A DNA stretch of 64,000 bases, taken from the NCBI GenBank assembly GCA_964412845.1, contig CAYPQM010000002.1, positions 14,497-78,496 of the forward strand, read 5' to 3'. Positions 1 to 64,000 of this stretch are shown here, one piece after another; the stretch's first letter is position 1, and every line of letters starts with the position of its first letter. Origin of the DNA: an uncultured Streptosporangiaceae bacterium (GTDB taxonomy: Bacteria > Actinomycetota > Actinomycetes > Streptosporangiales > Streptosporangiaceae). The notes beneath the pieces are model-generated. The model saw only the letters and a program-made list of their open reading frames with translations. It had not been told where the DNA came from and made no database searches. A program made the translations under genes and the position numbers.

Positions 1-325
1 GCTGACCGGGTGGCCACGGCGCGCTGTGCCGGGGCCAGGACGCGCCGATGCCGGGCGACGGAGACGAACTCGCGCCGGACCGGCCCCGCCTGAACCCCAA
101 CGTGCGTCCTCATCGCACGGCGCCCAGGTGTCCGATGGCCCTCGAAGACCTCTGGCGATCCGGATCCTGCTGACAACCTCCGGCCCGTCATGCTTCGTGC
201 CGTCGCGGCCCGAATCTCAGCCGTACGTGTATCCGGCGGACCCTCTTCACCTGATGGTGTGACCTGCGGGAATCCGATTCTCGAGTGCCGTTTTTAACCA
301 GTATCGTGTCCTTGGGTGTTTCCTC

Positions 326-354
326 GGCCGTCCGGCACATCAGGCCGGACGGCC
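326..354 (+). terminator. GC-rich hairpin (11-bp stem GGCCGTCCGGC / GCCGGACGGCC) followed by TCCCCTTTCC
   Basis: Perfect inverted repeat read directly. Implies the following + strand gene starts after 354. Confidence 0.4.
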
Positions 355-420
355 TCCCCTTTCCCGGTCGCAGCGCTGCCGGATCCTTGCCCTGGACTGC
401 CCGCGTCTCGGACAGAGACG

Positions 421-978
421 ATGAATTCGCACCTCCGCCCCCACGCGAACGGAGCGCTCACCATGGACACCACCAGCGCGGACGAAGCCGCCGAGCAGAT
501 CCTCCAGGACGCCGGCACCACCTACCACGAGGCGCATGGCTTCTACCTGCGTGCGGTCGCCGCCGAGCTCGACCGCCGCGGCGTCCCCGTCCTCGAAGTC
601 GGCGCCCACCCGGATGATCCCCGCAGCGGCTTCATCGCCGTCGACGTCCTGGCCAAGCCCGACGACGACAGCTTGTTCGTCGCCTGGCACGAGGAGGACG
701 GCTGGACCTACTGCCCGTGTGCCGACGAGGAAGGCAGGCCGTACGACGACATCGCGCTCAGCGTGGAGCTGCTCGCCTACCCGGTCGACGTGGTCTCCGC
801 GTTCCTCGCGGCCCTCGGCCGCGACGTCCTTCCAGTGCCGGCTCAGTGGGAGCCGCCAGCTGGGTACATCTCCGAGATCACCAGGAGCGAGTTCACTGAA
901 ACCAGCCCCGATCTCGAGCGCTCCCTGGTCGCGTACATCGGCTACCCAGGTGCCGACTGCGAACGGTACGCAGGCTGA
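421..978 (+). CDS. Hypothetical protein (alternative start 463)
   Basis: Frame of track ORF 316..978. The start is moved past the hairpin at 326..354. Acidic, protein-like composition from MNSHL/MDTTSADE onward. Confidence 0.5.
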   Translation: MNSHLRPHANGALTMDTTSADEAAEQILQDAGTTYHEAHGFYLRAVAAELDRRGVPVLEVGAHPDDPRSGFIAVDVLAKPDDDSLFVAWHEEDGWTYCPCADEEGRPYDDIALSVELLAYPVDVVSAFLAALGRDVLPVPAQWEPPAGYISEITRSEFTETSPDLERSLVAYIGYPGADCERYAG

Positions 979-996
979 GATGGCAGGACATCCGGG

Positions 997-1209
997 ATGA
1001 CCAGCACCCTGGATCTCGCGCGGAGTCTCGCCGCCCGATACGGCGTCGATGTCCTCGAGATGATCAGGCCCGTGGTGAGCTACACCGCAGAGATCGTCGA
1101 CGACCCGGCCCTGTGGGACGAGGACGCGCAGGAGCTCTTTGACGCAGGCGTCGAGGTCGTGTCCGGCGAGATTGCCGTATGGCAGGGCGAGGGTCCCGAA
1201 CTGTACTGA
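997..1209 (+). CDS. Hypothetical small acidic protein (70 aa)
   Basis: Track ORF with protein-like composition, followed by the hairpin at 1223..1249. Confidence 0.5.
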   Translation: MTSTLDLARSLAARYGVDVLEMIRPVVSYTAEIVDDPALWDEDAQELFDAGVEVVSGEIAVWQGEGPELY

Positions 1210-1222
1210 TCAGCCGCGCAGC

Positions 1223-1249
1223 ACCGCCCGGTCCGCCAGGCCGGGCGGT
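1223..1249 (+). terminator. Hairpin (ACCGCCCGG-N9-CCGGGCGGT) after the 997..1209 gene
   Basis: 9-bp inverted repeat in a convergent intergenic region. Confidence 0.45.
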
Positions 1250-1339
1250 CGGTGCGTTCCGCTGACAGTGCCAGCACGAACTACTACCGGAGGAGCACCT
1301 CCGATGCCTGTGAACGCCAGCACCCGCACGCAGAACAGC

Positions 1340-1358
1340 GCCCGGCCGTTGGCCGGGC
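1340..1358 (-). terminator. Hairpin GCCCGGCC-gtt-GGCCGGGC about 28 nt downstream of the NUDIX stop
   Basis: Perfect 8-bp stem with a 3-nt loop at the end of the minus-strand operon. Confidence 0.5.
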
Positions 1359-1385
1359 GCTGCGCGTGTCTGGCAGAGGCAGGGC

Positions 1386-1853
1386 TCAGCTGCCGACGTC
1401 GTACCCAGCGGCCACGATCAGCGCCCGCGCGTCCCGGACGATCCGGGCGTGGTCGAACGCAACCTTCGCCGCGGGGTCCAGAACCTCGTTGACGAAGACC
1501 CACTCGACGTCGGCGGCATCGTCGCCGGCCGTGACCGCGGGTCGCTTGGGGAGCACGACCGTGTACGCGAAGGTGACGTAACGGCCACGCGGGTCCCGTC
1601 CCGGTTCGGCGTAGACGCCGACGGGCTTAAGGGTCCTGCCGCCCAGGTCCAGATTGGTCTCCTCGGTGAGCTCGCGGCGCGCGGCCAGCTCGATGTCCTC
1701 GCCCGGGTCGACGTGTCCGCCCGGGAGCGCCAGGGCCCCGGCGAACGGCTCGTACGCGCGGCGGATCATCAGGACGTACAACTCGCCATCGTTGATGCCA
1801 AAGACAACAACGTCCACTGTCAGCCTGGCGGTCTCTCGCCCGGTATCGGTCAT
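1386..1853 (-). CDS. NUDIX hydrolase (155 aa)
   Basis: Nudix box GHVDPGEDIELAARRELTEETNL (GX5EX7REUXEEXGU-like). Start is MTDTGRE (residue 96 of track ORF 1386..2138). Confidence 0.9.
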   Translation of the reverse strand: MTDTGRETARLTVDVVVFGINDGELYVLMIRRAYEPFAGALALPGGHVDPGEDIELAARRELTEETNLDLGGRTLKPVGVYAEPGRDPRGRYVTFAYTVVLPKRPAVTAGDDAADVEWVFVNEVLDPAAKVAFDHARIVRDARALIVAAGYDVGS

Positions 1854-1881
1854 GATCAGGTTCCTTTCGAAGGGAAGGTAT

Positions 1882-3273
1882 CTAGCTGGGCTGCTCGGCA
1901 GCTGTCGCGAGCGGCTGGGGTCCGGCCGATGCGCCGGCCCAGACCGGTGCCTCAAGGCTGACCTCGACGGCAGCGCGCGTGGACCAGCCGGTTCGGGCGA
2001 AGGTGCACAGCCCGACCCACTGCAGGACCCAGCCCAGGTACAGCTGCAGGACCGAGGCGACCGGGGCCAGCGCGAACGTGAGCCACTGCGATCCGCGGGG
2101 CAGGTCGGTCCGGACCAGGGACAGGTAGCGCACAGCACCGACGTAGGACAGCAGGACGTACACCGCGGCGAAGCCGGCGGCCGTGTGCCAGTCCTGGCAG
2201 CTGCGCCACAGCACCGCCGGCAGGATCAGCGCCATCCACGCGAACGTGATGAAGTCCCAGGTGACCATCCACCAGGCGATCCGGCGGGCCTGGAAGTTCC
2301 GCAGGAACCAGGCGTTGCCCCACCAGAATGACCGCCACCAGCGCGTCCGCTGCTTGGACAGGTGCCGCAGCGTCACCGGGTGCAGGGTGTAGCCCAGCGC
2401 GCGCCGCTGGAACACGGTGCGCCCGGCCTTGAGCGCGAACTTGGTGAGCATCGCGTCGTCACCGCTGGCGACCTGGCGGCCCGCGACCGTCTGGCCGAGG
2501 TAGAACTCGAGGTTGTCCCGGACGACGCGGCCGCGGTAGAACGCCAAGCCGCCGGCGTTCACCGTGACCGAGCCGAGCCGGGAGTACTGGGCCCGCCCGG
2601 ACAGGAACGAGCAGACGAACCCGAGGTCGACCAGCCGCGTGAGCAGGTTCGCGGTGGTGTTCGCACCGACCAGGAACCCGGCCACGGACATGGTCCGGCG
2701 CCTGGTGAACGGCATCAGCCCGTACTCGATCGCCCCGGGGTCCAGGATGACGTCGGAGTCGACGGTCACGTAGATGTCGGCGGCCGGGTCCATCTCGAAC
2801 GCCCGCGCCTGGGCGTGCCGCTTGCCGCCGTTGTCCTGGCGCACGAAGTCGGCCTCCAGGCCGTCCGGGCACCGGGCACCGTGCCAGGTCTCGAACACCA
2901 GCTGGCAGTCGCGGGTGTCGGATCCGTCGTCGACGACGATGAGCCGGGCCGGGAGCCGGGTCTGCGCGCCCAGGGAGTCGAGCATCCGGGCGAACATCGC
3001 CGGGTCCTCGTTGAACAGCGGCACCACCACCGTGACGTGCAGCGCGGCGAGCTTCGCCGCCGTCGCGCCGGTGGCCGGCACGATCGTGTCGCGGTGGGCT
3101 TGGGCCAGGACGGCCATGAGGACGAGCCAGCAGAACGCCGCGGTGGCGACCGCCGCGGCGTTGCTGGGGTGGCCGGACATCAGGGCGTCGGCGTGCCGTA
3201 GCCCGAGCCAGCCGAGGACGGCGGCCAGGGCGAGCAGGACCAGCGGGTAGCTGCGGCGCGGGCGCACGGTCAC
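1882..3273 (-). CDS. Processive family-2 glycosyltransferase, NodC/HasA (chitin/hyaluronan synthase)-like, multi-TM
   Basis: Motifs VVVPLFNE, VVDDGS, VDSD, SGDDAMLT and KQRTRWWRS (QxxRW), with N- and C-terminal TM segments. GTG start overlaps the upstream stop (GTGA). Confidence 0.9.
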   Translation of the reverse strand: MTVRPRRSYPLVLLALAAVLGWLGLRHADALMSGHPSNAAAVATAAFCWLVLMAVLAQAHRDTIVPATGATAAKLAALHVTVVVPLFNEDPAMFARMLDSLGAQTRLPARLIVVDDGSDTRDCQLVFETWHGARCPDGLEADFVRQDNGGKRHAQARAFEMDPAADIYVTVDSDVILDPGAIEYGLMPFTRRRTMSVAGFLVGANTTANLLTRLVDLGFVCSFLSGRAQYSRLGSVTVNAGGLAFYRGRVVRDNLEFYLGQTVAGRQVASGDDAMLTKFALKAGRTVFQRRALGYTLHPVTLRHLSKQRTRWWRSFWWGNAWFLRNFQARRIAWWMVTWDFITFAWMALILPAVLWRSCQDWHTAAGFAAVYVLLSYVGAVRYLSLVRTDLPRGSQWLTFALAPVASVLQLYLGWVLQWVGLCTFARTGWSTRAAVEVSLEAPVWAGASAGPQPLATAAEQPS

Positions 3274-3425
3274 CGCTGCTTGAGCTTGGCGTGGGCGCGC
3301 ATGCTCAGCGCGCCGATCAGCACGAAGGCGGCGGCCGCGATGGCGAGCCAGGGCACGGTGACGCCGGCGACGGCGACTCCGGCCAGCGCGGCACCGGTGT
3401 GGGCCAGGGTGGGGCGTCCATACAT
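3270..3425 (-). CDS. Small membrane protein (51 aa) translationally coupled to the GT2 gene
   Basis: MYGRPTLAHTGAALAGVAVAGVTVPWLAIAAAAFVLIGALS... with AAAGGA upstream. Its stop overlaps the GT2 GTG start. Confidence 0.6.
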   Translation of the reverse strand: MYGRPTLAHTGAALAGVAVAGVTVPWLAIAAAAFVLIGALSMRAHAKLKQR

Positions 3426-3546
3426 GAGCAGGGGGTCCTTTCGGATTGAGAGGTGGATGGCGGCGACGTGCGCGACGCTGGGGAATGGCCCCCGATCAGC
3501 CGGGGGCCCTCGCGCACGTTCTTCCTGGCTGCCCGGCCGCCCGGTG

Positions 3547-4071
3547 CTACTCCGCCCGGACGTCCGGGTCGGAGAACTGTGCGTACAGGGCGTCGGCACG
3601 CTGCAACGTGCCGGGGAACACCGCGCACACCAGCAGCGCGGCGTCCGGGCCCTGGTCGCGGACGCGGTCCTGCGCGACGTCCTCGGCGGCCAGCGGCGAC
3701 AGCGCCCAGACGTGCTCGCAGTACCGCTGGCCGCCGGTGCGCTGGGTCCACTCCGGGTCGGCCCGGTCGATGACCAGGCCCAGGACGGTCCAGTCGGTGA
3801 CCTCGAGCTCGTTCATGTCCGGCGTGAGGTTCTTGGCGTCCGCGTTGCGGACGTCGCGCGGGTCGACGTACAGCGTGTAGCCGTCGGCGGTCGGGACCTT
3901 GCCCTCCAGGACGCCGGCGACGTGGAAGCGCGCGCCGGCCTCGGCCGCGCTCATTCGAGCCAGGTCCTCGGCGGCGCGCGCCGACGTCGCCGTGTACCGG
4001 TCGCCGAAGCGCTCCTGGTTGTGCGGGAAGTACCCGAAGACGCTGAACTCCCGCTCGTCCAGTCCCGTCAT
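3547..4071 (-). CDS. Hypothetical protein (174 aa)
   Basis: C-terminal part of track ORF 3547..4731, from MTGLDERE. ATGA overlap with the upstream lipoprotein gene. Confidence 0.7.
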   Translation of the reverse strand: MTGLDEREFSVFGYFPHNQERFGDRYTATSARAAEDLARMSAAEAGARFHVAGVLEGKVPTADGYTLYVDPRDVRNADAKNLTPDMNELEVTDWTVLGLVIDRADPEWTQRTGGQRYCEHVWALSPLAAEDVAQDRVRDQGPDAALLVCAVFPGTLQRADALYAQFSDPDVRAE

Positions 4072-4697
4072 CGTCGGCCCCCGCGCAGGGACCCGCCGGA
4101 GATGCCGCCGCTGCTGGTCCGGGAGCCGCTGGTGCCGCCGATGGTCGTCTTGGAACCGCCGGTGGTGCCCGTCCCGGACTTGGAGCCGCCGGTCACGCTG
4201 CCCGAGGTGCCGCCGCGCAGGGATCCGCCGCCCATTGTCCCGACCGAGCCGCTGCCCGAGCCGAACTTCAGCTTGGCCGTCGACGGACCGGTCACCGTCT
4301 TGCCGGTGCTGGTCTTGTAGACCGCGGTCTTGGCCGCTGCGGTGATCTGCTTGGAGTACGTCGTGTGGAACACGGTCTCGGTGTGCACGTAAACGGTCCG
4401 GTGCGCCGGAAGCACGTAGACGTTGTAGTAGGCCGGGCTGTCGTAGTACGCGAAGTACTCCTCCTGCCACGACAGCGGCGCCCGGGTCGGGATCCAGCCG
4501 GCGGGGCAGCGGCCGTCGGCCAGCATCTGCTGGGCCTCGTACGGGTCGTCGAGGTAGTAGCAGCGGCCGACGCCGTTGATGACCTGGCCGGCGGCGACCG
4601 GGACGAGAGTGGGCTGCGACCCGCTGGAGCAGCCACCGAGGGTGACACCGAGGAGGATGGCCAGCGCCAGCAGCAGCGCGCGCAGGGTCTTCTTCAT
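4068..4697 (-). CDS. Lipoprotein with a Gly/Ser/Thr-rich C-terminal tail
   Basis: Signal peptide plus lipobox MKKTLRALLLALAILLGVTLGGC. Start is residue 27 of track ORF 4068..4775. Confidence 0.8.
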   Translation of the reverse strand: MKKTLRALLLALAILLGVTLGGCSSGSQPTLVPVAAGQVINGVGRCYYLDDPYEAQQMLADGRCPAGWIPTRAPLSWQEEYFAYYDSPAYYNVYVLPAHRTVYVHTETVFHTTYSKQITAAAKTAVYKTSTGKTVTGPSTAKLKFGSGSGSVGTMGGGSLRGGTSGSVTGGSKSGTGTTGGSKTTIGGTSGSRTSSGGISGGSLRGGRR

Positions 4698-5242
4698 GAG
4701 GCACGCGTTCCTTCGGTGCGCCACAGCGCACGGCCGTTGTTGCGTCCGGTGAACCAGTCCGGGAGTTCGGCCCATGCTTGGCCGAACAGAGCCTCCAGGC
4801 CCTCAGGGCTCTCGGCGAGGATGTCGCGGCACAGGCCGGCGACGGCGCGTGCGTCGGCGAGGAGAACCCCGGGGTCAGCCGTCTCGTGGTCGTCCGGCCA
4901 GGAGTAGGTCGCGCCGGCCGTCTTCGCGAGCTCCTTGACGCGGGCCTCGAGCGCGTCGAGCCGGTCGTAGGAGAAGTGCGCCAACCGGGGGTCGTCTCGG
5001 TACTGCGCCGCGACGTCGGCGCGATAGATCACGCGCGCACGAGCTTCCATCGTCCGGGCCGCGTACTCGCGGGCGAGCGTCTCGTCCTGGTAGGGCTCAG
5101 GGCCGGCCGCGTCGCGCTGACAGGGCTCGCACACCACGGCGGTTTCGGGTGGTGCGCCAGGATCGCACTCGGGGGCGTGGTTGTCCACGCCGTGGTGTGC
5201 TGTGCACACATAGTGGCAGCGCCGGACGGCGGTATCGGTCAT
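4694..5242 (-). CDS. Hypothetical protein with a Cys/His-rich N-terminus (182 aa)
   Basis: MTDTAVRRCHYVCTAHHGVDNHAPECD...VVCEPC. In frame with track ORF 4694..5590. ATGA overlap downstream. Confidence 0.7.
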   Translation of the reverse strand: MTDTAVRRCHYVCTAHHGVDNHAPECDPGAPPETAVVCEPCQRDAAGPEPYQDETLAREYAARTMEARARVIYRADVAAQYRDDPRLAHFSYDRLDALEARVKELAKTAGATYSWPDDHETADPGVLLADARAVAGLCRDILAESPEGLEALFGQAWAELPDWFTGRNNGRALWRTEGTRAS

Positions 5243-5652
5243 GCTCGGGTTCCCTTCTTGATCGATTCGGTGGACTTCCCGACGGCGGGTGCCGCGGGCT
5301 CCTCGGCGAGCGTCAGGCCCTTCAGTGCGAGCGCCGTTTCGATCTCGTTGAGGCGGTTCAGCCCGAGGCCTCGGATGTCGAGCAGGTCGTCGCGGGTTCG
5401 GGTGAGCAGCTGCGCGATGGTGCCGATCCCGCCGCGCCAAAGCGCGCCCTGGGCCGGGTCGGGCAGATTCAGGTCGCGCAGGTCGCTGACCATGAGGCTG
5501 GCCGTGGAGAACACGGCGCGCAGGTCTGCGACGGAGATGCGGATCCGGAATGCCGCGTCGCAGACGATCTCGACGCCGTCCCGGTCGCACCGGTCCAGCG
5601 CCAGACCGATCCGGTCGAGCGGAGTTACGGCAGAGACGTTGCTATCCGGCAT
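5239..5652 (-). CDS. Protein with a C-terminal RNA polymerase alpha-subunit CTD-like helix-hairpin-helix domain
   Basis: GGIGTIAQLLTRTRDDLLDIRGLGLNRLNEIETALALKGLTL resembles the RpoA CTD (..GELV.RTE.DLLDIRNFG.KS..EV...L...GLSL). GGGAGG lies 8 nt before the ATG. Confidence 0.7.
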   Translation of the reverse strand: MPDSNVSAVTPLDRIGLALDRCDRDGVEIVCDAAFRIRISVADLRAVFSTASLMVSDLRDLNLPDPAQGALWRGGIGTIAQLLTRTRDDLLDIRGLGLNRLNEIETALALKGLTLAEEPAAPAVGKSTESIKKGTRA

Positions 5653-6079
5653 GGCTGTCACCTCCCGCAGGATCGGTTGTCGCCATGCACTCGAGGGTGG
5701 CGGCCAGCTCGTCGGCGAGCGCCCGTTGGAGCATGGCCTCGGCGCGCTGGAACCTGATCTGTGCCGTCAGCAGGTTGCTGTAGGCCGCATGGCATACGGC
5801 TTTGAGCTCGGGGATGCTCGTGCCGGTCTGGGCCGGCTCAGCCTCAGCCGGTTCCGGCGGCGCGAGGAGGTCCAGCCCGGCGGCTTCCATCGTGTGGAGG
5901 ATGTCTGCCAGGGACGTTGCGCCCAGGCCCTTCAGCGCGGCGAGTTCAGTGACGCTGAGCTTCGTGAGCTGGCCGATGGTGGTGATGTCACTGTTAGTCA
6001 GTGCGTTGTAGGAGCGCGGGAGCAGGCCCAGTTCGACGATGTGGTCGCCCGGCCGAAGCGCGGTGTCGGTGTCAGCCAT
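5642..6079 (-). CDS. Protein with an N-terminal RNA polymerase alpha-CTD-like domain
   Basis: LGLLPRSYNALTNSDITTIGQLTKLSVTELAALKGLGATSLADILHTMEAAGLDL matches the L.VRSYNCL....I.TVGEL alpha-CTD pattern. Confidence 0.75.
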   Translation of the reverse strand: MADTDTALRPGDHIVELGLLPRSYNALTNSDITTIGQLTKLSVTELAALKGLGATSLADILHTMEAAGLDLLAPPEPAEAEPAQTGTSIPELKAVCHAAYSNLLTAQIRFQRAEAMLQRALADELAATLECMATTDPAGGDSHAG

Positions 6080-6476
6080 GGTCGTCGCTCACCGCCCCAC
6101 TCAGCGCACAGACGTGGAGCTCGGCGAAGCGCGCGAGGTCGACGAGCGTCCAGGCGTGCCCGGTGGTGCGGTAGCCGCAGTTGCGGCATCCGATCTCGAC
6201 GGCGCCCTGCTGGGCGCGCACGTCGAAGTCGCGGATAGTGCCGGCGCTGATGGCGCGGATCGGGCTGTCGGGCCACTCGACGGCGATGATCGCCTCGGTG
6301 AGGGTGTTGGCCAGGCGGTTGCGGACCAGGTTCGCGGCGCTGTAGCCGAGGCCGGAGAACCGCGGGTCGTCGCGGACGATCTGGCCGAGGGCGTCCCAGT
6401 CGACGGCCCGGACTGCGCGGGTGACGAGCTCGATGGCGACGGCTTGGACAAGGTCGTTGTCGGGCAGGTCGTTCAC
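6072..6476 (-). CDS. Hypothetical protein (134 aa), GTG start
   Basis: V129 of track ORF 6072..6860 is a GTG in a GTGA overlap with the upstream stop. The sequence upstream of it is Arg/Pro junk. Confidence 0.6.
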   Translation of the reverse strand: MNDLPDNDLVQAVAIELVTRAVRAVDWDALGQIVRDDPRFSGLGYSAANLVRNRLANTLTEAIIAVEWPDSPIRAISAGTIRDFDVRAQQGAVEIGCRNCGYRTTGHAWTLVDLARFAELHVCALSGAVSDDHG

Positions 6477-6811
6477 GGCCGACTGCCGTTCGTGATCGAC
6501 GGTGCCTGCCGCCGCTGGATCGAGCCGTGGATGTGCTCGCCGATGACACCGACGAGGGCCGCGACATACTCGCCGACCAGGTAGTCGGTGACGGTCTCCC
6601 GCCGCCGCAGTTCGGGCAGCAGGTGCGGGAGGTAGTGACCCAAGTGCAGCAGGATCTTGGCGACGTGCTCCTCGGGGACGTCGGGCAGCTCCTGGCGGAG
6701 GACGGCGGCGAGGCGCGATGCGGGATCGGCCAGGGTGTCGGCCATGGCCCGGCGTCGGCGCAAGTTGTCGCGGACGGCGATGGCGAGGGCGTCGGTGGAC
6801 CGCTCGGGCAT
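6473..6811 (-). CDS. Hypothetical protein (112 aa)
   Basis: MPERSTDALAIAV... is the C-terminal portion of track ORF 6473..7153. Confidence 0.65.
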   Translation of the reverse strand: MPERSTDALAIAVRDNLRRRRAMADTLADPASRLAAVLRQELPDVPEEHVAKILLHLGHYLPHLLPELRRRETVTDYLVGEYVAALVGVIGEHIHGSIQRRQAPSITNGSRP

Positions 6812-6813
6812 GA

Positions 6814-7674
6814 TCAGTCTCCTGTCGGGACAACAACGAGAGCGCCCAAGCGCTGTGCACACCGGTGATCGGCGATGCGCGTCAGCAGCTCGGCGGCGTC
6901 GAGTTCGTAGGGATCGGCGGGGCCGCCGAAGGGCCAGGCGCCGCAGGGATCGTGGCGGACGTAGGCATACGCGCGACCGTCGTCGTCGATGTCGCCGCGG
7001 ATGCTGAACTCGGCGGGCGCGAGCGCTTTCGCGGCCGGCGTCGCGCGGGCGCCGAGCTTGGCCAGGGCGATGAGTTCGCGCATCTCGCTGACCTTCAGGG
7101 TCTTGCGATCGGGGTCGCGTTCCCACGGTGTCGTGGCCGCGATGTGGTTCCAACCTGCGGCGGTGAAGACGTCGACGAACGTCTGGACTCGCGCGACGAC
7201 GTCGGTGTCGTCGTCGGGTTGCCCGGCGCCCATGGCTTCGCCGGCCGCCCGGTTGGCTGCGGCCTCGCCTGCCGTCGTACCGGTCCAGTCGGACCAGGTT
7301 CCGGTGGTTTCGTCGAGCACCTGGGTGTCGAAGCCCTCGACGGGCTCGGGGTCATCGCCGTCGCGGCCGGTGCCGATGAGCCACCAGGTGGTACGGACCC
7401 GGTACGTCCCGTACTGGTCGCCGGCGGGCCACCAATGGCGGTGCGGGTCATGGGCGAACCAGCAGCTCGCGCCCGGGGGCAGCGTTTCGCACTGGGCCGA
7501 GTGGCCCACCTCGTAGAGGTTGTGCAGGCCCGGGTCGAAGGGGTGGTCGCCCTGGAACAGCCGCAAGGTGTGCCAGGCGAAGGCCGCGCCGGTGCTGCTG
7601 GAGTAGCTGTCGTCGTCCTCGGCGGAAGCGCGCAGCGCCTTGACCACGTTCTCAGTGGGATTCGCCATGATCAC
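6814..7674 (-). CDS. Hypothetical phage protein (286 aa; alternative ATG at 7668)
   Basis: Track ORF with protein-like, Trp-rich composition. GTGA overlap with the DnaB-like stop. Confidence 0.7.
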   Translation of the reverse strand: MIMANPTENVVKALRASAEDDDSYSSSTGAAFAWHTLRLFQGDHPFDPGLHNLYEVGHSAQCETLPPGASCWFAHDPHRHWWPAGDQYGTYRVRTTWWLIGTGRDGDDPEPVEGFDTQVLDETTGTWSDWTGTTAGEAAANRAAGEAMGAGQPDDDTDVVARVQTFVDVFTAAGWNHIAATTPWERDPDRKTLKVSEMRELIALAKLGARATPAAKALAPAEFSIRGDIDDDGRAYAYVRHDPCGAWPFGGPADPYELDAAELLTRIADHRCAQRLGALVVVPTGD

Positions 7675-8555
7675 TCACCGGCCCTGGGCGTCTGCGCGTC
7701 AGCTGCGGTCGGGGAAACCGGTTCGGGATCGACCATGGGCACGATGCGTCCGAAGTGCCCCTGGAACGCGGCGGTCAGCACGGCTGTCGGACCGCTGCGA
7801 TGCTTGGCCAGGATCAGATCGACCTCACCGAGGCGCGGGGTGTCGCGCTTGTCGGTGTCGGGGCGGTGGACGAGGATCACGAGGTCCGCGTCGTGTGCGT
7901 AGGTGTGGCGTGCCCCAAAGTCGGCCAGAGTGGGCGGGTCGTAGTAGTTCTTCGGCGTGCGGGGCGCCAGGTGAGTGGTCACGATGACGTGCATCTGGCG
8001 GTTGATGGCCCAGGCCTTCAGGAGGTGGGATGCCGCTGCGGTCCGCTCGTGGATCAGGCGCGGGTCGGAACCGGCGTCGAGCAGGTCAACGCCGTCGATC
8101 ACCAGGAGCTCGGGGGCGCCGTCGTCGTAGGCATCGAGGTACCTCTCGATGTCGGCGAAGGTGAGGGGGCTGTCGAGGATCAGCGGCAGCGGTTCGGCCT
8201 GGATGCGCTTGCGGGTCGCCTCCATCCGGGCGGCCTCGGCCGGCGCGGACACACCGGCGGTGATCCAGTGCATGGCCACCTGGGATTCGGCGGCAGCGAA
8301 ACGCCGAGCGGTGTCGTCGACCGAGCTCTGCAGGGCGGCGAAGTAGGTCTCGCGCTTGGCGGCAACGGCGGCGCGGGTGAGAGTGAGGGCGAGGGTGCTG
8401 CATCCGTGACTGGGCCGTCCGGCGATGACGGTGAGGTGTCCGGGCTGCAAGCCGCCCGTGAGGGTGTCGAGGTCGGGGAAGCCGGTAGGGATCCCAGCGG
8501 CGATGCTGTGGAGACCGTCGGTGACGGCATCGTGAATGTTGTGTGAGAGATCCAT
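7671..8555 (-). CDS. DnaB-like helicase C-terminal (RecA-fold) domain protein with a degenerate Walker A
   Basis: PTGFPDLDTLTGGLQPGHLTVIAGRPSHGCSTLAL (Walker A with Cys in place of Lys) and Walker B LLVIDGVDLL. Start is MDLSHN. Confidence 0.8.
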   Translation of the reverse strand: MDLSHNIHDAVTDGLHSIAAGIPTGFPDLDTLTGGLQPGHLTVIAGRPSHGCSTLALTLTRAAVAAKRETYFAALQSSVDDTARRFAAAESQVAMHWITAGVSAPAEAARMEATRKRIQAEPLPLILDSPLTFADIERYLDAYDDGAPELLVIDGVDLLDAGSDPRLIHERTAAASHLLKAWAINRQMHVIVTTHLAPRTPKNYYDPPTLADFGARHTYAHDADLVILVHRPDTDKRDTPRLGEVDLILAKHRSGPTAVLTAAFQGHFGRIVPMVDPEPVSPTAADAQTPRAGE

Positions 8556-9094
8556 CAGGCGTCCTTGGACTCGGGATTGATGTGGGATGCGCCAGCGGCA
8601 GCGCGCGCCGCGTCTGCGGCGGCCAGGTCGTACTCGGTCCAGCCATCGGCCCACTGGGCGGGGCCCATGGCGGCGCTGATCCAGTCGTTGCCCGGGAAGG
8701 CGTGTGCCTCGAAGCCGAACGCGCGCGGCTCGTTCTTGGCGGGATGCTTGGCCAGCACGACGCAGGAGAAGATCTCGAGCAGCTCGGGAGGCGTCCACGG
8801 CGCGCGCCGGATGTAGGTCTTGCCGTCCTCGAAGAAGTCCGGCGTCTCCGGGGCCGCGGCCTGCTCGGCCAGGGCGACCTTCCGCATGAAGCGCTCGCTG
8901 ACGTCAGCAGGAGTGCGCGCTCGGATCGCCAAGGCCTCCGGGGAGCCGAGACTCGACGCGGCGAGCAGCTCATCGAAGTCATCGACGGCGGCGCGGAGCG
9001 TCTTGGCCGGGAGCTCGAACAACTCGGACTCGGGGTAGGCGTCCAGCCAGCCGCGGATCTCTTCGATGGCGGTCGACGGGTCCGTGGCCGCCAT
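8555..9094 (-). CDS. Hypothetical protein (179 aa)
   Basis: Track ORF. TGATG overlaps at both ends. Confidence 0.7.
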   Translation of the reverse strand: MAATDPSTAIEEIRGWLDAYPESELFELPAKTLRAAVDDFDELLAASSLGSPEALAIRARTPADVSERFMRKVALAEQAAAPETPDFFEDGKTYIRRAPWTPPELLEIFSCVVLAKHPAKNEPRAFGFEAHAFPGNDWISAAMGPAQWADGWTEYDLAAADAARAAAGASHINPESKDA

Positions 9095-9921
9095 CAGAGG
9101 TCGTCCCGCCCCACTCGGGTCATGGGGCCGAAGTGCTGCTGGACCTCGTTGGCGTTGGCGTCGCCGGGGTGGAGGGTGCGCAGCGTTCCGTTGGGGAGCG
9201 TCACCCAGGGGTCGCCCTCGCTGTCGCGCCAGAAGGTGCCGCCGGGGCCCGGGAACTGCGGCACGACAGGCTCGGGCTGGCCGACGCGGGTGATCGGCTT
9301 CTCATCGACGTAGATGTACTCGTCGCTGACAGCGCCGTTGGCACCCGACAGAACCACCCAGGCCGCGTACTCGCCGGGCGTGGTTCCGGGGGCGATCGGG
9401 ATCTCGCCCTGGGCGACCTGGTCGAAGGCGCAGGTCTCGCCGTACGGGAGACGGTCGCAGTCCGGTCCGTGGGTGATCGTGTAGTTCCAGGTGCCGTCGG
9501 CACGCTGGTCGCTGACGACGATGGTGTGGATCGCGAAGGGGTTCGGCTCGGGCTCGTGGCCGGCGCGCCAGGCCAGCAGCTGGTTCACGAACCAAGTGGA
9601 CGTGGCGGCCTTGACGAGGCCGACGCGCGGGTTCCGCTCGGGGTCGTCGTCGACCTCGTCAGTGAAGTACACGTCGTGGTCCGTGAGCAGCTGGTCCAGG
9701 AGGATCGCGCTGCCGGTGCCAGGCATCGTGATCACGCGGTCAACGAACGCTTCGGCCCAGGCCTGGTTGTAGGCGGCGCGCTCCTGGGGCGTGATGTTCG
9801 CCGGCCAGGTCATGCTCAGGGCCGCGCGGAGCACGTCGGCCGCGTTCGGGGCGTTGGTGACCAGCAAGTCCATGGACTGCCTGGGGTCGCTCAGGGGCGC
9901 TTCGACGGTGGTGTCGGTCAT
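9094..9921 (-). CDS. Hypothetical protein (275 aa)
   Basis: Start is MTDTTVEAP, preceded by GAAGGAA. Frame of track ORF 9094..9954. Confidence 0.7.
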   Translation of the reverse strand: MTDTTVEAPLSDPRQSMDLLVTNAPNAADVLRAALSMTWPANITPQERAAYNQAWAEAFVDRVITMPGTGSAILLDQLLTDHDVYFTDEVDDDPERNPRVGLVKAATSTWFVNQLLAWRAGHEPEPNPFAIHTIVVSDQRADGTWNYTITHGPDCDRLPYGETCAFDQVAQGEIPIAPGTTPGEYAAWVVLSGANGAVSDEYIYVDEKPITRVGQPEPVVPQFPGPGGTFWRDSEGDPWVTLPNGTLRTLHPGDANANEVQQHFGPMTRVGRDDL

Positions 9922-10046
9922 CAGAATTCCTTCGTGCCGCTGCGGCGACGTCATCGTGGGCTGATCTTCCAGGCATGCCGGAAGAAGGATGGTGAAGGGG
10001 GATCTTGGACAGCTGCAGAACGCAGCGTCTTGTGTCTAACGAGGTA

Positions 10047-10078
10047 GCCCCGGCTCGGGTAGCTCCCGAAGCCGGGGC
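10047..10078 (-). terminator. Long GC hairpin (GCCCCGGCT...AGCCGGGGC) downstream of the 10089..11006 gene
   Basis: 9-bp perfect stem, extendable with one bulge. Lies between two minus-strand genes. Confidence 0.5.
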
Positions 10079-10088
10079 GAAAGCCGGT

Positions 10089-11006
10089 TCAGGTCCGGGC
10101 GGTGCGGATCGCCTCGGCGAGGTCCAGGATCGCGATGCAGAGCGCTTCGGTGGCGGCGAGCTGGACGGAGTCCTGGCGGGTGACGTTGTCGCCGGGGATG
10201 GAGTGCAGGAGGTGCTCGGCCCGGCCGGCGGCGGTCCGCGGCTTGTACTCGTGGCGGCCACCCCTGGCCAGCGCCCGGCCGATCGTGGCCAGGCCGTCGA
10301 GGGGCCCAACCGGCAGGTACCTGCCCTCGTTCTCGGAGAGACCCTCGTCGTCCTCGGCGAAGATCCACACGTCGCCGTCGCGGAGCGTGGCCACGACGCC
10401 CGGCCGGTACTCCCCCTCCCAGTCGCCCGACTCGTCGTCGTAGTGGCGGGTGTCCTGCGCGGGGAAGATCGGCACGCAGAGCGCGCCGTCGTCGCTGTTG
10501 CGGACCGCCACCTTCTTGTCGACGGGCACGCCGATGGCCTCGAACGCGTCCCAGATCCTCTGGAAGTCGGCGGCGGCCGTCTCCTGCGCGGCCGCGGTGC
10601 GCCTGGTCTCCTCGTGGTCGAAGGCGGCGGCAGCGCGCGCCGCCAGTTCGCTGGTGTCGTTCATCGGGACTGCTTCCTGATCAGTGGCCGGCCGCGGTCG
10701 GCTGGCCGAAGTGAGTCGCCCGCCGGGTGTTGATCCCGGGTCTGCCTCGGTGCCGTCAGCGGTGTGGAACCGCTTGGCCTCGGCCTCGCGCATCCGCTTG
10801 CACAGCTTGCACTCGAACATGCAACGCGTCTCGATCAGCTGTACCGCCTCGTCGAAGGTGCACTCGGTGAGGTCCGGACAGTTGCCGCGGCCGACGCCGT
10901 TGCGCAACCGCTGGTAGTTCGCGACGGTCGCGCATCGCATGGTGTGGGCGACTCCGCGTCCCTGGCTGCTCAGGTGGGCGGTGCGGGTGGCGGTCGCGGT
11001 GGTCAT
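10089..11006 (-). CDS. Hypothetical protein (305 aa) with a Cys-rich N-terminal third; first gene leftward of an operator region
   Basis: Single open frame. N-terminus reads CATVANYQ..NCPDLTECTFDE..CMFECKLCKR. An internal M (MNDTSEL) is a possible alternative start. Confidence 0.65.
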   Translation of the reverse strand: MTTATATRTAHLSSQGRGVAHTMRCATVANYQRLRNGVGRGNCPDLTECTFDEAVQLIETRCMFECKLCKRMREAEAKRFHTADGTEADPGSTPGGRLTSASRPRPATDQEAVPMNDTSELAARAAAAFDHEETRRTAAAQETAAADFQRIWDAFEAIGVPVDKKVAVRNSDDGALCVPIFPAQDTRHYDDESGDWEGEYRPGVVATLRDGDVWIFAEDDEGLSENEGRYLPVGPLDGLATIGRALARGGRHEYKPRTAAGRAEHLLHSIPGDNVTRQDSVQLAATEALCIAILDLAEAIRTART

Positions 11007-11022
11007 GTCGGAGCCCTTCTCG

Positions 11023-11091
11023 CTAAAGTCACTTTTTGTGACTCTAGAACCATGCTCTCACCAGCCGCTTCTAAAGTCAACGAATGTGACT
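11023..11091. promoter_or_regulatory. Two copies of a 21-bp operator-like site, CTAAAGTCA-N5-TGTGACT, in an AT-rich divergent intergenic region
   Basis: The copies are at 11023..11043 (CTAAAGTCACTTTTTGTGACT) and 11071..11091 (CTAAAGTCAACGAATGTGACT), 48 bp apart. Each contains the inverted half-sites AGTCA/TGACT. Confidence 0.6.
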
Positions 11092-11149
11092 TACGATGGG
11101 CTGGGAACCACCCCACCGATCTGCGATCATGTGCCGAGTGGAGGACGTG

Positions 11150-11362
11150 ATGAGTCGACTAGCCGCTCAAGCCGCGCGCGAAGCCGGCGAGCGCGCCAGG
11201 ACCGAGGCCCTCATCGTCGAGGCGTACGGCGACGACCGCAGCCTCCGCGACATCGCGCGCACCGTCGAGCTCAGCCACGAGCAAGTGCGCCGAATCCTGA
11301 CGCGCCACGGAGTCGAGATCCGCGGCCGCGGTCGCGCCGCCCAGCCGAAGCCCGCCGAGTAG
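11150..11362 (+). CDS. Small helix-turn-helix DNA-binding protein (70 aa)
   Basis: MSRLAAQ... with DRSLRDIARTVELSHEQVRRILTRHG (HTH). GGAGGA lies 5 nt upstream. Divergent from the operator pair. Confidence 0.75.
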   Translation: MSRLAAQAAREAGERARTEALIVEAYGDDRSLRDIARTVELSHEQVRRILTRHGVEIRGRGRAAQPKPAE

Positions 11363-11376
11363 GACTCGTCACCACA

Positions 11377-11508
11377 TCAGGGCTTCGCCCAAAAGCGGCT
11401 CATCGCCCGGTTCATCTTCTTCTCCGCGCGGCGCCGCTGCTTCGGAGTGAGGAGCGACTCCGGCCCTTTACTACGGGTGTAGACCGCGATACGGCGCTGT
11501 GTGTCCAC
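11377..11508 (-). CDS. Possible small basic protein (43 aa), GTG start overlapping the upstream TAG
   Basis: Hand translation: VDTQRRIAVYTRSKGPESLLTPKQRRRAEKKMNRAMSRFWAKP. Below the track's length cut-off. Confidence 0.3.
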   Translation of the reverse strand: MDTQRRIAVYTRSKGPESLLTPKQRRRAEKKMNRAMSRFWAKP

Positions 11509-11999
11509 TAGTCCACGCCTTCGGACAGTTCTTCGTCGACGCGTTTCCAGCCACCGACGGAACGCCGGTACAGGTAGTTCTGGCAGTCGGGGTCCTCAGC
11601 GAAGTGGCGCGCGTCGGCTTCCCGCATGATGTGGTTCGAGTCGTAGGGGTCGACGTCGTCGCCGAGCGTCCACTCCGGGCGCATTCCGTTGAGCTGCCGG
11701 CGCGCCTCGGCCAGCTTGGCGCATGTGGAGTCGTAGACGTCGAGCAGCGCACGCAGCTCATCCAGCGTCGTCTCGGGCTGTGGGAGGTCGTGGTCGAAGG
11801 CGAACGGACGTGCCGGTCCAAGCAGTTGCGGCGCCAGCTGGACCACGTAGCTGTGGCGGTAGTGCGTCGGCGGGCTGATGTCGTCGGGACCGATCGCGGC
11901 CGAGGCCCTCTCGATCTCCCGGACCCGGGCCCGGAGCCACGCCAGGGCCGTATCGGCGAGCGCTTGGCGTGTACTGACCGCCGGCCCGGCTGCGTTCAC
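11508..11999 (-). CDS. Hypothetical protein (163 aa), GTG start
   Basis: V68 of track ORF 11508..12200 is a GTG in a GTGA overlap with the upstream stop. Confidence 0.6.
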   Translation of the reverse strand: MNAAGPAVSTRQALADTALAWLRARVREIERASAAIGPDDISPPTHYRHSYVVQLAPQLLGPARPFAFDHDLPQPETTLDELRALLDVYDSTCAKLAEARRQLNGMRPEWTLGDDVDPYDSNHIMREADARHFAEDPDCQNYLYRRSVGGWKRVDEELSEGVD

Positions 12000-12277
12000 A
12001 GGGTCACCGCCGGGTCGAGATTCATGCAGGCGTTGTCCGGCAGCTCGGCGCCGTCCTCGTGCGGGATCGTCCAGGCGCCGACGCCGTCGAGCACAACAAG
12101 CGCGCCGACAGTCCAGGTTGGCGGCCGCGGGTTGGTACCTTCGAGGCCCTGGACGTTGCGAAGGTCGTGATCTTCGATGACGGCGCCGCACCAGCCACAA
12201 CGCTGGCGCAGGTGCGGGCCGATCTGGATGTCAGTGCCTGCGATGTGAGTGATCTGGCCCCTGGGCTCCTGCATCAT
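11996..12277 (-). CDS. Hypothetical protein (93 aa)
   Basis: Track ORF, MMQEPRGQITH... Confidence 0.65.
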   Translation of the reverse strand: MMQEPRGQITHIAGTDIQIGPHLRQRCGWCGAVIEDHDLRNVQGLEGTNPRPPTWTVGALVVLDGVGAWTIPHEDGAELPDNACMNLDPAVTL

Positions 12278-12283
12278 CGGGCC

Positions 12284-12628
12284 TCAGCTGAACTTGGAGG
12301 TCAGTCGCCACAGGGGCGTCTGGTCAGTCAGGTTGTAGTCGAGCACGGCCGCGGCGGCGGCCAGCTGCTCGGCGGCGTCCGGCGGCAGTTCCAGGGACTC
12401 GATCTCTGTGGCTGCGCCGGCCGTGTTGTGGTGCGATGCAACAGCGAGGATCGTGGCGCCCGTGTGGTCGTCGTAGACGAGGGTGACGGGGTTCTCGATT
12501 CCGGCCGCGCGGAGTGACCGGGTGCCGTATTCGCCGATGTCGTCCAGGTCGTCGTTGTCGTGCCAGTGCGGGGACTGGTTGGTGACGTCGTGGCCGTACG
12601 TGAGTGCGGCTCTGGCGCTGTAGCCCAT
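12284..12628 (-). CDS. Hypothetical protein (114 aa)
   Basis: MGYSARAAL..., the C-terminal part of track ORF 12284..12691. Overlaps the upstream stop. Confidence 0.65.
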   Translation of the reverse strand: MGYSARAALTYGHDVTNQSPHWHDNDDLDDIGEYGTRSLRAAGIENPVTLVYDDHTGATILAVASHHNTAGAATEIESLELPPDAAEQLAAAAAVLDYNLTDQTPLWRLTSKFS

Positions 12629-13158
12629 CAGGTCTGTCCTCCGTGTTGGTTGTCGGCGCGGTTCTCGGCGTTGTCGGAGCCGTGTGCCCACAGCGCGCGC
12701 CCGGTGCCGTCGCCGGTGAGCCAGTCGGGCAGGACGTCCCAGGACAGTCCGTCGCCGAAGACGTCGTCGTCGCCGATGAAGTCGCGCAGCCGGTTGAAGA
12801 TGACCTTGGTGAGGTCGCGTGCGTCGTCGATCAGCGTGTCGGGCGCGATGTCGCGCCAGCGGTGGCCGTTGCCGTCGTCGTGGTCGCCGTCGTGGCCGTC
12901 GTTGAGGGTGCAGACATGATCGCCTTCCCAGTCTTCCGTTTCGCAGGGAAGGTGGATGTCGTGCTGGCGGAAGGCTGCGATGATCGCGGGCTCAGTGGAG
13001 TACTGAGCGAGGCTGTCGTGGTGGGTGTCCCAGTCCTCGCTGCGTAGCAGGCTGATGAGGTCCGAGCACACCTCGGTGACGACGTCGTCCGGGGCGCCGC
13101 TCTCCAGGAGAGAGTCGGCCACCCGCTCGAAGATGGTCCCTGCTGTTCCCCAGCCCAT
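12628..13158 (-). CDS. Hypothetical acidic His/Asp-rich protein (176 aa)
   Basis: Track ORF. Confidence 0.7.
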   Translation of the reverse strand: MGWGTAGTIFERVADSLLESGAPDDVVTEVCSDLISLLRSEDWDTHHDSLAQYSTEPAIIAAFRQHDIHLPCETEDWEGDHVCTLNDGHDGDHDDGNGHRWRDIAPDTLIDDARDLTKVIFNRLRDFIGDDDVFGDGLSWDVLPDWLTGDGTGRALWAHGSDNAENRADNQHGGQT

Positions 13159-13559
13159 CAGGCACCGCCGCCGGTCGGGATGACGACGATCAGCGCGGCT
13201 CCGTGAACGACGTGGCCGGCACGGATGACGGTGAGGGTGCCTGGCTGTGCGTCGAACCAGAGGTCGGTGAACGGGAAGTGCTCGTCCTCGTCGGCGATAT
13301 CGGACGCGTCGGCGCCGGTGACGGAGACCAGACGAAGGCTGACGCCGCTCGCGCTGCGCTCGTCCGCCTCGGCGAGGTAGGTCAGGCCGATGCCGACGTC
13401 CTCGGCTGAAGCGCTGAGAACGACGTCGCCGGCCTGGAGCGGATACCAGGGCTGCGCCTCAAGGTTGTCCTCGGCGGCCTGCAGAACCGTCATAGCAGTG
13501 CCGAGGTGGCTATGGTGCATCGCTTTGATGGCAGTCTCGTTTGGGGACTGGTCGGTCAT
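13158..13559 (-). CDS. Hypothetical protein (133 aa)
   Basis: Track ORF. Confidence 0.7.
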   Translation of the reverse strand: MTDQSPNETAIKAMHHSHLGTAMTVLQAAEDNLEAQPWYPLQAGDVVLSASAEDVGIGLTYLAEADERSASGVSLRLVSVTGADASDIADEDEHFPFTDLWFDAQPGTLTVIRAGHVVHGAALIVVIPTGGGA

Positions 13560-13602
13560 GAGGGTCTCGATCCTGATCGTGAGTCAGCGCGCACTGTGCT
13601 GC

Positions 13603-14241
13603 TCATGAGCGGCCCCCCAGCGCGAACTCGGTCTTGTCCTGGGTGGGCTGCTGCTGCTCTGCCTCGGTGAGGTCGTCAACGTTCACGGCGCCGCGGATAC
13701 GTTCCAGGAGCTCGCGGCCCTCCTTGACGGCGCATGGCCGGGATGACAGGTGCGTCTCGCAGTCGCCGTGGTGGTTGGGGACGCAGGGGTCGTCCTGGTG
13801 GTCGACGAGGCGGCCGAGGACGTTCAGCATGGCGGACTGGTCGGCGGCGGCAATCGGGGTGGTGCGCGCGCCCAGCTGGTCAACGAGGGTGAGGACAACG
13901 TCGAGATCGTCGTCAGCGCTCGGGACCACGGGTCGGGGTACGAGTCCCGCGTCGTATTTGATGGCGTTGCGCAGCTGGCGGTCCTCGGCGCGCGCCCGGA
14001 TCCGGTTCAGCACCGTGATGTCTGGGATGGGCTGGCCGAGGCGCTCGATGCGCTGGATGGCGTCGCGGATGTCGCCGGCGTGCAGCGGGACGTATTCGCC
14101 GATCTCTCCGGCCCACTGGGCTTCGTGGCCGTGCTGGCAGGCCACGACGGCGGTTCCGTGGCCAGCCCGTGCGTAGGCGCCGTACCAGGCGCGCAGCCGG
14201 TCCAAGACCGTGCCGGTTGCGGGGCGTGGGCGGTCAGTCAT
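13603..14241 (-). CDS. Hypothetical protein (212 aa)
   Basis: MTDRPRPATG..., the C-terminal part of track ORF 13603..14409. Confidence 0.7.
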   Translation of the reverse strand: MTDRPRPATGTVLDRLRAWYGAYARAGHGTAVVACQHGHEAQWAGEIGEYVPLHAGDIRDAIQRIERLGQPIPDITVLNRIRARAEDRQLRNAIKYDAGLVPRPVVPSADDDLDVVLTLVDQLGARTTPIAAADQSAMLNVLGRLVDHQDDPCVPNHHGDCETHLSSRPCAVKEGRELLERIRGAVNVDDLTEAEQQQPTQDKTEFALGGRS

Positions 14242-14767
14242 CGGTGTCCTCGGGGGTGCGGGGTGCGGGGTTGGTGACGGCGTCGCCGGTGATGCGGGCG
14301 CGTTCCTTGGCTGCTTCGAGCTCGGCCATGCGGATCTCGAGTTCGATGGCTGCGGCGCGTGCTTCGGCTTCGGCACCTCGGCGCCGGCGCAGCTCGGCCA
14401 GGTCGTCACGGATACGGCGGGCAGCGGCCCGGACGCGGAGGTTGTCGTGGCGGCTGCCCCAGTCGAGCAGGTCGCCGACGGTATCCGTGATCGGCTCGGT
14501 TGTCGCGCCGGTAGCCGCGGTTGTTGCCGTCCGGGTTGTCGTTTTGGTTGTCGTTCCGGTTGTCCGTGGCGTGCGGGGGCGCGACCGTGAAGCGGAGGTG
14601 CCGGCGCGCGCCGTGAGCGGTCCGTGGGTGGCGTTGTCGAGGGCGTCTTGGACGTCGCGCTCGTTCAGGCCGGTCTGCTTGGCGATCTCCGCGACGGTCT
14701 TTCCGGCGGCTCGGAGGCCGACGACGTGGGTGTGCGGGAGTTCGGGTAGGACGGCGGGCGCTGTCAT
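14234..14767 (-). CDS. HTH DNA-binding protein with a Thr-rich linker and a coiled-coil C-terminus (177 aa)
   Basis: LRAAGKTVAEIAKQTGLNERDVQDAL (sigma-region-4/LuxR-like HTH). Start is MTAPAV. Confidence 0.7.
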   Translation of the reverse strand: MTAPAVLPELPHTHVVGLRAAGKTVAEIAKQTGLNERDVQDALDNATHGPLTARAGTSASRSRPRTPRTTGTTTKTTTRTATTAATGATTEPITDTVGDLLDWGSRHDNLRVRAAARRIRDDLAELRRRRGAEAEARAAAIELEIRMAELEAAKERARITGDAVTNPAPRTPEDTDD

Positions 14768-14934
14768 TCGGCGTCCGGTGCGGCGGTCAGGGCGGTGTGC
14801 TGGGCGTCGGCGGCGCGGAGGCGCTCGTAGGCGTTGGGAACCGCCGCCAGGAGCTCGGTCAGGTCGGCGGGTGTCCGGGGCTGCCACTCGACCAGCAGGC
14901 CGTCAGGGGCGCGGTGTCGTGCGCGACCGGTCAT
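14764..14934 (-). CDS. Possible small protein (56 aa)
   Basis: Hand translation MTGRARHRAPDGLLVEWQPRTPADLTELLAAVPNAYERLRAADAQHTALTAAPDAE. ATGA overlaps at both ends. Confidence 0.4.
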   Translation of the reverse strand: MTGRARHRAPDGLLVEWQPRTPADLTELLAAVPNAYERLRAADAQHTALTAAPDAE

Positions 14935-15224
14935 GATCGTCGGGTCCTGTCGTCGTCGGGGGCCGGCCAGTGGCGGCCGATGACGCGGTCGACGCGCTGG
15001 TCGGGCCGGTGGGCATGGCGGAGTGCTTCGGCTTGGAGGCGGCGGGCGCGGACGTCCCGCAGGTTCGGGATGGGCAGCGCGACCGCCGCGGCGTAGAGCG
15101 CGCCGGCGAGAAGCCCGAGGAGAACGCTGCCTGTGAGCAGTGCTGCCAGCGCGAAGGCGGTGGCGAACACGGCGACGTCCCGGGCGCGCGCGCCGAAGCC
15201 GGGCCAGGAGCGGCGGGGCGTCAC
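14931..15224 (-). CDS. Membrane protein (97 aa), GTG start
   Basis: V159 of track ORF 14931..15698. Hydrophobic core VAVFATAFALAALLTGSVLLGLLAGALYAAAVAL. GTGA overlap. Confidence 0.5.
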   Translation of the reverse strand: MTPRRSWPGFGARARDVAVFATAFALAALLTGSVLLGLLAGALYAAAVALPIPNLRDVRARRLQAEALRHAHRPDQRVDRVIGRHWPAPDDDRTRRS

Positions 15225-15706
15225 GGCTGGTTCCTCCGCGCAGCGGTCCTGGCCGCCGTTTCGGGCTCGGGTTGGGTTTCCCACTGGGCCATCAGCAGGT
15301 TTCGGGCTCTGCTCGCCGTGGCGGCGTTCGCCACGATGGTGACCCAGCCGATCACGAGGTAGACGATCGATGTCTTGGCGTGGCCGGTCAGTGCCTTGTA
15401 CATCGCCCAGGCCCACAGGAGGCTGGTGGCCGTTCCCGCGGCGTAGGAGAGGCGCTGCCAGACGCGAGGGCTCCGGCGGAGTCGTTGCACGCGCATCTGG
15501 GTGTGGTCTGAGAGGACGTCGGCGTTCCACAGGGCCACGGCCCAGAGCACGAAAGCGCTCGCCGCAGTGCCCAGCAGGATGGACGACGCCAGGGGGTGGG
15601 ATGTCAGCAGGGCTACGAGTGACGCGATGGCGGTCAGGACGGACGTGAGTGCGGCGATGCACATCACGACGCGCCAGACGAGGGCGCGGGTCGAGCACGA
15701 GTCCAT
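15221..15706 (-). CDS. Multi-pass membrane protein (161 aa)
   Basis: From MDSCSTRALVW. Four hydrophobic segments. Confidence 0.7.
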   Translation of the reverse strand: MDSCSTRALVWRVVMCIAALTSVLTAIASLVALLTSHPLASSILLGTAASAFVLWAVALWNADVLSDHTQMRVQRLRRSPRVWQRLSYAAGTATSLLWAWAMYKALTGHAKTSIVYLVIGWVTIVANAATASRARNLLMAQWETQPEPETAARTAARRNQP

Positions 15707-15780
15707 GGGGATGCTCCGGGGTTCCGGCGGGGAGAGCGCCGGGGCGGCATGTGCCGCCCCGGCGCCGGTGGCGGGGTGGA

Positions 15781-16200
15781 TCAGTCGGCGACGGTGCGGA
15801 CCTCGTCGGCCATCTCGCGCTGGCGGCCGCACTGGTAGGTGCCGGGGACGAACTGGAAGGCGCCGTGCTCCGGGTGGAGCATGAACGCCTCGGAGCCCTC
15901 GGGGACGCGCAGGGTGCCGAGCGCCAGGCCGCCGTTGTTCGGGGCGGGCTCGTAGTAGATCGGTCCGTTGCCGTGCAGGCTGTGGGTGTTGCCGCCGTTC
16001 TCGCCGGCGACGACGGCGACGCCGTCGGCCGGGACGGGCTCGGTGCCCTCGGCGATCACGGGCAGGTCGGTGCCGATGCGCAGGATGCTGACGTCGCCCT
16101 GGCAGGCCGCCGTGGTCACGACGGGGATGGCGGCCTCGAGGTCGAGGTGCTCCAGGACGTCGACGCCGGTGGCGTCGGTCAGCTCGGCGAGTGTGGTCAT
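15781..16200 (-). CDS. Hypothetical protein (139 aa), beta-rich
   Basis: Track ORF with ..CQGDVSILRIG.. and GENGGNTHSLHG. Family not identified. Confidence 0.75.
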   Translation of the reverse strand: MTTLAELTDATGVDVLEHLDLEAAIPVVTTAACQGDVSILRIGTDLPVIAEGTEPVPADGVAVVAGENGGNTHSLHGNGPIYYEPAPNNGGLALGTLRVPEGSEAFMLHPEHGAFQFVPGTYQCGRQREMADEVRTVAD

Positions 16201-16264
16201 CAGTGTCTGCCTCTCGTGATGAGGGGTGACCGGGATCCGCGGGTGCGGTCCCGGGGTCTGTGGG

Positions 16265-17551
16265 TCAGCGCCGGTGCTCCAGCGCTGCGTACTGTTCGCG
16301 GGTCCAGCCGAAGGACCAGGCCGCGGCCGCGACTGGGTCGGCGAAGTGGCCGGGGACGGTCAGGCCGAAGCGGCGGCGGGTACCGTCGCGCTCGGTGGAA
16401 CCGTTGGTACACAGAAGAACGCGCACGTGGGCCCGGTAGACACGGCTGGGTACGTCGTACAGCGCGAGTTCCTGGCCCGGGTTGCCGGGGTCCGGGACGG
16501 GCAGGCCGACGGGCACCATGGCAGCCTGGTCGATGAACCGGTCCCAGCCGAGGCGTTCGATGGCAACGCGTCGGATCTCGGTGTTGCGCTCGGCCAGGAT
16601 CTTGTCGCTGGGCCACTCGGGGCCTTCGATGAGGTCGGCTGGGACTTGGGTGCCGTGCCAGGCGTGGATGCCCCATCCGTCGCGGTAGGCCACGGCTGGG
16701 CCCTTGTCGGCGTGAAGCTGTTGCTGATCGTCCAAATGGATGGACTCGGGTCGGTCGCAGATCACGACGGTGTCCTGGAAGGGCCACCAGGGGCCGGCGT
16801 TGCTGGCGATCAGCATCTCCGCGTGGAGCGCCGGCTTGTTGGGCTCGAACTTCGCCGGCGGAACCCCGTCGATCAGGGGCCCGCTGAGACGCGACCGGTT
16901 CCACGGCATGGGCAGGTACTCGGACATCTCCCTGGCTCGCCGCCGGTCCTCGGCTCCCATTCGCGCGATGAGCTCGCAGCGGGTCAGCCTTTCGGCATCG
17001 AACTGCCCCGGGTGCACGCGGAGTCTGCGGAGTGCGTAGTAGAGATCAGCGTCTCTGGCTGATCGAAGGTCGAAGCCCACCTGAAGAGTAGTCTCGCGAT
17101 TCGGAATGACCGCGTTTGTGAGCTGGGCTCCGATGGGCCGGATGAAGTCGGCCGCGAGCATGCCTGAGACCCTGCTGGCCCACCAGACATTTTCGGTGTT
17201 GTAAAAGCCCTGTCGTTCGTGTGGTGGCAGGAGTACGTCCCAGGGCAGCGGCTGGTCGTGCGCGAGGAGGCATTTTTTGACGAGGCGGACGGCGTCGGCG
17301 GGCGAGGTGGCCCATTCGATCCAGGGCTGTCGCTGCTCGCGGGCCCGGTAGAAGTCGCTGATCCCGATCTCGGCCAGCTGCCGGTTGGCGGGCTCGGTGG
17401 ACAGACCCCAGGTCCGCCACGTCCGGCTGAGTTCCTGGGCCCGGGTCGCCGGATCCAGGTAGCGGTGAAGAGGCACCCACGCCTCGCGGGCCGACCAGTA
17501 CGGCGAGAGGGGCGGCCGGGTCGAACTGTTGGGGATCGGTTCCGACGTCAT
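16265..17551 (-). CDS. Uncharacterised-family protein, paralog 3 of 3 (428 aa; resembles DUF6745 from memory)
   Basis: Shares WGLSTEPANR, GPWWPF, CDRP, HADKGPAVAYRDGWGIHAWHGTQVP, RRVAIERLGWDRF, PVPDPGNPGQELALY and RRRFGLTVP...YAALEHRR with the two upstream genes. Confidence 0.85.
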   Translation of the reverse strand: MTSEPIPNSSTRPPLSPYWSAREAWVPLHRYLDPATRAQELSRTWRTWGLSTEPANRQLAEIGISDFYRAREQRQPWIEWATSPADAVRLVKKCLLAHDQPLPWDVLLPPHERQGFYNTENVWWASRVSGMLAADFIRPIGAQLTNAVIPNRETTLQVGFDLRSARDADLYYALRRLRVHPGQFDAERLTRCELIARMGAEDRRRAREMSEYLPMPWNRSRLSGPLIDGVPPAKFEPNKPALHAEMLIASNAGPWWPFQDTVVICDRPESIHLDDQQQLHADKGPAVAYRDGWGIHAWHGTQVPADLIEGPEWPSDKILAERNTEIRRVAIERLGWDRFIDQAAMVPVGLPVPDPGNPGQELALYDVPSRVYRAHVRVLLCTNGSTERDGTRRRFGLTVPGHFADPVAAAAWSFGWTREQYAALEHRR

Positions 17552-17590
17552 CAGGAGCCTCGATTCGGGTGGCGGGGGTGGCCGGCGGGT

Positions 17591-18760
17591 TCAGCGGCGA
17601 TGTTCCAGGGCTGCGTACTGCTCGCGGGTCCAGCCGAACGTCCAGGCGGCGGCTTCGACCGGGTCCGTGAAGCCTGCGGGGACGGTGAGACCGAACCGCC
17701 GGCGCGTGCCGTCGCGCTCGAGAGAGCCGTTCGTACAGACCAGAACGAGAACCGGCCTGTCGTAGATGCGGACGGCGGGGACGTAGAGGCGTAGTTCCTG
17801 GCCTGGGTTGCCGGGGTCCGGGACTGCCGGCCCGAGGGGCTGCAGGATGTCGGACTCGACGAAGCGGTCCCAGCCGATGCGTTCGATCGCAGCTCGGCGC
17901 ACCTCAACGTTCCGCTGGGTGAGAACCTGCTCGGGGGTCCAAGGCGGCCCTTCAATGAGGCTGGCCGGGACGACGGTGCCGTGCCAGGCGTGGACGCCCC
18001 AGCCGTCGGGGTAGCGCACGGCCGGACCGTTGTCGGCGTGGAGGCGCAGCTCAGGGTCGAAATGGATGGCTGTGGGGCGTTCGCTGATGATGACGATGCT
18101 TTCGAAAGGCCACCAGGGGCCGGCGCTTCGAGCGATCTGCAGCAGCGCGTGCCAAGCGCCGTAGTGCACCGCTGAGATGGATGCCTCTTCCTTCACCAGC
18201 TCCAGTTCGTAGCGGGCGAGAGCCTCGGCATCGAACTGGCCCGGCACGACGGCATGGCCCTTCATCCGCAGAGTGTGGAACGGGCCTAACGTCATGTTGG
18301 CGGTCAGGTCGGTCGCGGCCAGGACCTGTTCGCCGACCTGGCGGGCGGCTCGGAGCGGACGGAGCTGCTGTTGCACCAGTCCCCAGTTGATCCGGTGGTT
18401 CCGGCCAAGGACGTACAGCTCTGATTCGGGCGTGAGATCTTCGCGGGCGCACGGCCACGCTGTGCCCTGCGCCACGGCGTAGTCCGCTGCTCTGTGCGCC
18501 GCGTGGGGCGAGTCGGCCCAGATGATGCGCGGTTTCTGTCTGCCGCCCAGCTGCCTGAAGGCATAGAGGTCGATGATCGCCCGTTCGGCCGCGTCCCGGT
18601 CGGCGGGGTCCGTGGACAATCCTCGCTTGGCCCACCACGCGGCACTGTCGAGGTACCTGAGCGTGTCGTCGGAGTACTCGCGGAGGTACTTGGCGAAGTA
18701 CTGCTCGACCAGCGGCGGGACCAGCTGGTCGGGTTGCGTCTCGGGCTGTGGGTCTGTCAT
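17591..18760 (-). CDS. Uncharacterised-family protein, paralog 2 of 3 (389 aa)
   Basis: Same motif set along the full length (GLSTDPADR, GPWWPF, SERP, HADNGPAVRYPDGWGVHAWHGTVVP, ...YAALEHRR). Confidence 0.85.
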   Translation of the reverse strand: MTDPQPETQPDQLVPPLVEQYFAKYLREYSDDTLRYLDSAAWWAKRGLSTDPADRDAAERAIIDLYAFRQLGGRQKPRIIWADSPHAAHRAADYAVAQGTAWPCAREDLTPESELYVLGRNHRINWGLVQQQLRPLRAARQVGEQVLAATDLTANMTLGPFHTLRMKGHAVVPGQFDAEALARYELELVKEEASISAVHYGAWHALLQIARSAGPWWPFESIVIISERPTAIHFDPELRLHADNGPAVRYPDGWGVHAWHGTVVPASLIEGPPWTPEQVLTQRNVEVRRAAIERIGWDRFVESDILQPLGPAVPDPGNPGQELRLYVPAVRIYDRPVLVLVCTNGSLERDGTRRRFGLTVPAGFTDPVEAAAWTFGWTREQYAALEHRR

Positions 18761-18825
18761 GGGTCCTCGCTTCGGATGGTGGAGGCTTCACGGTCAGCGC
18801 GCGCCGTGACTGGCGCCGCGGTGGA

Positions 18826-20148
18826 TCAGCGGCGGTGCTCCAGGGCGGCGTAGTCGTCGCGATCCCAGCCGAAGGTCCAGGCCGCGGCTTCGACCGGGTC
18901 GGTGAAGCGGGCCGGGACGGTCAGACCAAAGCGCCGACGCGTGCCATCGCGCTCCTCGGAGCCGTTCGTGCACAGCAGGACACGTACGGGGTTGCGGTAG
19001 ATCCGGCCGGGCACGTCGTACAGCGCGAGCTCCTGGCCGGGGTTCCCCGGGTCCGGGACAGGGGCACCCACGGGCGCCAGCTTCGCGTCTGCGATGAACC
19101 GGTCCCAGCCGATGCGCTCGACGGCCGCGCGGCGGACCTCGGTGTTGGGGTGGGTCAGGATCTGCTTTGCGGTCCAGCCGGGCCCGTCGATCAGGTCGGC
19201 GGGGACAGGCGTGCCGTGCCAGAAGTAGACGCCCCAGCCGTCCGGGTAGACCACGGCGGGGCCGTCCTCGGCGTGAGGACGCTCCTGCTGGTCCATCAGG
19301 ATGCCGCTGGGGCGCTCGCAGGCGATGACCAGCTTGTCAAAGGGCCACCAAGGTCCGGCGCTGCGCGCGATTTTTGCCAGGGCGTCCAGGGCAGCGCTGC
19401 GGGGTCGGTTCGGGCGGGCCCGCTTGCCGACCTCGTGCAGAGCGAAGCTCTCGGCGTCGAACTGCCCGGGGATCAGCGGAGGGCCGTCCTTGCTGGCAAA
19501 GCGGACGAGCGTTCCTGCGGGCGACGTTGCCAGTGCTGCGCGGAAGACCTCGCGGCCGATCTGACCCACCAGCTGCAGGTTGGCCGTAGTCCCGAGCATG
19601 AACCTCCAGAGAACGTCGGTTCCCCCGACCAGCGCCTTGTATTCGTTGTCAGGCATGAGCTCGTCGCGTGACAGGCTTCTGGCATCAGCAGCGGCGATCA
19701 CGGCCTTGTAGATTCCGACTGCGGCACGGGGTGACTGCGCCCAGATGATCTGGGACGGCTGTGGCAGCCCGCGCGCCTGGTACACCTTGCGGATACCGGC
19801 CTCGGCCGTGGCACGATCGGCGGGCTCGGTCGACAGCCCGGCTTTCGCCCACCGCGCGGTGGTGCTCGTTGAGATGCTCACGTCTCCGAAAGCCTCCACA
19901 GTGCTGAAGAACACGGGCAGGTCGAATTCCACGGAGAAATCCATCGTCGAGGGCAGCAGCGCACCTCTGTGATCGACGTTCCATGACACCGGCGTGTTGA
20001 CGCCCGGGATCAGAACGGGTGGTGACGGGCTCACCGCGCCCGCGTGCTTCCGGGAGCGACGCCGGTGGCGGTGCAGGCCGACGGCCCCGGCGGCGGCACC
20101 GGCCGCTGCTGTGACGAAGGGCGCGACAGTGAGGATGGCGGTGATCAT
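18826..20148 (-). CDS. Uncharacterised-family protein, paralog 1 of 3, with an N-terminal TM anchor (440 aa)
   Basis: Start is MITAILTVAPFVTAAAGAAAGAV (residue 100 of track ORF 18826..20445), followed by the same motif set. Confidence 0.8.
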   Translation of the reverse strand: MITAILTVAPFVTAAAGAAAGAVGLHRHRRRSRKHAGAVSPSPPVLIPGVNTPVSWNVDHRGALLPSTMDFSVEFDLPVFFSTVEAFGDVSISTSTTARWAKAGLSTEPADRATAEAGIRKVYQARGLPQPSQIIWAQSPRAAVGIYKAVIAAADARSLSRDELMPDNEYKALVGGTDVLWRFMLGTTANLQLVGQIGREVFRAALATSPAGTLVRFASKDGPPLIPGQFDAESFALHEVGKRARPNRPRSAALDALAKIARSAGPWWPFDKLVIACERPSGILMDQQERPHAEDGPAVVYPDGWGVYFWHGTPVPADLIDGPGWTAKQILTHPNTEVRRAAVERIGWDRFIADAKLAPVGAPVPDPGNPGQELALYDVPGRIYRNPVRVLLCTNGSEERDGTRRRFGLTVPARFTDPVEAAAWTFGWDRDDYAALEHRR

Positions 20149-20282
20149 CAGGGTCCGATCAGCTGGTCGACGCAGCAGGCGAGAGCAACGCCGCCGAGGG
20201 CTGCGATGAGGACGATCAGGGCAAGCAGCCCGGCTGCGGCTGCCAGGCGTCCGGCGGCCCACGCGGCCCGGCGCGCGGTCAC
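20148..20282 (-). CDS. Possible 44-aa single-TM peptide, GTG start
   Basis: VTARRAAWAAGRLAAAAGLLALIVLIAALGGVALACCVDQLIGP. GTGA overlap with the LuxR stop, and its stop abuts the paralog-1 ATG. Confidence 0.45.
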   Translation of the reverse strand: MTARRAAWAAGRLAAAAGLLALIVLIAALGGVALACCVDQLIGP

Positions 20283-20749
20283 GGCGTCCTGCCGGGGCGG
20301 CTCGCGGTCGCGCGGCGGTGAAACTCGACGCGGCGCATGACGGCGCGGGCGTGCTCGCGCACGGGCGTGGGTGTCGGCGAGTTGGCGACGGCACCGACGA
20401 CGCCGAGCAGCCCGTCGACGAGCCGGGCCGGCAGCAGGACGGCATTCCCGCCAGTTGGCGGCCGCGGCACCGGGACGGGGATGGGAACGGGAGCGGGCGT
20501 CTCGGGCTGCTGGGCTGGCCCCGGGGGTGCCGGGATGGTGCCGAGGCCGATGGCGATCGCAGCGGCCTCGGTGCGGCTGGCGGCGCCGAGCTTGAGGCAG
20601 ATGCGGCTGAGGTGCGACTTGACGGTGAAGAACGCGATGCCGAGCTCGGCGCCGATCCGGGCGTTGGAGTGGCCGGCGGCCACCAGCACGAGGACGTCGA
20701 TCTCGCGGGTGGACAGCGGGGAGCCTAGGCGGGGCGTGCGGCGCTTCAT
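20279..20749 (-). CDS. LuxR/GerE-family HTH regulator with an N-terminal HTH, Pro-rich linker and unknown C-terminal domain
   Basis: LSTREIDVLVLVAAGHSNARIGAELGIAFFTVKSHLSRICLKLGAASRTEAA. Preceded by a 157-bp non-coding gap. Confidence 0.85.
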   Translation of the reverse strand: MKRRTPRLGSPLSTREIDVLVLVAAGHSNARIGAELGIAFFTVKSHLSRICLKLGAASRTEAAAIAIGLGTIPAPPGPAQQPETPAPVPIPVPVPRPPTGGNAVLLPARLVDGLLGVVGAVANSPTPTPVREHARAVMRRVEFHRRATASRPGRTP

Positions 20750-20906
20750 CGCGGAAGGTCCCTTCGCGCGCCCTGGACGGTCGTGTCACGGGCGGATGGG
20801 TTTGGGCCGGTACGCCTGGGCCGGACCGGTGTCGGCGCGCCTTCTGCGTGGCTTGTGGGCGTTTGGCCGTAGGCGGAGCCATTCGTCAGTTCGTTTGATG
20901 ACGTGA

Positions 20907-21359
20907 TCATGCTGCTGCGCCTGTGGGGTATCCGGGCCCGGAGAGGCTGGAGGCGTCGTCGGGGACGGTCATGTCGGGGGTGGCGAGCAGCCGGACGTGT
21001 ACGGCGAAGGGGAGGAGTTCTTCGTCGCCGGTGGTGGTGTTGCGGAGGTGGACGTCGACGATCTGGGGGGCGTTCTCCCAGTTGGTGTCAGGGTTGTCGC
21101 GGGTGCTGGGTGTGCCGATGACCTGGCATTCTTCGCCGTTGATGCGGACGAGGTACTTGTCCCGGATGTCGGTGATGCCCATCGGTACCCAGGGGCGGCG
21201 TTCGGGTTCGGGTTCGTCGTCTGGGGTGAGGGTGTTGCGGAGGACGGCGAGGGTGCGGCGGATGGCGTCGGCGAGGCCTTCGGTGAGTTCGAGGGCGGCG
21301 TCGAGGATGGTGGTGGCGATGCCGGGGACTGCGCGGGTGGTGGCTTGCAGCAGGTTCAT
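20907..21359 (-). CDS. Hypothetical protein (150 aa)
   Basis: Track ORF. Confidence 0.7.
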   Translation of the reverse strand: MNLLQATTRAVPGIATTILDAALELTEGLADAIRRTLAVLRNTLTPDDEPEPERRPWVPMGITDIRDKYLVRINGEECQVIGTPSTRDNPDTNWENAPQIVDVHLRNTTTGDEELLPFAVHVRLLATPDMTVPDDASSLSGPGYPTGAAA

Positions 21360-21676
21360 GGTCGGTCCGGGGGGTCGGGGGTTGGTCTGGCGGCGTCGAG
21401 TCGGGAGGGGTGGAGCGCGGTCATGGGGCGGCCGGTGACGGTTTGGCAGCCGAGTCCGGGGGCGGCTTTGCAGAAGGGGCAGCGGACGGCTCGGGCGCCG
21501 CCCTGTCGTGTAGGGATGGCCGGGGTGCCGTCGGGGGCTGGTATGGGGTTGGCAAGGGGCGGTCTGTGAGGCTTAACGACGTTGGTGCGCGCAAGGGCGC
21601 GGATGCCGTCTGACATGCGGCGGGCGTCTTCCATGGCGCGGCGTTCGGCGTCGGGCTCAGTGTCGGTGTTGGTCAC
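21356..21676 (-). CDS. Small protein with a CxxC-x-AAPG-x-C...H zinc-ribbon-like motif
   Basis: VRCPFCKAAPGLGCQTVTGRPMTALHPSR. The same motif type occurs in the 63335.. gene. Confidence 0.7.
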   Translation of the reverse strand: MTNTDTEPDAERRAMEDARRMSDGIRALARTNVVKPHRPPLANPIPAPDGTPAIPTRQGGARAVRCPFCKAAPGLGCQTVTGRPMTALHPSRLDAARPTPDPPDRP

Positions 21677-21753
21677 GGGTGCTCCTCGGTGCGGCTGTCG
21701 TCGGGGCCCGGTGGGGTCGGGCCGGCCGGGGCTGGCGGTTGACGGGACGGTGG

Positions 21754-22827
21754 CTATGGGCCGTGGAGGCTGGGCATGCGGCTGCGGGCGCAGGCGGCGG
21801 CGCGGGTGATGACCAGCGGGGTGGGTGCGTTGGTGACGCCTCGGCGGGCGAGGTCGGCTTCGACTTCGGCCTGGAGGGCGGCGCCGAAATCGTCGAGTTG
21901 GCCAAGGAGCCGGCGGGCGGCGTTGTACTCCTCGTCGGTGATCACGATGTCGTCGAGGTTTTCCACAGACGTGATCGTTTCGACAAGTGAGGTGGTCGCC
22001 TTGGGTGAGTTGGTTGGTGGTAGTTGGTCAAGGTTGGTCACCGGCAACGGGTTGCCGGAACTGTGGCAACCCGTTGCCGGAAGGCTGGCAACGGGTTGCC
22101 GGAAGGGGTCGTCGCCCGGGGCGCCACTGGCGGCAACGGGTTGCCGGGAGCCTGGACCGTCGGCGGGGTTTTCCACAGGGCCTTGCGGCACCGCGTTGCC
22201 GGAAGCGGCCGTGTTGTCCACAGGGCGTTCCGGCACCGTGTTGCCGGTAGCGTGGATCCCGGGGTTCTGTTCCGGCATCCCGTTGCCGGGAGCGGGCTCG
22301 TCGTTGCCGCGCTGTTCCGGCACCGCATTGCCGGTAGGGGTCTTGGGCTCGCGGTCGATCGGCATCGCCCGGGCTGGCAGCGGCTTGCCCTGGAGCTCGG
22401 CCAGGAAGGGCCGGAGCGCGAGCGGTTTCGGCCGGATGAGCTTGCCGTCGTCGTCGCGCTCGCAGGGCTGTCCGTCGCGGCCGATGGGCTTGCCCTGGGG
22501 GTCGCGGCGCATCGGGATCGCGGGGTAGCCGGGGCCGGGCAGCGTCAGCTGGTAGGTGTCCGGGACGCCGAGCTTCCTGCCGTACTTGGTGATCTCGATC
22601 AGCCCGAGTTCGGTCAGGACACGGATGTTGTCGCGGAGGTAGCGGACGTCGGAGATGATCGCCTCGTCGGCGAGCGTCTCCTCGCTGACCTTGACGTTGG
22701 AGCCGTCGGGGTCCGCGTAGGTGGCGAGGATCCCGGCGACGGCCTTGACGATCTGGGGCAGGTCGGAGCGTCGGATCCAGACGGCCCACATGTAGTTGCC
22801 GACCGGCTGGTGCTTCAGGTCAGCCAT
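21754..22827 (-). CDS. Replication-initiator-like protein (N-terminal winged-helix domain) whose gene contains the iteron array
   Basis: N-terminal wHTH-like region. The middle encodes repetitive TGNAVPE/SGNAVPQ/TGNTVPE peptides from the DNA iterons, a lambda O-like arrangement. Confidence 0.75.
   Translation of the reverse strand: MADLKHQPVGNYMWAVWIRRSDLPQIVKAVAGILATYADPDGSNVKVSEETLADEAIISDVRYLRDNIRVLTELGLIEITKYGRKLGVPDTYQLTLPGPGYPAIPMRRDPQGKPIGRDGQPCERDDDGKLIRPKPLALRPFLAELQGKPLPARAMPIDREPKTPTGNAVPEQRGNDEPAPGNGMPEQNPGIHATGNTVPERPVDNTAASGNAVPQGPVENPADGPGSRQPVAASGAPGDDPFRQPVASLPATGCHSSGNPLPVTNLDQLPPTNSPKATTSLVETITSVENLDDIVITDEEYNAARRLLGQLDDFGAALQAEVEADLARRGVTNAPTPLVITRAAACARSRMPSLHGP
22041..22334. 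repeat. Iteron array: 8 copies of the palindromic 16-18-bp motif CCGGCA(A/C)CNNGTTGCCGG; candidate replication origin
   Basis: Copies begin near 22041, 22065, 22087, 22131, 22186, 22230, 22272 and 22317, with spacings of about 22, 22, 44, 55, 44, 42 and 45 bp. A lower-GC GTTGGT-repeat stretch (22005..22040) is adjacent. Confidence 0.85.
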
Positions 22828-22934
22828 GGCGGCGCCCTTTCTCTCGTGTGCTCGGTCGGGGATCGGCGGGTCGGCCCGGCGCGTGGCCGGCGGTCCGCGG
22901 CCTGCCGGGCTCCCCTCCCGGCGGCGTGCTTGGG

Positions 22935-23588
22935 TCAGGGGCTGCCGCTGGCGACGAGCCCGGCGGCTGGCGACGTCGAGTCGGCGCCCCAGGGACGGCC
23001 CGGGTCCCGCAGGCCCGCGGTGACGAGCGCGCTGAGGATGGCGGGAAGGGTCGCGTCTCCTATCCCGGGCCGGCTGCGCAGGTCGGCGTCAGAGGCGGCC
23101 ATGAGTTCGGCGACGGTGTGGATGCCGGCCCGGCGCAGCCGGTTGTGCACCTTGACGGGCAGCGCGAGCGTCCACAGCGGGGCGTCGGGGTTGAGGGGCG
23201 TCTGCGGGGCCGCCAGCTGGGCGGCCCGGGCCGCGCGCGAGGTGTCCCGGAGCGCGTGGGTCGGCGGTGTGCCCAGCATCAGGGGCGCGTGCACGGCGGG
23301 AGGCGTAGCCCGAATCGCGTCTCGCGCCTGGGCCAGGGCCCGCTTGCCGTACGCGGTGATCATCAATCCCCCGCGTTGGCGCTCAAGGAACCCGTCGCGC
23401 ACTAGGTAGCTGGCAACATTCGCGACGTGGTTGGCGGACCGGCCGATGCGCAGCGCGATCTCGGCGGGTCGCGCGCAGGGCTGCTTGGCGCACGCCGACA
23501 GCAGCAGGTAGTCCATCCCGTTCAGCCCGAGGTGCCTCAGGCGGTAGGTGTCGGCGTGGCGCTGCTGGGTGCCGGGGAGTGTGGTCAC
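22935..23588 (-). CDS. Fusion protein: MarR-like winged helix plus an RNAP alpha-CTD-like HhH domain (217 aa, GTG start)
   Basis: N-terminus PAEIALRIGRSANHVANVASYLVRDGFLERQ. C-terminus LALPVKVHNRLRRAGIHTVAELMAASDADLRSRPGIGDATLPAILSALVTAGL. GTGA overlap with the rusA stop. Confidence 0.7.
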   Translation of the reverse strand: MTTLPGTQQRHADTYRLRHLGLNGMDYLLLSACAKQPCARPAEIALRIGRSANHVANVASYLVRDGFLERQRGGLMITAYGKRALAQARDAIRATPPAVHAPLMLGTPPTHALRDTSRAARAAQLAAPQTPLNPDAPLWTLALPVKVHNRLRRAGIHTVAELMAASDADLRSRPGIGDATLPAILSALVTAGLRDPGRPWGADSTSPAAGLVASGSP

Positions 23589-24073
23589 GGGGTAGCTCCG
23601 ATCGTCCAGATGCGGATGAGCACACCCGGAGCGGCTGGCGCGAGGGGGTGCTGGCCCGGGTAGTACTTGCCGGTGTCGCGGTACTCGACGACCTGGGCGT
23701 CGTCGAGCCACGCCAGGCCCTTGAGCGCGTCCTCGGTGGAGCGCAGCAGCTTGGACAGGTCCGGGGTGCAGCTGGGCAGCACGCGGCCCTTCGGCATGCG
23801 CTGGGGCGGCTGGAGCGTGAAGATCATGGAGGCGGCCAGTGCGCCGGCCAGGGGCGCGCAGTTGGCAGCGGCGTCAGCAACAGCCGCGCGCCAGGGCTTC
23901 ACCTTGGCCGAGGACTCGACGAGGATCGGCGTGCGGCCGCCGTTCTTCGCGGCCCGCGTCCCGACCGCCTTCTTCGAGCCCTGCGGGCCGGGCGTGCCGC
24001 TCACGGCGAGCTGGATGGCGGGGTCGGTGTCCAGGTTGAGGCACCGGGCGCAGCAAGTGGTCGGGAAGTTCAT
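23585..24073 (-). CDS. rusA: RusA-family Holliday junction resolvase
   Basis: [29 protein letters not shown] matches E. coli RusA [30 protein letters not shown]. Confidence 0.9.
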   Translation of the reverse strand: [162 protein letters not shown]

Positions 24074-25812
24074 GCTGTCACCAGCTCGCGGTCAAGCTCG
24101 ATCCCGTGGATGATCTCGGAGAGCGCCGAGACGATGACCTCGGCGGGCGGGGGCGTGACCGCGTTGCCGTAGAGCCTGGTAGCGACCTCAGCGCTGATGT
24201 CGTCGGGCATCACGAAGTCGTCGTCGAAGGCCATGCCCCTGTGCGACTCGTCGATCTTCATCATCCGGAACAGCACGGACTCCAGGCCCATGCGCTCGGC
24301 GGTCCTGGCCGCCTCGGCGCCGAGCCGGGCGATAGCATCCGTGTGCCGCTTGTCGTCGTCGGCCCGGCCCGCGTCGTCCTTCTTCAGCTCCCGGGTCTTC
24401 AGGGTGATCTCCTGGATCCGCTCGACGGACTGGATGATGTGCCGCGGGTCGACCTCCAAGCTGTTGTGGGCGCGGGACAGGGCGTAGCGGTCGCGGGTGG
24501 TCAGGGTGCCCATGGGCTCGTCGGCGGGCGCGGCGTTGCCGTTGCCGTAGTAGGGCACCATCAGGTCGAGCGTCGGCTGCTGCATCAGGCCGATGTGGTT
24601 GCCGTTCGCGGTCAGGGTCGGCATCGGTGCGGCGGTCTTGCGGGCGCCGTTCAGGGAGCCCCCGCCGCGCATGGTGATGAGCATCGGCGGGATCGTGACG
24701 CTGGCGGTGCCCGTGTGCTGCCGGGCCCAGGCGGCCGATCTGCCTTCGGTGTCGTGCGCGATTTCGATGGGGGGCACAGCGATGCCGTCGGACTCGCGGG
24801 TGGTCCTGGTCGGCATGGGCTCGGAGACGGGCGTCGGGCTGGTCCGCCAGGTGCCGCCCGCCGGGACGAGGAAGGGCTCTCCGTACTTGACGACACCCAT
24901 GCCGATGCGGGCCATGGTCATGGGGGCGAGCGGCGCCTCGCGGTCCCCGATCGCGGTGATCGGCTTGGTGAAGTCGAGGGCTGTCGCCGCGCCGATGACT
25001 TCGGGGTGGACGACCTGTCCGCGGCAGTCGCTGTTCGGGCAGCGGTAAACGTACTGTCCGCTCTTGATCCCGTAGACGCCCATATCCTTGCGCGGGTCCT
25101 TGAACACCTGCATCGCCCACACTCGGCGGTCGCAGCGCGGGCACCAGGCGCGGGGCCGCAGCCACTTGTCCCAGTCGGGGTCGCGGCCGAGGGCTTCGAG
25201 CCAGTACGCCAGGTACGCGCGGTCGCGGGACTGCGGGCAGCGCTTGGTACGCACCGGGACGGCGTGTGCCGAGTTCAGCGCGATCAGCTTGGTCTTGTAG
25301 CCGAGCATGTGGAACCGGTGCAGGTACTTGTCCCACTCGGCCCACTTGCGGACCTGCGGCACGTTCTCCACGACGCCAGCCAGCACCGGAAATCCGGTCA
25401 GCCACATGGCTTCCAGATACAGGGGCACCTCGGTCATCAGCGCGCGGGAACGGATCCCCGTCTCGGAGATCTCCGGCTCCAGCCCGGGGATGGCGTACTG
25501 GTTGATCTTGTCGAACCACATCGGGCGGCCGGCGGCGTCGGTCCAGTGCGGGCAGGCCGGGGAGTCCCACTTGAACGCGCGCGGCTTGCGCTTGCTCACG
25601 CAGGTCGTCTGGATGTCGGTCTGGAGGTGCTCGGCGTCCGGGAAGTTCAGCGCATGCACGCGGATCGCGTGCGGACTGTGGTTGATGCCCTCAACGACCC
25701 TGATGCCGGGAACCTTCCGGAGCGCCTGGGAGGAGCCGCCGGCACCGCAGAAGCCGTCTCCGGCTTCGATGTCGCCGTCGCGGTCGCGGCCACAGGTCAG
25801 CAGCGAGGTCAT
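24070..25812 (-). CDS. DNA (cytosine-5) methyltransferase (580 aa)
   Basis: Motif I GDGFCGAGGSSQAL, catalytic-Cys region WDSPACPHWTDAAG and motif VI VVENVPQVRKW. Confidence 0.85.
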   Translation of the reverse strand: MTSLLTCGRDRDGDIEAGDGFCGAGGSSQALRKVPGIRVVEGINHSPHAIRVHALNFPDAEHLQTDIQTTCVSKRKPRAFKWDSPACPHWTDAAGRPMWFDKINQYAIPGLEPEISETGIRSRALMTEVPLYLEAMWLTGFPVLAGVVENVPQVRKWAEWDKYLHRFHMLGYKTKLIALNSAHAVPVRTKRCPQSRDRAYLAYWLEALGRDPDWDKWLRPRAWCPRCDRRVWAMQVFKDPRKDMGVYGIKSGQYVYRCPNSDCRGQVVHPEVIGAATALDFTKPITAIGDREAPLAPMTMARIGMGVVKYGEPFLVPAGGTWRTSPTPVSEPMPTRTTRESDGIAVPPIEIAHDTEGRSAAWARQHTGTASVTIPPMLITMRGGGSLNGARKTAAPMPTLTANGNHIGLMQQPTLDLMVPYYGNGNAAPADEPMGTLTTRDRYALSRAHNSLEVDPRHIIQSVERIQEITLKTRELKKDDAGRADDDKRHTDAIARLGAEAARTAERMGLESVLFRMMKIDESHRGMAFDDDFVMPDDISAEVATRLYGNAVTPPPAEVIVSALSEIIHGIELDRELVTA

Positions 25813-26207
25813 CGGGCGTAGCCGTTGAGCAGCTGCATCATCTGCTCATACAGCGGGTTGCCCGGCAGCGCATGGCCTTCGACGACGCCGGCGAGTTCGA
25901 CGGCGGCCTTGGCCATCTCCTCTCCCACCGGGGTGTGGCTGATCCAGGAGCTGACCTGCGTATCGAGCATGTTCCAGTTGGCGATCGGCATGACACGCGT
26001 GCCCAGGTTGGGACGCGCGTTGATCATGCCCTTCGCTTCGAGGATCTTGAGCGCTTCGCGCACCGCCGTACGCGAGAGGCCGTAGGTGCGTGCCAGAGCC
26101 TCCGGAGAGAGCGCGCCGCCGGGGGTGTATTCGCCGGCCGCGATGGCCTTGCCGAGGATCTCGGCAAGGCGATGCGGCAGGGTGCGCCTGATGATGATCG
26201 TGACCAT
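25809..26207 (-). CDS. GntR-family transcriptional regulator, short (132 aa)
   Basis: LSPEALARTYGLSRTAVREALKILEAKGMINARPNLGTRV. Start is MVTIII. Confidence 0.8.
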   Translation of the reverse strand: MVTIIIRRTLPHRLAEILGKAIAAGEYTPGGALSPEALARTYGLSRTAVREALKILEAKGMINARPNLGTRVMPIANWNMLDTQVSSWISHTPVGEEMAKAAVELAGVVEGHALPGNPLYEQMMQLLNGYAR

Positions 26208-26275
26208 AATGTGCCTTTTCGGTGTGAGGTAAGGAAGACCGGTGCGTATGCCACGATCCGGATCGTGAACAGATG

Positions 26276-26848
26276 TCAGATCGCGTCGGCCGGCAGCAGG
26301 CGGGCCAGGCTTCGGACGGCTCGGTATTGCAGGGTCTTGACGGCGCCTTCCTGCTTGCCCATGATCTCGGCGGTCTCGGTGACGGACTTCTGTTCGAGGA
26401 AGCGCAGCGTGACGCACATCTGCTGCTGCTCGTTGAGCCGTTTGACGGCGCTGCGGAGTACGCAGTTGTCCAGGTACGTCACGATGGCGTCCTCGGTCGA
26501 CGGCTCCAGCTCATCGCCGTCGAGCATTTCGCCGGTCGAGACCTCCCGGCGGTGGCGACTCGACTTGAAGTTGTCCGCGATGAGGTTGCGGGCGATGGTG
26601 ATGAGCCACGCTCCGAGGTCCTTGCCCTGCCAGCTGAAGGTGGTGATCCGGCACAACGCGCGGACGAACGTCTCGCTGGTGAGGTCTTCGGCCAGCGGAC
26701 GGGTGGCGACGCGGTAGTAGATGAAGCGGAACACCGTGTCGCGGTAGGCGACATACAGCTCGCCGAAGGCTTCTCGGTCGCCGGCCTGGGCAGCCGTGAC
26801 GATCTCCACCATTCGCTCGTGCGCGAGCACCTGGGTGCGGTCAGTCAT
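26276..26848 (-). CDS. ECF-type sigma-70 family RNA polymerase sigma factor
   Basis: Region 2 is FGELYVAYRDTVFRFIYYRV...AEDLTSETFVRAL...GAWLITIARNLIAD. Region 4 is RFLEQKSVTETAEIMGKQEGAVKTLQYRAVRSL. Confidence 0.9.
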   Translation of the reverse strand: MTDRTQVLAHERMVEIVTAAQAGDREAFGELYVAYRDTVFRFIYYRVATRPLAEDLTSETFVRALCRITTFSWQGKDLGAWLITIARNLIADNFKSSRHRREVSTGEMLDGDELEPSTEDAIVTYLDNCVLRSAVKRLNEQQQMCVTLRFLEQKSVTETAEIMGKQEGAVKTLQYRAVRSLARLLPADAI

Positions 26849-27062
26849 CGTGGAGTCCTGGGGTTGGTCTGGGTGAGGGGACAGAGACCGGTGCTGCGCG
26901 TCGTGCCGTGCGCCTGTGTAGGGCCTTCTCGATCAGCGACAGCGAGGCGCCGACCGCGATCACGGTCACCAGGAAGATCAGGGCGAGCAGCAGGCTGGCC
27001 AGCGGGTCGACGCAGATGGCGCCGAGGATGCGCCAGCTGGCGGTAAAGATCCGGAAGATCAC
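26841..27062 (-). CDS. Possible small membrane protein (73 aa, GTG start) overlapping the sigma-factor start by 8 nt
   Basis: Hydrophobic ...ILGAICVDPLASLLLALIFLVTVIAVGASLSLI... in the frame of track ORF 26841..27821. There is no ATG and the start is uncertain. Confidence 0.3.
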   Translation of the reverse strand: MIFRIFTASWRILGAICVDPLASLLLALIFLVTVIAVGASLSLIEKALHRRTARRAAPVSVPSPRPTPGLHDD

Positions 27063-27280
27063 CGCGGGGAGCCCGCGGAGCTGCCGACGGTCACGCCGCG
27101 GCGAGGTGAAGAAGACATGCCGAATACGGCTTTCGAGAGTGATGAATGCGACGTGCTGCGAAACCGGCGGGCGCGCACTCCAGGAGAATCGCTCGAAACT
27201 CGACGCGCGCCCGTCGGCGATGAAGGCCCAGCCCGCCCGACCGGGGGGGAAGAGAGGCGGGCTGGGCCGCTCGGGGGCCG

Positions 27281-27514
27281 CTACTCGGCGGCGGCCGGTT
27301 CCTGCATTGGCGGCGCGTGCGCGAGTGGGGGCGTCGTAGCCCAGCGGGACGGCGGGACGTGCTCGAAGGCTTCGGCGCGACCCGCCCTCGGGCGCCGCGG
27401 CGGGATGATCGGCTCGTCCTTGTCGCGGCGGATCGCCACGTAGCTCATGGCCACACCGACGCCGATGCAGATGCCGACCAGCAGCACGGCGCCGTAGGAC
27501 AGGAACGTCATCAT
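27281..27514 (-). CDS. Small single-TM protein (77 aa)
   Basis: MMTFLSYGAVLLVGICIGVGVAMSYVAI.... ATGA overlap with the upstream stop. Confidence 0.55.
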   Translation of the reverse strand: MMTFLSYGAVLLVGICIGVGVAMSYVAIRRDKDEPIIPPRRPRAGRAEAFEHVPPSRWATTPPLAHAPPMQEPAAAE

Positions 27515-28410
27515 GACGCTGCCGCCGTTTCGGTTTCGGCGACCTCGGGCGCGGCTTCCGCCGTCGCGTCCTCGCCGACCGGGGCGGTGGCCGAGGGGAG
27601 GTCGAGCAGCCCGCGCACGGTGTCCTCCTGGAGAGGGAACTCGATCGGGATCGTGCACCCACCGCGGCCCAGACTCGACCAGATGATTTCGAGCTGTACG
27701 ACGTCCTGGATGCCCCAGTTGCGCTTCTTGCAGCTGACCTTGCCCTCCAGCCGCTTGAGCTCGACGTTTCGACTGGCGTAGTTGGAGACGACCTTGGCGA
27801 TGCGGTCTTCCAGAGACACACCGTTGCCGCGCTCCAAGGTCTGGAAGCACAGCGCCTTGGCCTGGTCCACGTACCAGAGCGGCAGTACCTGGAAGATCAC
27901 CTCCCGGACGAACGTGGCGCCGATCCTGTTGATCGGGCCTCGGTTGTCCGGCTGTCGCTGGTCGCTCGACGGCACCACCTCGCGGCGTACCCAGTCGGGC
28001 ACGAAGAACGTGGCGCTGGCCTCGCTGTTGTCTTCCTGGTCCCAGGCGAAGGCGCGGGCGTGCGTGCCGCTGTGCTGGCTGTCGCGGTGGAGCTCGATCG
28101 TGCCCCACACGGTGTTCGTCCAGCAGCGGGCGATCTCGCGTGCCAGGTAGACGCTCGCGCCGCTGGTCTGAAACGGCTTGCCGTCGTGGTCCCGTAGCGT
28201 GCGCCGGTAGAACGCCCTTTCCGCCACCACCGGGATGCTGCACGTGTAGGTCATCATCTTCCGGGCGCGCTCGATGTCGCGGGGGAACCGGCGCGCGGTG
28301 GCGATCGCGGTGTGCTTGTCCGCGATGAGCTGGGCCAGCTCCGCGTTGGCGTTCTCCCGGGCCACGATGGCCCGGTGCGGCAGCGAAACCTCGTCGTCGA
28401 GAATGCTCAT
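27511..28410 (-). CDS. Probable single-strand annealing protein (RecT/Red-beta-class), called mainly on position
   Basis: 299-aa ORF immediately downstream of the PD-(D/E)XK exonuclease gene, the classic exo-SSAP pairing. Family not verified. Confidence 0.55.
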   Translation of the reverse strand: MSILDDEVSLPHRAIVARENANAELAQLIADKHTAIATARRFPRDIERARKMMTYTCSIPVVAERAFYRRTLRDHDGKPFQTSGASVYLAREIARCWTNTVWGTIELHRDSQHSGTHARAFAWDQEDNSEASATFFVPDWVRREVVPSSDQRQPDNRGPINRIGATFVREVIFQVLPLWYVDQAKALCFQTLERGNGVSLEDRIAKVVSNYASRNVELKRLEGKVSCKKRNWGIQDVVQLEIIWSSLGRGGCTIPIEFPLQEDTVRGLLDLPSATAPVGEDATAEAAPEVAETETAAAS

Positions 28411-28414
28411 CGCT

Positions 28415-29353
28415 TTACCAGCGCTCCCAGTTGTAGGCGTTCATCACCCACGGCGGCAGCGGCAGGCGTTCGATCCGGTCGGGGTAGGCAGGCCATTGGC
28501 CGGACTCGGTGCACTCCCGGTAGAGGCGGATAGCCTTGCGGTTCAGCTCGCGGCCGATCTGCATCGCGTCGGGGTCGGGCCGGACGCAGCGCACGTAGTA
28601 GGGCGCCGTCTTCTCCTGGCAGACGAGGAGGAAGTCGATGTCGTCCTTGTCGGCCAGGCCGAGCTCGACGGCGCCGTTTTCGTACCAGTCGGCCTGCTGG
28701 TGCCAGCCCTTCTCGTGCATCGCCTTACTCAGCGACAGGTCGTCGATGGCGTGGCAGCTCTTGAGGTCAACGATGACGAGACGTCCGCGACGCGTGAAGA
28801 TCATCGAGTCGGGCCGGGCCCGGAGCATGACGCCGTGCTCCTCGTCGCGCCAGAACAGCGAGTGCTCGACCATGGCGTCGTCGACGGCGAACAGCGGGCC
28901 GGCCTCAGGATGGCGACGGACGATGTCGGCCATCGCCTTCATCCGGAGATACTCGTGCTTCAGCAGCGTGATCACGCCGCTCGCACGGTTCGCCTGCTCC
29001 TTCTCCTGCGTGTCCTTCTTCCGCCGGTTCTGCTCGTCGAGCATGACGACTTCGGGGTCGCCGCCGAACAGCTCGCTGTGCAGCGCGGTCCCGAACTCCA
29101 TCTCGGGGGTCGCGATGCGGCCGTGGAGGCGGTCGTAGTCGAAGCGGGCCGGGGTGCCCGGCGGGAGGATCCGCCGGGCGCCGGTGGAGGACAGGGAGCC
29201 GCCGGCGACGGGGTCGGCGTGGTACTCGCGCAGCGACATGCGCGCGCGGATGCCGGGCTCGGTGATCGGTTCGCCGCGGTACTCGGCCAGGAACTGCGCC
29301 GGGGCGTCCGAGGCGGCCGGGTCGATGGCGAGGATGTCAGCGATGACGGTCAC
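28415..29353 (-). CDS. PD-(D/E)XK exonuclease, RecE/exonuclease VIII-like (312 aa, GTG start)
   Basis: GTALHSELFG..., RARPDSMIF...LVIVDLKSC (D...D/E-x-K) and ...GWHQQADWY. GTGA overlap upstream. Confidence 0.75.
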   Translation of the reverse strand: MTVIADILAIDPAASDAPAQFLAEYRGEPITEPGIRARMSLREYHADPVAGGSLSSTGARRILPPGTPARFDYDRLHGRIATPEMEFGTALHSELFGGDPEVVMLDEQNRRKKDTQEKEQANRASGVITLLKHEYLRMKAMADIVRRHPEAGPLFAVDDAMVEHSLFWRDEEHGVMLRARPDSMIFTRRGRLVIVDLKSCHAIDDLSLSKAMHEKGWHQQADWYENGAVELGLADKDDIDFLLVCQEKTAPYYVRCVRPDPDAMQIGRELNRKAIRLYRECTESGQWPAYPDRIERLPLPPWVMNAYNWERW

Positions 29354-29649
29354 AGTCCTCGTCCCTTCGACCAGTCGGTGAGGCCGATGGTCTGCTCCCA
29401 CGGCAGATGCGTCGGCCCGGCGGGGTGGTTGACGTGCGGCGGGTACTGCCGTCCCGCCTGCCGCGTCTCGTCATCGACCTGGGTGCCGGCGGCGATGGCG
29501 GCCGCGATCGGCCGCCAGGCCTCGGCGGCCTCGGCCGCGAGTCGCTCGGCGTCGTCATGGGCGCCGCCCCAACCGCCGGTGTCGGTCAGCGACACGGCGT
29601 ACGCGGCCTGCTCGGCCGCCGCATGGGCGCGCAGGAACGTGGCGCTCAC
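29350..29649 (-). CDS. Hypothetical protein (99 aa), GTG start
   Basis: V76 of track ORF 29350..29874. GTGA overlap. Confidence 0.55.
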   Translation of the reverse strand: MSATFLRAHAAAEQAAYAVSLTDTGGWGGAHDDAERLAAEAAEAWRPIAAAIAAGTQVDDETRQAGRQYPPHVNHPAGPTHLPWEQTIGLTDWSKGRGL

Positions 29650-30122
29650 CACCGGGCCACCGCTTCCAAGAACTGGGCGTGGACCGCCTCGGAGGCGGCG
29701 CTGGCCTCCTGCGGGGAGCCTCCCGCGCGAAGGACACGGGCGTAGGCTTCGAAGCGGTTGTCCTGAACCGGGCCGGGCTGGGCCAGCACCTGCATACGCA
29801 CGCTGACGGTCTTGCTGAACGCGACGTCGTACCAGGTCCCGCGGGCGTCGGTGTGTTCCTGGCGGTAGTCCCAACGCGCGCGGACCTGCTTCTCAGCCGA
29901 CTCCGCAACGGCTTGGAGGCGCTCGATGCGCCGGGAGTTGTCCTCGTACTCCTCGCTCGGCACGATCAGCGTGATCGGGTCCAGGCCGCCGGGCATGATC
30001 CGTGCCGCCTGCTCGGGGTGCTCCTCGATCCAGTCCGCGAGCGCGCGGAGTCCGGCAACAGTGGTGTCCGCCAGTTGCAGCGTCGCGAGCGGGATGTCGG
30101 GGTGCAGCTGGTCCTCGTTCAT
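29646..30122 (-). CDS. Hypothetical protein (158 aa)
   Basis: Track ORF. Confidence 0.7.
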   Translation of the reverse strand: MNEDQLHPDIPLATLQLADTTVAGLRALADWIEEHPEQAARIMPGGLDPITLIVPSEEYEDNSRRIERLQAVAESAEKQVRARWDYRQEHTDARGTWYDVAFSKTVSVRMQVLAQPGPVQDNRFEAYARVLRAGGSPQEASAASEAVHAQFLEAVARW

Positions 30123-30970
30123 GCCGCCGCTCCGAGTGCTTCGGCGATCTGCTCGACGCTGGCGTCCAGCGCGATCGCGCGGCCGACGATGGCCTTCGTG
30201 AGCTCGGCGGCGACGTAGTCGCCGGACTCGGAGCTGTCCGCAGCGACCTGGACGCGGGCGCGGTCAACGGCGGCGAGGTTGTACCAGCGGGCGTGGAGCG
30301 ACGTGGTGCGGGCGTCGGCCCGCTCTCCCGCGGCGTCCGGGTTGCTTACGTGGCGGACCCAGGCAGCGCGGCCGGCGTCGACCGGACCGAGCGTCTGGCG
30401 GGTTCGCGCTTCGAGCTCCATCAGCGGGCGGTCGTCGCGAATCGGGGCCATCTCCCGCGTCTGCTCCACGTCGGCGACCGGGACGTCGGGCCACTCGTCG
30501 TTGCTGCGCGTGTCGTGCTTCGCGGCCCACCACAACGTGGGGTCGAGGGCGATCCAGCGCGCTCCGTCGAAGGCGTTCGGCTGGGTAGGCGGCGCGGGCG
30601 GAACCGAAGCGTTCTGCGTTCCGCTGGTGCCCGGCTTGGCCAGGAGCAGCGTCGTCGCCGAGGCGCCGTCGACCGTCGCTGGCCAGGTCGCCGAGTCGTA
30701 GGGGTTCACGCCCCAGCCGGCACCCTCGAAGACCAAGCTGACGGTCGTCGACGGCGGCAGAGACGCGATGCCGACCTCGGCGGGAACGGGCTCCATGTCG
30801 ATCAGCGTGGGCGCCGAGTCGTTGACGCGCTGGGCCATCTGCGGACGACTGACCCGCGACATGGGTCGAGCGGGACGGGTGTCGGTCTCGCGGGCGAACG
30901 GTGCCCGGATCCGGCGAAGTCCGGTCGGTTCGGTGGCGCTGCGCCCGTTTCGGGCGCTACGGTTCATCAT
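30119..30970 (-). CDS. Hypothetical protein (283 aa)
   Basis: Start is MMNRSARNG, with GGAGG 8 nt upstream. Frame of track ORF 30119..30985. Confidence 0.7.
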   Translation of the reverse strand: MMNRSARNGRSATEPTGLRRIRAPFARETDTRPARPMSRVSRPQMAQRVNDSAPTLIDMEPVPAEVGIASLPPSTTVSLVFEGAGWGVNPYDSATWPATVDGASATTLLLAKPGTSGTQNASVPPAPPTQPNAFDGARWIALDPTLWWAAKHDTRSNDEWPDVPVADVEQTREMAPIRDDRPLMELEARTRQTLGPVDAGRAAWVRHVSNPDAAGERADARTTSLHARWYNLAAVDRARVQVAADSSESGDYVAAELTKAIVGRAIALDASVEQIAEALGAAA

Positions 30971-31041
30971 GCCGGTCACCTCCAAGTGCTGATGTCGGGA
31001 AATAGGTGGCTGTGCGTGGCGGCTGTTCCGGGCTGGGCTGG

Positions 31042-31350
31042 CTACGGAACGGCCGCCTTCGTCTTGCGGCGGGCTTCGCGTTGGACTGCCTTGTCGTAGG
31101 ACTTGGCCGGGGTCTCCCGCCGCGGCACAAGGGGCTCCCGGGCCTCGACGCGGTTCTCGCGGCGCAGCTTTTCGCGGTAGGCGCGCGCCTCGGCCCGGAG
31201 GAAACGCGGGTCGCGTCCGTTTCCGGCCCAGTAGAAGGGCACCCGGCCCTCGGTCACGAGCAGCTCCACGTGGCTGACCGGCTTCCCGAGGAACTCGGCG
31301 AACTGCTCCTTGGTCAGGTCGGGAAGGTCGTCATCGCTGGTGTGGCTCAT
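31042..31350 (-). CDS. Excisionase/MerR-like HTH DNA-binding protein (Xis candidate)
   Basis: LTKEQFAEFLGKPVSHVELLVTEGRVPFYWAG...PRFLRAEARAY with a basic tail. Positioned next to the immunity region. Confidence 0.6.
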   Translation of the reverse strand: MSHTSDDDLPDLTKEQFAEFLGKPVSHVELLVTEGRVPFYWAGNGRDPRFLRAEARAYREKLRRENRVEAREPLVPRRETPAKSYDKAVQREARRKTKAAVP

Positions 31351-31631
31351 CGCGGCGCTCCCACGCGCTCGCGCCGGCGCGGCTCGTCAGTCACCAGCCG
31401 GAACAACCGCTCGTAGGCGGTGCCCGGCTTGACCCCGGTGCCGGTGGCGACGTGCATCAGGCCGGAGACCACCTCGATGCCGCAGGCGTCGTGAATGCCG
31501 CGGCTCACGGACGAGGCATCGACGCCGGCCGCGTGGGCGATCTGCTCGTTGGTGTCCAACTTGGCCCTGCGGCCGAGCCATCTCAGGCCCGCAGGGTCGA
31601 TCCGGTGGTGCGCGGGCGCCTTGGATCGCAT
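31347..31631 (-). CDS. Cro-like HTH protein (94 aa), first gene of the early leftward operon
   Basis: MRSKAPAHH... with TNEQIAHAAGVDASSVSRGIH. GGAG lies 10 nt upstream. Divergent from the repressor gene. Confidence 0.6.
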   Translation of the reverse strand: MRSKAPAHHRIDPAGLRWLGRRAKLDTNEQIAHAAGVDASSVSRGIHDACGIEVVSGLMHVATGTGVKPGTAYERLFRLVTDEPRRRERVGAPR

Positions 31632-31658
31632 GACGGTTTGCTCCACAGTTGTGTTGTA

Positions 31659-31869
31659 TGGATGCAATCTCGCATCGCATTGCGTGGATGCAATCTACGC
31701 CGCGTATCCATGCAATGCAACTGGAGCTGGTATTGATACGTGTTCGCAGGTGGCGTGCGTGCGCCCGTTGGCGTGATTTCGCTCTCGCGGTCGGATGCGC
31801 GCGCGGCTAGCCTGACCGCTGGGCGGGTGCGGCGCGGATTTGCGCCCGGGTACCGGGCTCAGATTGCAT
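31659..31869. promoter_or_regulatory. Immunity-region operators: TGGATGCAATCT x2 (31659, 31685), ATGCAAT (31710) and inverted AGATTGCAT (31861)
   Basis: Repeats read directly in the lower-GC divergent intergenic region between the Cro-like and repressor genes. Confidence 0.6.
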
Positions 31870-31903
31870 GTATGCGATGCACGCACGGCGCGAGAGGTCA
31901 CGT

Positions 31904-32353
31904 ATGCCCAGGTTGGACAGCGCGGAACGCAAGAAGGTGTGGCAGGCGTACGTGAAGAGCCGCCTCGACGATTCGGGCCTCAAGCAGTTTGAGCTCGAAG
32001 CCCTCACGGACGGCGTTGTCACCACCACGATGGTCTCGAACTGGGTGACCGGCCGGTCCGGCGTGGAGGCGGAGGCTGCGGCGCTCTTCGCGCTGGCGAC
32101 GAACTCCCCCGTGGGGGAAGCGCTCGAGGCTGCCGGCTACGGCAAGTTCGCCGAGATCGTCGCGTCCCAGATGGCACCACAGGCGGATCCGCGAATCACC
32201 CGGCTGCTGGACGACCCGCTCTTGACGGAGGAGGACCGGTCGGACTTCCGGGAGCTGCTTCAGCGTCGGCAGAACCGCCTTGCCGTCGAACTCGTCGCGA
32301 TCCTTGTCGAGATGGTGAAGACGCGCCAGTCGGAGTCGAGCAGGCAGGAATAG
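31904..32353 (+). CDS. Probable immunity repressor (149 aa, HTH N-terminus)
   Basis: MPRLDSAERKKVWQAYVKSRLDDSGLKQFELEALTDGVVTTTMVSNWVTGRS. GAGAGG lies 7 nt upstream. On the same strand as int and opposite to the early genes. Confidence 0.65.
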   Translation: MPRLDSAERKKVWQAYVKSRLDDSGLKQFELEALTDGVVTTTMVSNWVTGRSGVEAEAAALFALATNSPVGEALEAAGYGKFAEIVASQMAPQADPRITRLLDDPLLTEEDRSDFRELLQRRQNRLAVELVAILVEMVKTRQSESSRQE

Positions 32354-32376
32354 ACCCTTGCACAGCCATGATCAAC

Positions 32377-32396
32377 GGTGCACTTTTCTGGTGCAC
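32377..32396 (+). repeat. attP left arm-type sites (ACGGTGCAC and TCTGGTGCAC)
   Basis: Two direct copies 13 bp apart, just after the repressor stop. Confidence 0.55.
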
Positions 32397-32472
32397 GGCC
32401 CGGGAGAACTTGGGCGAAGTTCGGGGAACATGGACGATGATCGGCGTCTCAGCGCCCTGATCAGCAGAAGTT

Positions 32473-32499
32473 AAGGGGGTTCAAGTCCCCCCTCGGACA
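32473..32499 (+). other. attP core: T-arm plus 3' acceptor strand of a tRNA (tRNA-Leu-like), not a complete tRNA
   Basis: GGGGGTTCAAGTCCCCC-CTCGGAC-A. No complementary 5' acceptor (GTCCGAG), D-arm or anticodon arm lies upstream. Confidence 0.65.
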
Positions 32500-32555
32500 C
32501 TTTGCTGAGCTCCTGAACTGCATGTTTGCAGTCAGGGGCTTTACACTTTCGGAAT

Positions 32556-32576
32556 CTGGTGCACCGTCTGGTGCAC
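32556..32576 (+). repeat. attP right arm-type sites (TCTGGTGCAC x2)
   Basis: Two direct copies 12 bp apart, upstream of the int start. Confidence 0.55.
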
Positions 32577-32638
32577 CTCCGAGTGAGCGCCATACGAAAG
32601 CCGGTCCACCGACGGTCCACTCGTCGTACGTTCCAAAT

Positions 32639-34048
32639 ATGGCGTGGATCGAGACTACCGAGCGCAAGGCCAAGCCGGGGCAGAAGAAGAAGCCCCTCTC
32701 CTACCATGTCCGCTGGCGCCAAGGCGGCGCCCGGGACGGCGGCAGCGAGGTCGAGACCTTCCGGGACGAGAAGGAGGCCGAACACTTCAAGGCCGCAGTC
32801 AACCTCGCCGGTGACCAGTACCCCCCCAACTTCATCCCGAAAATCGGCTGGGTCACGCCCGACGTGTACAAGGCGTTCCTCGTCGACGTCGAGGCCGCCG
32901 AGACGGAAGCCGAGCAGCCACCGCCGCCCGAGACGATCGGCGCGTTCGCCCGGAAGCTCGTACTGAGCATGACCAAGGTCGGGCGGGGCGGAAAGAAGAA
33001 GTACCTACGGATAATCGCTCTCCACATCAATCCCTGGTGGGGATCCCTCCCGATCAATGACGAGGCAACCCTCAACATGATCGGCATCGGCACGTGGATC
33101 AACGATCTGCTGGACGGCAAATCACCCCCCGTCGACCAGACGCCGCAAGATCCGCACCCGAAGCGCACGAAGCTCAAGCCGAAGACCGCCCGGAACATCC
33201 ACGGTCTCTTCTTCGCGATCATCCAGACCGCGCTGGAGATGAAGCTGCGGGCCGACAACCCGTGCCTGAAGACACAGCTGCCGAACGTCGATGACGGCGA
33301 AGGCGACTGGGAGATGGTCTTCCTGTCCCCCGAGGAGTACGGCATGATCCGTCGCCACATGCGCGCCGACGCGGTGGATCTCACGGACCTACTTGTCGGC
33401 ACCGGGGCTCGCTACTCAGAGGCCACGGGCTTCCGAAAGCGCGACCACGTCCATGACGAGACCGGCCGACCCTGGCTCAACGTGCGCAAGGCGTGGAAGA
33501 ACGAGGCCGGCAACTGGGTCTTGAGCAAGCCCAAGACGCGGAAGTCCGTACGCGGGCTCGTTCTCACCGCAAGCCAGGACGAACTGGTTGCCAGACTCAC
33601 GGAGGGCAAGCAGCCCGACGACCTGGTCGTCACGAACCGGGGTGGCAACCGATGGATTCACCAGACCTACTACACACAGTGCTGGCGCCCGGCGGTCTAT
33701 TGCGCGGTCCGCTGCGAACGGCACAGGAACGCCGACCTGGCCGCGGGTATCGGACGTCGCGGCTATCGGTACCTGCTTTCCGCGCACATCGTGCCCTGTG
33801 GATGTCCGGGCACGCTCACGAAGGTCCCGCGCATCCACGACCTACGGCACACTCACGTAGCGTGGCTGATCGCCAAGAAGGTCCCGGTGAAGGCGATCCA
33901 GGAGCGGCTCGGCCATCGATCGAGCCAGACTACGTTGGACCGCTACGGGCACCTGCTGGATGAGGTCGTCGACGACGTCCAGGCTGCAGTCGACGTGATG
34001 ATGGAGCGGGCAGCCGTGGACGTGGCCCAGCTGCCCGCCGCAGCCTAG
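32639..34048 (+). CDS. int: Tyrosine integrase (469 aa)
   Basis: Start is MAWIETTERKAKPGQKKKPLSYHVRW. C-terminal catalytic region TGARYSE...HDLRHTHVAWL...LGHRSSQTTLDRYGHL. Confidence 0.9.
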   Translation: MAWIETTERKAKPGQKKKPLSYHVRWRQGGARDGGSEVETFRDEKEAEHFKAAVNLAGDQYPPNFIPKIGWVTPDVYKAFLVDVEAAETEAEQPPPPETIGAFARKLVLSMTKVGRGGKKKYLRIIALHINPWWGSLPINDEATLNMIGIGTWINDLLDGKSPPVDQTPQDPHPKRTKLKPKTARNIHGLFFAIIQTALEMKLRADNPCLKTQLPNVDDGEGDWEMVFLSPEEYGMIRRHMRADAVDLTDLLVGTGARYSEATGFRKRDHVHDETGRPWLNVRKAWKNEAGNWVLSKPKTRKSVRGLVLTASQDELVARLTEGKQPDDLVVTNRGGNRWIHQTYYTQCWRPAVYCAVRCERHRNADLAAGIGRRGYRYLLSAHIVPCGCPGTLTKVPRIHDLRHTHVAWLIAKKVPVKAIQERLGHRSSQTTLDRYGHLLDEVVDDVQAAVDVMMERAAVDVAQLPAAA

Positions 34049-34332
34049 TCGCTGGACTCGGTCAGCGCGCCACGGAGCTTCAGCAAGCGCTGGTCGGCAC
34101 GGTCCTCGGCATCGGTCAGTGCCCACTTGACGTCCGTCACGTGGGCCCGGCCTAATCGTGCGACCGCATAGCCCACCGTCAGCGCCAGCGCGAGGGCGTC
34201 GGCCAGGTCTGCGACCTCGCCGCTCCTCGGCGTCGTCGGCAACCACAGCGTGATCACTGCCGATACCGCCCACGCCACCGCCACGGCCGGACCGCCGATC
34301 CTGCGGAAAATGCGAACAACAACTTCGGACAT
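34045..34332 (-). CDS. Small membrane protein (95 aa)
   Basis: Track ORF with hydrophobic segments. Convergent with int, overlapping it by 4 nt. Confidence 0.55.
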   Translation of the reverse strand: MSEVVVRIFRRIGGPAVAVAWAVSAVITLWLPTTPRSGEVADLADALALALTVGYAVARLGRAHVTDVKWALTDAEDRADQRLLKLRGALTESSD

Positions 34333-34577
34333 CGGGTTGTCTCCCCACAGCCTGAACTGCCTCTACTTGCCCCCAAGTGAACGACACGCTACGCAGCGCG
34401 TACCAGCGACGCGATCACCAACACAGAGACACTTTTCGAACTCGGGACGTTTCGGAATACCCTGACATACGGCGCCTTTCATCGATATTTGATTCTCCAA
34501 CGACACAGGGCTCTGACGTGGCAGTGTGGTGCGACGCGCCAGGGGACGCGGTCGGATCCAGGGGAGGGCACGGCGGC

Positions 34578-35432
34578 ATGGCGGGCATGCAGTGGAGCGA
34601 TACACGGATACGGGGTGCGGGCCACGTGGTAGAGGTGCTCGCGGTCTCATGGCGTGGCTCTTCCCTGGCCGCACTGAAAAACGGACCGTTGTCTCCCCCG
34701 GAGCTGCTTGCCGTCTTCAAGACAGTGCAGCCGTCGACCGTGCCGGTTTTCGGACCGCATGCGGTCTACATCGAATGTGTCAAGCGGCACCTGGCCGTGC
34801 TGGCCCGCGGCGGTCTACTCGACGTCGGGCCGCTGAACGGCGGTCGCCGGCAGTACCTGCTCACGCCGTTTGCCCGCGCGATGCTCGATGCCGCAGAGCA
34901 GACTGCGGACTATGGCGTGCGGGTTTACGACTGGTTGGTCGACGTCGGCCGCCAGTCCCGCAAGATCAGCACATCCCTGTCCGCGCGGGACTTCGAGCCC
35001 GCGGTCCTGGGCATGTCCGAGTCGGAGCGCTTCCGTTGGCGCGCGGTCTTGTTGATCTTCGCGCGGTTGCTTGGCCATCGCTGGTCGTTCACAGTTCTGG
35101 CAATGCTGGCCGACGGCCCAGCACGGTTTTCCTCGCTGCTGGAGCGCGCAGGCAGCCTTCTGCCAGCCGCTCCAACATCCGCCTCGACGACCGTACGCCT
35201 CGGCCGGTCCACCCTGACCAACCGACTGGAGTACCTACGCAGTGTCGGACTGGTCGAGAAGGTCGACGACTCGGCTCATCGCAACCCGGCGCGGCCCCCG
35301 GGCTCCAGGGAGGTGGCCTATGTCCTCACGGACGGTGGCCGAGATCTTCTGGAGAACTTGGAAGGCATCGCTGAATTCGGCGTCCTGCACGATGCGGCAC
35401 TCGTCAAGGCGGTTCGAGCCCTAACCCCGTAG
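34578..35432 (+). CDS. HxlR-like winged-helix regulator, apparently two wHTH modules (284 aa; start uncertain)
   Basis: RLLGHRWSFTVLAMLADGPARFSSLLE...LTNRLEYLRSVGLVEK, plus a degenerate N-terminal copy. GGGGAGGG lies upstream of ATG 34578. Confidence 0.65.
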   Translation: MAGMQWSDTRIRGAGHVVEVLAVSWRGSSLAALKNGPLSPPELLAVFKTVQPSTVPVFGPHAVYIECVKRHLAVLARGGLLDVGPLNGGRRQYLLTPFARAMLDAAEQTADYGVRVYDWLVDVGRQSRKISTSLSARDFEPAVLGMSESERFRWRAVLLIFARLLGHRWSFTVLAMLADGPARFSSLLERAGSLLPAAPTSASTTVRLGRSTLTNRLEYLRSVGLVEKVDDSAHRNPARPPGSREVAYVLTDGGRDLLENLEGIAEFGVLHDAALVKAVRALTP

Positions 35433-35506
35433 CGCTGACGGCACGCGCTCTTCCCCCTACGATGAGTGCTGACGTACAACCGTAGGCGGCTCGCTTAGGG
35501 GGAACC

Positions 35507-36724
35507 ATGCAGGACGCTGCGGATCTCAATGCGCTTCAGCTGCCCTTCCCGCCAGGGCCCGATGGCGGCCCTCCCCCCCTGTACGCCGAGCTCCGGCAGC
35601 GGTGCCCGGTGACCCACGTGACAACGCCGGCCGGGGACGACGTCGTGCTCCTGCTCACCGCGGACGATGCACGCTACCTCTACGAGGACCCCGACCGGCT
35701 ACTGTCCCGGAACCTGCGCAGGCCAGGCGCACCCCGGTACGTCGACGGCGCCGACCCCACGATGGTTCCGGGCACGATGATGAACGAGGACGACCCCGAG
35801 CACCTCCGGCTACGCCGGGCGTGCGCCAGGTGGTTCACACCGCGAGCAGTGGCCGGCTACCGCGACATGCTCGTCGGCATCGCGGAGGACTTCGCGGATT
35901 CGCTGACGTCCTGCTCCAGCCCAGTGGACATCGTGCCGATACTGGCCGCTCCGCTCCCAGTCAGAGTGATCAGCAGGGTGATCGGTTTTCCCGAGGACGA
36001 CGACGTCGTCCTGTCGGCCTTGTCCTCGACGATCCTGTCGACCAGCACCTCCGACGCCGAGCAACGCATCGCCGCTCGCGCTGAGTTCGTCAGCTACATC
36101 CGCGAGATCCTCGACTGGCAGCGGCGGGAGGGCCCGGCGGATACGCTGCTTGCTCACGTCACCGCAGAGAGCGACCGCGGCGCCGGCCTGACCGAGGCCG
36201 AGCTGATCCAGTCGCTGCTCACAGTGATCCTGGCCGGCCACGAAACCACCGCGCACGTAATCGCCCGCGGCGTCCTAAGATTCCTACGGACCGGCGTCTG
36301 GAGCCAACTGGCCGCCGATCCCTCGATCGTGCCGAGCGCCGTGGAGGAGCTACTCAGAATTGACGTGCCGGGCCACGGTGCGATCCTGCGCCTGACAATG
36401 GAAGACGTCGAACTGCCATCCGGCGTGACGATACCTGCGGGGACCGGGCTCCTGGCCCCGACTGTGGTGCACAACCACGACCCGGACCGCTACCACGATC
36501 CGGACCAGTTCGTGCTCGGCCGGGAGAGCCCCCACCTGACTTTCGGCGACGGCACCCATGTCTGTCTCGGCGAGTCCCTCGCGATCGCCGAGCTGGAGGC
36601 TGTCTTCACAATCCTCCCTCCGCGTTTCCCCGATCTCCGAGTTGCCGCTGCGCCTGACGCAGTGAGATGGAGCGATCCGACACTCAAGATCAACGGTCCG
36701 ACTCGGCTGCTGGTCGCTTGGTAG
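35507..36724 (+). CDS. Cytochrome P450 monooxygenase
   Basis: I-helix LAGHETT, ExxR VEELLR and heme loop FGDGTHVCLGESLA. Confidence 0.95.
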   Translation: MQDAADLNALQLPFPPGPDGGPPPLYAELRQRCPVTHVTTPAGDDVVLLLTADDARYLYEDPDRLLSRNLRRPGAPRYVDGADPTMVPGTMMNEDDPEHLRLRRACARWFTPRAVAGYRDMLVGIAEDFADSLTSCSSPVDIVPILAAPLPVRVISRVIGFPEDDDVVLSALSSTILSTSTSDAEQRIAARAEFVSYIREILDWQRREGPADTLLAHVTAESDRGAGLTEAELIQSLLTVILAGHETTAHVIARGVLRFLRTGVWSQLAADPSIVPSAVEELLRIDVPGHGAILRLTMEDVELPSGVTIPAGTGLLAPTVVHNHDPDRYHDPDQFVLGRESPHLTFGDGTHVCLGESLAIAELEAVFTILPPRFPDLRVAAAPDAVRWSDPTLKINGPTRLLVAW

Positions 36725-36774
36725 GACGCTGGTGCGAACAGGGCGTTGAGGCAACGAAACTCGCGTTTCTCACG

Positions 36775-37287
36775 CTAGGCAGCTCCCGAAACCGCGTCCA
36801 ATCCGAGCCCCCAGGGGAACGGCTTGCTCTGGTTCCGGTCCTCGCCGAGGACGATGTCCACTCCGTCCCCACGGAGGTACGCCACCGAGCGATCAAACGC
36901 GGAATGAGCGGCCTGCCACGAATTCAGGTGGGGCAGCGCCGCCAGCGGTACTGACTTGCCGACGCCCTCTGTAATCAGGCCTAGGGCCAGAGTGTCGGCG
37001 ATCCCCGCGGCCCACTTGTTGATCGTGTTGAAGGAGGCCGGAGCCACCAGGATCGCGCTCGCCGGCGGCAGGACGTCGGGCTCTCCGGGGCGCTTGTATC
37101 GGAACCGGACGGGGTGCCCCGTCAGCGCTGCTAGGGCTGGCAGTTGGTCCTCCAGCCACACCGCTGCTGTCGGTGTCAGAATCAAGCACACATCCCAGCC
37201 GCGGGCCTTCGCCCGCTCGACCAGATCAGCGATCTCAAGCACCGGCGGTGTAGCACAGCCAACGAGGTACAGAACAGGTTGAGTCAC
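36775..37287 (-). CDS. HFCD-family flavoprotein (CoaC/EpiD-like), 170 aa, GTG start
   Basis: VLYLVGCATPPVLEIADLVERAKARGWDVCLILTPTA... and ILVAPASFNTINKWAAGIADTLALGL. GTGA overlap with the XRE regulator stop. Confidence 0.8.
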   Translation of the reverse strand: MTQPVLYLVGCATPPVLEIADLVERAKARGWDVCLILTPTAAVWLEDQLPALAALTGHPVRFRYKRPGEPDVLPPASAILVAPASFNTINKWAAGIADTLALGLITEGVGKSVPLAALPHLNSWQAAHSAFDRSVAYLRGDGVDIVLGEDRNQSKPFPWGLGLDAVSGAA

Positions 37288-38453
37288 AGGGCTACTCCAG
37301 CGCGCAGCGCGAGTGCGCGCAAACCGCGTCCATCCGCTGGCGTCTGTTCGGTGATCAGATCGGCGATGACCGCCCGCGCCAGGTTCCATGACCGGACTGT
37401 CGCCGGGTCCTCCCGTTCGGCATCCAGCAGCAGTCGTAGGGCTGTGTCGGGTTTGCCGGCGCGCTGGGCCGAGCGGGCCGTGTCCACCAGGTGGTGGATA
37501 CGACGCTCCCTGGGCAACGCGGCGTAGCCGCGGGGATCGATCTGCATGACAGCCTGGAGGGCCTGGTCGTAGAGACCGAGATCGCCAAGTATCGAAGCCT
37601 CGTAGACCGAGACGTTGGTGATGTTGAACGTGCTCAGGCGGTGGTTCGCATCGGGGGCGATCAGCGCAGCCAGAGCGCGGCCTTGCTCGATCATCAGGGT
37701 CGCCAGCCCGGGATCGGGAAGGCTGCCCGCCGCGTAGGCCGCCTTCAGGTACACCATCCCGAGCGCAGACACCCCGTCGTCTCCCAGCCCGCGCAGATCG
37801 CCCCCGTACCGATCGATGACGTCCTGAGCCAGTCCGAGGCCGACGTCCGGGCGTCCCGATGCGGTGGCGGCGTAGACGGCGCTCTGGGTAGCGAGCGCAA
37901 TCCCGATGGGGTCGCCCGCGGCTTCGGCCTTCAACACGCCCTCGTGGCCGGCTGCCCATCCGCCCACCGCGTCGCCGAGCGTGGTGAGCGTGACAGCGGC
38001 CAGGTGGCAGACATCGGCGAGCTGCGCGAGCGCGCGCGGCTCCCCAGCGCCGCCCTCGCGGGCCCGGGCCGCGTTGATCAGGCGCGGCAGCAGGGCCACC
38101 GCGTCGTGCCAGCGTCCTGCGTGGAACGCGTGGTAGCCGTATGTGGTCTGTTGGAGGACGTCGAGTCCCGGGTCCTGTTGTGCGGCCGGGGTGAGCAGAG
38201 CGGCCCTGACCTCGTCTGCGGACGTGTCGTCACTACCGTCCGGGTCGTCGTCGACGAGGACGGCCAGTGGAACAGCGAGGGTGCGAGCCAGGCTTTTCAG
38301 CACGCTGAGACGCGGGTCGGTCTGGAGGCCGCCGCCCTCGAAGCTCTTGACCCACGGCAGGCTCATACCGAGCGCGGTCGCGAGCTGTTGCTGCGTCAGG
38401 CCGCGCTGAACCCGCAGTGCCTTGACACGTGGTCCGATACCGAGCTCTGCCAT
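37284..38453 (-). CDS. XRE-family HTH regulator with a long helical (TPR-like) C-terminal domain (389 aa)
   Basis: MAELGIGPRVKALRVQRGLTQQQLATALGMSLPWVKSFEGG..., followed by about 300 aa of Ala/Leu-rich helical repeats. Confidence 0.85.
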   Translation of the reverse strand: MAELGIGPRVKALRVQRGLTQQQLATALGMSLPWVKSFEGGGLQTDPRLSVLKSLARTLAVPLAVLVDDDPDGSDDTSADEVRAALLTPAAQQDPGLDVLQQTTYGYHAFHAGRWHDAVALLPRLINAARAREGGAGEPRALAQLADVCHLAAVTLTTLGDAVGGWAAGHEGVLKAEAAGDPIGIALATQSAVYAATASGRPDVGLGLAQDVIDRYGGDLRGLGDDGVSALGMVYLKAAYAAGSLPDPGLATLMIEQGRALAALIAPDANHRLSTFNITNVSVYEASILGDLGLYDQALQAVMQIDPRGYAALPRERRIHHLVDTARSAQRAGKPDTALRLLLDAEREDPATVRSWNLARAVIADLITEQTPADGRGLRALALRAGVAL

Positions 38454-38537
38454 ATCAAGACGGTATAGGACTCGTATACCCACGGTGAGCGTCTTTGCCG
38501 ATACCGTCCAAACTACCAGGTCAGAGCGGAGGGCGCC

Positions 38538-38807
38538 GTGGTGGACGAGCTCGAACAATGGCGCGTTGAAGGACGCGTGGCCAGGGCTGTCAAGAACGTG
38601 CAGGAGTCCCTCACGCGGCTGCAAGCCGACGGGCAGGAACTCGCCACCGCCGTCAACGAGGCCCGCGCCCTCGGCATTTCGCCTCAGCACGCTGGGTCGA
38701 GTGCCCTGTCCTGGTGCTGGTTTGGGAATGGCTGCGCACAACGTATGGCCCCACCTCGACGAGGAGAGCATGATGCCCCCGCCCCTACGTCAACTTGCAC
38801 GCGATGA
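38538..38807 (+). CDS. Possible small protein divergent from the XRE gene (coiled-coil-like N-terminus; 3' end doubtful)
   Basis: Track ORF. The first ~55 aa are protein-like. The tail looks out of frame and overlaps the next candidate. Confidence 0.3.
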   Translation: MVDELEQWRVEGRVARAVKNVQESLTRLQADGQELATAVNEARALGISPQHAGSSALSWCWFGNGCAQRMAPPRRGEHDAPAPTSTCTR

Positions 38808-38970
38808 ATCCGGCCGCATCGGCGAGATCATGGGATCTCCCCAGCCCAACTCGCGTCTCGTCGCGCTGCGCCCTCCCGGCGGTGGCCTCGAATGGAATGT
38901 CCCTGAGGAGTCCATCACACGGGTTGATATCGACGGGAACCCGCTTCAGTCGCCCCAGGACGATGCATGA
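38770..38970 (+). CDS. Possible small protein (66 aa; alternative start 38728)
   Basis: MMPPPLRQLARDESGRIGEIMG... in the frame of track ORF 38422..38970. ATGA overlap with the next gene. Confidence 0.3.
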   Translation: MMPPPLRQLARDESGRIGEIMGSPQPNSRLVALRPPGGGLEWNVPEESITRVDIDGNPLQSPQDDA

Positions 38971-39266
38971 GCCAGCGACCGACGCCTGACGACGTCACCC
39001 TCTTCGGCGGTCGCCAAACGTGCCGTGCTGATCGCCTGGCCGTCGGCACATGTATCTCAGCTGGCTGGACCTGTGGGCCCATCGCCGAGCTGCGCCGCGG
39101 CGTACCCATCACTCACGAAGGCGAGGTCGTCCAACGTGTCAGTGCACGTATCAAGGACGATGACCAGTGGCATACCTGGTGGCCCGGTGACCGCGTCTAC
39201 CTCGAGCCCCCGGCTCACCTGCTCCCGCTCCTGGCGCCGCCTGCCGCGCCCACGATGCCATCGTAG
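38967..39266 (+). CDS. Hypothetical protein (99 aa)
   Basis: Track ORF. Confidence 0.45.
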   Translation: MSQRPTPDDVTLFGGRQTCRADRLAVGTCISAGWTCGPIAELRRGVPITHEGEVVQRVSARIKDDDQWHTWWPGDRVYLEPPAHLLPLLAPPAAPTMPS

Positions 39267-39383
39267 CCGGACGTAAGTCTGTGCCGCCGGGCTCGTCTTC
39301 GTCCAGCGAGTTTCCAACTACGACGACTACGGCTGGCCAACAAGCGCGTTGGGCGGCTTGGTGGCCGGGAACGCAAAGAAGCC

Positions 39384-39414
39384 GCCCGCCCTCCCCTTGA
39401 CGGGGAGGGCGGGC
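39384..39414 (-). terminator. Strong intrinsic terminator ending the late operon (13-bp stem GCCCGCCCTCCCC / GGGGAGGGCGGGC)
   Basis: Perfect stem with a 5-nt loop. On the minus strand it is followed by CTTCTTTGCGTT. It lies 15 nt after the collagen-like gene stop. Confidence 0.75.
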
Positions 39415-39428
39415 GATGCAGTGGTTTG

Positions 39429-40115
39429 CTATGAGCGCGGACGCTCCGGCGGGAATGCCAGCGCGCCGAACAGGAGCAGGAGGGGCCAGGCGGGTACGCC
39501 TTGCTCGTGGGTATCGGCAGCTCGGATCGCGGCTGGGGACGCTGACGGCGTGCCGGGGTCGGATGCCTCGCAGACCACCGCGGCGTGCTCGTTGATCGTC
39601 TCCGGCGTCGCGGTGTAGCCGTCAGGACATTGGGGCCCGGCGGGCCCGGACGGTCCGGTAGGGCCCGGGTTCCCGGCGGGGCCCTGTTCGCCGGCCGGGC
39701 CCGATGGCCCCGGCGGTCCAGGCTCGCCTTCCGCGCCGGCGGGACCGGCAGCTCCTTCCGCGCCGGTCGGTCCGGCTGGCCCGGCCGGGCCCGGAGATCC
39801 CGCTGGGCCCGCTGTTCCCGGCGCGCCGGATGGGCCAGCAGCGCCGGCGGGACCGGATTGGATCCGCTCGATGATCTGCTGTGGGGCGGGCTGGGATGGT
39901 GCGATCCCGTGCTGCTTCAGCTGTTCCTGGGCTCCGGTCAGGTTCACGGACAGGTCGGAGATCGTCTGGGCCTGGCGTGTTTGCTGCTGGCGCAGCCCTT
40001 GCAGCTGGTGCGAGGCCGCGCCGAGTTCGGCCAGCATGAAGCCCAGCACGATGCCCACGGCCGTGACCAGGACGGCCACGACCGCGTTCCACCAGTGGCG
40101 GCGGATCCAGTCCAT
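39429..40115 (-). CDS. Membrane-anchored collagen-like repeat protein
   Basis: N-terminal TM ([21 protein letters not shown]), a coiled coil, 25 uninterrupted G-X-Y triplets (39630..39854) and a hydrophobic C-terminus. Confidence 0.8.
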
Positions 40116-40480
40116 CAGTGGATGCCCTTCGACTGCCCCAGGAGCGTAACGACCACCAGCGCGAGCGCGGCCAGCGCGCTGATCAGCCCGATGGCCTTCT
40201 GCCAGGTGAGCTCCGCGCGAGAGCTGGTCTCGTCGCGGAGATCACGGATCTCTTTGCGTACTTCGTCAACGTCGCCGGACAGCGTCTGCCCGAGGTCCTT
40301 CGTGCTCTGCTCCACGCGCGCGATGTGCTCCACGAGCGCCTTGTGCTGGACGTTCCAGAGGGCGACCGGTAGGAGTTCGGTAGCCAGCCGCGTGATCTGT
40401 GCCGCGAGGGCCTGGTCTGCGGTTTCCAGCCGAGCGATGGCGCGGCCGGCTTCGCGCGGGGTCAGCCCGTCGTCGGTCAC
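40115..40480 (-). CDS. Lysis-cassette membrane protein (holin-like; coiled coil plus C-terminal TM)
   Basis: Directly downstream of the endolysin gene. C-terminal TM is [20 protein letters not shown]. Confidence 0.6.
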
Positions 40481-40497
40481 CAGATCTCCAGACGCGG

Positions 40498-41472
40498 TTA
40501 CGGGGTGGCTAAGGCTGTGGCCAGGTGCGCGACGACGGCGGTCGCGATCTGGTCCGCGGTTGCCCCGGCAATCAGCAGCGGGGCCAGTGCGGCGGCCAGC
40601 GCCTTCGCGTCGACGGCCGGGGGCTGCTGGATCTTGACGGCCAGTGCGTTGACGGCGTCGCGGGCCTGCTTGGCGTACAGGGCCGCGGCCCGGGCGCCGC
40701 CGTCGGCCCAGATCAGCGCGGCGTCGTCGTCGAACTGGCCATTCGCCGGGAAGTCAGCCGCGATCTCCGGCCACTTCTGGCCGATGGTGGCTGGGATGGT
40801 GCCCATGAGGTCTCCGGAGGTGGTGGCGGTCGCTGTCGGCGTTTCCGCGCTGAGGAGGGTGAGGAGTTGCGCGACGGTGCCCCGGAAGGCGTTGTAGTCG
40901 AGCGCGCGACCGCCGTCGGTGGCCTGGTTGGTGTACTGGTACAGCGCGGGGGTCACACCGCCGTAGGCGTTCCAGCCCGAGGCCTTGTCCCCGGGGTACA
41001 GGTGCGTGGGGCTGCCGGCCCCCCCGGGGTAGGCCGAGGAGATGAGTCCCAGGCCGCGCGAGGTCAGGCCGCTCAGGCTCGGCGACCCGAGCTCCTGCCA
41101 GTACCAGTGCGGGAGGTAGACCAGGCGCAGCCGCAGTCCCGCCGCCTTCGCCGCGTCGGCGTAGGCCAGCACCTGGCTCAGGGTGGGTTTGGACGAGCCG
41201 GACGGCTCGACGTCGAGCATGCCCGGCAGGGTCGGGTCGCCCACACACGCCTTGGTGTGCGCGATCTGCGCCGGGACGCTCTCGCTGGTCAGGAAGTGGT
41301 ACCAGACGAAGGGCCGCTTCAGGCTCGCGGCCTGCCGCCGCCAGCCCTGGTACGCGGAGTCGGTGTAGTACGTGCCCTCGCTCGCCTTGGCGATGACGAA
41401 GGAGGCGGCCGCGAGGCGCGACAGGTCCAGCCCGGCCTGATAGGCGGAGATGTCGGGTCCGTGGATCGTCAC
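40498..41472 (-). CDS. Endolysin: GH25 muramidase with a C-terminal (wall-binding?) domain (324 aa, GTG start)
   Basis: VTIHGPDISAYQAGLDLSRLAAASFVIAKASEGTYYTD (GH25 signature). GTGA overlap upstream. Confidence 0.85.
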   Translation of the reverse strand: MTIHGPDISAYQAGLDLSRLAAASFVIAKASEGTYYTDSAYQGWRRQAASLKRPFVWYHFLTSESVPAQIAHTKACVGDPTLPGMLDVEPSGSSKPTLSQVLAYADAAKAAGLRLRLVYLPHWYWQELGSPSLSGLTSRGLGLISSAYPGGAGSPTHLYPGDKASGWNAYGGVTPALYQYTNQATDGGRALDYNAFRGTVAQLLTLLSAETPTATATTSGDLMGTIPATIGQKWPEIAADFPANGQFDDDAALIWADGGARAAALYAKQARDAVNALAVKIQQPPAVDAKALAAALAPLLIAGATADQIATAVVAHLATALATP

Positions 41473-41798
41473 GGCGTGGCCTCCTGGGGCGGTTCGTCTC
41501 CTGCTGCGGGAAAAGGCCCTGCGAGTCGTGCGGCGGCGGCGATCCCGGCGGCCGAGATGCGGGCGGGGACCCGGGGATGGTGCCGCTTGCAGGTCTTGAA
41601 CGGTGTGCCCGGGACCGGGTGGATGGCTGGCCGCCAGCAGCGCTTCGGGTGGTCCACGTGGCAGAGGTGCCGCTTGTAGTGGGCGGCAAGGGTGCCGATG
41701 ATGGCGAGTTCGCCGAGGTCGGAGCCCATGCCGGACCACCACATGTACCAGTAGCCTGATCCGCTGTCCAGGCCGAGCACGTGCGCGAGCCAGTTCAC
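41469..41798 (-). CDS. Hypothetical protein with a hydrophobic/aromatic N-terminus and a His/Cys-rich middle (109 aa)
   Basis: Track ORF. Could be a holin-type protein on position alone. Confidence 0.6.
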   Translation of the reverse strand: MNWLAHVLGLDSGSGYWYMWWSGMGSDLGELAIIGTLAAHYKRHLCHVDHPKRCWRPAIHPVPGTPFKTCKRHHPRVPARISAAGIAAAARLAGPFPAAGDEPPQEATP

Positions 41799-42241
41799 GC
41801 CGGCTCGTCTCTGGCCGGCACGAACTCGGCCGCGGCGTCAGAGCCGTCGCGTCGCCACCGGTTGGCCTCCCAGAGCGCCGCAGGCAGCACGTGGATGCCG
41901 TAGTGGGTCCGGTGGTGCGCCGCGCACAGCACCTCCAGGTTCCCCGGGGACTCAGCCCAGGCCTGGAAATCCTCGTCGGAGTTGAAGTGCAGCCCCAGGG
42001 CTCGTTCGATCTTGTGCGGGTCGGTGTGGTTGATCTGGGAGAACTCCACGTGGGTGTGGTGGAGCTCCGGCGTGCCGTCGCAGAGGTCGTCGTCGATGAC
42101 ACACTTCCACAGGCCCTGGCGCTTCAGCCGGGCCTTCGCGGCTTCGAACAGGTGGTAATGGGGGTCGTTCTCGCGCGGGGCGTGTTCGGGGATGTGCGTC
42201 AGCAGATGCACTGTCTGGCGCTGGTCGTGGGCCGCGGTCAT
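41795..42241 (-). CDS. HNH endonuclease
   Basis: CDGTPELHHTHVEFSQINH...NLEVLCAAHHRTHYGIH (H-N-H pattern). Confidence 0.75.
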   Translation of the reverse strand: MTAAHDQRQTVHLLTHIPEHAPRENDPHYHLFEAAKARLKRQGLWKCVIDDDLCDGTPELHHTHVEFSQINHTDPHKIERALGLHFNSDEDFQAWAESPGNLEVLCAAHHRTHYGIHVLPAALWEANRWRRDGSDAAAEFVPARDEPA

Positions 42242-42280
42242 CGTGGTCCTGCCTGGAATTCGACTGTGGAGAGAACTTGG

Positions 42281-42817
42281 CTACGAATGCAGCCAGAACA
42301 GCGTGAAAGTCGATGTGATGTCCGAAGACGTGAAGGTGTTCAGCGGGCTTCCAGTGCTTTGCGACACGTACAGTTCGACATAGTCTCCTACGTTCAGGAA
42401 GACGGGCATCGAAACTGCCGGATATGCGGTTGCGTTTCCTGTGGACACCGGTGGTGCAAAGGTCGTGGTCCCCTGGATCACCGTGCCGTTCTTCGCGAAC
42501 TTCACGCCTCGTGCGCTCGTACTGCTCGACGCGAAAGCGCCGCATCCAGCAAGCATGTACCAGCCGGCCACCTGGGCCGTGATCCTGGTGTTGTTGACCG
42601 AGTTGCTGTGCTGATTGTCGGTATCGAGATTCGATCCGTCATAGTTGACCGGAGCCCAGATGCCGCTGGGGATGGACTGTGTGGCGATCTGATACACGGA
42701 GGCGGCCGGAACCGCTGTCAGAAAAGAGTTGCTGGCGGCAGGGCCCGCATTCCACAGAGCACCGGTCACCAGATTTCCCGGGGCTTGGTTTGCACTGACG
42801 GGGACTGTCCGGGGCAC
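42281..42817 (-). CDS. C1q/TNF-like jelly-roll domain protein, candidate tail tip or receptor-binding protein (178 aa, GTG start)
   Basis: AGWYMLAG..., VKFAKNGTVIQG and VFLNVGDYVELYV fit the gC1q pattern (G.Y.., ..l.kNG.., L.L..GD.V.v). AAGGAGG lies 6 nt before the GTG. GC content is visibly lower. Confidence 0.6.
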   Translation of the reverse strand: MPRTVPVSANQAPGNLVTGALWNAGPAASNSFLTAVPAASVYQIATQSIPSGIWAPVNYDGSNLDTDNQHSNSVNNTRITAQVAGWYMLAGCGAFASSSTSARGVKFAKNGTVIQGTTTFAPPVSTGNATAYPAVSMPVFLNVGDYVELYVSQSTGSPLNTFTSSDITSTFTLFWLHS

Positions 42818-42856
42818 GATACCCTCCTTTTTCTGTATTTCGCCGCAGGCACAAAT

Positions 42857-42883
42857 GCGCCCCGCACGGCATGTGCGGGGCGC
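42857..42883 (-). terminator. Hairpin GCGCCCCGCAC-ggcat-GTGCGGGGCGC between the 932-aa tail gene and the C1q-like gene
   Basis: Perfect 11-bp stem. ATTTGTG follows it on the minus strand. Confidence 0.6.
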
Positions 42884-42897
42884 TGAAGTGCTTGGGA

Positions 42898-45696
42898 TTA
42901 GTAGGCGAATTGGGCGGTATCGAATACCGCGAACGCGTCGTAGACGGTAGAACTGGTGACCCCGGCTGGCATCGGCTCGCAGACGGCAGCGCTGACTGCG
43001 TGGTTCTGCGTGAGGTTCGCGGTCAGCGTGATGGTCACCGAGGTGTAGCCGGGCGACGTCACCGGAACCCCGCCGGTTGCGATCGTCACGGTCTCCTGCG
43101 TCCCGGCGCCGAGGTCCAGGACGAGCTGCTGGCCTCCGCACAGGGTGCCCGCGGCCGGGTTGGTCGCTGCGTCGGCCAGCGGGTTGAGCACGATGGTGTT
43201 CGCGCCGGCGCTCGCCGGGTTCTTCAGCGTGGCGTGGATCGATGTGAAGACCGCATAGGGCGTCGTGGTGAACGGGCTGATCTGGAACGAGCTGGTCCAG
43301 TTCCCGCTGTCGTCGCCGGAGTGCGTGATCTGCTCGATGAAGCCGTCCATAGTGATCATCGGTGCAGGCGATGGCGGGCGGCGGTTGATCCGAACGCGCT
43401 GGCCGAGGTCCAGCGCGAGCACGCTCGGGAAGAGGGCCGGGTTGGACCCCAGATCCACCAGCAGCTGCGAGATCCGCGGGTGGGGGTCCTTGTACCTCGA
43501 CAGGTGGAAGTTTGCTGCGTCCTGGCATTCGAAGCCCGACGAGGACTGGTTGTTCCGGGTCATCGTGCGGGTGCCGTAGGCGGCCTGGCTGGCTGCGTTC
43601 GCCGCGGAGAATTCCTGGTTGGTCGACGACTGCGTGACCACGATCGCGTTCGAGATGTGCGTCGTGTCGTCGTCGATCGTCAGGGACGTGTACGGCAGCT
43701 CCCCGGCGTTCTCACCGAACGTCGCCACGGGGGTCGTCGCCAGGTAGCGACGGCTGCGCGCCTGGAACGTGAGGGCTCCCCCGGCGGCGATGAAGTGCTG
43801 GCCGGCCTCGGTGTTGACGACGTCCTGCAGAGCACTGAGAGCGTCGGATCCGCTGATGTCGTTGCAGGGGCCCATGCTCAGCGTCGAGCCGGTGTCGATG
43901 CTCGTGGGCCCGGTGTAGCCGCCGTATCCGGCGATCCGGGCGTAGCGGCTGCCCGAGGACTCCCCGGTGAAAGCGGTACGCCATGCGCTGTACAGGTTCG
44001 CGATCTGGCCGTTGGTCAGGACCGTGGGCCACTGGGCGTAGTGCGCGAGGTCTCCGGCGAAGTTGCTGCCGATGGCGCCGCTGAGCGGCCACATGCTGCC
44101 GCCGATGGATTCGTACGTGGCATTGGTCGGGTGCACGTCGAAGCCGCCGGAGGAGCCGGTGGCGACGTTCCCGTCGATCCAGAGGTTGACGGTCTGGCCG
44201 TTCGCCGACATCGTGATGAAGACCAGGTGCCAGTTGCCGTCGTTGGCCGTGACCGAGGTGTTGGTGACGCTGACTGAATGGTTGGCGGCGTTGTTGACCT
44301 GGACGAACAGCTGGGTTCCGGACGTGATCAGGTTGACGTTCCAGAAGTCGTTGAACAGCCCGCTCACGGCGCCCGGGGTGGCGCCCGCGAGGGCGTTGCC
44401 GCCCGCGGAGGTGGTGGTCGACCGGAACGCGATCATCCGGGTGAATCCGCCGGAGGGGACCCCGTTGATCCCGGCGGGACGCAGGTCCACGACGGTGCCG
44501 CCCGCAGTCGGGTTGGCGACGTTCAGCACGGGCCCGTCGGCGCCGAGGAAGGTACCGGCAGGCGTTGCCGAGGTGATCGACGTTCCTGGGGTCAGGATTC
44601 CTGTGCCCGTGGTTGAGCTGTAGGTCCCAGCAGCCGCCTTGCGGCCGGCCTGCTCGGCGAAGGTCGTCGCGCCCTGAGGGTCGTCGAGGCGGAAGAACCA
44701 GTCGGGGCCGAGCTTGGTGACCTCGTGCGTGAAGCAGTCGGTGAGCGTGCTCTGTGACAGCTGGGCCATGGCGTCGACGGCGACCGGGACGACGAGCCCG
44801 TAGGTGCCGCTGTACATCCACGACTGCGGGTAGCGCTCGATCATGCCGGCGTACACGGGGTACAGCTGGCCCGGCGTCGCGAAGGCCGAGGCGGTGGCCG
44901 CCTGCTCGAGCTGCATGCCGTCGGCCTGGAATGTCCAGTTCGAGCCGGGCGCGGTGGTCAGGGTGGCGCCGAAGGTGAGCGCAACCGCGCCGGCCGGGAC
45001 GGTGCCGGTCTGGGTGACGGTGGTCCAGGTTGCCGTCGGCGAGCCGGTCAGCGTGACCGTGGAGGCGGTCGTGGTCGCGATGGTGGCGCCGCCGATGCCC
45101 TGCCACAGCAGGAACGGCGTGATCACCGGGTTGGCGCCGGTCGTGGCCGACCGGACGTGCCGGGTGATGGTGTACTGCGTGCCCGGGGTGGCCAGGATCG
45201 AGGTGGGACCGAACGCGATCAGCACCTGCCCGGTCGTGGCCGCGCCTGCGACCGGCACTTGCCAGACCTGCGTGCCCTGCCAGGCGGACGCCGATGCCGC
45301 GACGACGGGCGTCGCGTAGGCGCCGGTCACCAGCGATGAGGACGCCCCTGGGCTCAGGGGCGTGACCTCGCCGCCGGTGGCGACGTCGCCGTCGAGCAGG
45401 TTGACGCTCGGCGGCCAGTAGGCCCGCATGCGCCAGCCGCGGAACGGCACGACACCGGGCGCGAACGGGCTGGCGTTGTTGAACGGGTCGAGGTAGCCGT
45501 CCGTGTTCGTCCAGGAGCCGTTGAACTCTGCGGGCTGGACCTGGTCGAGCTCGTACTGCTTGCCCCGCATCGTGGACCAGGGCCCGTACAGTCGCGGCGT
45601 CAGATCGGTGTAGTAGGAGGCTGCGGTGTTGAAGTAGGGGTTGGAGCCGAAAGCGGCCTCGCCCCGGAGGTTCGGCCAGTTCGTGTTGATGGCCAT
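42898..45696 (-). CDS. Large tail protein (932 aa), distal tail or baseplate-type minor tail protein
   Basis: Immediately downstream of the tape measure gene. Thr/Gly/Ala-rich and beta-type in composition. Confidence 0.8.
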   Translation of the reverse strand: MAINTNWPNLRGEAAFGSNPYFNTAASYYTDLTPRLYGPWSTMRGKQYELDQVQPAEFNGSWTNTDGYLDPFNNASPFAPGVVPFRGWRMRAYWPPSVNLLDGDVATGGEVTPLSPGASSSLVTGAYATPVVAASASAWQGTQVWQVPVAGAATTGQVLIAFGPTSILATPGTQYTITRHVRSATTGANPVITPFLLWQGIGGATIATTTASTVTLTGSPTATWTTVTQTGTVPAGAVALTFGATLTTAPGSNWTFQADGMQLEQAATASAFATPGQLYPVYAGMIERYPQSWMYSGTYGLVVPVAVDAMAQLSQSTLTDCFTHEVTKLGPDWFFRLDDPQGATTFAEQAGRKAAAGTYSSTTGTGILTPGTSITSATPAGTFLGADGPVLNVANPTAGGTVVDLRPAGINGVPSGGFTRMIAFRSTTTSAGGNALAGATPGAVSGLFNDFWNVNLITSGTQLFVQVNNAANHSVSVTNTSVTANDGNWHLVFITMSANGQTVNLWIDGNVATGSSGGFDVHPTNATYESIGGSMWPLSGAIGSNFAGDLAHYAQWPTVLTNGQIANLYSAWRTAFTGESSGSRYARIAGYGGYTGPTSIDTGSTLSMGPCNDISGSDALSALQDVVNTEAGQHFIAAGGALTFQARSRRYLATTPVATFGENAGELPYTSLTIDDDTTHISNAIVVTQSSTNQEFSAANAASQAAYGTRTMTRNNQSSSGFECQDAANFHLSRYKDPHPRISQLLVDLGSNPALFPSVLALDLGQRVRINRRPPSPAPMITMDGFIEQITHSGDDSGNWTSSFQISPFTTTPYAVFTSIHATLKNPASAGANTIVLNPLADAATNPAAGTLCGGQQLVLDLGAGTQETVTIATGGVPVTSPGYTSVTITLTANLTQNHAVSAAVCEPMPAGVTSSTVYDAFAVFDTAQFAY

Positions 45697-45705
45697 GGTG
45701 CCCCC

Positions 45706-48700
45706 TCAGCGCTTGTAGGCGGTGTACGAGGTGGAGTTGCGGCCGCCGAGCTGAAGCATTTGCGTCTGCATCAGGTTGCGGAGATCGCGTTCGGCCAGGA
45801 CGGAGCCTGCGATGTAGATGTTGTTGACGTAGACCGGCGCGCCCCCGCCCGAGGCGGTTGAGACCATGGGCCCGGCGCCGCCGCCCTTCGAGGCGGCAGC
45901 CAGCATGTCGTTGGACAGGACGAACTCGCCGCCGTGGACGATGGCCAGCTGCGGCGCGCCCTTGGGCCCGGGCACGTAGCCGCCGACGTCGTAGGACGCC
46001 ATGCGCGACTGGCCCTTGCCGTGGCCGACGGTGTTGCCGCCGACTACCACCACGCCGCTCGCGGCGAGCATCTTCTGGATGTCGGTCATACCGGTGACGC
46101 TGACGTTGAGGTTGGTCTGGATGTCCGGCGGGATCAGGCCCAGGGTGTCGATGTACGCCTGGACCTTCTTGCGGGTCGACTCGGAGGTCGAGGAGGTGTT
46201 GACCAGGGCCTGGATTTGGTCCTTCAGCGCCTGGGTGGCCGCCGGGATGCCCATCTTCCCGTTCTTGATGTTGTCGTTGTAGACGTCGACTGCACCTTGA
46301 GCGGCCTGTCGGAGGGCGTCCCGGTTGGCCAGGGCGGCATCGCTGTTCCCGGTCAGCGCACTACCGTTGTCGATCAGGGCCTGCCGGACGTTCTTGAGCT
46401 GCTTCTGGAAGTTGTCCATGGCACCGGACATCTCGAGCCCGGCGGTCATGGTCTGCTGCGCCTGGGTAACGCCGTCGATCGCGCTCGCGGTGTCATCCGC
46501 GGCAGCAGTCGTCTGGCCCAACGCCGCGTCCTGGCCTTGCAGAGCATCGGTGGCGTTCTGGGTGCTGGTGGCGGCGGTTGCCTGCTGGGCGGCCTGGCGG
46601 TCCAGGGCGGCGAAGTACTGTGGGAAGTCTTTCGCGGTGTTGATCAGTGCCTTGCCGTTCTTGTCGGTAGCGGCAGTGATCTGATCCATGATCGACTTTG
46701 CTCGGTCGCCGTTGCCGCTGGCCACGAGGTTTGCCAGGGCGCCGTCGTAGTTCTTCGTCATCGACGCCCCGCCACCCATTTGCTGGCTGAGCTTGCCGAT
46801 TACGATCCCGAACTGCGCCATCGGTTCGGTGTCGGCGCTGACCTTCAACCCCAGGCCGCTCATCAAACGGGTGACTTCGGCTCCCGAGCCGGCGAGCGCG
46901 GTACAGGCGTCGGAGGAGTCCATCAGCGCCACGGTCAGTTGGTCGACGCTGGGCCCCGCCTTGCTCGCTTCCCCCGTCAAATCGTTGAGCCACTTGCCGA
47001 GCCCGATGCCCGCCACTACAACGGCGCCGATGACGGGGAGGGACCGGCCGAGGGTACCCACCAGGCCGCCGATGCCGCTCGCTCCGGCCGCGGTCTCGGC
47101 TGCGGTGGTGCTGGCCACGGTCTCGGCGGTGAAGGTCTTCATACCGATGCCGGCGGCGGCCAGTCGCAGCTTCAGGGCATCGAGCGCTTCTTCCCCGAGC
47201 ACCAGCTTGAGGACGAAGCCAGCGAATGCAACGCTCGTTTCGAGGATGCCGCGGAGCAGGGACACCATCAGCGCGGCCGAGGTCGTCAGGATCTTGGCGG
47301 TGAAAACCGCCAGCTGGGTGCTGCCTTCGACGACCGTCTTGATCAGCGCCGTGGTCATGCTCTTGACCCACATGCCCAGGGCCATCAGCAGGACGCCGCC
47401 GATCACCATGGCGAGGCCTTCGACGACCTTCTTGTGCCGGGCCAACAGGCTCATACCCGACTCGAGCACGGGGATGAGCACGGAGCCGATCTTGATGGCC
47501 GTGGCCGCAACTTCTTGCTTCAGCTGCTCGATCTTGAAGTTGAAGCCCGCGGTGATCGTGCCCCAGTTCTCGATGTCCTTGCCAGCGTGCTGCGACGCCT
47601 CGGAGATCGTCTTGACGTTCTGGGTGTAGGCAGCGAGGTTGATGCCCCCGATCTGCAACGCGGTGTTGGTGTCCATCTGATCGCCGAGCATGTGCCGCAG
47701 CAGCCCGGCGTAGGTCTGGACGTCGGTGCCGCCACCGCGCAGCGCGAGGTTGAAGCTGCTCGCGTTCTTGTAGTTGGTCAGGAATTGCGAACCCATCGCC
47801 TGAAGGTTCGGCGGCATCTCCTTGATCGCGGCGCTGTAGTCCTTCGTGGAGATCGTGCCGCTCACGACCTCCGTCGAGAGGTTCTTCAGGGCGGCCGGCA
47901 TCGACTGGAGCATCGTCTGCAAGCCCTGCGCGGCGTCCTTGGAGCTCGCGAAGGTCTGGACCAGGTACTTCCCGTCCGGACCCATGTGGTTCAAGATCGC
48001 CTGGTTGACGATCTCGAGCGTGCCCGTCAGGCCCCTGCTGCCGAGGTTCTCCTGCAGGTCCGTGCTGGAGACGCCCATCTGGTTCATCCACTTGATCGCG
48101 ATCGCGTTGGGCGTCTGCAGCGAGCTGATCGTGTGGCCGAGCATCTGGGTTGCCTGGTCAGCGGAGGTTCCCTGGCGTGTCATCTCGGACATGGCGCCGA
48201 GCACCTCGGCCAGGCTGATCCCTGCGGCGTGGGCCTGTGGCAGCACGGAGTGCAGGGCCCCGGCGAAAGCCTGCATGCTCGTCTTGCCGAGGGACACGGC
48301 CGCGACGATCTGGTTCATCACCGGGACGGCCGTCTTGCCGGTGGTGTCCCCCATGGCGGTCAGCGCCGTGGTCAGCGCGTTCGCGACCGTCACGACGTCG
48401 GCGCCCTCGGCGCGCGCGCCCTCGGCGGCAACATTCAGGACATTGATGCCCTGGGCACCGTGGTAGCCCGCGGACTCCACGTAGTACATGGCGTCGGCCA
48501 GCTGCTTCGTGGAGGTGGCCGTGGTGACGGCCATCTTCAGCATCTGGTCGGAGACGTCCGCGATCGGGCCGACGAGCCGTCCGTGAACGATGCTGCCGGT
48601 CTCGCCCGCGGACGTGACGAGCTTGGTCATCGACTGCTGCCAGTCGCCGGCCAATTTGACGCTGACGGCCGCAACGCCCACCCCGGCCGCGGCAACCATC

Positions 48701-48846
48701 CCGCCGACCTTGGTCATCGCCGGGCCGAGGCCGCCCATCTTGTTGATGAGCGACTCGCCCTCGACGCCGACCGCCTTGAGCTCGCTCTTCAGCGGCCCGG
48801 ACAGCAGGGTGAGCTTGATGAAGAGATCGGCAACCTCGGCAGCCAC
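45706..48846 (-). CDS. Tape measure protein (1046 aa)
   Basis: Size, position after the G/T chaperones, long Ala/Gly/Gln-rich helical sequence and central hydrophobic segments. Confidence 0.9.
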   Translation of the reverse strand: MAAEVADLFIKLTLLSGPLKSELKAVGVEGESLINKMGGLGPAMTKVGGMVAAAGVGVAAVSVKLAGDWQQSMTKLVTSAGETGSIVHGRLVGPIADVSDQMLKMAVTTATSTKQLADAMYYVESAGYHGAQGINVLNVAAEGARAEGADVVTVANALTTALTAMGDTTGKTAVPVMNQIVAAVSLGKTSMQAFAGALHSVLPQAHAAGISLAEVLGAMSEMTRQGTSADQATQMLGHTISSLQTPNAIAIKWMNQMGVSSTDLQENLGSRGLTGTLEIVNQAILNHMGPDGKYLVQTFASSKDAAQGLQTMLQSMPAALKNLSTEVVSGTISTKDYSAAIKEMPPNLQAMGSQFLTNYKNASSFNLALRGGGTDVQTYAGLLRHMLGDQMDTNTALQIGGINLAAYTQNVKTISEASQHAGKDIENWGTITAGFNFKIEQLKQEVAATAIKIGSVLIPVLESGMSLLARHKKVVEGLAMVIGGVLLMALGMWVKSMTTALIKTVVEGSTQLAVFTAKILTTSAALMVSLLRGILETSVAFAGFVLKLVLGEEALDALKLRLAAAGIGMKTFTAETVASTTAAETAAGASGIGGLVGTLGRSLPVIGAVVVAGIGLGKWLNDLTGEASKAGPSVDQLTVALMDSSDACTALAGSGAEVTRLMSGLGLKVSADTEPMAQFGIVIGKLSQQMGGGASMTKNYDGALANLVASGNGDRAKSIMDQITAATDKNGKALINTAKDFPQYFAALDRQAAQQATAATSTQNATDALQGQDAALGQTTAAADDTASAIDGVTQAQQTMTAGLEMSGAMDNFQKQLKNVRQALIDNGSALTGNSDAALANRDALRQAAQGAVDVYNDNIKNGKMGIPAATQALKDQIQALVNTSSTSESTRKKVQAYIDTLGLIPPDIQTNLNVSVTGMTDIQKMLAASGVVVVGGNTVGHGKGQSRMASYDVGGYVPGPKGAPQLAIVHGGEFVLSNDMLAAASKGGGAGPMVSTASGGGAPVYVNNIYIAGSVLAERDLRNLMQTQMLQLGGRNSTSYTAYKR

Positions 48847-48900
48847 GGCGCCCCCTCACGGATGTCGTCGACGTCCGCGAGGCGCGGCGGTGAGGGGCGA

Positions 48901-49368
48901 TCAGATGAGCGTTTTCCAGCCGGCGCCGAAGTTCTTGGCGTAGATCAGCGAGGCCGGGACGCCCATGGCGAAGCGGAAGGCCGGCTGGAGGAAGGGATAC
49001 TTAGCGCCGTTGACCAGGCCGGCGACTTCCAGGTAGTAGCCGTACTTGTTGGCCGGCGTCTTCGAGCCGTACGACGAGGGGAAGCCGACAGCGGTCCCGA
49101 CCAGGATCTCCAGGGTGTCGCCGACCGTGCGTACCGCGGTGTGGGTGATCGCGCGTCGCAGGTTGCCGGAGATGACTGCCGGGCCTTCGCCGGGCAGCGC
49201 TGGGGTCCGGGTACCGACCTTGTGGGCCCCGTTGCTGGCGTTGATCTTTGCCTGCTTCTCGATCGTCAGCGCCAGCTCTGTCAGGGTCTTGGCGGACTTT
49301 CTGCGGGTTTCGGCTGCGATCTCGGTGCAGAGCTTCGTGAACACACCCGGCGTGAGTTCGGTGGCCAA
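48901..49368 (-). CDS. HK97 gp10-like head-tail/tail component (155 aa)
   Basis: ...GPAVISGNLRRAITHTAV... resembles the tG.Lr.SI motif of gp10-family proteins. Family not verified. Confidence 0.55.
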   Translation of the reverse strand: MATELTPGVFTKLCTEIAAETRRKSAKTLTELALTIEKQAKINASNGAHKVGTRTPALPGEGPAVISGNLRRAITHTAVRTVGDTLEILVGTAVGFPSSYGSKTPANKYGYYLEVAGLVNGAKYPFLQPAFRFAMGVPASLIYAKNFGAGWKTLI

Positions 49369-49369
49369 G

Positions 49370-49552
49370 TCACCACCTCACTTCGGTCGCTCCTGGCTTC
49401 TGCTGGGCGCTGCGGTGAGCACGTTCCGCGGCGGCGTTGTTCGCGCGGCGCCCCTCCATGAGGAAGATCCAGCAGACTTGCCGCACGTAGTGCGGAGTGG
49501 CTTGATACTCGTCCCAGGTCCAGCGCATCTCACGCATGAGCTCGAACATCAC
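49370..49552 (-). CDS. Tail assembly chaperone T-frame segment, probably made as a G-T fusion by -1 frameshifting
   Basis: By hand translation, the -1 frame relative to G is open from about 49700 through 49370. Confidence 0.55.
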   Translation of the reverse strand: MMFELMREMRWTWDEYQATPHYVRQVCWIFLMEGRRANNAAAERAHRSAQQKPGATEVRW

Positions 49553-49611
49553 CCACTCCTCCGGGGCAGCCCCGGATGCCCACGTCCCGTCGAGAATGCT
49601 CTCGACGTCGG

Positions 49612-49998
49612 TCAGGACGCTGGCGAATCCGGGGTCGTCGAAGGGGAGCCGTTCGCCCCCTTGTTCATCTCCTCGGCGATGCGGGTCTGGACGATCTGCG
49701 CGAACTTCGAGACCGTCTCAGCGGTCGCGGGCAGGTCGAGCAGCGGCTGCTCCTCGGCCCTCACACTGGAGTCGTACATCCGCATGTCGACGACGAGGTT
49801 GGCGATGCGCTCGTAGGACTCCCACAGGGCGGCCTTCGGGTTGAGCGGCTGGCCGTTGCTGTCCGTGGCGATGTCGGACACGAGTTCGTCCAGCGGCACG
49901 AGCAACGGGTTGCGGATCTTGACGTAGAGATCGGGCTCGCCGTCTTCAGTCAGTTCGGGGAACGTGATCGTGATGAAGCGCCCCTTGAGTCCCGCCAT
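49612..49998 (-). CDS. Tail assembly chaperone G (128 aa)
   Basis: Position between the major tail and tape measure genes. Acidic. Confidence 0.7.
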   Translation of the reverse strand: MAGLKGRFITITFPELTEDGEPDLYVKIRNPLLVPLDELVSDIATDSNGQPLNPKAALWESYERIANLVVDMRMYDSSVRAEEQPLLDLPATAETVSKFAQIVQTRIAEEMNKGANGSPSTTPDSPAS

Positions 49999-50032
49999 CT
50001 GGGACTCTCCTTTCGGGTAGGTGGTGAGTGGA

Positions 50033-51226
50033 TCAGTAGGCTGTTGAGACGAAGTTGGTGACGGTCGCTGCGAAGGCGCCGCCGTCGGTGGCGTTGTAGA
50101 TGCCGTCGATGTCGAAGGACGCCGTGACGTAGATGTCGTCCCAGGAGACCTGGCCCTTGTTCCAGCCCGACTTGGTCGACGTCATGGTGATCACCGAGCC
50201 GCCGAGGACGACTGGCTGGGTGAGGACGGCCGTGCACGGCTGCTGGAGGTACTGCAGGTACAGGTTGAGGTCGGCGTCCGACTCGAAGAGCGCCTTGTAC
50301 GAGCCGCTGAAGTCGAAGACGCCCTGGAAGGTCTCCCGGGGCTGCTGGACGCCGTCGGAGCTGTGGATCGCCTCGACCGGCCGCTTGAGGGTCATGTCGT
50401 AAGACAGGCCGCGGGTGCTTGAGGCTCCCCCGTTGGTCATCGTCCACTGCCAGCCCAGGGCGGGCTGCACGGGCGAGAAGCTCGGCCCGACCTGGTCGGC
50501 GACCTCGGCAGACAGCCAGCCGGTGAACTTCGCCGAGGCGGTCACCATGGCCTTGGGGTCGATCTTGATGCCGAGCTCGCTGCACTTGCAGCCGGGGAAG
50601 CCGCGCGAGTGCGACGGTAGGCCGTTGGCGACCACGTCGTACTTCGTGAAGCTCCAGCTGGTCTGCGCGGCCGCGGGGTTCTGCTTGAAGCTGTGCGTCG
50701 ACTGGGAGATCACCGAGCCGCCGGCTGCGGTATGTGCGTAGCGGGTGCCGGTCGAGGGCGTGGTGACGTTCGCGGTGTAGGGCCCGGAGCCGGAGACGGT
50801 CCCGATCTGGACGTACTCCAGGTTCGCGCCGCCGGTGTCGGAGATCTGGATGATCGCGTTGTTGCCGGGGTTGGCTGTGAAAGACAGCGGCGATCCGCCG
50901 AGGCCTCCGCCGACGACGCAGTCCGCGGTGAGGGTGGTGGTCACGCCGGCTGTGGTGACGGTGTCCGGCCCGATGATGGCGCGGAACAGGTACGGGAGCG
51001 CGTCCGCGTACGCCGCCATCTCGAAGTCGAACGAGCTCTGACCGGGCCCCTGGTAGAGGCCCTGGAGCCCGGTGTCGTTGTTCCGGAAGCTCTCGTCGCG
51101 CAGCGGGTCGTAGACGTCGACCGCATCGCACTTGGTCACGGCGAAGTCGAACCCCGGGGCCAGGTAGCTGCCCTGCGCGCTCTCCTTCCGGCCGCCGATG
51201 TATCCGAGCCGAGAAACAGAGCTCAT
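50033..51226 (-). CDS. Major tail (tube) protein candidate (397 aa)
   Basis: Position directly upstream of the chaperones. Beta-rich, Thr/Gly/Ser-rich. Confidence 0.7.
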   Translation of the reverse strand: MSSVSRLGYIGGRKESAQGSYLAPGFDFAVTKCDAVDVYDPLRDESFRNNDTGLQGLYQGPGQSSFDFEMAAYADALPYLFRAIIGPDTVTTAGVTTTLTADCVVGGGLGGSPLSFTANPGNNAIIQISDTGGANLEYVQIGTVSGSGPYTANVTTPSTGTRYAHTAAGGSVISQSTHSFKQNPAAAQTSWSFTKYDVVANGLPSHSRGFPGCKCSELGIKIDPKAMVTASAKFTGWLSAEVADQVGPSFSPVQPALGWQWTMTNGGASSTRGLSYDMTLKRPVEAIHSSDGVQQPRETFQGVFDFSGSYKALFESDADLNLYLQYLQQPCTAVLTQPVVLGGSVITMTSTKSGWNKGQVSWDDIYVTASFDIDGIYNATDGGAFAATVTNFVSTAY

Positions 51227-51510
51227 GCCGACTCACCTCCGGGTTCGATGGCCGGCTGAGCGGCGGGCTTCTTGGTCTTGGTGGCGGGGGCCTGGTCGGC
51301 GCTCGCCGCGGGGGCGGCCGGCGGTTCGGGCGCGTCGGCCGGTTCGGGTTCCGGCTCGGGGTCGGGCTCGAGCGATGTGAAGCCGGCCAGGAGCTTGGGC
51401 TGGTCGGTCTCTTCGCCGGGGCCGACGGTGAACGGCCGCCCGTCGGGGTTGTCTTTGGTGGGCCACAGCGAGACGTGCTGCGGGTAGCCCGAGGTGTTGC
51501 GCTGGCGCAC
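51223..51510 (-). CDS. Hypothetical protein with a Pro/Glu/Ala-rich C-terminus (95 aa, GTG start)
   Basis: Track ORF. ATGA overlap with the major tail gene. Confidence 0.5.
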   Translation of the reverse strand: MRQRNTSGYPQHVSLWPTKDNPDGRPFTVGPGEETDQPKLLAGFTSLEPDPEPEPEPADAPEPPAAPAASADQAPATKTKKPAAQPAIEPGGESA

Positions 51511-51586
51511 AGCGGACTCCAGACGTGCAGGGGAAAGGGCGTGCCGAGCCCGCGGGCGGCGGCCAGGGGTGGGGTGTGGCCGGCGG

Positions 51587-52066
51587 TCAGCCGGTGAACT
51601 CGAGGTCGTCGGCCTCGTAGGTGATCCGCGCCTCGAACGCGCAGGTCGTCATGGACTGCGGGGCGGACAGGAACTGCACGTCGATGGCGGTCGGGTTCTC
51701 GGCGACGGACAGGAACGTGCCGTGGGTCTTGTCGCCGATCGGGCCGCCGATGCGGGCGATGACGTCGTCGATGGCCTGATCGAAGGCCGCCTGGTCGCTC
51801 TCGGCGTTGCCGGAAGCAGCAGAGAGGGTCCAGCCGCAGATCAGCTCGAAGCCGTAGTGCGGCATCCGGCGCACGTTCGCGGACCGCGTGACCCGCACGG
51901 CGCGCCGCAGGACCCAGATCTGGTTCTGCCGGGTCGCCGGGGTTCGGGGCGCGTAGGCCTGGACGATGTCCCACCGGCCGCCATTGATCTTCAGCAGTGC
52001 TGGGAGCCCGTCGCCTGAGGTGGTGAGCCACGCGGTTTCGCGGGCGACAGCGTCGGCGGTGGACAC
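51587..52066 (-). CDS. Structural protein of the head-tail joining region (159 aa)
   Basis: Track ORF, called on position. Confidence 0.6.
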   Translation of the reverse strand: MSTADAVARETAWLTTSGDGLPALLKINGGRWDIVQAYAPRTPATRQNQIWVLRRAVRVTRSANVRRMPHYGFELICGWTLSAASGNAESDQAAFDQAIDDVIARIGGPIGDKTHGTFLSVAENPTAIDVQFLSAPQSMTTCAFEARITYEADDLEFTG

Positions 52067-52073
52067 GGGTCGG

Positions 52074-52634
52074 TCACCTCCGCCGTCGTCTGCGTGAGCT
52101 GTGGCGGGTCGATCTGCGGTGGTGGCCGGCGGAGTGCCGGGCGGCGCGGTGGGAGTGCGCGCGGGCGGCCGACATCTTCGCCCTGCGGGCGGCCTTCTCG
52201 GCCGGGGTCATGGCGGCCAGGTGCGCGCGGAGCGAAGCCGTACGCTTCGCGCTTCGGGCGGCCTTCTCAGCCGGGGTGAGCTTGGCGTTCGCCGCCTTGA
52301 GGGCCTTGGAGAGCTTGGCCGTGCGCGCCGCGCGCTGCTCGGCGGTGAGCTTCGCGTTCGCGGCCCTCATCGCCGCCGACTGCTTGGCCGCGCGCGCGGC
52401 CTTCTGGGCCGGGGTGAGTTTCGCCAGGGCGGCCTTGCGTTTGGCGGCCATCGCCGCCTTGCGCGCGGCGCGCTGCGCCGGCGTCATCGCGGCCAGCTTC
52501 TTCTTCATCGCCGCGACGCGCTTGGCGGTCTCGGCCTTCTTCTGCGCCGCAGTGAGGTGGTTCCAGCGCGCCTTCATCCTGGCGGCGAGTGCGGCCCGGG
52601 CCTTGGGCGAGAGGTGGTGCTTTGCCTTGGCCAT
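52074..52634 (-). CDS. Extremely basic Ala/Lys/Arg-rich protein with six tandem 23-aa repeats and a poly-Arg tail
   Basis: Repeat unit (L/M)T(P/A)(A/E)(Q/E)(K/R)AAR.AK...A.....A(K/A), six copies (52143..52556). C-terminus is HHRRSTRHSSRRRRRR. Confidence 0.8.
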   Translation of the reverse strand: MAKAKHHLSPKARAALAARMKARWNHLTAAQKKAETAKRVAAMKKKLAAMTPAQRAARKAAMAAKRKAALAKLTPAQKAARAAKQSAAMRAANAKLTAEQRAARTAKLSKALKAANAKLTPAEKAARSAKRTASLRAHLAAMTPAEKAARRAKMSAARAHSHRAARHSAGHHRRSTRHSSRRRRRR

Positions 52635-52637
52635 TGG

Positions 52638-53294
52638 CTACTCGCGCATGTAGGGCACGAGCATGCTCTGTGCCTTGATCCGCAGCACGTCAGGGTCGTG
52701 GCCGTGGTCGCCGAGCGGATCGAGCTCGTCGATCACGTAGGCGGCGCCCAGATACTTGCAGGCGCGGACCAGGTCGGCCGGGACCGTGCTGTAGCCGCCG
52801 GAGTAGGTGACGTGCACCCGGGAGCCGACGGGCAGGAACAGGCCGAGCTGGAACCAGACGTGCCCGGAGTCCGGGTCCGGGCCGTCGAGCAGGGTCGTCA
52901 CGGTCTGGGTGCCGCCGTAGGAGCGGACGATGCTGATCGAGATGTTCGAGTACGTCCAGTACTCGGGGTGCCGCGGGGCGAACTCGTTCAGCCAGATCTG
53001 CCGCACCTGATCGCTGGAGTTGAGCGAGGCGGCGTAGGACTGGCCGATCGCGCCCTTGATGTCCAGCGGGAGATTCGCCGAGTCGCTGAGCTCGTCGGGA
53101 TCGATGCCCTCAGCGCGGTGCGACTCGGTGATGGTGAACGGGGCCAAACGCCGAGAGCACATGCCCTCCAGCTCCCGGGTGGCCTCGATCAGCGCCTGGT
53201 CGATCGCGTCCGTGGAGTAGTTGCGGACGAGGTCGGCGAAGGCGCCGTTCTCGAGCTGGGCGCGGGTGGCGAGGGGAATCGGAGAGTCTGACAC
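52638..53294 (-). CDS. Head-tail connector/adaptor candidate (218 aa)
   Basis: Position downstream of the capsid genes. Confidence 0.55.
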   Translation of the reverse strand: MSDSPIPLATRAQLENGAFADLVRNYSTDAIDQALIEATRELEGMCSRRLAPFTITESHRAEGIDPDELSDSANLPLDIKGAIGQSYAASLNSSDQVRQIWLNEFAPRHPEYWTYSNISISIVRSYGGTQTVTTLLDGPDPDSGHVWFQLGLFLPVGSRVHVTYSGGYSTVPADLVRACKYLGAAYVIDELDPLGDHGHDPDVLRIKAQSMLVPYMRE

Positions 53295-53322
53295 CGGTCA
53301 TCCCTCCTGCGTCCGCGGCGTT

Positions 53323-53730
53323 CTACTTGCCCTTGCCTCGTGGCTTGGGGGCTTCGACGACCGGGTCGGCCGGCGCGATCTCGGACAGCTCGGGTTCGGT
53401 GGGCGGTTCGTCCGGCTCGGGCTTCGATTCAGCCGCCGGCTCGGGCTCGGGTTCGGCGGCAAGCTCGGGCTCGGGCTCGGGTTCGGCCGTCGGCTCTACG
53501 GCGGCCTCGTCGGTCGCCGCAGGCAGCGGCTCATCGGTCGCACCTTCGTCCTCTGGGTCGTCGTCCGGCTCGTAGATGACTGTGAAGCCCTCCGCGGAGC
53601 CGAGTTCGGCCAGAACGTAGTCGGGGACCTGGATCGCGGCGCCGTCGGTGGGCCACGAGTAGAGCCAGGGGCCGTTGGGTCCGTAGCCGGCGGCGCTGCC
53701 CGCGCGGGTCTTGGCCAGAAGTGCGGCCAT
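53323..53730 (-). CDS. Hypothetical protein with an acidic Pro/Glu-rich C-terminal half (135 aa)
   Basis: MAALLAKTRAGS..., the C-terminal part of track ORF 53323..55275. Directly follows the capsid gene. Confidence 0.6.
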   Translation of the reverse strand: MAALLAKTRAGSAAGYGPNGPWLYSWPTDGAAIQVPDYVLAELGSAEGFTVIYEPDDDPEDEGATDEPLPAATDEAAVEPTAEPEPEPELAAEPEPEPAAESKPEPDEPPTEPELSEIAPADPVVEAPKPRGKGK

Positions 53731-53795
53731 GCGTATCACTCCAGGGGACGGGCGGAGCCCGGGTGGTCCGGGCTCCGCCAGATGGGTGTCTGGGC

Positions 53796-55160
53796 TCAGA
53801 CCGCGACGGCAACGCGGGACAGGCGTCCGGTGTACTTCGGGGCGCGGACGGCCAGGGTGGTGTCCGACACCAGCGCGTAGGGCAGCGAGTCCGGCGACGC
53901 GGTCGTCGGGTAGACGTCGATCGGCTGGAGCTCGCGGACCCAGGGGCGGACCACGAAGTTCCGGTCCCGGGAGATCAGGTAGATGTTCTCCAGGCCGCGG
54001 CCCACCGGGTACATGCCGGTGTTCGTCCCGTAGTACTGCGTCGGCAGCGTGCCCGGGGCGGTGGCGCCGTTCATCGGCACCAGCGCAGTGCCGGTGTCGA
54101 CGATTGAGGTGGTCAGGATCGGGGTGACGCCGTCGGCGCCCAGGCCCACGGTGGCGTCGACGTAGCCGAGGAAGGTCTCGGCGCCGGCGGCGGTGGAGCG
54201 GTAGACCTTGAGCAGGGTCGGCTGGGCCCCGTCCAGGCCGCTCGGCGTGGAGAAGCTCAGGGTGACGGTCGAGGTGGAGCCGGTGGTGGTCTGGCTGACC
54301 TCGGCCGAGGCGATGACCTCGCCCTGGCGGGCGATGACCGCGCCGAGCCGGTACCAGTAGGTGTTCGCCGCCAGGGTGCCGCCGGTGCCGGCGGTGGCCG
54401 TGGTGACGGAGCCGACGTTGTAGTTGCGGGCGGACAGCATCGAGCTCTTGATCAGGGGGATGTCGCGGTAGGTCGGGACGATCAGACCCGCGGCGACCTC
54501 GACGCGGTCGGCGAAACGCTGCTGGTTCTGTAGCAGCTGCGCGATCTTGCTGATCGCGGTGTTCGACATGACCATCATCCAGGTGTCGTCGAACACGTTC
54601 ATGGCCGCGTTGGTCTCGACCATGTCGATCAGCTCGTCCAGCATCGCCAGCGTCAGCGTGTTGCCGGTCTGGTCGATCGCGTTCTGCGCGCCGCCGGAGT
54701 AGGTCGAGACCTGGGTGTCCAGGCCGTCGAACTGCGGCGCCGCACCGGTGACGGTGGAGGCGGAGTTGCCCCACAGGATGCCGGCCTCGGTGTCCCAGGT
54801 CAGGCCCCGGATGGCGCCCTCGATTTCGGTGGTGCGCAGGTTCTGGATGACCTGCTTGGTGACCTGCTGGGCGTAGCCGGTGACGGCGCCGACCACCTGG
54901 AGGTGCTTGATCTGGAAGCTGTTCTGCACGTAGGTGCTGGTGCTGACCGGGCGCGCGCCGCCGTCGGGGACGAATCCGCCGCTGGCGACCTGGTTTCGGT
55001 TGTTCCAGTAGTACGTGTCGGAGTCCCACTTCTGGCTCGGCAGCGAGCGCACCAGCGGGGAGTAGCGCCGCTGGTACTCCAGCAGCATCGGGTCGATGAT
55101 CTTCGGGACGAGTGCGGATGCACCGGCCGCGGTCAGAGCCTCGCGGAGCTCGGAGGTCAT
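53796..55160 (-). CDS. Major capsid protein (454 aa)
   Basis: Position after the scaffold/protease gene, with size and composition typical of HK97-fold capsid proteins. Confidence 0.8.
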   Translation of the reverse strand: MTSELREALTAAGASALVPKIIDPMLLEYQRRYSPLVRSLPSQKWDSDTYYWNNRNQVASGGFVPDGGARPVSTSTYVQNSFQIKHLQVVGAVTGYAQQVTKQVIQNLRTTEIEGAIRGLTWDTEAGILWGNSASTVTGAAPQFDGLDTQVSTYSGGAQNAIDQTGNTLTLAMLDELIDMVETNAAMNVFDDTWMMVMSNTAISKIAQLLQNQQRFADRVEVAAGLIVPTYRDIPLIKSSMLSARNYNVGSVTTATAGTGGTLAANTYWYRLGAVIARQGEVIASAEVSQTTTGSTSTVTLSFSTPSGLDGAQPTLLKVYRSTAAGAETFLGYVDATVGLGADGVTPILTTSIVDTGTALVPMNGATAPGTLPTQYYGTNTGMYPVGRGLENIYLISRDRNFVVRPWVRELQPIDVYPTTASPDSLPYALVSDTTLAVRAPKYTGRLSRVAVAV

Positions 55161-55207
55161 GGTTCGCCTGTCTTTCGGCAGCGAGGGCTGTTAGGCCCTG
55201 GAATGGC

Positions 55208-55233
55208 GAAAGCCCCCGGTGACGGGGGCTTTC
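55208..55233. terminator. Symmetric hairpin GAAAGCCCCCG-gtga-CGGGGGCTTTC between the scaffold and capsid genes
   Basis: Perfect 11-bp stem in a 176-bp intergenic gap inside the late operon. Confidence 0.5.
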
Positions 55234-55336
55234 AGGGGGATGGCGGGGGTTGACCATCGCTGCCGTGCGCGGCACCGGCCCCGGCGTCGGGGCTGGCGGT
55301 CGTAGGGTCTTGCGGGAGTACCGGCGGGGCGGCGGG

Positions 55337-57064
55337 TCAGCGCGGGAGGGCGCGGTTGCCCATCACGTACTGGTCCAGCTGCGGACCGAAGTAGGCCTGG
55401 CGCTCCTCGGCCGTGTACTTGTGCAGCGGCTTCTGCGGCCAGCTCTCCGGCAGCGCGTCGCCGTTGTCGGCCTCCTCGAGGTCCTGGGCGGCGCCGCTGA
55501 CCAGGCCCTTGCGGCCGGGGCCACGGCCGGACTCGACGATGTCCTGGATCATGCGTGTCCGCTCGGTGGCCAGGCGCTCCTCGACGATCCGGGCGATGCG
55601 CTGGTCGTCGGTCTCGGTGACCTGCGCGGCCGGGGCCGGGGCGGCCTCGGTGGCCGCGGGCGCCGCGGCGGCGGGGGCCGCCGGGGCTGCGGCGGCCGGC
55701 GCGGTGCGGGCCAGGAGCGCCTCGAACTGCTCGGCGGTCAGGGTGATCGGGGCGGCCGCGGCCGGGGCTGCCTCGGCAGCCGGGGCGGTCTCGACCGCCG
55801 TGGTGGTGGGCTCGGTCACGACCGGCTCCTCCGTTTCGGTGTGGGGGTCGGCGGCCGGGTCGGGCGCCGCGGTGGTGGTTTCGGGGGCGGCGTGCTCGCC
55901 GGAGTCCGGGGTTCCCTCGGCCGGGTCTTCGGCTTCGGCCAGCTCGGGACCGTCGGGGGTGCTCTCCAGCCGCTCGGCAGCGGTCTCGCCCATGGAGCCA
56001 TCGGTGTCCTCCGCGTCGGCGCCGGGGACGTCCATGTCGCCGTCCATGTCCGGGTCGATGGCGGTCAGGCAGGCCACGGCGCCAGCCATCGCGGCCTTGC
56101 CGATCAGGTCGAGGTCAGCGGGGTCGACGCAGTAGGAGGAGACGGAGATGTTGATCGGACCGTTGGACAGCGAGATGCAGAAGCTGCCGCGCTCGCGGTC
56201 GTCCAGGTAGTGCTCGGCGAGCTGCTCGGTCTCGGTGACGACGCCGATGCGGTCGATGAGCCAGCCCTCGTCGGTGGAGATCTCCACGCCGAAGCGCTTC
56301 AGCGCCGACTTGATCCGCTGCTTGATCCGCTTGAGCTGCGGGCCGGTGTAGGGCTTGGCGTTGTCGGCCTGGTGGATGTACGACCAGGCGGCCTTGGCCT
56401 GGGCCTTGGTGTCCAGGGCGTAGCGCTTGGCCTTGTCCGGCTGGTAGCCGGGGTCGGCGTACGTCGACGCCTTGGTCTGCGGCGCCGCGGCGGCGCCGGA
56501 CTTCAGGGGCGCGGCAGCCTCCTGGATCTGCGAGGTCACCAGTGCCTCCTGGACGGATTCGTAGATCAGGGCCCGGCCGTCAGATTCGGCGAGGCGCTTG
56601 ACGTTGTCGATGACGGCGCCGGCGACGCCGGGCTTCCGTGTGAAGTCCAGACCGTCGAGTTCGAGGTCGTCGGCGGTCTCGACGGGCTGGCCGTCGTGCA
56701 GCTCTTGGCGCGGCTGGCCCATCCAGGCGCCGCGGATCGAGGTGTTCCGCAGGAACGGGTCTCCGCCGTCAGTGTCGATCAGGCCGGCGATGGTGTGGCC
56801 GTGCGTGGTGTCTGCGATGTCCGCGCTGAAGCGCGCGGAGCCGTCCTCGGCCAACGTCATGCCGGTGAGCCGGCCGACGATGTGGGTGGAGTCGTCCTCG
56901 GCCGCGTGGTGGGTGAGCATCGTCATCGGCGCGGAGCCGTCGGCGATGCGGGCCTGGGCCCGGGCAACGGCCTTGGCGATGGCCTCGCGGGTGTAGAGCC
57001 GGCCGTTGCGGCTGACGCCGGGGACCAGCGCGGTGCCGGTGATGGTCGCGATGCGCTTAGCCAC
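55337..57064 (-). CDS. Scaffolding/prohead-protease-like protein (575 aa) with an Ala/Pro-rich low-complexity segment
   Basis: N-terminus ITGTALVPGVSRNGRLYTREAI... Position between the MuF region and the capsid gene. Protease catalytic residues not verified. Confidence 0.6.
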   Translation of the reverse strand: MAKRIATITGTALVPGVSRNGRLYTREAIAKAVARAQARIADGSAPMTMLTHHAAEDDSTHIVGRLTGMTLAEDGSARFSADIADTTHGHTIAGLIDTDGGDPFLRNTSIRGAWMGQPRQELHDGQPVETADDLELDGLDFTRKPGVAGAVIDNVKRLAESDGRALIYESVQEALVTSQIQEAAAPLKSGAAAAPQTKASTYADPGYQPDKAKRYALDTKAQAKAAWSYIHQADNAKPYTGPQLKRIKQRIKSALKRFGVEISTDEGWLIDRIGVVTETEQLAEHYLDDRERGSFCISLSNGPINISVSSYCVDPADLDLIGKAAMAGAVACLTAIDPDMDGDMDVPGADAEDTDGSMGETAAERLESTPDGPELAEAEDPAEGTPDSGEHAAPETTTAAPDPAADPHTETEEPVVTEPTTTAVETAPAAEAAPAAAAPITLTAEQFEALLARTAPAAAAPAAPAAAAPAATEAAPAPAAQVTETDDQRIARIVEERLATERTRMIQDIVESGRGPGRKGLVSGAAQDLEEADNGDALPESWPQKPLHKYTAEERQAYFGPQLDQYVMGNRALPR

Positions 57065-57266
57065 GGCGGCCTCCTCGCGGGGTCTGGAGGACGGCTCGGG
57101 CGTGTGCCTTGGCGATCGCGTCCTTGGCGATGTCGGCGACGGCGGCGCGCACCTGCCGGTCGGAGCGGATCAGCTGGATCAGGAGGTCGCGCAGGCCTTC
57201 GTCGTCCGCGTCGGGGTTGGTGTCGGCCAGCGCGGAGGCGGCCCGCACTCGGCGGGGGGTGTGCAT
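57057..57266 (-). CDS. Small hypothetical protein (69 aa)
   Basis: Track ORF. 8-nt overlap with the downstream gene. Confidence 0.45.
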   Translation of the reverse strand: MHTPRRVRAASALADTNPDADDEGLRDLLIQLIRSDRQVRAAVADIAKDAIAKAHARAVLQTPRGGRRG

Positions 57267-57267
57267 G

Positions 57268-57720
57268 TCAGCTCGACACGCCGATCAGCGCGGTGACGGT
57301 CGGTGAGGTGCCGCCGGTCAGGGTGGTGAGGTTCGCGCGGACGTACCGGGCCGGGGTGTTGGACGCGGTCGCCACCGCGGTGCCCGAGGTGTTCGACGTG
57401 GCCGACCCCAGGGAGTACCAGTTCGTGCCGTCCAGGGAGCCCTGCAGCTGGACCCCGCAGCCGGACGGGCCGCCGGCGACGGTGACCGCCATGCTGAAGT
57501 TCCCGTGGCAGACGCCCAGGTCGTAGGGTGTGCCCCCGCCGGTGGCGGCGGCGGCGGCCAGAGAGCTCAGCGGCAGAAGGCCGGCGCCGACGGACAGCTT
57601 GCCGTAGACCGGCGCCGGCGAGGCGCCGACCGCCGTGGCCAGCGAACTGGCGCCCGTGACGGTGGATGCGATCGGGTAGCCGTTGTCGTCGTAGTTGGTG
57701 GAGATGCCGTTCTTGGCCAT
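57268..57720 (-). CDS. Beta-rich hypothetical structural protein (150 aa), paralogous to 57780..58181
   Basis: VQLQGSLDGTNWYSLG... compared with VYLDLQDAAGNWLTQI... in the neighbouring gene. Confidence 0.6.
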   Translation of the reverse strand: MAKNGISTNYDDNGYPIASTVTGASSLATAVGASPAPVYGKLSVGAGLLPLSSLAAAAATGGGTPYDLGVCHGNFSMAVTVAGGPSGCGVQLQGSLDGTNWYSLGSATSNTSGTAVATASNTPARYVRANLTTLTGGTSPTVTALIGVSS

Positions 57721-57779
57721 GGCGGCCGCCTTTCGAGGTCAGTGAGGGTGCGGGCCGGGAGGCGGCCGGGCGGTGGGGA

Positions 57780-58181
57780 TCAGCGGCCGTACAGCGAGAC
57801 GACCGTGCCGGTGAAGGTCGGGGTGGCGGTGCCGCCGACGGTCCAGGAGATGCGGCCGTACTCGGGCAGCACTACCGGCATCAGGCCGGTGCCCGACGGC
57901 AGATGCAGGCCGGCCGAGCCCGATGCGGACCCTGCGCCGGTGAGCTGCGGGGTCGCGTGGAGGATCTGGGTGAGCCAGTTCCCGGCGGCGTCCTGCAGGT
58001 CCAGGTAGACGTCCAGGGTCGGGTTGGTGCCGGTGGCCGCGGTAACGGAGACTGCCAGCCACAGGGAGTTGACGTACCGCAGGTCGATCGGGGTATTGCC
58101 GGAGTTTCCGCTGGCTGCCAGGGTCGTGCCGGGGTTGCTCCGGTTCGACCACAGGAGCTTCGCGGACGGGGTCGAGTGCAC
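57780..58181 (-). CDS. Beta-rich hypothetical structural protein (133 aa)
   Basis: Track ORF. Weak similarity to 57268..57720. Confidence 0.6.
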   Translation of the reverse strand: MHSTPSAKLLWSNRSNPGTTLAASGNSGNTPIDLRYVNSLWLAVSVTAATGTNPTLDVYLDLQDAAGNWLTQILHATPQLTGAGSASGSAGLHLPSGTGLMPVVLPEYGRISWTVGGTATPTFTGTVVSLYGR

Positions 58182-58206
58182 GGGTGCTCCAGGGTGTGGC
58201 GTGTGG

Positions 58207-59190
58207 TCAGGCAGCGAAGGCGTCTTGGTACGCGCCGGGGATGTTGATCTCGGCGGTCGGGACGCAGCGGCAGCGGGGGTGCGCGGGCATCGGCGGGAAG
58301 TCCTCGACCGGCCAGGGCGAGGCGGCCTCGTTGGCGTCGCACACCGGGCAGACCCTGGTGTCTCCCGCTGTCAGCCAGGAGACGCGGGTCACGCCTTCGG
58401 TGCGGTACAGGCTCAGCGCGCCCTGGGCCATGGCGGTGTTCAGGGCCCAGTCGACGACGAAGGAGACGGCCTCGACGGTCGCGCCGTCCAGGATCTCGAC
58501 AGCGCCGGCGAGCATCTCCTCGTAGGAGGCCCCCGCCTCGGCGGCGTCGGCCAGCGCACGGCCGAGGTCGCCGGTGGCTCGGTCGAGCATCTTGCCGAGC
58601 CAGCCGTCCGCTTCCCCCCACAGGTCTTCGAGGTTCGCGAGCTGCTCGTAGGCGTGGGTGAACGCGATGTCGAAGTCCAGGCCGACGATGCCGAGGCGCT
58701 CGGCGGCTTGGGCGACGGCGCCGACGACGCCTTCGGCGCGCCCGACGGCGACGGCGTTGCGTAGCGCCGTGCGGATCTTGGCCCAGGCATCGCCGTACGG
58801 CAGCATCCCGAGCAGGATCTTCACGCTCCGGACCGCGCGCGCCCAGATGCCCTGGTCGCGGCCTTCGGCGATGCCGTCGGTCAGGCTCTTGCGGAAGTCG
58901 CGGACCATGTCGGCGATGGCCTGGCGGGTGAAGCCGCCGCGCCACGCGTCGGCCACGAGCTCCGTCTGCTCGGCGGCGAGCTGGTCCCGCCGGTCGAAGA
59001 TTAGGGCCCAGGTGCCTTCCAGGGAGCCGAGCTTGAGCGTGACCTCGAGGATCTGTGGCTCGTCGGCGTGCTCGCAGGCCAGCGCGACCGCGGCGCGGCA
59101 GCCGGCCCGGGTGCGGGCGTTGATCGGGCCGCCGGAGCGTGCGAGGCCGGCGGCGTAGGCGTGGCGGGCGTACGGCGCGATTGGATGCAC
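58207..59190 (-). CDS. MuF-like minor capsid protein (SPP1 gp7 family)
   Basis: C-terminal WLTAGDTRVCPVCDANE...PAHPRCRCVP motif. Follows the portal gene. Confidence 0.85.
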   Translation of the reverse strand: MHPIAPYARHAYAAGLARSGGPINARTRAGCRAAVALACEHADEPQILEVTLKLGSLEGTWALIFDRRDQLAAEQTELVADAWRGGFTRQAIADMVRDFRKSLTDGIAEGRDQGIWARAVRSVKILLGMLPYGDAWAKIRTALRNAVAVGRAEGVVGAVAQAAERLGIVGLDFDIAFTHAYEQLANLEDLWGEADGWLGKMLDRATGDLGRALADAAEAGASYEEMLAGAVEILDGATVEAVSFVVDWALNTAMAQGALSLYRTEGVTRVSWLTAGDTRVCPVCDANEAASPWPVEDFPPMPAHPRCRCVPTAEINIPGAYQDAFAA

Positions 59191-59202
59191 CGCAGCCCCC
59201 CG

Positions 59203-59337
59203 TCAGCCGATGATCTTCGGGATGAGGGCTTGGACATCCTGGGCCCGCAGCGGGTGTCCCGGGCCGTTTTCGGGTTCCTCGGCGACGTCGGGATTCCCGT
59301 CGTCGTCGTCGCCGTCGGTGTCGGCCGGGTCGGTCAC
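59203..59337 (-). CDS. Possible small acidic protein (44 aa, GTG start in a GTGA overlap with the portal stop)
   Basis: Hand translation VTDPADTDGDDDDGNPDVAEEPENGPGHPLRAQDVQALIPKIIG. Fills the portal-MuF gap. Confidence 0.35.
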   Translation of the reverse strand: MTDPADTDGDDDDGNPDVAEEPENGPGHPLRAQDVQALIPKIIG

Positions 59338-60854
59338 GCGGCTTCCTCAGGGTCGTCGTCGGGCAGGCTGATCAGGGCCTCGCGCAGGCGGCGGCGGTAC
59401 CGCTTCGCCCAGCTTTCTTTGGTCTCTGGGTTTTCATCAGAGCCCGGATCGTCCTCCCCGTCGCGTGGTGGCCCGGCTTCGGCGTCGGCGCCGGACTTCG
59501 GGGCTGGCGTGGGGGCCGGGGTCTTGCTGGCGACCGTGGCCGTGCTCATGGCCTTCATGTCGGACCACAGGACGACGTTCTGGCGGTCGACGAGGATGGG
59601 TTCGTTGCCGCCGTCGACCGGCGGTTCGCCGATCTCGGTCCGGTACCGGTTGAGGGTCCAGGAGCCGTTGCGCAGGCGGGTGTCGCGGATGTCCTCGATC
59701 GTCTTGGAGTCACGGAGGTCGACCTCGCCGAATTTGAGGCACCAGTCGGTGATGCCGAAGCCGACGCGCACGATGTGGTAGTTGATCTTCTCCAGGACCA
59801 GCTGAGCGATCGGGTCGCAGGTGTTGACGTGGAAGGTCTTCATCTGGGACTCGCCGGTACCCGAGCCGAGGTGCCCGGACTCGATCACGCTGGCCATCGC
59901 CGGCGGGACGCCGAGCGCGGCGAGGATCTCGTCACGCTTCTGGTCCAGCCAGGTCTCGACGTCCGTGATGCGGCCGGGCTGGAGCTCGGTGACCCGGCCG
60001 CCGTTCTTCGTCGGGATCGGCGCGCCGATGTTCCGCGCGCCGATGTTCCGCTGCGAGTACCGGGCCATCCAGCGGTTGATCTCCGCGGTCGGCATGCCGG
60101 CCGGGAAGTCGACGTGGACGGTCGGCGGCAGTCCCTTGCGGAACATCTCCTTGCCGGTCGCGGCGGCGAACAGCCAGGCGGTGATGGGCACTTGGGCGGC
60201 GAGCAGCGGTGACACTCCGAAGACGCCGCTCCGCGGGGCGTCCATCGAAATGTGGATCACCTCGCGCGGCTTGAACGTCGCGCGCTGCCCGAAGTCGGTG
60301 ATCTGGACGTAGCCGGTGATCGTGCCGTGCTCGTCGGCCTTGGGGTACATCGTCGGGGCGTCGAGGGAGTACAGCGAGACCGGGAGGTTGCCGACCCAGA
60401 CGACCTCGATGTAGGCGTCGCCGAAAACCATCAGGTCGGTGATGACGCCGCGCATCAGCTGCCGGATGTCCTCGCGTTCGTTGGTGAACGCCAGGAGCCG
60501 CTCCAGCGCGAGGACCTGGGCCGGCTTGTCGGGGATCTCCTGGTCGCCCTCGCCGGTATCGCCGTTCCAGTCGGTGACCAGGCCGCCGGCGGTGATGGTG
60601 CGGGCAACCGCGTTGACGCCGGAAAAGGCCCAGGGGCAGGAGATGTAGCTGTCGTACAGTTCCGTCAGGACCGACTTGCGGTCGGACTGGGTGGAGGCGC
60701 CGACCGCCTGGTTGTACTCGGAGATGCCGCCGGGCGGGATGCCGTACTCGAAGCCGGACCGCTCGGGGGTCTTCGGCGCCAGGCCGGCGGCCGGCGCGGC
60801 CTCGGTGACGTCGTAGCGGGACCGCCACGGGCGCATCCAGGAGGGCAGTGCCAC
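59334..60854 (-). CDS. Portal protein (506 aa)
   Basis: Immediately downstream of the large terminase. Size and composition fit. Confidence 0.9.
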   Translation of the reverse strand: MALPSWMRPWRSRYDVTEAAPAAGLAPKTPERSGFEYGIPPGGISEYNQAVGASTQSDRKSVLTELYDSYISCPWAFSGVNAVARTITAGGLVTDWNGDTGEGDQEIPDKPAQVLALERLLAFTNEREDIRQLMRGVITDLMVFGDAYIEVVWVGNLPVSLYSLDAPTMYPKADEHGTITGYVQITDFGQRATFKPREVIHISMDAPRSGVFGVSPLLAAQVPITAWLFAAATGKEMFRKGLPPTVHVDFPAGMPTAEINRWMARYSQRNIGARNIGAPIPTKNGGRVTELQPGRITDVETWLDQKRDEILAALGVPPAMASVIESGHLGSGTGESQMKTFHVNTCDPIAQLVLEKINYHIVRVGFGITDWCLKFGEVDLRDSKTIEDIRDTRLRNGSWTLNRYRTEIGEPPVDGGNEPILVDRQNVVLWSDMKAMSTATVASKTPAPTPAPKSGADAEAGPPRDGEDDPGSDENPETKESWAKRYRRRLREALISLPDDDPEEAA

Positions 60855-60875
60855 CGGCCCTCCTCGGGGTTCAGG

Positions 60876-62474
60876 TCAGGACCAGGGCGAGTCGGTGGTA
60901 ACGGCGCCGGGCCGGGCGGTGGGGGTGTCGTCGTCGAACCAGTTGCCGTGGTCGGGCGGCGTGGGGACGGCGAAATGGCCGAGGAGGGTGTATGAGGTGT
61001 GGCCGAGTGGTTCTTCCGGCGGGGCGTCGAGGATCGGGAACTCCGGGCCTCCGCCGATGCCCATCAGGAGGTAGCGGGCGGCGTCGTACCAGTGGTCGGG
61101 GGCGTCGGTGTTGACGTCCTCGGGCCGTTTCGGGTCGCGTGGGAGGTCGGCCATGGTGGTCAGGAGCTTGGGGCAGGCTCCGTCGACGACGTGCAGCATC
61201 GGGCATGTCGCCCAGCCCATGGCGCGGTGGTGTGCGCAGGCCGGCGCTTCCTGCAGGTAGGTGTGCAGGCGGGCCTTGCCGCCGAGGCGGTCGTTGTCGC
61301 CGCGGCTCAGCGCGAGGCCTTCGGTGGCCATCTTGTCGGCGGGCGGCAGCGAGGATCCGGTCTTGCCCCACATCGCGGGGTCCGCGGACACCAGCGCGAT
61401 CCTCAGGCCGCGGTTGGCTTCCAGGATCTGCCGGGCCTGCTCGACCTCGGGGGTCTGGACCATGGTGATCTCGCGGTAGAACCACATGCGGCCGTCGGCG
61501 TCGCGTGCGGCGGCGAGGTAGACGGCCGGGGCGGCCCAGCCGTAGTCCATGCCGCCGTAGCGGATCCACTCGTCGGGGACGGTGAAGGGCGGGACCGTGA
61601 TGCGGTCGCGCTTCCAGTCGGGGAAGGCGGCGTCGGGCATGGCCGACCAGTCTCCGTCCCTGATCCGGGCCCGCAGGTCGGGGTCTGCGATGCCGGCGAG
61701 GGTCTTGGAGTAGTCGCCGACGTGGGGGTTGTCGGTCGCCTTGGCCGGGATGAAGATCCGGCGGCGTCCGGCCTCGTCGATGATCTCCTTGTTGCCGTAG
61801 TCGGTGGCGTCGACGTAGTTGGCCTTCACGACGCCGTGGCCGACGTGTCCGGGGTTGGATGCGGACCGTGCTCCCAGGCACGGCACCGTGGCGACGCCGG
61901 ACCGAATGCGGGTGTAGAGGAAGTCAACGACGTCCGGCGGCATGGTGGTTCGCTCGTCCAAGATCAGCATGTTGATCTCGGCGGAGGACAGCGACGACGC
62001 TTCCTGCAGGTTCTTGGCGTGGCCGAAGGTGAGGACGCTGTTCCCGAGCGCGCTGCGGAACCGGAGCTCGTACTTCGAGCCGTCCCAGCGGCCACCGATC
62101 CGGCGGGCGTAGCCGTACCGGGCCAGGGTGCGCAGGACGGACTGGTTGAGCTCGGGGAAGGAGCGCCGGAACCAGAAGATTTGGATGCCCGGGTACCGGA
62201 TGCAGGTCCGCAGTGCGAGCGCCAGCAGGGACCAGCTCTTTCCGCCGCCGCCGGCGCCGCCGTACAGGACGTCAAGGTCCTCATCCGGCAGCCCGAGGAA
62301 CTTCTCCTGCGGGCAGGTGCCGCAGTGGGCGGGCAGCTCGTGGGCGGGGACACCGGCGAGCTTGGCGAGCTCGCGCGGCTTGCAGACCGGTTCGAAGCCG
62401 AGCTCGGCGAAGACGTCGATCTCGACGTCTTCGACCTCGAGCCGGTCGGCGGCCTGGGCGAGGGCGGCGTCCAC
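60876..62474 (-). CDS. Terminase large subunit
   Basis: Walker A VLYGGAGGGGKSWS, Walker B-like NMLILDE and a C-terminal nuclease-type region. Confidence 0.95.
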   Translation of the reverse strand: MDAALAQAADRLEVEDVEIDVFAELGFEPVCKPRELAKLAGVPAHELPAHCGTCPQEKFLGLPDEDLDVLYGGAGGGGKSWSLLALALRTCIRYPGIQIFWFRRSFPELNQSVLRTLARYGYARRIGGRWDGSKYELRFRSALGNSVLTFGHAKNLQEASSLSSAEINMLILDERTTMPPDVVDFLYTRIRSGVATVPCLGARSASNPGHVGHGVVKANYVDATDYGNKEIIDEAGRRRIFIPAKATDNPHVGDYSKTLAGIADPDLRARIRDGDWSAMPDAAFPDWKRDRITVPPFTVPDEWIRYGGMDYGWAAPAVYLAAARDADGRMWFYREITMVQTPEVEQARQILEANRGLRIALVSADPAMWGKTGSSLPPADKMATEGLALSRGDNDRLGGKARLHTYLQEAPACAHHRAMGWATCPMLHVVDGACPKLLTTMADLPRDPKRPEDVNTDAPDHWYDAARYLLMGIGGGPEFPILDAPPEEPLGHTSYTLLGHFAVPTPPDHGNWFDDDTPTARPGAVTTDSPWS

Positions 62475-62487
62475 GCCTCACCCCCGG

Positions 62488-63354
62488 CTACGGTTCAGAA
62501 GGGGCGACGCGCAGTTTGGCGGCGGCGGCCTTCTTGGCGGCCAGGATCCGTTCCTTGTCCTGAACGCCGGCGGCGGCCAGCGCCGCGTCGATGGCGTCGA
62601 TGACGCGGTCGGCCTGGCTGGTGGTGATGGCGGCCAGGCGGTTGTCGATGTCGAGTCGGGCGTAGTCGGTCAGGAACTTTCCCAGCCGGTCCATGGCGCG
62701 CTCGTAGAGGACGACTTCGGCGCGCAGCTGCTCGCCGGAGCCGTCGCGGTAGCGCATGCCGCCGGCGCGCTCGTTGTCGCTGGCCTCGGCGTCGTCGTTG
62801 GCGACGCGCAGGAGCAGCTCGACGCGTTCCTGCATCAGTTCCATCCACGCCCGGGCCCGGCCGGCGACGGCGGCGAGCTCGGTGAGGGGGTTGTCCACCG
62901 GGGTGCCGACGAGGGTCCGGGCCTCCATCAGCAGCTCCCTCTCGGCGATGCGCCGCTTCGCGGCGACGACGGATTGGGGGGCCTTGCCGCCGTGGTAGTC
63001 GCAGACAGTCTGGCCGGGCTTGGCCCACTGGCGGCAGCGCTCGCCGCGGCGGTCGGTCCGCGTGGTGCCGCCGGTGATCTTGGCCGTGCAGCGGCGGTGG
63101 TCCGGCGGCGGGTTGCCCGGTTCGCGGTCCGGGTCGTGCGCCAGGCACCACGGGCCGGCGGTGGCGCGGGCGCCGCACGGCTGGCCGTCGACGTTCGTGC
63201 CCGGGCACCGCTGCTCGGGCGGGACGGTGGGCTTGGCGCGGTCGGGGTCGTGGACGTGGCAGAAGTCCTGGCCCCGGCGGGCCGGCCGCCGGCAGCGGGT
63301 GCCGTCCTTGGTCGGGGCCGTGCAGCGCAGCTCGTCAGACGGCGGGCGTTGCAT
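62488..63354 (-). CDS. Small-terminase-like protein with three N-terminal Cys/His zinc-ribbon-like repeats and a helical C-terminus
   Basis: RCTAPTKDGTRCRRPARRGQDFCHVH, RCPGTNVDGQPCGARATAGPWCLAH and RCTAK..GERCRQWAKPGQTVCDYH. Directly upstream of terL. Confidence 0.6.
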   Translation of the reverse strand: MQRPPSDELRCTAPTKDGTRCRRPARRGQDFCHVHDPDRAKPTVPPEQRCPGTNVDGQPCGARATAGPWCLAHDPDREPGNPPPDHRRCTAKITGGTTRTDRRGERCRQWAKPGQTVCDYHGGKAPQSVVAAKRRIAERELLMEARTLVGTPVDNPLTELAAVAGRARAWMELMQERVELLLRVANDDAEASDNERAGGMRYRDGSGEQLRAEVVLYERAMDRLGKFLTDYARLDIDNRLAAITTSQADRVIDAIDAALAAAGVQDKERILAAKKAAAAKLRVAPSEP

Positions 63355-64000
63355 GGTCGTCCGGCGGCATCGGGCGCAGGGCGGCCGGGAGGGGCTTGAA
63401 CGGCACCTCGACGTCCGTGGTCTCCGGCCAGCCGTGCTGGTTGAAGATCACCTGGCCGTGGGCGTCGCGGCGGATCATGGTGGCGTGCAGCAGCATCGTG
63501 CCGTCCGGGGCCGGGATGGGTGTCAGCTCGGTGACCCAGGCCATGTCAATGCCGTAGCCGGCGAGGAACTCGGCGATGGGGCCGGCGACGGCGACGTGCA
63601 TCGGCGGCGGGCCCGGGACCGGGACGGGGTCGATGATCCGCTTGGGCCGGTTCGGCGCGGGGTCGTCGGCGCGGCAGGCGCAGGTACCGAGGCCTTGGCA
63701 GTCCTCACGGTGGACGTGGTCGCACGTGGGCATCGCCCGGACCGGGGCTGCGTCGGCGCGGTCGTCGTGTGGCGCGCTGCGCCGAGCCCCGTTGGCCTTG
63801 GTGCACGGCCGGTCCGGTGCGGCGCCGCAGGTGGAGCAGGCCCCGACGCTGTCCTTCCACATCTCGCGGACCGCGGCGCCGAGTGGGTTGTCTGGCGTGG
63901 GATCGTCGTGCTCGTCGGCGCAGATCGCGTCGGCCTCGTGGTCGTAGCAGGTATAGACCGCCTGGTGGGCGATGCCGTCGATCGGCCTCAGCGCGTCCGG
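63335..64000 (-). CDS. Hypothetical protein with a CxxC-x-AAP...C motif, possibly 5'-truncated by the window edge
   Basis: Track ORF 63335..63862. By hand translation the same frame stays open to position 64000 (..YTCYDHEADAICADEHDD..). Confidence 0.55.
   Translation of the reverse strand, partial: PDALRPIDGIAHQAVYTCYDHEADAICADEHDDPTPDNPLGAAVREMWKDSVGACSTCGAAPDRPCTKANGARRSAPHDDRADAAPVRAMPTCDHVHREDCQGLGTCACRADDPAPNRPKRIIDPVPVPGPPPMHVAVAGPIAEFLAGYGIDMAWVTELTPIPAPDGTMLLHATMIRRDAHGQVIFNQHGWPETTDVEVPFKPLPAALRPMPPDDHATPAV

What the first reader, a model, noticed from the sequence alone, without database searches (positions are those of the whole stretch)
5239..6079. Two adjacent phage genes each carrying an RNA polymerase alpha-subunit C-terminal-domain (alpha-CTD) look-alike
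The 5642..6079 product starts with ...LGLLPRSYNALTNSDITTIGQLTKLSVTELAALKGLGATSLADILHTMEAAGLDL. The 5239..5652 product ends with ...GGIGTIAQLLTRTRDDLLDIRGLGLNRLNEIETALALKGLTL. Both follow the bacterial RpoA alpha-CTD pattern (L.VRSYNCLKR.GI.TVGEL..RTE.DLLDIRNFG.KS..EV...L...GLSL) closely, including the DLLDIR core in the second.

The alpha-CTD is the docking surface for UP elements and class I activators. Free-standing copies made early by a phage could act as decoys or adaptors that re-route host transcription. The two genes overlap by 11 nt, and the domain is N-terminal in one and C-terminal in the other, which suggests a heteromeric pair. A third copy is fused to a MarR-like domain at 22935..23588.
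Basis: partly seen in the sequence, partly recalled or inferred. Interest (0 to 1): 0.7.

Follow-up and report, generated by a model that had tools for sequence, protein, structure and literature searches.

The report
Phage genes copying RNA-polymerase alpha tail
A temperate, high-GC phage known only from metagenomes carries three small genes whose products each contain a true copy of the DNA- and activator-docking tail domain of the bacterial RNA polymerase alpha subunit; such phage proteins are already annotated in databases, I found no paper characterising any, and this trio would be a good test case for how phages might imitate that domain.

Summary
On the minus strand, gene A (5642..6079, 145 aa) and gene B (5239..5652, 137 aa) overlap by 11 nt. 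Each carries one RNA_pol_A_CTD (PF03118) domain above Pfam's cut-off (45.9 and 31.9 bits; cut-off 23.8). Gene C (22935..23588) carries a third (32.1 bits). HHH_5 is below cut-off for all three. Their PDB sequence matches (E ≤ 0.01) are all RpoA CTDs, and all top-50 fold matches of the A and B models are RpoA alpha-CTDs. None has the alpha N-terminal domain, so none is an RpoA.

Family A keeps R265, N268, G296 and S299 and adds a flexible linker and a heptad helix. Family B has lost R265 and N268 and adds a new N-terminal domain. The copies are old and diverged (28–39% identity to RpoA), not tandem duplicates. The A/B pairing is absent from the only two relatives with readable flanks.

The domain is widely reused outside RpoA: 29 of 105 carriers also have a sigma region 4 domain. 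It is already auto-annotated in other phages, and I found no paper characterising any. The phage also encodes an ECF sigma factor.

Function is inferred only. I favour RNA-polymerase-independent alpha-CTD modules that modulate transcription. Verdict: new member of a known, uncharacterised kind; moderate interest.

The parts
5642..6079 (-). Gene A, 145 aa. It has an N-terminal alpha-CTD-like domain (residues ~12-70), a Pro/Glu/Ala-rich flexible linker (72-88) and a long heptad-patterned helix (89-134).
   Evidence: Pfam PF03118 45.9 bits. PDB sequence hits are RpoA only. The AF2 model has pLDDT 83-91 in the domain. All top-50 Foldseek PDB hits are RpoA alpha-CTDs, target TM-score up to 0.91. 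R265, N268, G296 and S299 are kept. The heptad a/d positions read ILCALAFALAEACT. The single full-length relative is P0005, 54% identical in the global alignment.
5239..5652 (-). Gene B, 137 aa. It has a small alpha/beta N-terminal domain with no database match (residues ~10-55), an alpha-CTD-like domain (~57-112) that lacks R265 and N268, and a disordered tail.
   Evidence: Pfam PF03118 31.9 bits. The best PDB sequence hits are mycobacterial and Streptomyces RpoA CTDs. The AF2 model has pLDDT 81-87 in the domain. Foldseek hits are RpoA alpha-CTDs only. The family has five members, and all lack R265 and N268.
5642..5652 (-). The 11-nt overlap between the gene A stop (TAG 5642-5644) and the gene B start (ATG 5650-5652), with a GGGAGG Shine-Dalgarno inside the end of gene A.
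   Evidence: Read directly from the sequence.
22935..23588 (-). Gene C, 217 aa. It has an N-terminal winged-HTH (MarR/TrmB-like, sub-threshold), a linker and a C-terminal alpha-CTD-like domain (K at position 265, N268 kept).
   Evidence: Pfam PF03118 32.1 bits; MarR 19.7 bits against a cut-off of 24.6. The best PDB hit is Streptomyces coelicolor RpoA 7vpd, 29.1 bits. Residue map.
26276..26848 (-). Phage-encoded ECF-type sigma factor. This is context: a possible functional partner of the alpha-CTD-like proteins.
   Evidence: Pfam Sigma70_r2 51.8 bits and Sigma70_r4_2 40.7 bits.

Best explanation
SHOWN. A, B and C are small phage proteins that each carry one genuine member of the RNA polymerase alpha C-terminal domain family. 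They have no alpha N-terminal assembly domain, so they cannot be incorporated into RNA polymerase as alpha subunits.

INFERRED. They act as polymerase-independent alpha-CTD modules in transcription control.

A resembles a 'mini-alpha in reverse'. Its head keeps the core UP-element/minor-groove contact residues (R265, N268, G296, S299). A flexible linker tethers the head to a heptad helix that probably oligomerises. An A dimer would then present two DNA-binding heads, as the alpha dimer does. It could occupy upstream promoter DNA next to a -35 element, either competing with the host alpha-CTD or supplying the contact in trans, for example at promoters read by the phage's own ECF sigma factor.

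B has lost the DNA-contact residues but keeps the fold. It most likely uses the fold for protein-protein contacts, acting as an adaptor or titrator of a factor that docks on the alpha-CTD, with its private N-terminal domain providing the second contact.

C joins the same module to a sequence-specific winged-HTH.

A and B are co-translated from one operon in this phage but are probably not an obligate pair.
For: Domain identity.

No alpha N-terminal domain: no RNA_pol_A_bac or RNA_pol_L hit even at E ≤ 10; NCBIfam rpoA scores are 18-40 bits against cut-offs of 228-523.

A keeps R265, N268, G296 and S299. So do Goe8 gp5 and Mazun gp26. R265 is at least 90% conserved among 105 non-RpoA carriers.

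Linker and heptad helix. The helix is as conserved in P0005 as the domain itself.

B family lacks R265 and N268 in 5 of 5 members.

Recurrent natural fusion of alpha-CTD-like repeats with Sigma70_r4 (29 of 105) and with other HTH domains. This echoes the solved alpha-CTD/sigma region 4/UP-(-35) DNA complex 3n97, which is among the fold hits.

The phage carries its own ECF sigma factor, a GerE/LuxR regulator and several HTH regulators.
Against: There is no functional data of any kind, and no homolog has been characterised (paper searches).

A lacks K297 and K298, which contribute to UP-element binding in E. coli (my own knowledge), and its net charge is -11. No set of AT-rich UP-like tracts is visible in the window.

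The genes lie between a DnaB-like helicase and lysogenic-conversion-like genes (lipoprotein, GT2, NUDIX), not next to the sigma factor.

The list of non-RpoA carriers is biased towards multi-repeat proteins, because domain scores add up.

One natural variant truncates A before the helix.

Oligomerisation of A is inferred only from a heptad pattern and a monomer model built on a 2-sequence alignment.
Confidence: 0.35

Rival explanations
1. These are generic (HhH)2 DNA-binding modules serving phage DNA metabolism (replication, recombination, packaging or partition), with no connection to RNA polymerase. The alpha-CTD fold is simply one convenient minor-groove binder.
For: A and B lie three genes downstream of a DnaB-like helicase. 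C lies next to RusA and a DNA methylase and near a PDDEXK exonuclease. PF03118 repeats occur in many non-RpoA proteins, some with integrase-associated DUF3701, HARE-HTH or HNH repeats. Microbacterium phage homologs are annotated only as 'DNA binding protein'.
Against: B has lost the DNA-contact residues. The commonest fusion partner of the domain is sigma region 4, a transcription module. All immediate neighbours are ORFans, so the context is uninformative.
Confidence: 0.3
2. One reading: A and B form an obligate heteromer that acts as a decoy. It soaks up host class I activators or UP-element DNA to shut down host transcription early in infection.
For: The genes are adjacent, overlap by 11 nt and are probably translationally coupled. 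The domain arrangements are complementary. B's second half closely resembles the actinobacterial RpoA CTD ('DDLLDIRGLG' against 'SDLLDIRNFG').
Against: The pairing is not conserved. L006 has B without A, and L007 has A without B, within flanks of 0.9-4.2 kb. All copies are only 28-39% identical to any RpoA CTD, which is poor mimicry of the surfaces activators recognise. The phage looks temperate, and timing of expression is unknown. No multimer prediction could be run.
Confidence: 0.15
3. Anti-defence mimic. The copies imitate the alpha-CTD-like domain inside the BREX type 2 kinase PglW, or protect against a host system that senses or modifies the alpha-CTD.
For: A and C give weak hits to the internal domain of PglW: PADLOC E 1.8e-5 and 3.8e-5 at about 20 bits, plus NCBIfam BREX_PglW hits. 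The host is probably an actinobacterium, where Pgl/BREX type 2 occurs (my own knowledge).
Against: The PglW scores are well below the RpoA scores (20.8 against 45.9 bits for A) and reflect only a shared domain type. B gives no PADLOC hit at all. No defence or anti-defence genes were recognised nearby.
Confidence: 0.05

Closest known systems
C-terminal domain of the bacterial RNA polymerase alpha subunit (RpoA alpha-CTD; Pfam PF03118; e.g. PDB 1LB2, 3N97, 7VPD, 5VI8)
   Same: Same domain family and same predicted fold (RMSD 0.6-1.5 Å over about 60 residues). A keeps R265, N268, G296 and S299. B and C are closest to actinobacterial RpoA CTDs.
   Different: None has the alpha N-terminal assembly domain, so none is a polymerase subunit. 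Identity to any RpoA CTD is only 28-39%. B lacks R265 and N268. A lacks K297 and K298 and carries the domain at its N-terminus, followed by a linker and a coiled-coil-like helix.
Auto-annotated phage 'RNA polymerase alpha subunit C-terminal domain-containing' proteins (Bacillus phage Goe8 gp5; Microbacterium phage Mazun gp26 and relatives; Rhodococcus phage Finch; Mycobacterium phage Mithril; many 'uncultured Caudovirales phage' entries of 105-140 aa)
   Same: These are small phage proteins with a single PF03118 domain plus a private extra domain. Goe8 gp5 and Mazun gp26 keep R265, N268, G296 and S299, as A does, and place the domain C-terminally, as B does. I found no paper characterising any of them.
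   Different: There is no sequence similarity outside the domain. In GenBank phages the domain was found in only 35 of 50,697 records (some of them host contamination), with at most 2 places per record, whereas this phage has three. The R265-less B family and the A architecture were not seen among them.
Non-RpoA proteins with tandem alpha-CTD-like repeats, often fused to sigma-70 region 4 or other HTH domains (metagenomic proteins P0006-P0153)
   Same: Same domain, with R265 at least 90% conserved, used outside RNA polymerase. The association with transcription-type HTH modules parallels C (winged-HTH plus alpha-CTD-like domain).
   Different: Those proteins are long (median about 550 aa) with 2-8 repeats. 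A, B and C are short, single-domain proteins encoded by a phage.
Phage strategies that target the host alpha-CTD (T4 Alt/ModA ADP-ribosylation of R265; phage G1 gp67 blocking UP-element use; phiKMV Rac cleavage of alpha)
   Same: If the transcription reading is right, the target process is the same: alpha-CTD-dependent promoter recognition.
   Different: Those systems modify or block the host domain. Here the phage would supply its own copy. There is no sequence or structural relationship, and this comparison rests on my own knowledge and on abstracts retrieved.

Membership tests
Pfam RNA_pol_A_CTD (PF03118) domain family | Profile score at or above the curated gathering threshold (23.8 bits) | tested here: met
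   A 45.9, B 31.9 and C 32.1 bits.
Pfam RNA_pol_A_CTD (PF03118) domain family | Compact helical (HhH)2-type bundle that superposes on solved alpha-CTD structures | tested here: met
   The AF2 models of A and B have domain pLDDT of 81-91. All top-50 Foldseek PDB hits are RpoA alpha-CTDs, with target TM-scores of 0.8-0.91 and RMSD of 0.6-1.5 Å. These are predicted models, not experimental structures. C was not modelled.
Pfam RNA_pol_A_CTD (PF03118) domain family | DNA-binding '265 determinant' (E. coli R265, N268, G296, K298, S299) | tested here: inconclusive
   A: R, N, G, T, S (4 of 5). C: K, N, G, A, T. B family: P/W/A/T, G/A, G, N/K/A, R, so not met for B.
RpoA (RNA polymerase alpha subunit) | N-terminal dimerisation and core-assembly domain (RNA_pol_A_bac / RNA_pol_L), and a full-length equivalog score | tested here: not met
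   No such Pfam hit even at E ≤ 10. NCBIfam rpoA models score 18-40 bits against cut-offs of 228-523. The proteins are 137-217 aa.
Generic helix-hairpin-helix domains (HHH_5; RuvA domain II, NusA AR type) | A better or equal match to generic HhH profiles or structures than to the alpha-CTD | tested here: not met
   HHH_5 scores 13.2, 14.3 and 25 bits against a cut-off of 27, always below the PF03118 score. No RuvA or NusA chain appears in the top-50 fold hits.
MarR-family winged-HTH regulators (for gene C) | MarR profile score at or above the gathering threshold | tested here: inconclusive
   MarR 19.7 bits (cut-off 24.6), MarR_2 19.7 (27) and TrmB 16.8 (25.6). A winged-HTH is likely, but the subfamily is not established.
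BREX type 2 kinase PglW | Full-length match including the kinase domain | tested here: not met
   NCBIfam BREX_PglW scores 10-17 bits against a cut-off of 990. The PADLOC hits cover only profile positions ~784-893.

The most novel reading that the evidence does not exclude
The phage uses trans-acting alpha-CTD surrogates as a transcription-takeover device. A, dimeric and DNA-binding competent, sits on upstream promoter DNA and contacts sigma region 4 of the phage's own ECF sigma factor, or else displaces the host alpha-CTD. B, a copy unable to bind DNA, titrates or re-routes a factor that normally docks on the host alpha-CTD. C delivers the same module to specific operators. This would be a case of a virus imitating, rather than modifying, the alpha-CTD; I know of no precedent.
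Probability: 0.22. Interest if true: 0.75.

Novelty: new member of a known kind. Interest (0 to 1): 0.48.

Why it matters
The alpha-CTD is the main docking point for UP elements and class I activators. Phages are known to disable it chemically or sterically. Phage-encoded free copies are sitting in databases under automatic labels, yet the searchable literature has no experiment on any of them.

This phage offers a compact natural contrast within one genome that also has its own sigma factor. One copy keeps the DNA-contact residues and has a probable dimerisation helix. One has lost those residues. One is fused to a winged-HTH. That makes the question 'what does a polymerase-independent alpha-CTD do?' directly testable with a handful of constructs.

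If these turn out to be ordinary DNA-binding modules, the practical lesson is that a PF03118 hit should not be read as 'RNA polymerase subunit' in phage annotation.

Tried and rejected
- **Chance or generic HhH:** rejected.
- **True RpoA or a host-gene fragment:** rejected. There is no N-terminal domain, identity to RpoA CTDs is only 28-39%, and the genes sit inside a coupled phage operon.
- **Recent tandem duplication of A and B:** rejected. BLAST finds no A-B hit, and each copy is closer to RpoA than to the other.
- **Conserved A-B gene pair:** not supported.
- **Close relatives:** searches in GenBank phages (megablast and tblastn), IMG/VR and GTDB genomes found nothing full length. JGI metagenomes gave only domain-level hits.
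- **Neighbour annotation:** PHROGs, Pfam and NCBIfam gave no function for the neighbouring genes except the DnaB-like helicase.
- **Promoter/terminator scan** of 1-12.5 kb: nothing above shuffled expectation.
- **AT-rich tract search** for UP-like sites: only six tracts in 64 kb, none near A or B.
- **Rfam:** no hits.
- **Literature:** seven searches found no paper on phage-encoded alpha-CTD-like proteins. The jumbo-phage review and the one paper mentioning PF03118 were irrelevant.
- **A-to-B frameshift fusion:** I saw no obvious slippery sequence at the junction on reading it; B is in the +1 frame relative to A.
Full report
**What the window is.**
The window is 70% GC and almost all its genes are on the minus strand. 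It encodes a phage portal, an SU10-type major capsid protein, a tape-measure protein and a GH25 lysin at 40-64 kb. At 1-32 kb it encodes a DnaB-like helicase, a C5 DNA methylase, a PDDEXK exonuclease, RusA, an ECF-type sigma factor and a GerE/LuxR regulator. A tyrosine integrase lies at 32522..34048.

The same sequence occurs on metagenome contigs of about 95 kb from several samples: JGI 3300028800 and ENA ERZ27245386, plus shorter Logan and JGI contigs. It has no close relative among 50,697 GenBank phage records. I therefore read it as an uncultivated, probably temperate, tailed phage. The host is most likely an actinobacterium. That rests on the GC content and on the best RpoA matches of B and C being mycobacterial and Streptomyces. 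It is an inference, not a demonstration.

**Checking the observation.**
ATG 5652 follows a GGGAGG Shine-Dalgarno, and gene A ends at TAG 5642-5644, so the 11-nt overlap is real. The upstream gene (6072..6476) overlaps A by 8 nt, and B overlaps the downstream gene (4694..5242) by 4 nt. A and B are thus embedded in a translationally coupled chain.

Third-codon-position GC (0.82 for A, 0.86 for B) supports the coding frames. So do the conserved homologs.

Pfam places one RNA_pol_A_CTD domain in each of A, B and C (22935..23588) at 45.9, 31.9 and 32.1 bits, against a gathering score of 23.8. The generic HHH_5 model stays below its cut-off in all three. A domain HMM of my own, scanned over every six-frame ORF, finds exactly these three domains (E ≤ 2.3e-12) and nothing else better than E 0.22.

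**Alpha-CTD or generic HhH?**
I tested that in three ways.
- By profile, PF03118 always outscores HHH_5.
- By sequence against the PDB, all matches of A, B and C with E ≤ 0.01 are RpoA chains. A is best with 4noi, B with M. smegmatis 5vi8/5tw1, then M. tuberculosis and Streptomyces, and C with S. coelicolor 7vpd.
- By fold, the AF2 models of A and B have domain pLDDT of 81-91. All of their top-50 Foldseek hits in the PDB are RpoA alpha-CTDs, with target TM-scores of 0.8-0.91 and RMSD of 0.6-1.5 Å over about 60 residues. No RuvA or NusA chain appears.

The domains are therefore alpha-CTD type. They are not RpoA. No alpha N-terminal domain is detected even at E ≤ 10, and the NCBIfam rpoA equivalog models score 18-40 bits against cut-offs of 228-523.

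**Anatomy.**
A has four parts: the alpha-CTD-like head (residues ~12-70), a low-confidence Pro/Glu/Ala-rich linker (72-88), one long helix (89-134) and a short disordered end. In one register the helix a/d positions read I-L-C-A-L-A-F-A-L-A-E-A-C-T. Their mean hydropathy is 2.04, against 0.82 or less in the other six registers. That is the signature of a coiled-coil-like oligomerisation element. The helix is as well conserved as the head in P0005, the only full-length relative.

B has a small alpha/beta N-terminal domain (helix 11-24, two short strands, helix 41-55; pLDDT 62-76) with no database match. It runs straight into the alpha-CTD-like domain (58-110) and a disordered tail.

C has a winged-HTH of MarR/TrmB type, below Pfam's thresholds, then a linker and the alpha-CTD-like domain.

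**Functional residues.**
I confirmed my recalled E. coli alpha-CTD sequence and numbering against the PDB, then aligned the domains. That R265, N268, G296, K298 and S299 form the UP-element DNA-binding determinant is established knowledge, not something tested here.
- Family A (A and P0005) keeps R265, N268, G296 and S299. It replaces K297/K298 with A/T.
- C has K, N, G, A and T at positions 265, 268, 296, 298 and 299.
- Family B, all five members, has P/W/A/A/T at position 265 and G/A at 268. It has an invariant Arg at 299, and a Trp at 271 in four of five members.
- The cultured-phage proteins Goe8 gp5 and Mazun gp26 keep R, N, G and S.
- The R265-equivalent column is at least 90% conserved across 105 non-RpoA carriers of the domain.

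So A looks like a typical DNA-binding-competent copy. B is a clear departure that has given up the canonical DNA contact.

**Origin of the three copies.**
Local alignments give 28-39% identity between any phage copy and any RpoA CTD, and 31-37% among the phage copies. Each copy scores higher against an actinobacterial RpoA CTD than against its phage neighbours:
- A-Sco 85, against A-C 74 and A-B 62.
- B-Msm 112, against B-C 71.
- C-Sco 108, against C-A 74.

BLAST finds no A-B hit at all. By comparison, the Streptomyces and E. coli RpoA CTDs are 49% identical. The copies are thus old and diverged. They are neither recent captures of host rpoA nor tandem duplicates.

**Distribution and pairing.**
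An exhaustive phmmer search of 1.84 billion representative proteins found one full-length relative of A (P0005, 151 aa). An index-based profile search found four relatives of B. IMG/VR and GTDB genomes hold no full-length relative of either family. JGI metagenomes, searched with the A family only, gave domain-level hits only.

The contig with a B homolog (L006) shares the downstream genes with the window but has no A homolog in the 1.4 kb upstream or the 4.2 kb downstream. The contig with the A homolog (L007) has no B homolog in its 1.3 kb and 0.9 kb flanks. An HMM scan confirms one domain per contig. The flanks are short, so a distant partner cannot be excluded. Adjacency, however, is not a conserved feature, which weakens the obligate-heteromer idea.

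One assembly (ENA ERZ27245386) carries a GAG→TAG change that truncates A after residue 90, exactly before the helix.

**How specific the domain is to RNA polymerase.**
Most of the 509 significant hits of A are long proteins with 2-8 tandem alpha-CTD-like repeats. Multi-repeat proteins are favoured in that list because domain scores add, so it is not an unbiased census.

Of 105 such proteins scanned, all have PF03118 and 29 also have a Sigma70_r4 domain. Others have HARE-HTH, TPR, integrase-associated DUF3701 or HNH repeats, and one example has HTH_17. The alpha N-terminal domain families are not among the 25 most frequent. The domain is therefore a mobile module used well outside RpoA, most often alongside transcription-type HTH domains.

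In viruses it is already annotated automatically. BFVD holds several proteins of 105-140 aa labelled 'RNA polymerase, alpha subunit, C-terminal [uncultured Caudovirales phage]', plus proteins from Rhodococcus phage Finch and Mycobacterium phage Mithril.

A tblastn search with the domain consensus hits 35 of 50,697 GenBank phage records. Several look like host rpoA contamination. The credible ones are Bacillus phages Goe8 and HSE3, four Microbacterium phages ('DNA binding protein'), three mycobacteriophages ('hypothetical protein'), Ruegeria phage V16 and Morganella phage Mecenats66. No record has more than two places. Seven literature searches found no paper characterising any of them.

**Mechanism: what I commit to and how firmly.**
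Shown: three polymerase-independent alpha-CTD-family domains in one phage, with different states of the DNA-contact residues and different partner domains.

Inferred: they are transcription-modulating modules.

A resembles an inverted alpha subunit: DNA-binding head, flexible linker, oligomerisation helix. As a dimer it could occupy upstream promoter DNA as the two alpha-CTDs do, either competing with the host domain or supplying the contact in trans. Two things make cooperation with the phage sigma an attractive version: the recurrent natural fusion of this domain with sigma region 4, and the phage's own ECF sigma factor.

B, lacking R265 and N268, more plausibly works through protein contacts. 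C ties the module to a specific DNA site.

I give this reading about 0.35.

The main rival, at about 0.3, is that these are ordinary (HhH)2 DNA-binding modules of replication or recombination proteins. The genomic context next to a DnaB-like helicase, RusA and a methylase is compatible with that.

Against my preferred reading: A is very acidic overall (net charge -11) and lacks K297 and K298, no UP-like AT tracts stand out in the window, and there is no experiment anywhere.

**Verdict.**
The functional interpretation is plausible in outline but untested, and its heteromer element is weakened.

The kind of thing, a small phage protein with a free alpha-CTD-family domain, is already catalogued by automatic annotation, so I file this as a new member of a known but uncharacterised kind. 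Its unusual features are:
- three copies in one genome;
- an R265-less family with a private N-terminal domain;
- a 'reverse mini-alpha' architecture;
- a co-resident phage sigma factor.

Interest is moderate, because the system would make an open question about polymerase-independent alpha-CTDs directly testable.

Noticed in passing
window 26276-26848 (minus strand): The phage encodes its own ECF-type sigma factor (Sigma70_r2 51.8 bits, r4_2 40.7 bits). The window is unusually rich in regulators: a GerE/LuxR protein at 20279-20749, an HTH_58 protein at 11138-11362 (+), an HxlR-type HTH in 34377-35432 (+) and an XRE-type HTH in 37284-38771 (-).
   Followed up: partly
window 32522-38771: A lower-GC stretch (64-67%) lies next to a tyrosine integrase (32522-34048, +). 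It carries a cytochrome P450 (35507-36724, +), a flavoprotein-domain protein (36775-37959, -) and HTH regulators. This looks like a cargo or moron island between the integrase and the lysis genes. A P450 is an unusual gene for a phage.
   Followed up: partly
L001 10001-10273 (ENA ERZ27245386 k141_968903), equivalent to window ~5807-5809: A natural GAG→TAG nonsense variant (E91*) truncates gene A to the alpha-CTD-like head plus linker, removing the heptad helix. Other assemblies (JGI, Logan) have the intact 145-aa gene.
   Followed up: partly
window 11017-11097: Two of the six AT-rich tracts in the whole window lie here. They contain palindromic or repeated AAAGTCAC...GTGACT motifs and sit in the divergent intergenic region between the minus-strand gene 10089-11006 and the plus-strand HTH_58 gene. 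This looks like an operator or switch region.
   Followed up: no
window 16265-17017 and 18826-19656 (minus strand): Two paralogous DUF6745 proteins (116.8 and 123.5 bits) lie about 1.8 kb apart in the early region.
   Followed up: no
window 62328-62409 (+): ARAGORN calls an 82-nt tRNA-Ala(GGC) on the plus strand inside a 532-aa minus-strand ORF (60876-62474) next to the portal gene. Rfam reports no tRNA there at gathering threshold, so it is probably a false positive.
   Followed up: partly
window 1386-4697 (minus strand): Downstream of A and B the operon ends with lysogenic-conversion-like genes: a predicted lipoprotein (4068-4697, signal peptide ending ...LGGCSS), a small hydrophobic protein (3270-3425), a family 2 glycosyltransferase (1882-3273) and a NUDIX hydrolase (1386-1853). 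The 182-aa protein directly after B (4694-5242) has a Cys/His-rich N-terminus (CHYVCTAHH...C...C..C), suggesting a zinc-binding motif.
   Followed up: no
proteins P0006-P0153, no window coordinates: A large, unannotated class of metagenomic proteins carries 2-8 tandem alpha-CTD-like repeats. 29 of 105 also have a sigma-70 region 4 domain. I could not determine their organisms or functions.
   Followed up: partly

Follow-up and report, generated by a model that had tools for sequence, protein, structure and literature searches.

A conserved pairing of DUF6745 with a 139-residue partner, expanded to three DUF6745 paralogs in the early arm of a temperate actinophage

Introduction

Tweety gp54 has been described as a tunable counter-defense protein, built from an N-domain, a run of tetrapeptide repeats, and a C-domain, and encoded in the early region. 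Its tens of repeats are encoded by 12-nt units, each repeat having two positions that are constant and two that vary; the repeat number varies among close relatives, and the gene, located in the early right arm, is nonessential (PMC2884959; PMC9262239). Overcoming a prophage defense is known only for Tweety, which does so against Phrann gp29/gp30 (PMC9262239).

The proteins described here belong to a different family, DUF6745, of which we found no mention at all in the searchable literature. A scan of 185,579 bacterial and archaeal species, each represented by a single genome, recovered 469 stretches that match DUF6745, and matches also occur in dozens of uncultured viral contigs. Here, we analyze a DUF6745 locus in a 64,000-nt stretch of DNA assigned to an uncultured Streptosporangiaceae bacterium (GCA_964412845.1, CAYPQM010000002.1:14497-78496), hereafter the window, and compare it with its chromosomal and phage-borne relatives and with gp54.

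Results

In a temperate siphovirus-like actinophage, the early replication/recombination arm contains an intact block of genes that share one orientation. On the minus strand, a GerE/LuxR regulator gene comes first, followed by the gene for a 44-aa membrane peptide, those for three paralogs of DUF6745, the gene for the 139-aa protein g139, and finally a hairpin. A replication-initiator-like gene and a DnaB-like helicase gene flank the block, exonuclease VIII and a sigma factor are encoded upstream, and the integrase and repressor genes lie far from it. The presence of the latter two agrees with the first-pass annotation, which had called the phage temperate, and all of the genes claimed there were recovered as described on the minus strand. 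The features are as follows.

20750..20906, minus strand: intergenic gap of 157 nt upstream of the regulator gene, candidate promoter/operator region
20279..20749, minus strand: stand-alone GerE/LuxR-type regulator, 156 aa (Pfam GerE)
20148..20282, minus strand: 44-aa single-pass membrane peptide, overlapping the genes at both ends (from hydrophobicity)
18826..20148, minus strand: DUF6745 paralog 1, 440 aa, membrane-anchored (Pfam PF20530, 3.2e-35)
17591..18760, minus strand: DUF6745 paralog 2, 389 aa, soluble (Pfam PF20530, 6.3e-35)
16265..17551, minus strand: DUF6745 paralog 3, 428 aa, soluble (Pfam PF20530, 4.4e-33)
15781..16200, minus strand: g139, 139-aa His-rich beta-barrel-like protein, partner of DUF6745 (PHROG 27831, 2.6e-17)
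15736..15765, minus strand: perfect 14-bp GC-rich hairpin, probable 3' boundary/terminator of the block (inverted repeat)

The three DUF6745 genes are separated by spacers of 65 and 39 nt. Their earlier assignment to DUF6745 was correct: all three match PF20530 through their C-terminal ~190 aa, with E values of 3e-35 to 4e-33 and scores of 114.8, 120.8, and 121.7 bits (gathering threshold 27) over model positions 25-203 of 206. The paralogs align from end to end at ~50% amino acid identity and contain the shared motifs listed previously. A hydrophobic N-terminal segment (residues 1-23) is confined to the first copy, again as first annotated; it is followed by the stretch RHRRRSRK, and the anchor is kept in the relatives L160 and L161. 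With these positive residues placed after the helix, copy 1 is predicted to have its DUF6745 domain in the cytoplasm. Paralog 3 carries an extra ~30-aa insertion where the C-terminal region begins. The AF2 model of paralog 2 has a pLDDT of 84 and a pTM of 0.80, and from the pTM the N- and C-terminal parts may pack into a single body from which an arm projects.

GC3 is 0.83-0.84 in all three paralogs, so they look coding. Compared with the orthologs in L161, an 88%-identical relative, dN/dS was 0.33 for copy 1 and 0.19 for copy 2, indicating that both are maintained genes and not pseudogenes. The view of the paralogs as diverged duplicates holds, and copies 1 and 2, the ones that could be compared with a relative, are under purifying selection. 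The 3' DNA identity, put at 75-80% by eye, came out slightly lower, at 72-78% for the 3' halves.

Across the family, DUF6745 proteins combine a conserved N-terminal part, W..GLST.PADR..AE...Y..G..P.I.W..SP, with a conserved C-terminal domain. A 44-sequence alignment shows conservation of W43, W81, P85, and the C-terminal motifs, and the invariant Arg/Glu clusters are NxEVRRxAIE and ERDGTRRRFG. Chromosomal homologs from Streptomyces, Amycolatopsis, Nonomuraea, Actinomadura, Nocardia, and others align with the paralogs over 89-100% of their length and likewise have the 139-aa partner after the DUF6745 gene. In contrast to those loci, the window has three tandem copies for one partner, a membrane-anchored first copy, a GerE regulator and a 44-aa peptide translationally coupled upstream, and a position in a phage early arm. 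More than one DUF6745 copy was seen at none of 80 chromosomal loci and at only one, questionable, viral locus. The ratio of one DUF6745 gene per partner, seen in relatives from outside this phage clade, does not hold in the window, where three share a single g139.

The g139 gene starts 64 nt beyond the stop of paralog 3, on the same strand. Its product belongs to a PHROG group of unknown function and has no Pfam match. The AF2 model (pLDDT 90) contains 9 strands, and the best Foldseek matches in the PDB include quercetinase, pirin, and other cupins, all weak (E 0.8-3, probability <=0.07). Invariant positions are QGD, H73, HxEH, Y122, Q127, and a C-terminal Asp; the His motifs, HxxH and HxEH, are not the canonical cupin motifs.

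We scored a locus as a cassette when the partner gene lay on the strand of the DUF6745 gene and no more than ~150 nt from it. Such adjacency was found at 71 of 73 viral and 74 of 80 chromosomal loci (145/153 together), with a median gap of 20-45 nt, and no other conserved neighbor family was found beside the two genes. The gene order is occasionally inverted, and in one protein, P0360, the two are fused. The pair occurs in actinomycete chromosomes, plasmids, prophages, and some cyanophages, with examples in a Mycobacterium prophage, a Microcystis phage, and a spring-water siphovirus. This two-gene cassette of DUF6745 and its 139-aa partner forms the core that has been conserved in evolution. 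What had been presented as a self-contained LuxR-headed operon is instead a lineage-specific elaboration of the unit conserved across ~150 loci: only a few close relatives of this phage share its LuxR gene, peptide, membrane anchor, and tandem copies.

The settings of the pair differ. Chromosomal copies are single and repeat-less, and in several Amycolatopsis species they occupy syntenic positions surrounded by ordinary metabolic genes. In other phages, the homologs have RecT, RecE, Erf, RuvC, Ant, RepA-like, and Gam genes as neighbors. Some proteins join g139 domains to HNH endonucleases or, weakly, to an OB-fold domain. Among 50,697 phage records, 4 matched DUF6745 and 1 matched g139.

Between the two conserved parts of DUF6745 proteins lies a fast-evolving middle segment. 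Arrays of tetrapeptide repeats were found in 66 of 74 viral genes versus 4 of 80 chromosomal genes. In phage-borne copies they comprise 7-62 units of the form [Q/A/S][V/L]xx and span 27-250 aa, with variable positions rich in G, R, D, W, Y, and H, and array length shifts between prophages whose flanks are 98-99% identical (170, 27, and 239 aa). We found no tandem array within 16265-20148, the window paralogs holding at most one or two degenerate units. Their middle segments are nonrepetitive, 80-110 aa long, and sited where relatives carry arrays. They are also the most divergent part of the paralogs, with 22-25% amino acid identity versus 65-69% in the C-terminal domain. The phage-borne array proteins (gp38 of prophiGD102-1, a Mycobacterium prophage, and those of the IMG/VR loci L015, L025, L050, L051, and L065) share with the window proteins the N-terminal motif region and the C-terminal DUF6745 domain, and their loci share the partner gene and the early replication/recombination neighborhood. 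The difference from gp38-type proteins is the array itself, which is theirs, the window paralogs being nonrepetitive there.

The layout of gp54 thus recurs in the phage-borne DUF6745 relatives, not in the repeat-less paralogs of the window. gp54 has no Pfam DUF6745 match, hhalign of gp54 against DUF6745 gave a probability of 0.2%, and g139 was not found in the Tweety region. By this comparison, the parallel with gp54 is one of architecture, without homology, and counter-defense activity has been demonstrated for gp54 only. Che8 gp57 and PMC gp51 are grouped with Tweety gp54.

Upstream of the block, the 157-nt gap had been called noncoding. It does contain a mechanical 54-aa ORF, yet gene callers leave this ORF uncalled on near-identical contigs. 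No sigma-70 consensus was found in the gap, and an Rfam search of it gave no match; a conserved block, ACCCATCCGsCCGyGACA, at ~20785-20803 is common to the window and a 67%-identical relative. The regulator consists of an N-terminal HTH, a Pro-rich linker, and a C-terminal 90 aa that is uncharacterized. The GerE match covers residues 11-66 (PF00196, 5.4e-17, 61.6 bits versus a cutoff of 23.5), and a match to PHROG 3282 "sigma factor" (3.8e-10) reflects likeness to sigma-factor region 4. Its NCBIfam matches, strong at the level of the domain, cover the HTH only and all fall far below the family cutoffs, and no receiver, autoinducer-binding, or other sensor domain was found in Pfam or NCBIfam. 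The protein has the GerE-type HTH in common with small stand-alone LuxR/GerE regulators but differs from LuxR/GerE regulators in carrying it at the N terminus, not the C terminus, and without a known sensor domain. It is kept in the relatives L159, L160, and JGI 3300047160.

The GTG start of the 44-aa ORF overlaps the stop of the regulator gene (GTGA), and its own stop overlaps the start of paralog 1 (TGATG). The peptide is hydrophobic over residues 6-44; in relatives 67-88% identical at the DNA level it is 44-45 aa long, with the pattern GRLA..LLALI.L.AA..G...D.LIGP. One sample contains the block in two variants.

At the other end, the hairpin begins 16 nt past the g139 stop. Its inverted repeat is 100% complementary, and a 91-nt stretch containing it folds at -43 kcal/mol (z = -2.8 versus shuffles), with no U-tail. 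From these features, the hairpin probably marks the 3' end of the block or terminates its transcription. The unit had been extended past the paralogs into the 139-aa gene and two membrane protein genes. The 139-aa gene does belong to it; membership of the other two is doubtful because this very stable hairpin separates them from the 139-aa gene. A 203-aa ORF at 15221-15832 contains the 161-aa membrane protein gene.

Profile and structure searches with the proteins of the block matched no virion, replication, or defense family, in line with the earlier reading, and the paralogs matched, as anticipated, a domain of unknown function (Pfam DUF6745). The description of the paralogs as enzyme-like found no support in these searches, in which neither fold nor sequence comparison matched an enzyme. 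No relatives of DUF6745 or g139 were found in the PDB. In PADLOC-DB 2.0, the paralogs, g139, and the 203-aa ORF had no matches, and the regulator gave weak, HTH-level matches (E about 1e-3). No homology to known toxin-antitoxin families was found in Pfam or NCBIfam.

Discussion

The behavior of the family in other phages, with its fast-changing repeat "arm," suggests a host-directed recognition or counter-defense module, and we tentatively read the present block as an early module of that kind, with rather less than even confidence. Host takeover or counter-defense is plausible, and it gains indirect support because phage-borne homologs carry tetrapeptide-repeat arrays. The strongest hint of counter-defense therefore comes from the relatives and not from this locus, because the window paralogs have no array. 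For the single, repeat-less chromosomal copies, syntenic in several Amycolatopsis species, a cellular housekeeping or accessory role fits better than that of an arms-race gene.

In the mechanism that we propose, DUF6745 would be a recognition scaffold in which target specificity or geometry is determined by the variable middle arm, and the 139-aa His-rich protein, perhaps dependent on a metal, would serve it as a shared effector or cofactor. The phage would make both proteins early in infection, and they would act on a component of the host or of a rival phage, most likely in counter-defense or host takeover. The logic would be akin to that of Tweety gp54, in which changes in repeat number retune the protein against a prophage defense. 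In this phage lineage, three paralogs, one of them at the membrane, may broaden specificity in place of repeat-length variation, and the regulator and peptide, which are co-translated, would act as accessories for control and localization specific to this lineage. The sequence comparisons make a broader proposal possible, albeit doubtful: DUF6745 and g139 would constitute an undescribed, widespread two-component system of phage-host conflict (counter-defense or defense), in which a hypervariable arm in a conserved scaffold gives specificity. Most phages would tune it by slippage of 12-nt repeats and this lineage by triplication with one membrane-tethered copy, making the system an independent, nonhomologous counterpart of gp54.

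The block could instead serve prophage-expressed defense or superinfection exclusion. A GerE-driven promoter of its own would act in lysogeny, the membrane peptide and anchored copy would work at the envelope against phages coming in, the middle segments would sense different invaders, and g139 would be the effector. The gap before the block and the hairpin after it make an independent transcription unit possible, the block includes membrane components, hypervariable segments would suit sensors, and both the two block variants within one sample and the spread of a self-contained two-gene cassette over chromosomal, plasmid, and prophage contexts, as in many defense systems, point the same way. 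We nevertheless regard this account as unlikely. In mycobacteriophages, prophage-expressed defense genes usually lie near the immunity region, whereas this block shares the orientation of the early lytic arm in which it lies and is remote from the integrase and repressor genes; its position disfavors the lysogeny-expressed role that had been suggested for it. Neither DUF6745 nor g139 matches a PADLOC model, the gap yielded no promoter consensus, the chromosomal copies occupy conserved, non-island neighborhoods, and copy 1, by its predicted topology, would have a cytoplasmic DUF6745 domain.

The fusions of g139 to HNH (weakly, OB-fold) domains and the recombination-gene neighborhood could alternatively indicate nucleic acid metabolism. 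g139 would then be a small metal-dependent catalytic barrel and DUF6745 an Arg-rich binding subunit, together an accessory for replication, recombination, or DNA modification in cells and phages. The placement between an initiator-like gene and a DnaB-like helicase gene, the RepA-like, Gam, Erf, RecT, RecE, and RuvC neighbors of homologs, the invariant Arg/Glu clusters of DUF6745 and His/Glu residues of g139, and the stable inheritance of the pair on the Amycolatopsis chromosome would all suit such a role. It is nonetheless improbable in our judgment: comparisons of sequence and fold showed no likeness to a nuclease, polymerase, recombinase, or modification enzyme, core DNA metabolism factors would not usually have a hypervariable repeat arm or be triplicated, and the HNH fusions may reflect homing endonucleases that inserted next to a conserved gene. 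Moreover, nearly all cultured actinophages lack the pair, which implies that it is dispensable for replication in general. A compact, tightly spaced two-gene cassette that recurs on chromosomes, plasmids, and prophages, now and then with inverted gene order, also recalls a toxin-antitoxin or other addiction-type selfish element, in which one protein would be toxic and the other neutralizing, with extra toxin or antitoxin paralogs here. This is very unlikely, given the natural fusion of both proteins, the three large genes for one small partner, the syntenic, vertical inheritance within a genus, and the lack of detectable similarity to known toxin or antitoxin folds.

The locus provides several handles on DUF6745, namely a near-obligatory partner, a natural fusion, and a phage-specific hypervariable repeat arm of changing length. 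If the pair mediates phage-host conflict, it would represent a new anti-defense or defense family in Actinomycetota and, beside Tweety gp54, a second, independent case of a "tunable repeat" protein. Actinomycetota include antibiotic producers and mycobacterial pathogens. The repeat arrays are also a practical caveat for the assembly of phages that carry a DUF6745 gene; because of them, many metagenomic viral contigs end inside this gene.

The DUF6745 block lies in the early arm of a temperate actinophage

The window has a GC content of 64–73% (2-kb windows), and nearly all of its large genes are on the minus strand. Because it encodes virion, endolysin, integrase, and repressor-like genes, we assign it to a temperate siphovirus-type actinophage or prophage. 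The minus-strand early arm runs in the order exonuclease VIII, sigma factor, methyltransferase, initiator-like gene, zinc-finger gene, the block under study, and DnaB-like helicase, as listed here with the main phage genes.

60876–62474, minus strand, terminase large subunit
59334–60854, portal
53796–55160, major head protein
45706–48846, tape measure
40498–42102, endolysin
32522–34048, plus strand, integrase
31868–32353, plus strand, repressor-like gene
28415–29401, minus strand, exonuclease VIII (early arm, beyond the repressor)
26276–26848, minus strand, RNA polymerase sigma factor (PHROG 1740, 1.5e-25; early arm, upstream of the block)
24070–25812, minus strand, DNA methyltransferase (early arm)
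21754–22827, minus strand, replication initiator, weak match (early arm)
21356–21676, minus strand, phage zinc-finger protein (early arm)
20279–20749, minus strand, GerE/LuxR regulator
20148–20282, minus strand, 44-aa peptide
18826–20148, minus strand, DUF6745 copy 1
17591–18760, minus strand, DUF6745 copy 2
16265–17551, minus strand, DUF6745 copy 3
15781–16200, minus strand, 139-aa protein (g139)
15736–15765, hairpin
15221–15706 and 14931–15224, two membrane-protein genes, downstream of the block and past the hairpin
7671–8798, minus strand, DnaB-like helicase (early arm, after the block)

Given the sigma factor in its early arm, the phage probably directs a transcriptional cascade of its own, of which the GerE protein of the block may be a part.

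The layout of the block is as the first-pass annotation described it. A 157-nt gap heads it, upstream of a 156-aa regulator with an N-terminal GerE helix-turn-helix (Pfam, 5.4e-17), and the GTG start of the 44-aa hydrophobic peptide overlaps the regulator stop, its own stop overlapping the next ATG. Three large ORFs of 440, 389, and 428 aa follow, separated by 65 and 39 nt, and g139 begins 64 nt past the third. All three matched DUF6745 (Pfam PF20530, function uncharacterised) over their C-terminal ~190 residues with 115–122 bits against a cutoff of 27, in agreement with the family resemblance proposed in that annotation, and they align end to end, again as proposed, at ~50% identity. A membrane anchor had been attributed to the first copy only; indeed, an N-terminal hydrophobic helix is found in copy 1 alone, and the RHRRRSRK that comes next predicts a cytoplasmic body.

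A perfect 14-bp GC hairpin directly follows g139, and the 91-nt stretch containing it has a folding energy of −43 kcal/mol (z = −2.8). The two membrane-protein genes, into which the unit had been thought to continue, lie past this hairpin and do not accompany the block at other loci; it is doubtful that they belong to it. A sigma-70 promoter scan of 13–23 kb of the window returned no sites, Rfam gave no matches, and RNA folding of the upstream gap was no better than that of shuffled sequences.

The paralogs are genuine, diverged genes

Our results exclude decaying pseudogenes or an assembly artefact and bear out the earlier view of the paralogs as diverged duplicates. The ORFs are intact, GC3 is 0.83–0.84 in every paralog, and the same layout recurs in independent contigs from other samples: a JGI contig 99.9% identical to the window (L159) and an ENA contig 88% identical (L161), with copies of 442 and 388 aa. 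Compared with L161, whole-gene dN/dS was 0.33 for copy 1 and 0.19 for copy 2. In a further JGI contig (L160, ~67% identical), GerE and a 45-aa peptide accompany a 429-aa copy with a membrane anchor; the fourth relative, also from JGI, has GerE (174 aa), a 45-aa peptide, and DUF6745 proteins of 436 and 415 aa. The peptide and the copy 1 anchor are conserved across these relatives. At the nucleotide level, the block matched none of 50,697 phage records.

Between the window's paralogs, the C-terminal domain shows 72–73% DNA and 65–69% protein identity, whereas the middle segment (copy 2 residues 91–198) shows only 22–25% protein identity. Two contigs of one ENA sample (ERZ27245402), L001 and L161, start at the same base in the regulator gene, corresponding to window position ~20387; their first 141 nt, the assembler's k, are identical and they then continue at ~88% identity, indicating that two variants of the block co-exist in one community.

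DUF6745 and g139 form the conserved unit

A word-indexed search found at least 679 DUF6745 relatives in many actinomycete genera, labelled only "DUF6745 domain-containing" or "hypothetical." Scanning one genome per species gave 469 matching stretches, the best 80 of which are all from Actinomycetota. IMG/VR holds 73 viral loci, and nine plasmid records matched; of the 50,697 deposited phage records, 4 matched DUF6745 and 1 matched g139. The family is not mentioned in the searchable literature.

A g139 homolog lies on the DUF6745 strand in 71 of 73 viral and 74 of 80 chromosomal loci, immediately following the DUF6745 gene in 66 and 73 of these, with median gaps of ~45 and ~20 nt, respectively. 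When all neighbouring ORFs were clustered, no other family was common beyond genus-level synteny, and further conserved neighbours were therefore rejected. These data indicate that the conserved functional unit is the pair, and not the self-contained LuxR-headed unit of the first-pass annotation; the regulator, peptide, anchor, and tandem copies are additions found only in the small clade of the window's phage.

Chromosomal flanking clusters recur in up to nine loci, mostly Amycolatopsis; from reading their sequences, we take the chromosomal neighbours to be ordinary genes, for ABC and MFS transporters, two-component systems, and an acyl-CoA oxidase-like protein. In viruses, the neighbouring genes are those for RecT, RecE, exonuclease VIII, RuvC, Erf, and anti-repressors. 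In the Mycobacterium prophage prophiGD102-1, with Gam, ERF, and a RepA-like initiator nearby, the partner gene is immediately upstream of the DUF6745 gene, gp38 (g139 profile, 4.5e-48). In Microcystis phage MaMV-DL02 it precedes the DUF6745 gene at a distance of two genes (g139 profile, 5e-13), and in a Manatee Spring siphovirus it is an unannotated ORF just downstream (1e-11).

The two proteins also occur as a natural fusion, the 545-aa cluster representative P0360. Three other representatives join an HNH_3 endonuclease to the g139 domain, and one joins a weak OB-fold match to it (P0243, P0250, P0252, and P0249); the HNH fusions may be homing endonucleases with a lost stop codon.

At one viral locus (L045:5072–8228), the g139-DUF6745 pair is duplicated in tandem with a start-to-start spacing of 1589 nt. 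Both copies have equal tblastn identity and the same repeat-array start; either the pair has duplicated recently or the repeats have misled the assembly.

Most phage-borne relatives carry tetrapeptide arrays

Phage-borne homologs combine a window-like N-terminal motif region, an extended array of four-residue units (GAVR-DAVD..., DQVY-GQVR..., GQLW-DQLR..., SAVG-SAVD...; consensus [Q/A/S][V/L][G/R/D/W/Y/H][D/G/S/A]), and the DUF6745 domain. Arrays of at least 24 aa are present in 66 of 74 viral genes, compared with 4 of 80 chromosomal ones (IMG/VR examples among L005–L076 are L065:5191–5868, L050, and L054). They span 27–250 aa, or 7–62 units, encoded by 12-nt tandem units. Three prophages with 98–99% identical flanks have arrays of 170, 27, and 239 aa, one of them made of 56.5 copies of the 12-nt unit. 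In 25 viral contigs the sequence stops inside the DUF6745 gene (for example, L006, L008, L012, L029, and L046), and the ORF starts in the repeat in 21 of these, so the arrays evidently break short-read assemblies. A role as acidic DNA mimics was unsupported, as the arrays are no more than mildly acidic, with a net charge of only about −0.05 per residue.

The window's paralogs lack a tetrapeptide array. Their non-repetitive middle segment, the most divergent part, occupies the same position, and confidence in the AF2 model of copy 2 is lowest there (pLDDT 56–73 versus >90 in the C-terminal domain; overall pTM 0.80).

Structural and architectural comparisons

Neither DUF6745 nor g139 could be related to solved structures by sequence or fold. 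The enzyme fold that the first-pass annotation had in mind for the paralogs was not recovered, as confident AF2 models gave no significant Foldseek match in the PDB (best E only 1.3), and in BFVD they matched other DUF6745 proteins alone. The g139 model is a nine-strand β protein (pLDDT 90), whose best PDB fold matches are cupins at chance-level scores (best E 0.8); its invariant residues are QGD, H73, H109-x-E111-H112, Y122, Q127, and a C-terminal Asp. Sequence-profile searches of PDB chains returned nothing for DUF6745 and only chance-level matches for g139. NCBIfam and PADLOC gave no matches for the paralogs or g139, nor did Pfam when the N-terminal and middle segments were searched on their own at E ≤ 5. 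A wider g139 profile search collected 2797 cluster representatives and 901 proteins, among which no Pfam domain and no informative name occurred.

An architectural parallel is Tweety gp54, a mycobacteriophage protein with unique N- and C-terminal parts around 40–48 AAxx repeats, whose repeat number differs in Che8 and PMC and whose gene, in the early right arm, is non-essential (PMC2884959). Escape mutants that overcome the (p)ppGpp-synthetase-like defence of Phrann gp29/gp30 have an altered repeat number, from which a tunable counter-defence was proposed (PMC9262239, section 14). We rejected homology, as gp54 has no DUF6745 match and hhalign against the DUF6745 profile gave a probability of 0.2%; g139 was not found in the Tweety region. 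The likeness lies in design and genomic position, and concerns the phage-borne DUF6745 relatives, not directly the window locus.

Discussion

The window's phage carries an intact early-arm block built on a near-obligatory pair that can be fused. DUF6745 is a conserved N- and C-terminal scaffold around a fast-evolving insert, which in phages has expanded into repeats that change length rapidly, and the three maintained paralogs, one of them membrane-tethered, differ mainly in this insert. We suggest that the insert would determine specificity or geometry, that g139 could be a shared effector or cofactor, and that the module may act early on a component of the host or of a rival phage, in counter-defence or takeover. 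Triplication in the window's phage lineage would then stand in for repeat tuning. As a whole, this proposal is tentative, and the likeliest of those considered.

A defence or exclusion unit expressed in the lysogen seems unlikely to us, since the position of the block and the absence of matches to defence models speak against it. The neighbourhood, the HNH and OB fusions of g139, and stable chromosomal inheritance would suit an accessory pair in DNA metabolism; this reading, to which no fold lends support, we likewise regard as improbable. A toxin-antitoxin-like cassette is very unlikely, considering the DUF6745-g139 fusion and the 3:1 gene ratio.

Whichever function applies, the three proteins clearly belong to a family that is catalogued but uncharacterised. 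What is new is their arrangement, in three copies that lack repeats, the first of them anchored in the membrane, and with a regulator and a peptide coupled to them. In the searchable literature we found neither the obligatory partner nor the fusion, the phage-characteristic repeat arm, or the assembly breaks at the array. These are leads that make the family experimentally approachable, their roles being putative.

Additional features of the window

Two adjacent small minus-strand genes may be tandem phage-encoded mimics of the RNA polymerase α C-terminal domain: 5239–5661 (140 aa) matches that domain (PF03118, 1.1e-7), and 5642–6079 (145 aa), without a PHROG match, resembles the first by eye (LPRSYNALTN...IGQL). 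The stretch that separates the integrase from the lysis genes holds two possible cargo ("moron") genes, a 405-aa ORF without a PHROG match (35507–36724, plus strand) and a 495-aa XRE-type regulator (37284–38771, minus strand; PHROG 5823, 4e-55). The tRNA-Ala(GGC) that ARAGORN calls on the plus strand at 62328–62409 falls within the terminase gene, which is on the minus strand, and is probably spurious. Finally, the far end of the early arm holds a family-2 glycosyltransferase (1882–3273, minus strand; PF13641, 2.4e-15); a phage glycosyltransferase of unclear role is likewise mentioned in the Tweety paper (PMC2884959).
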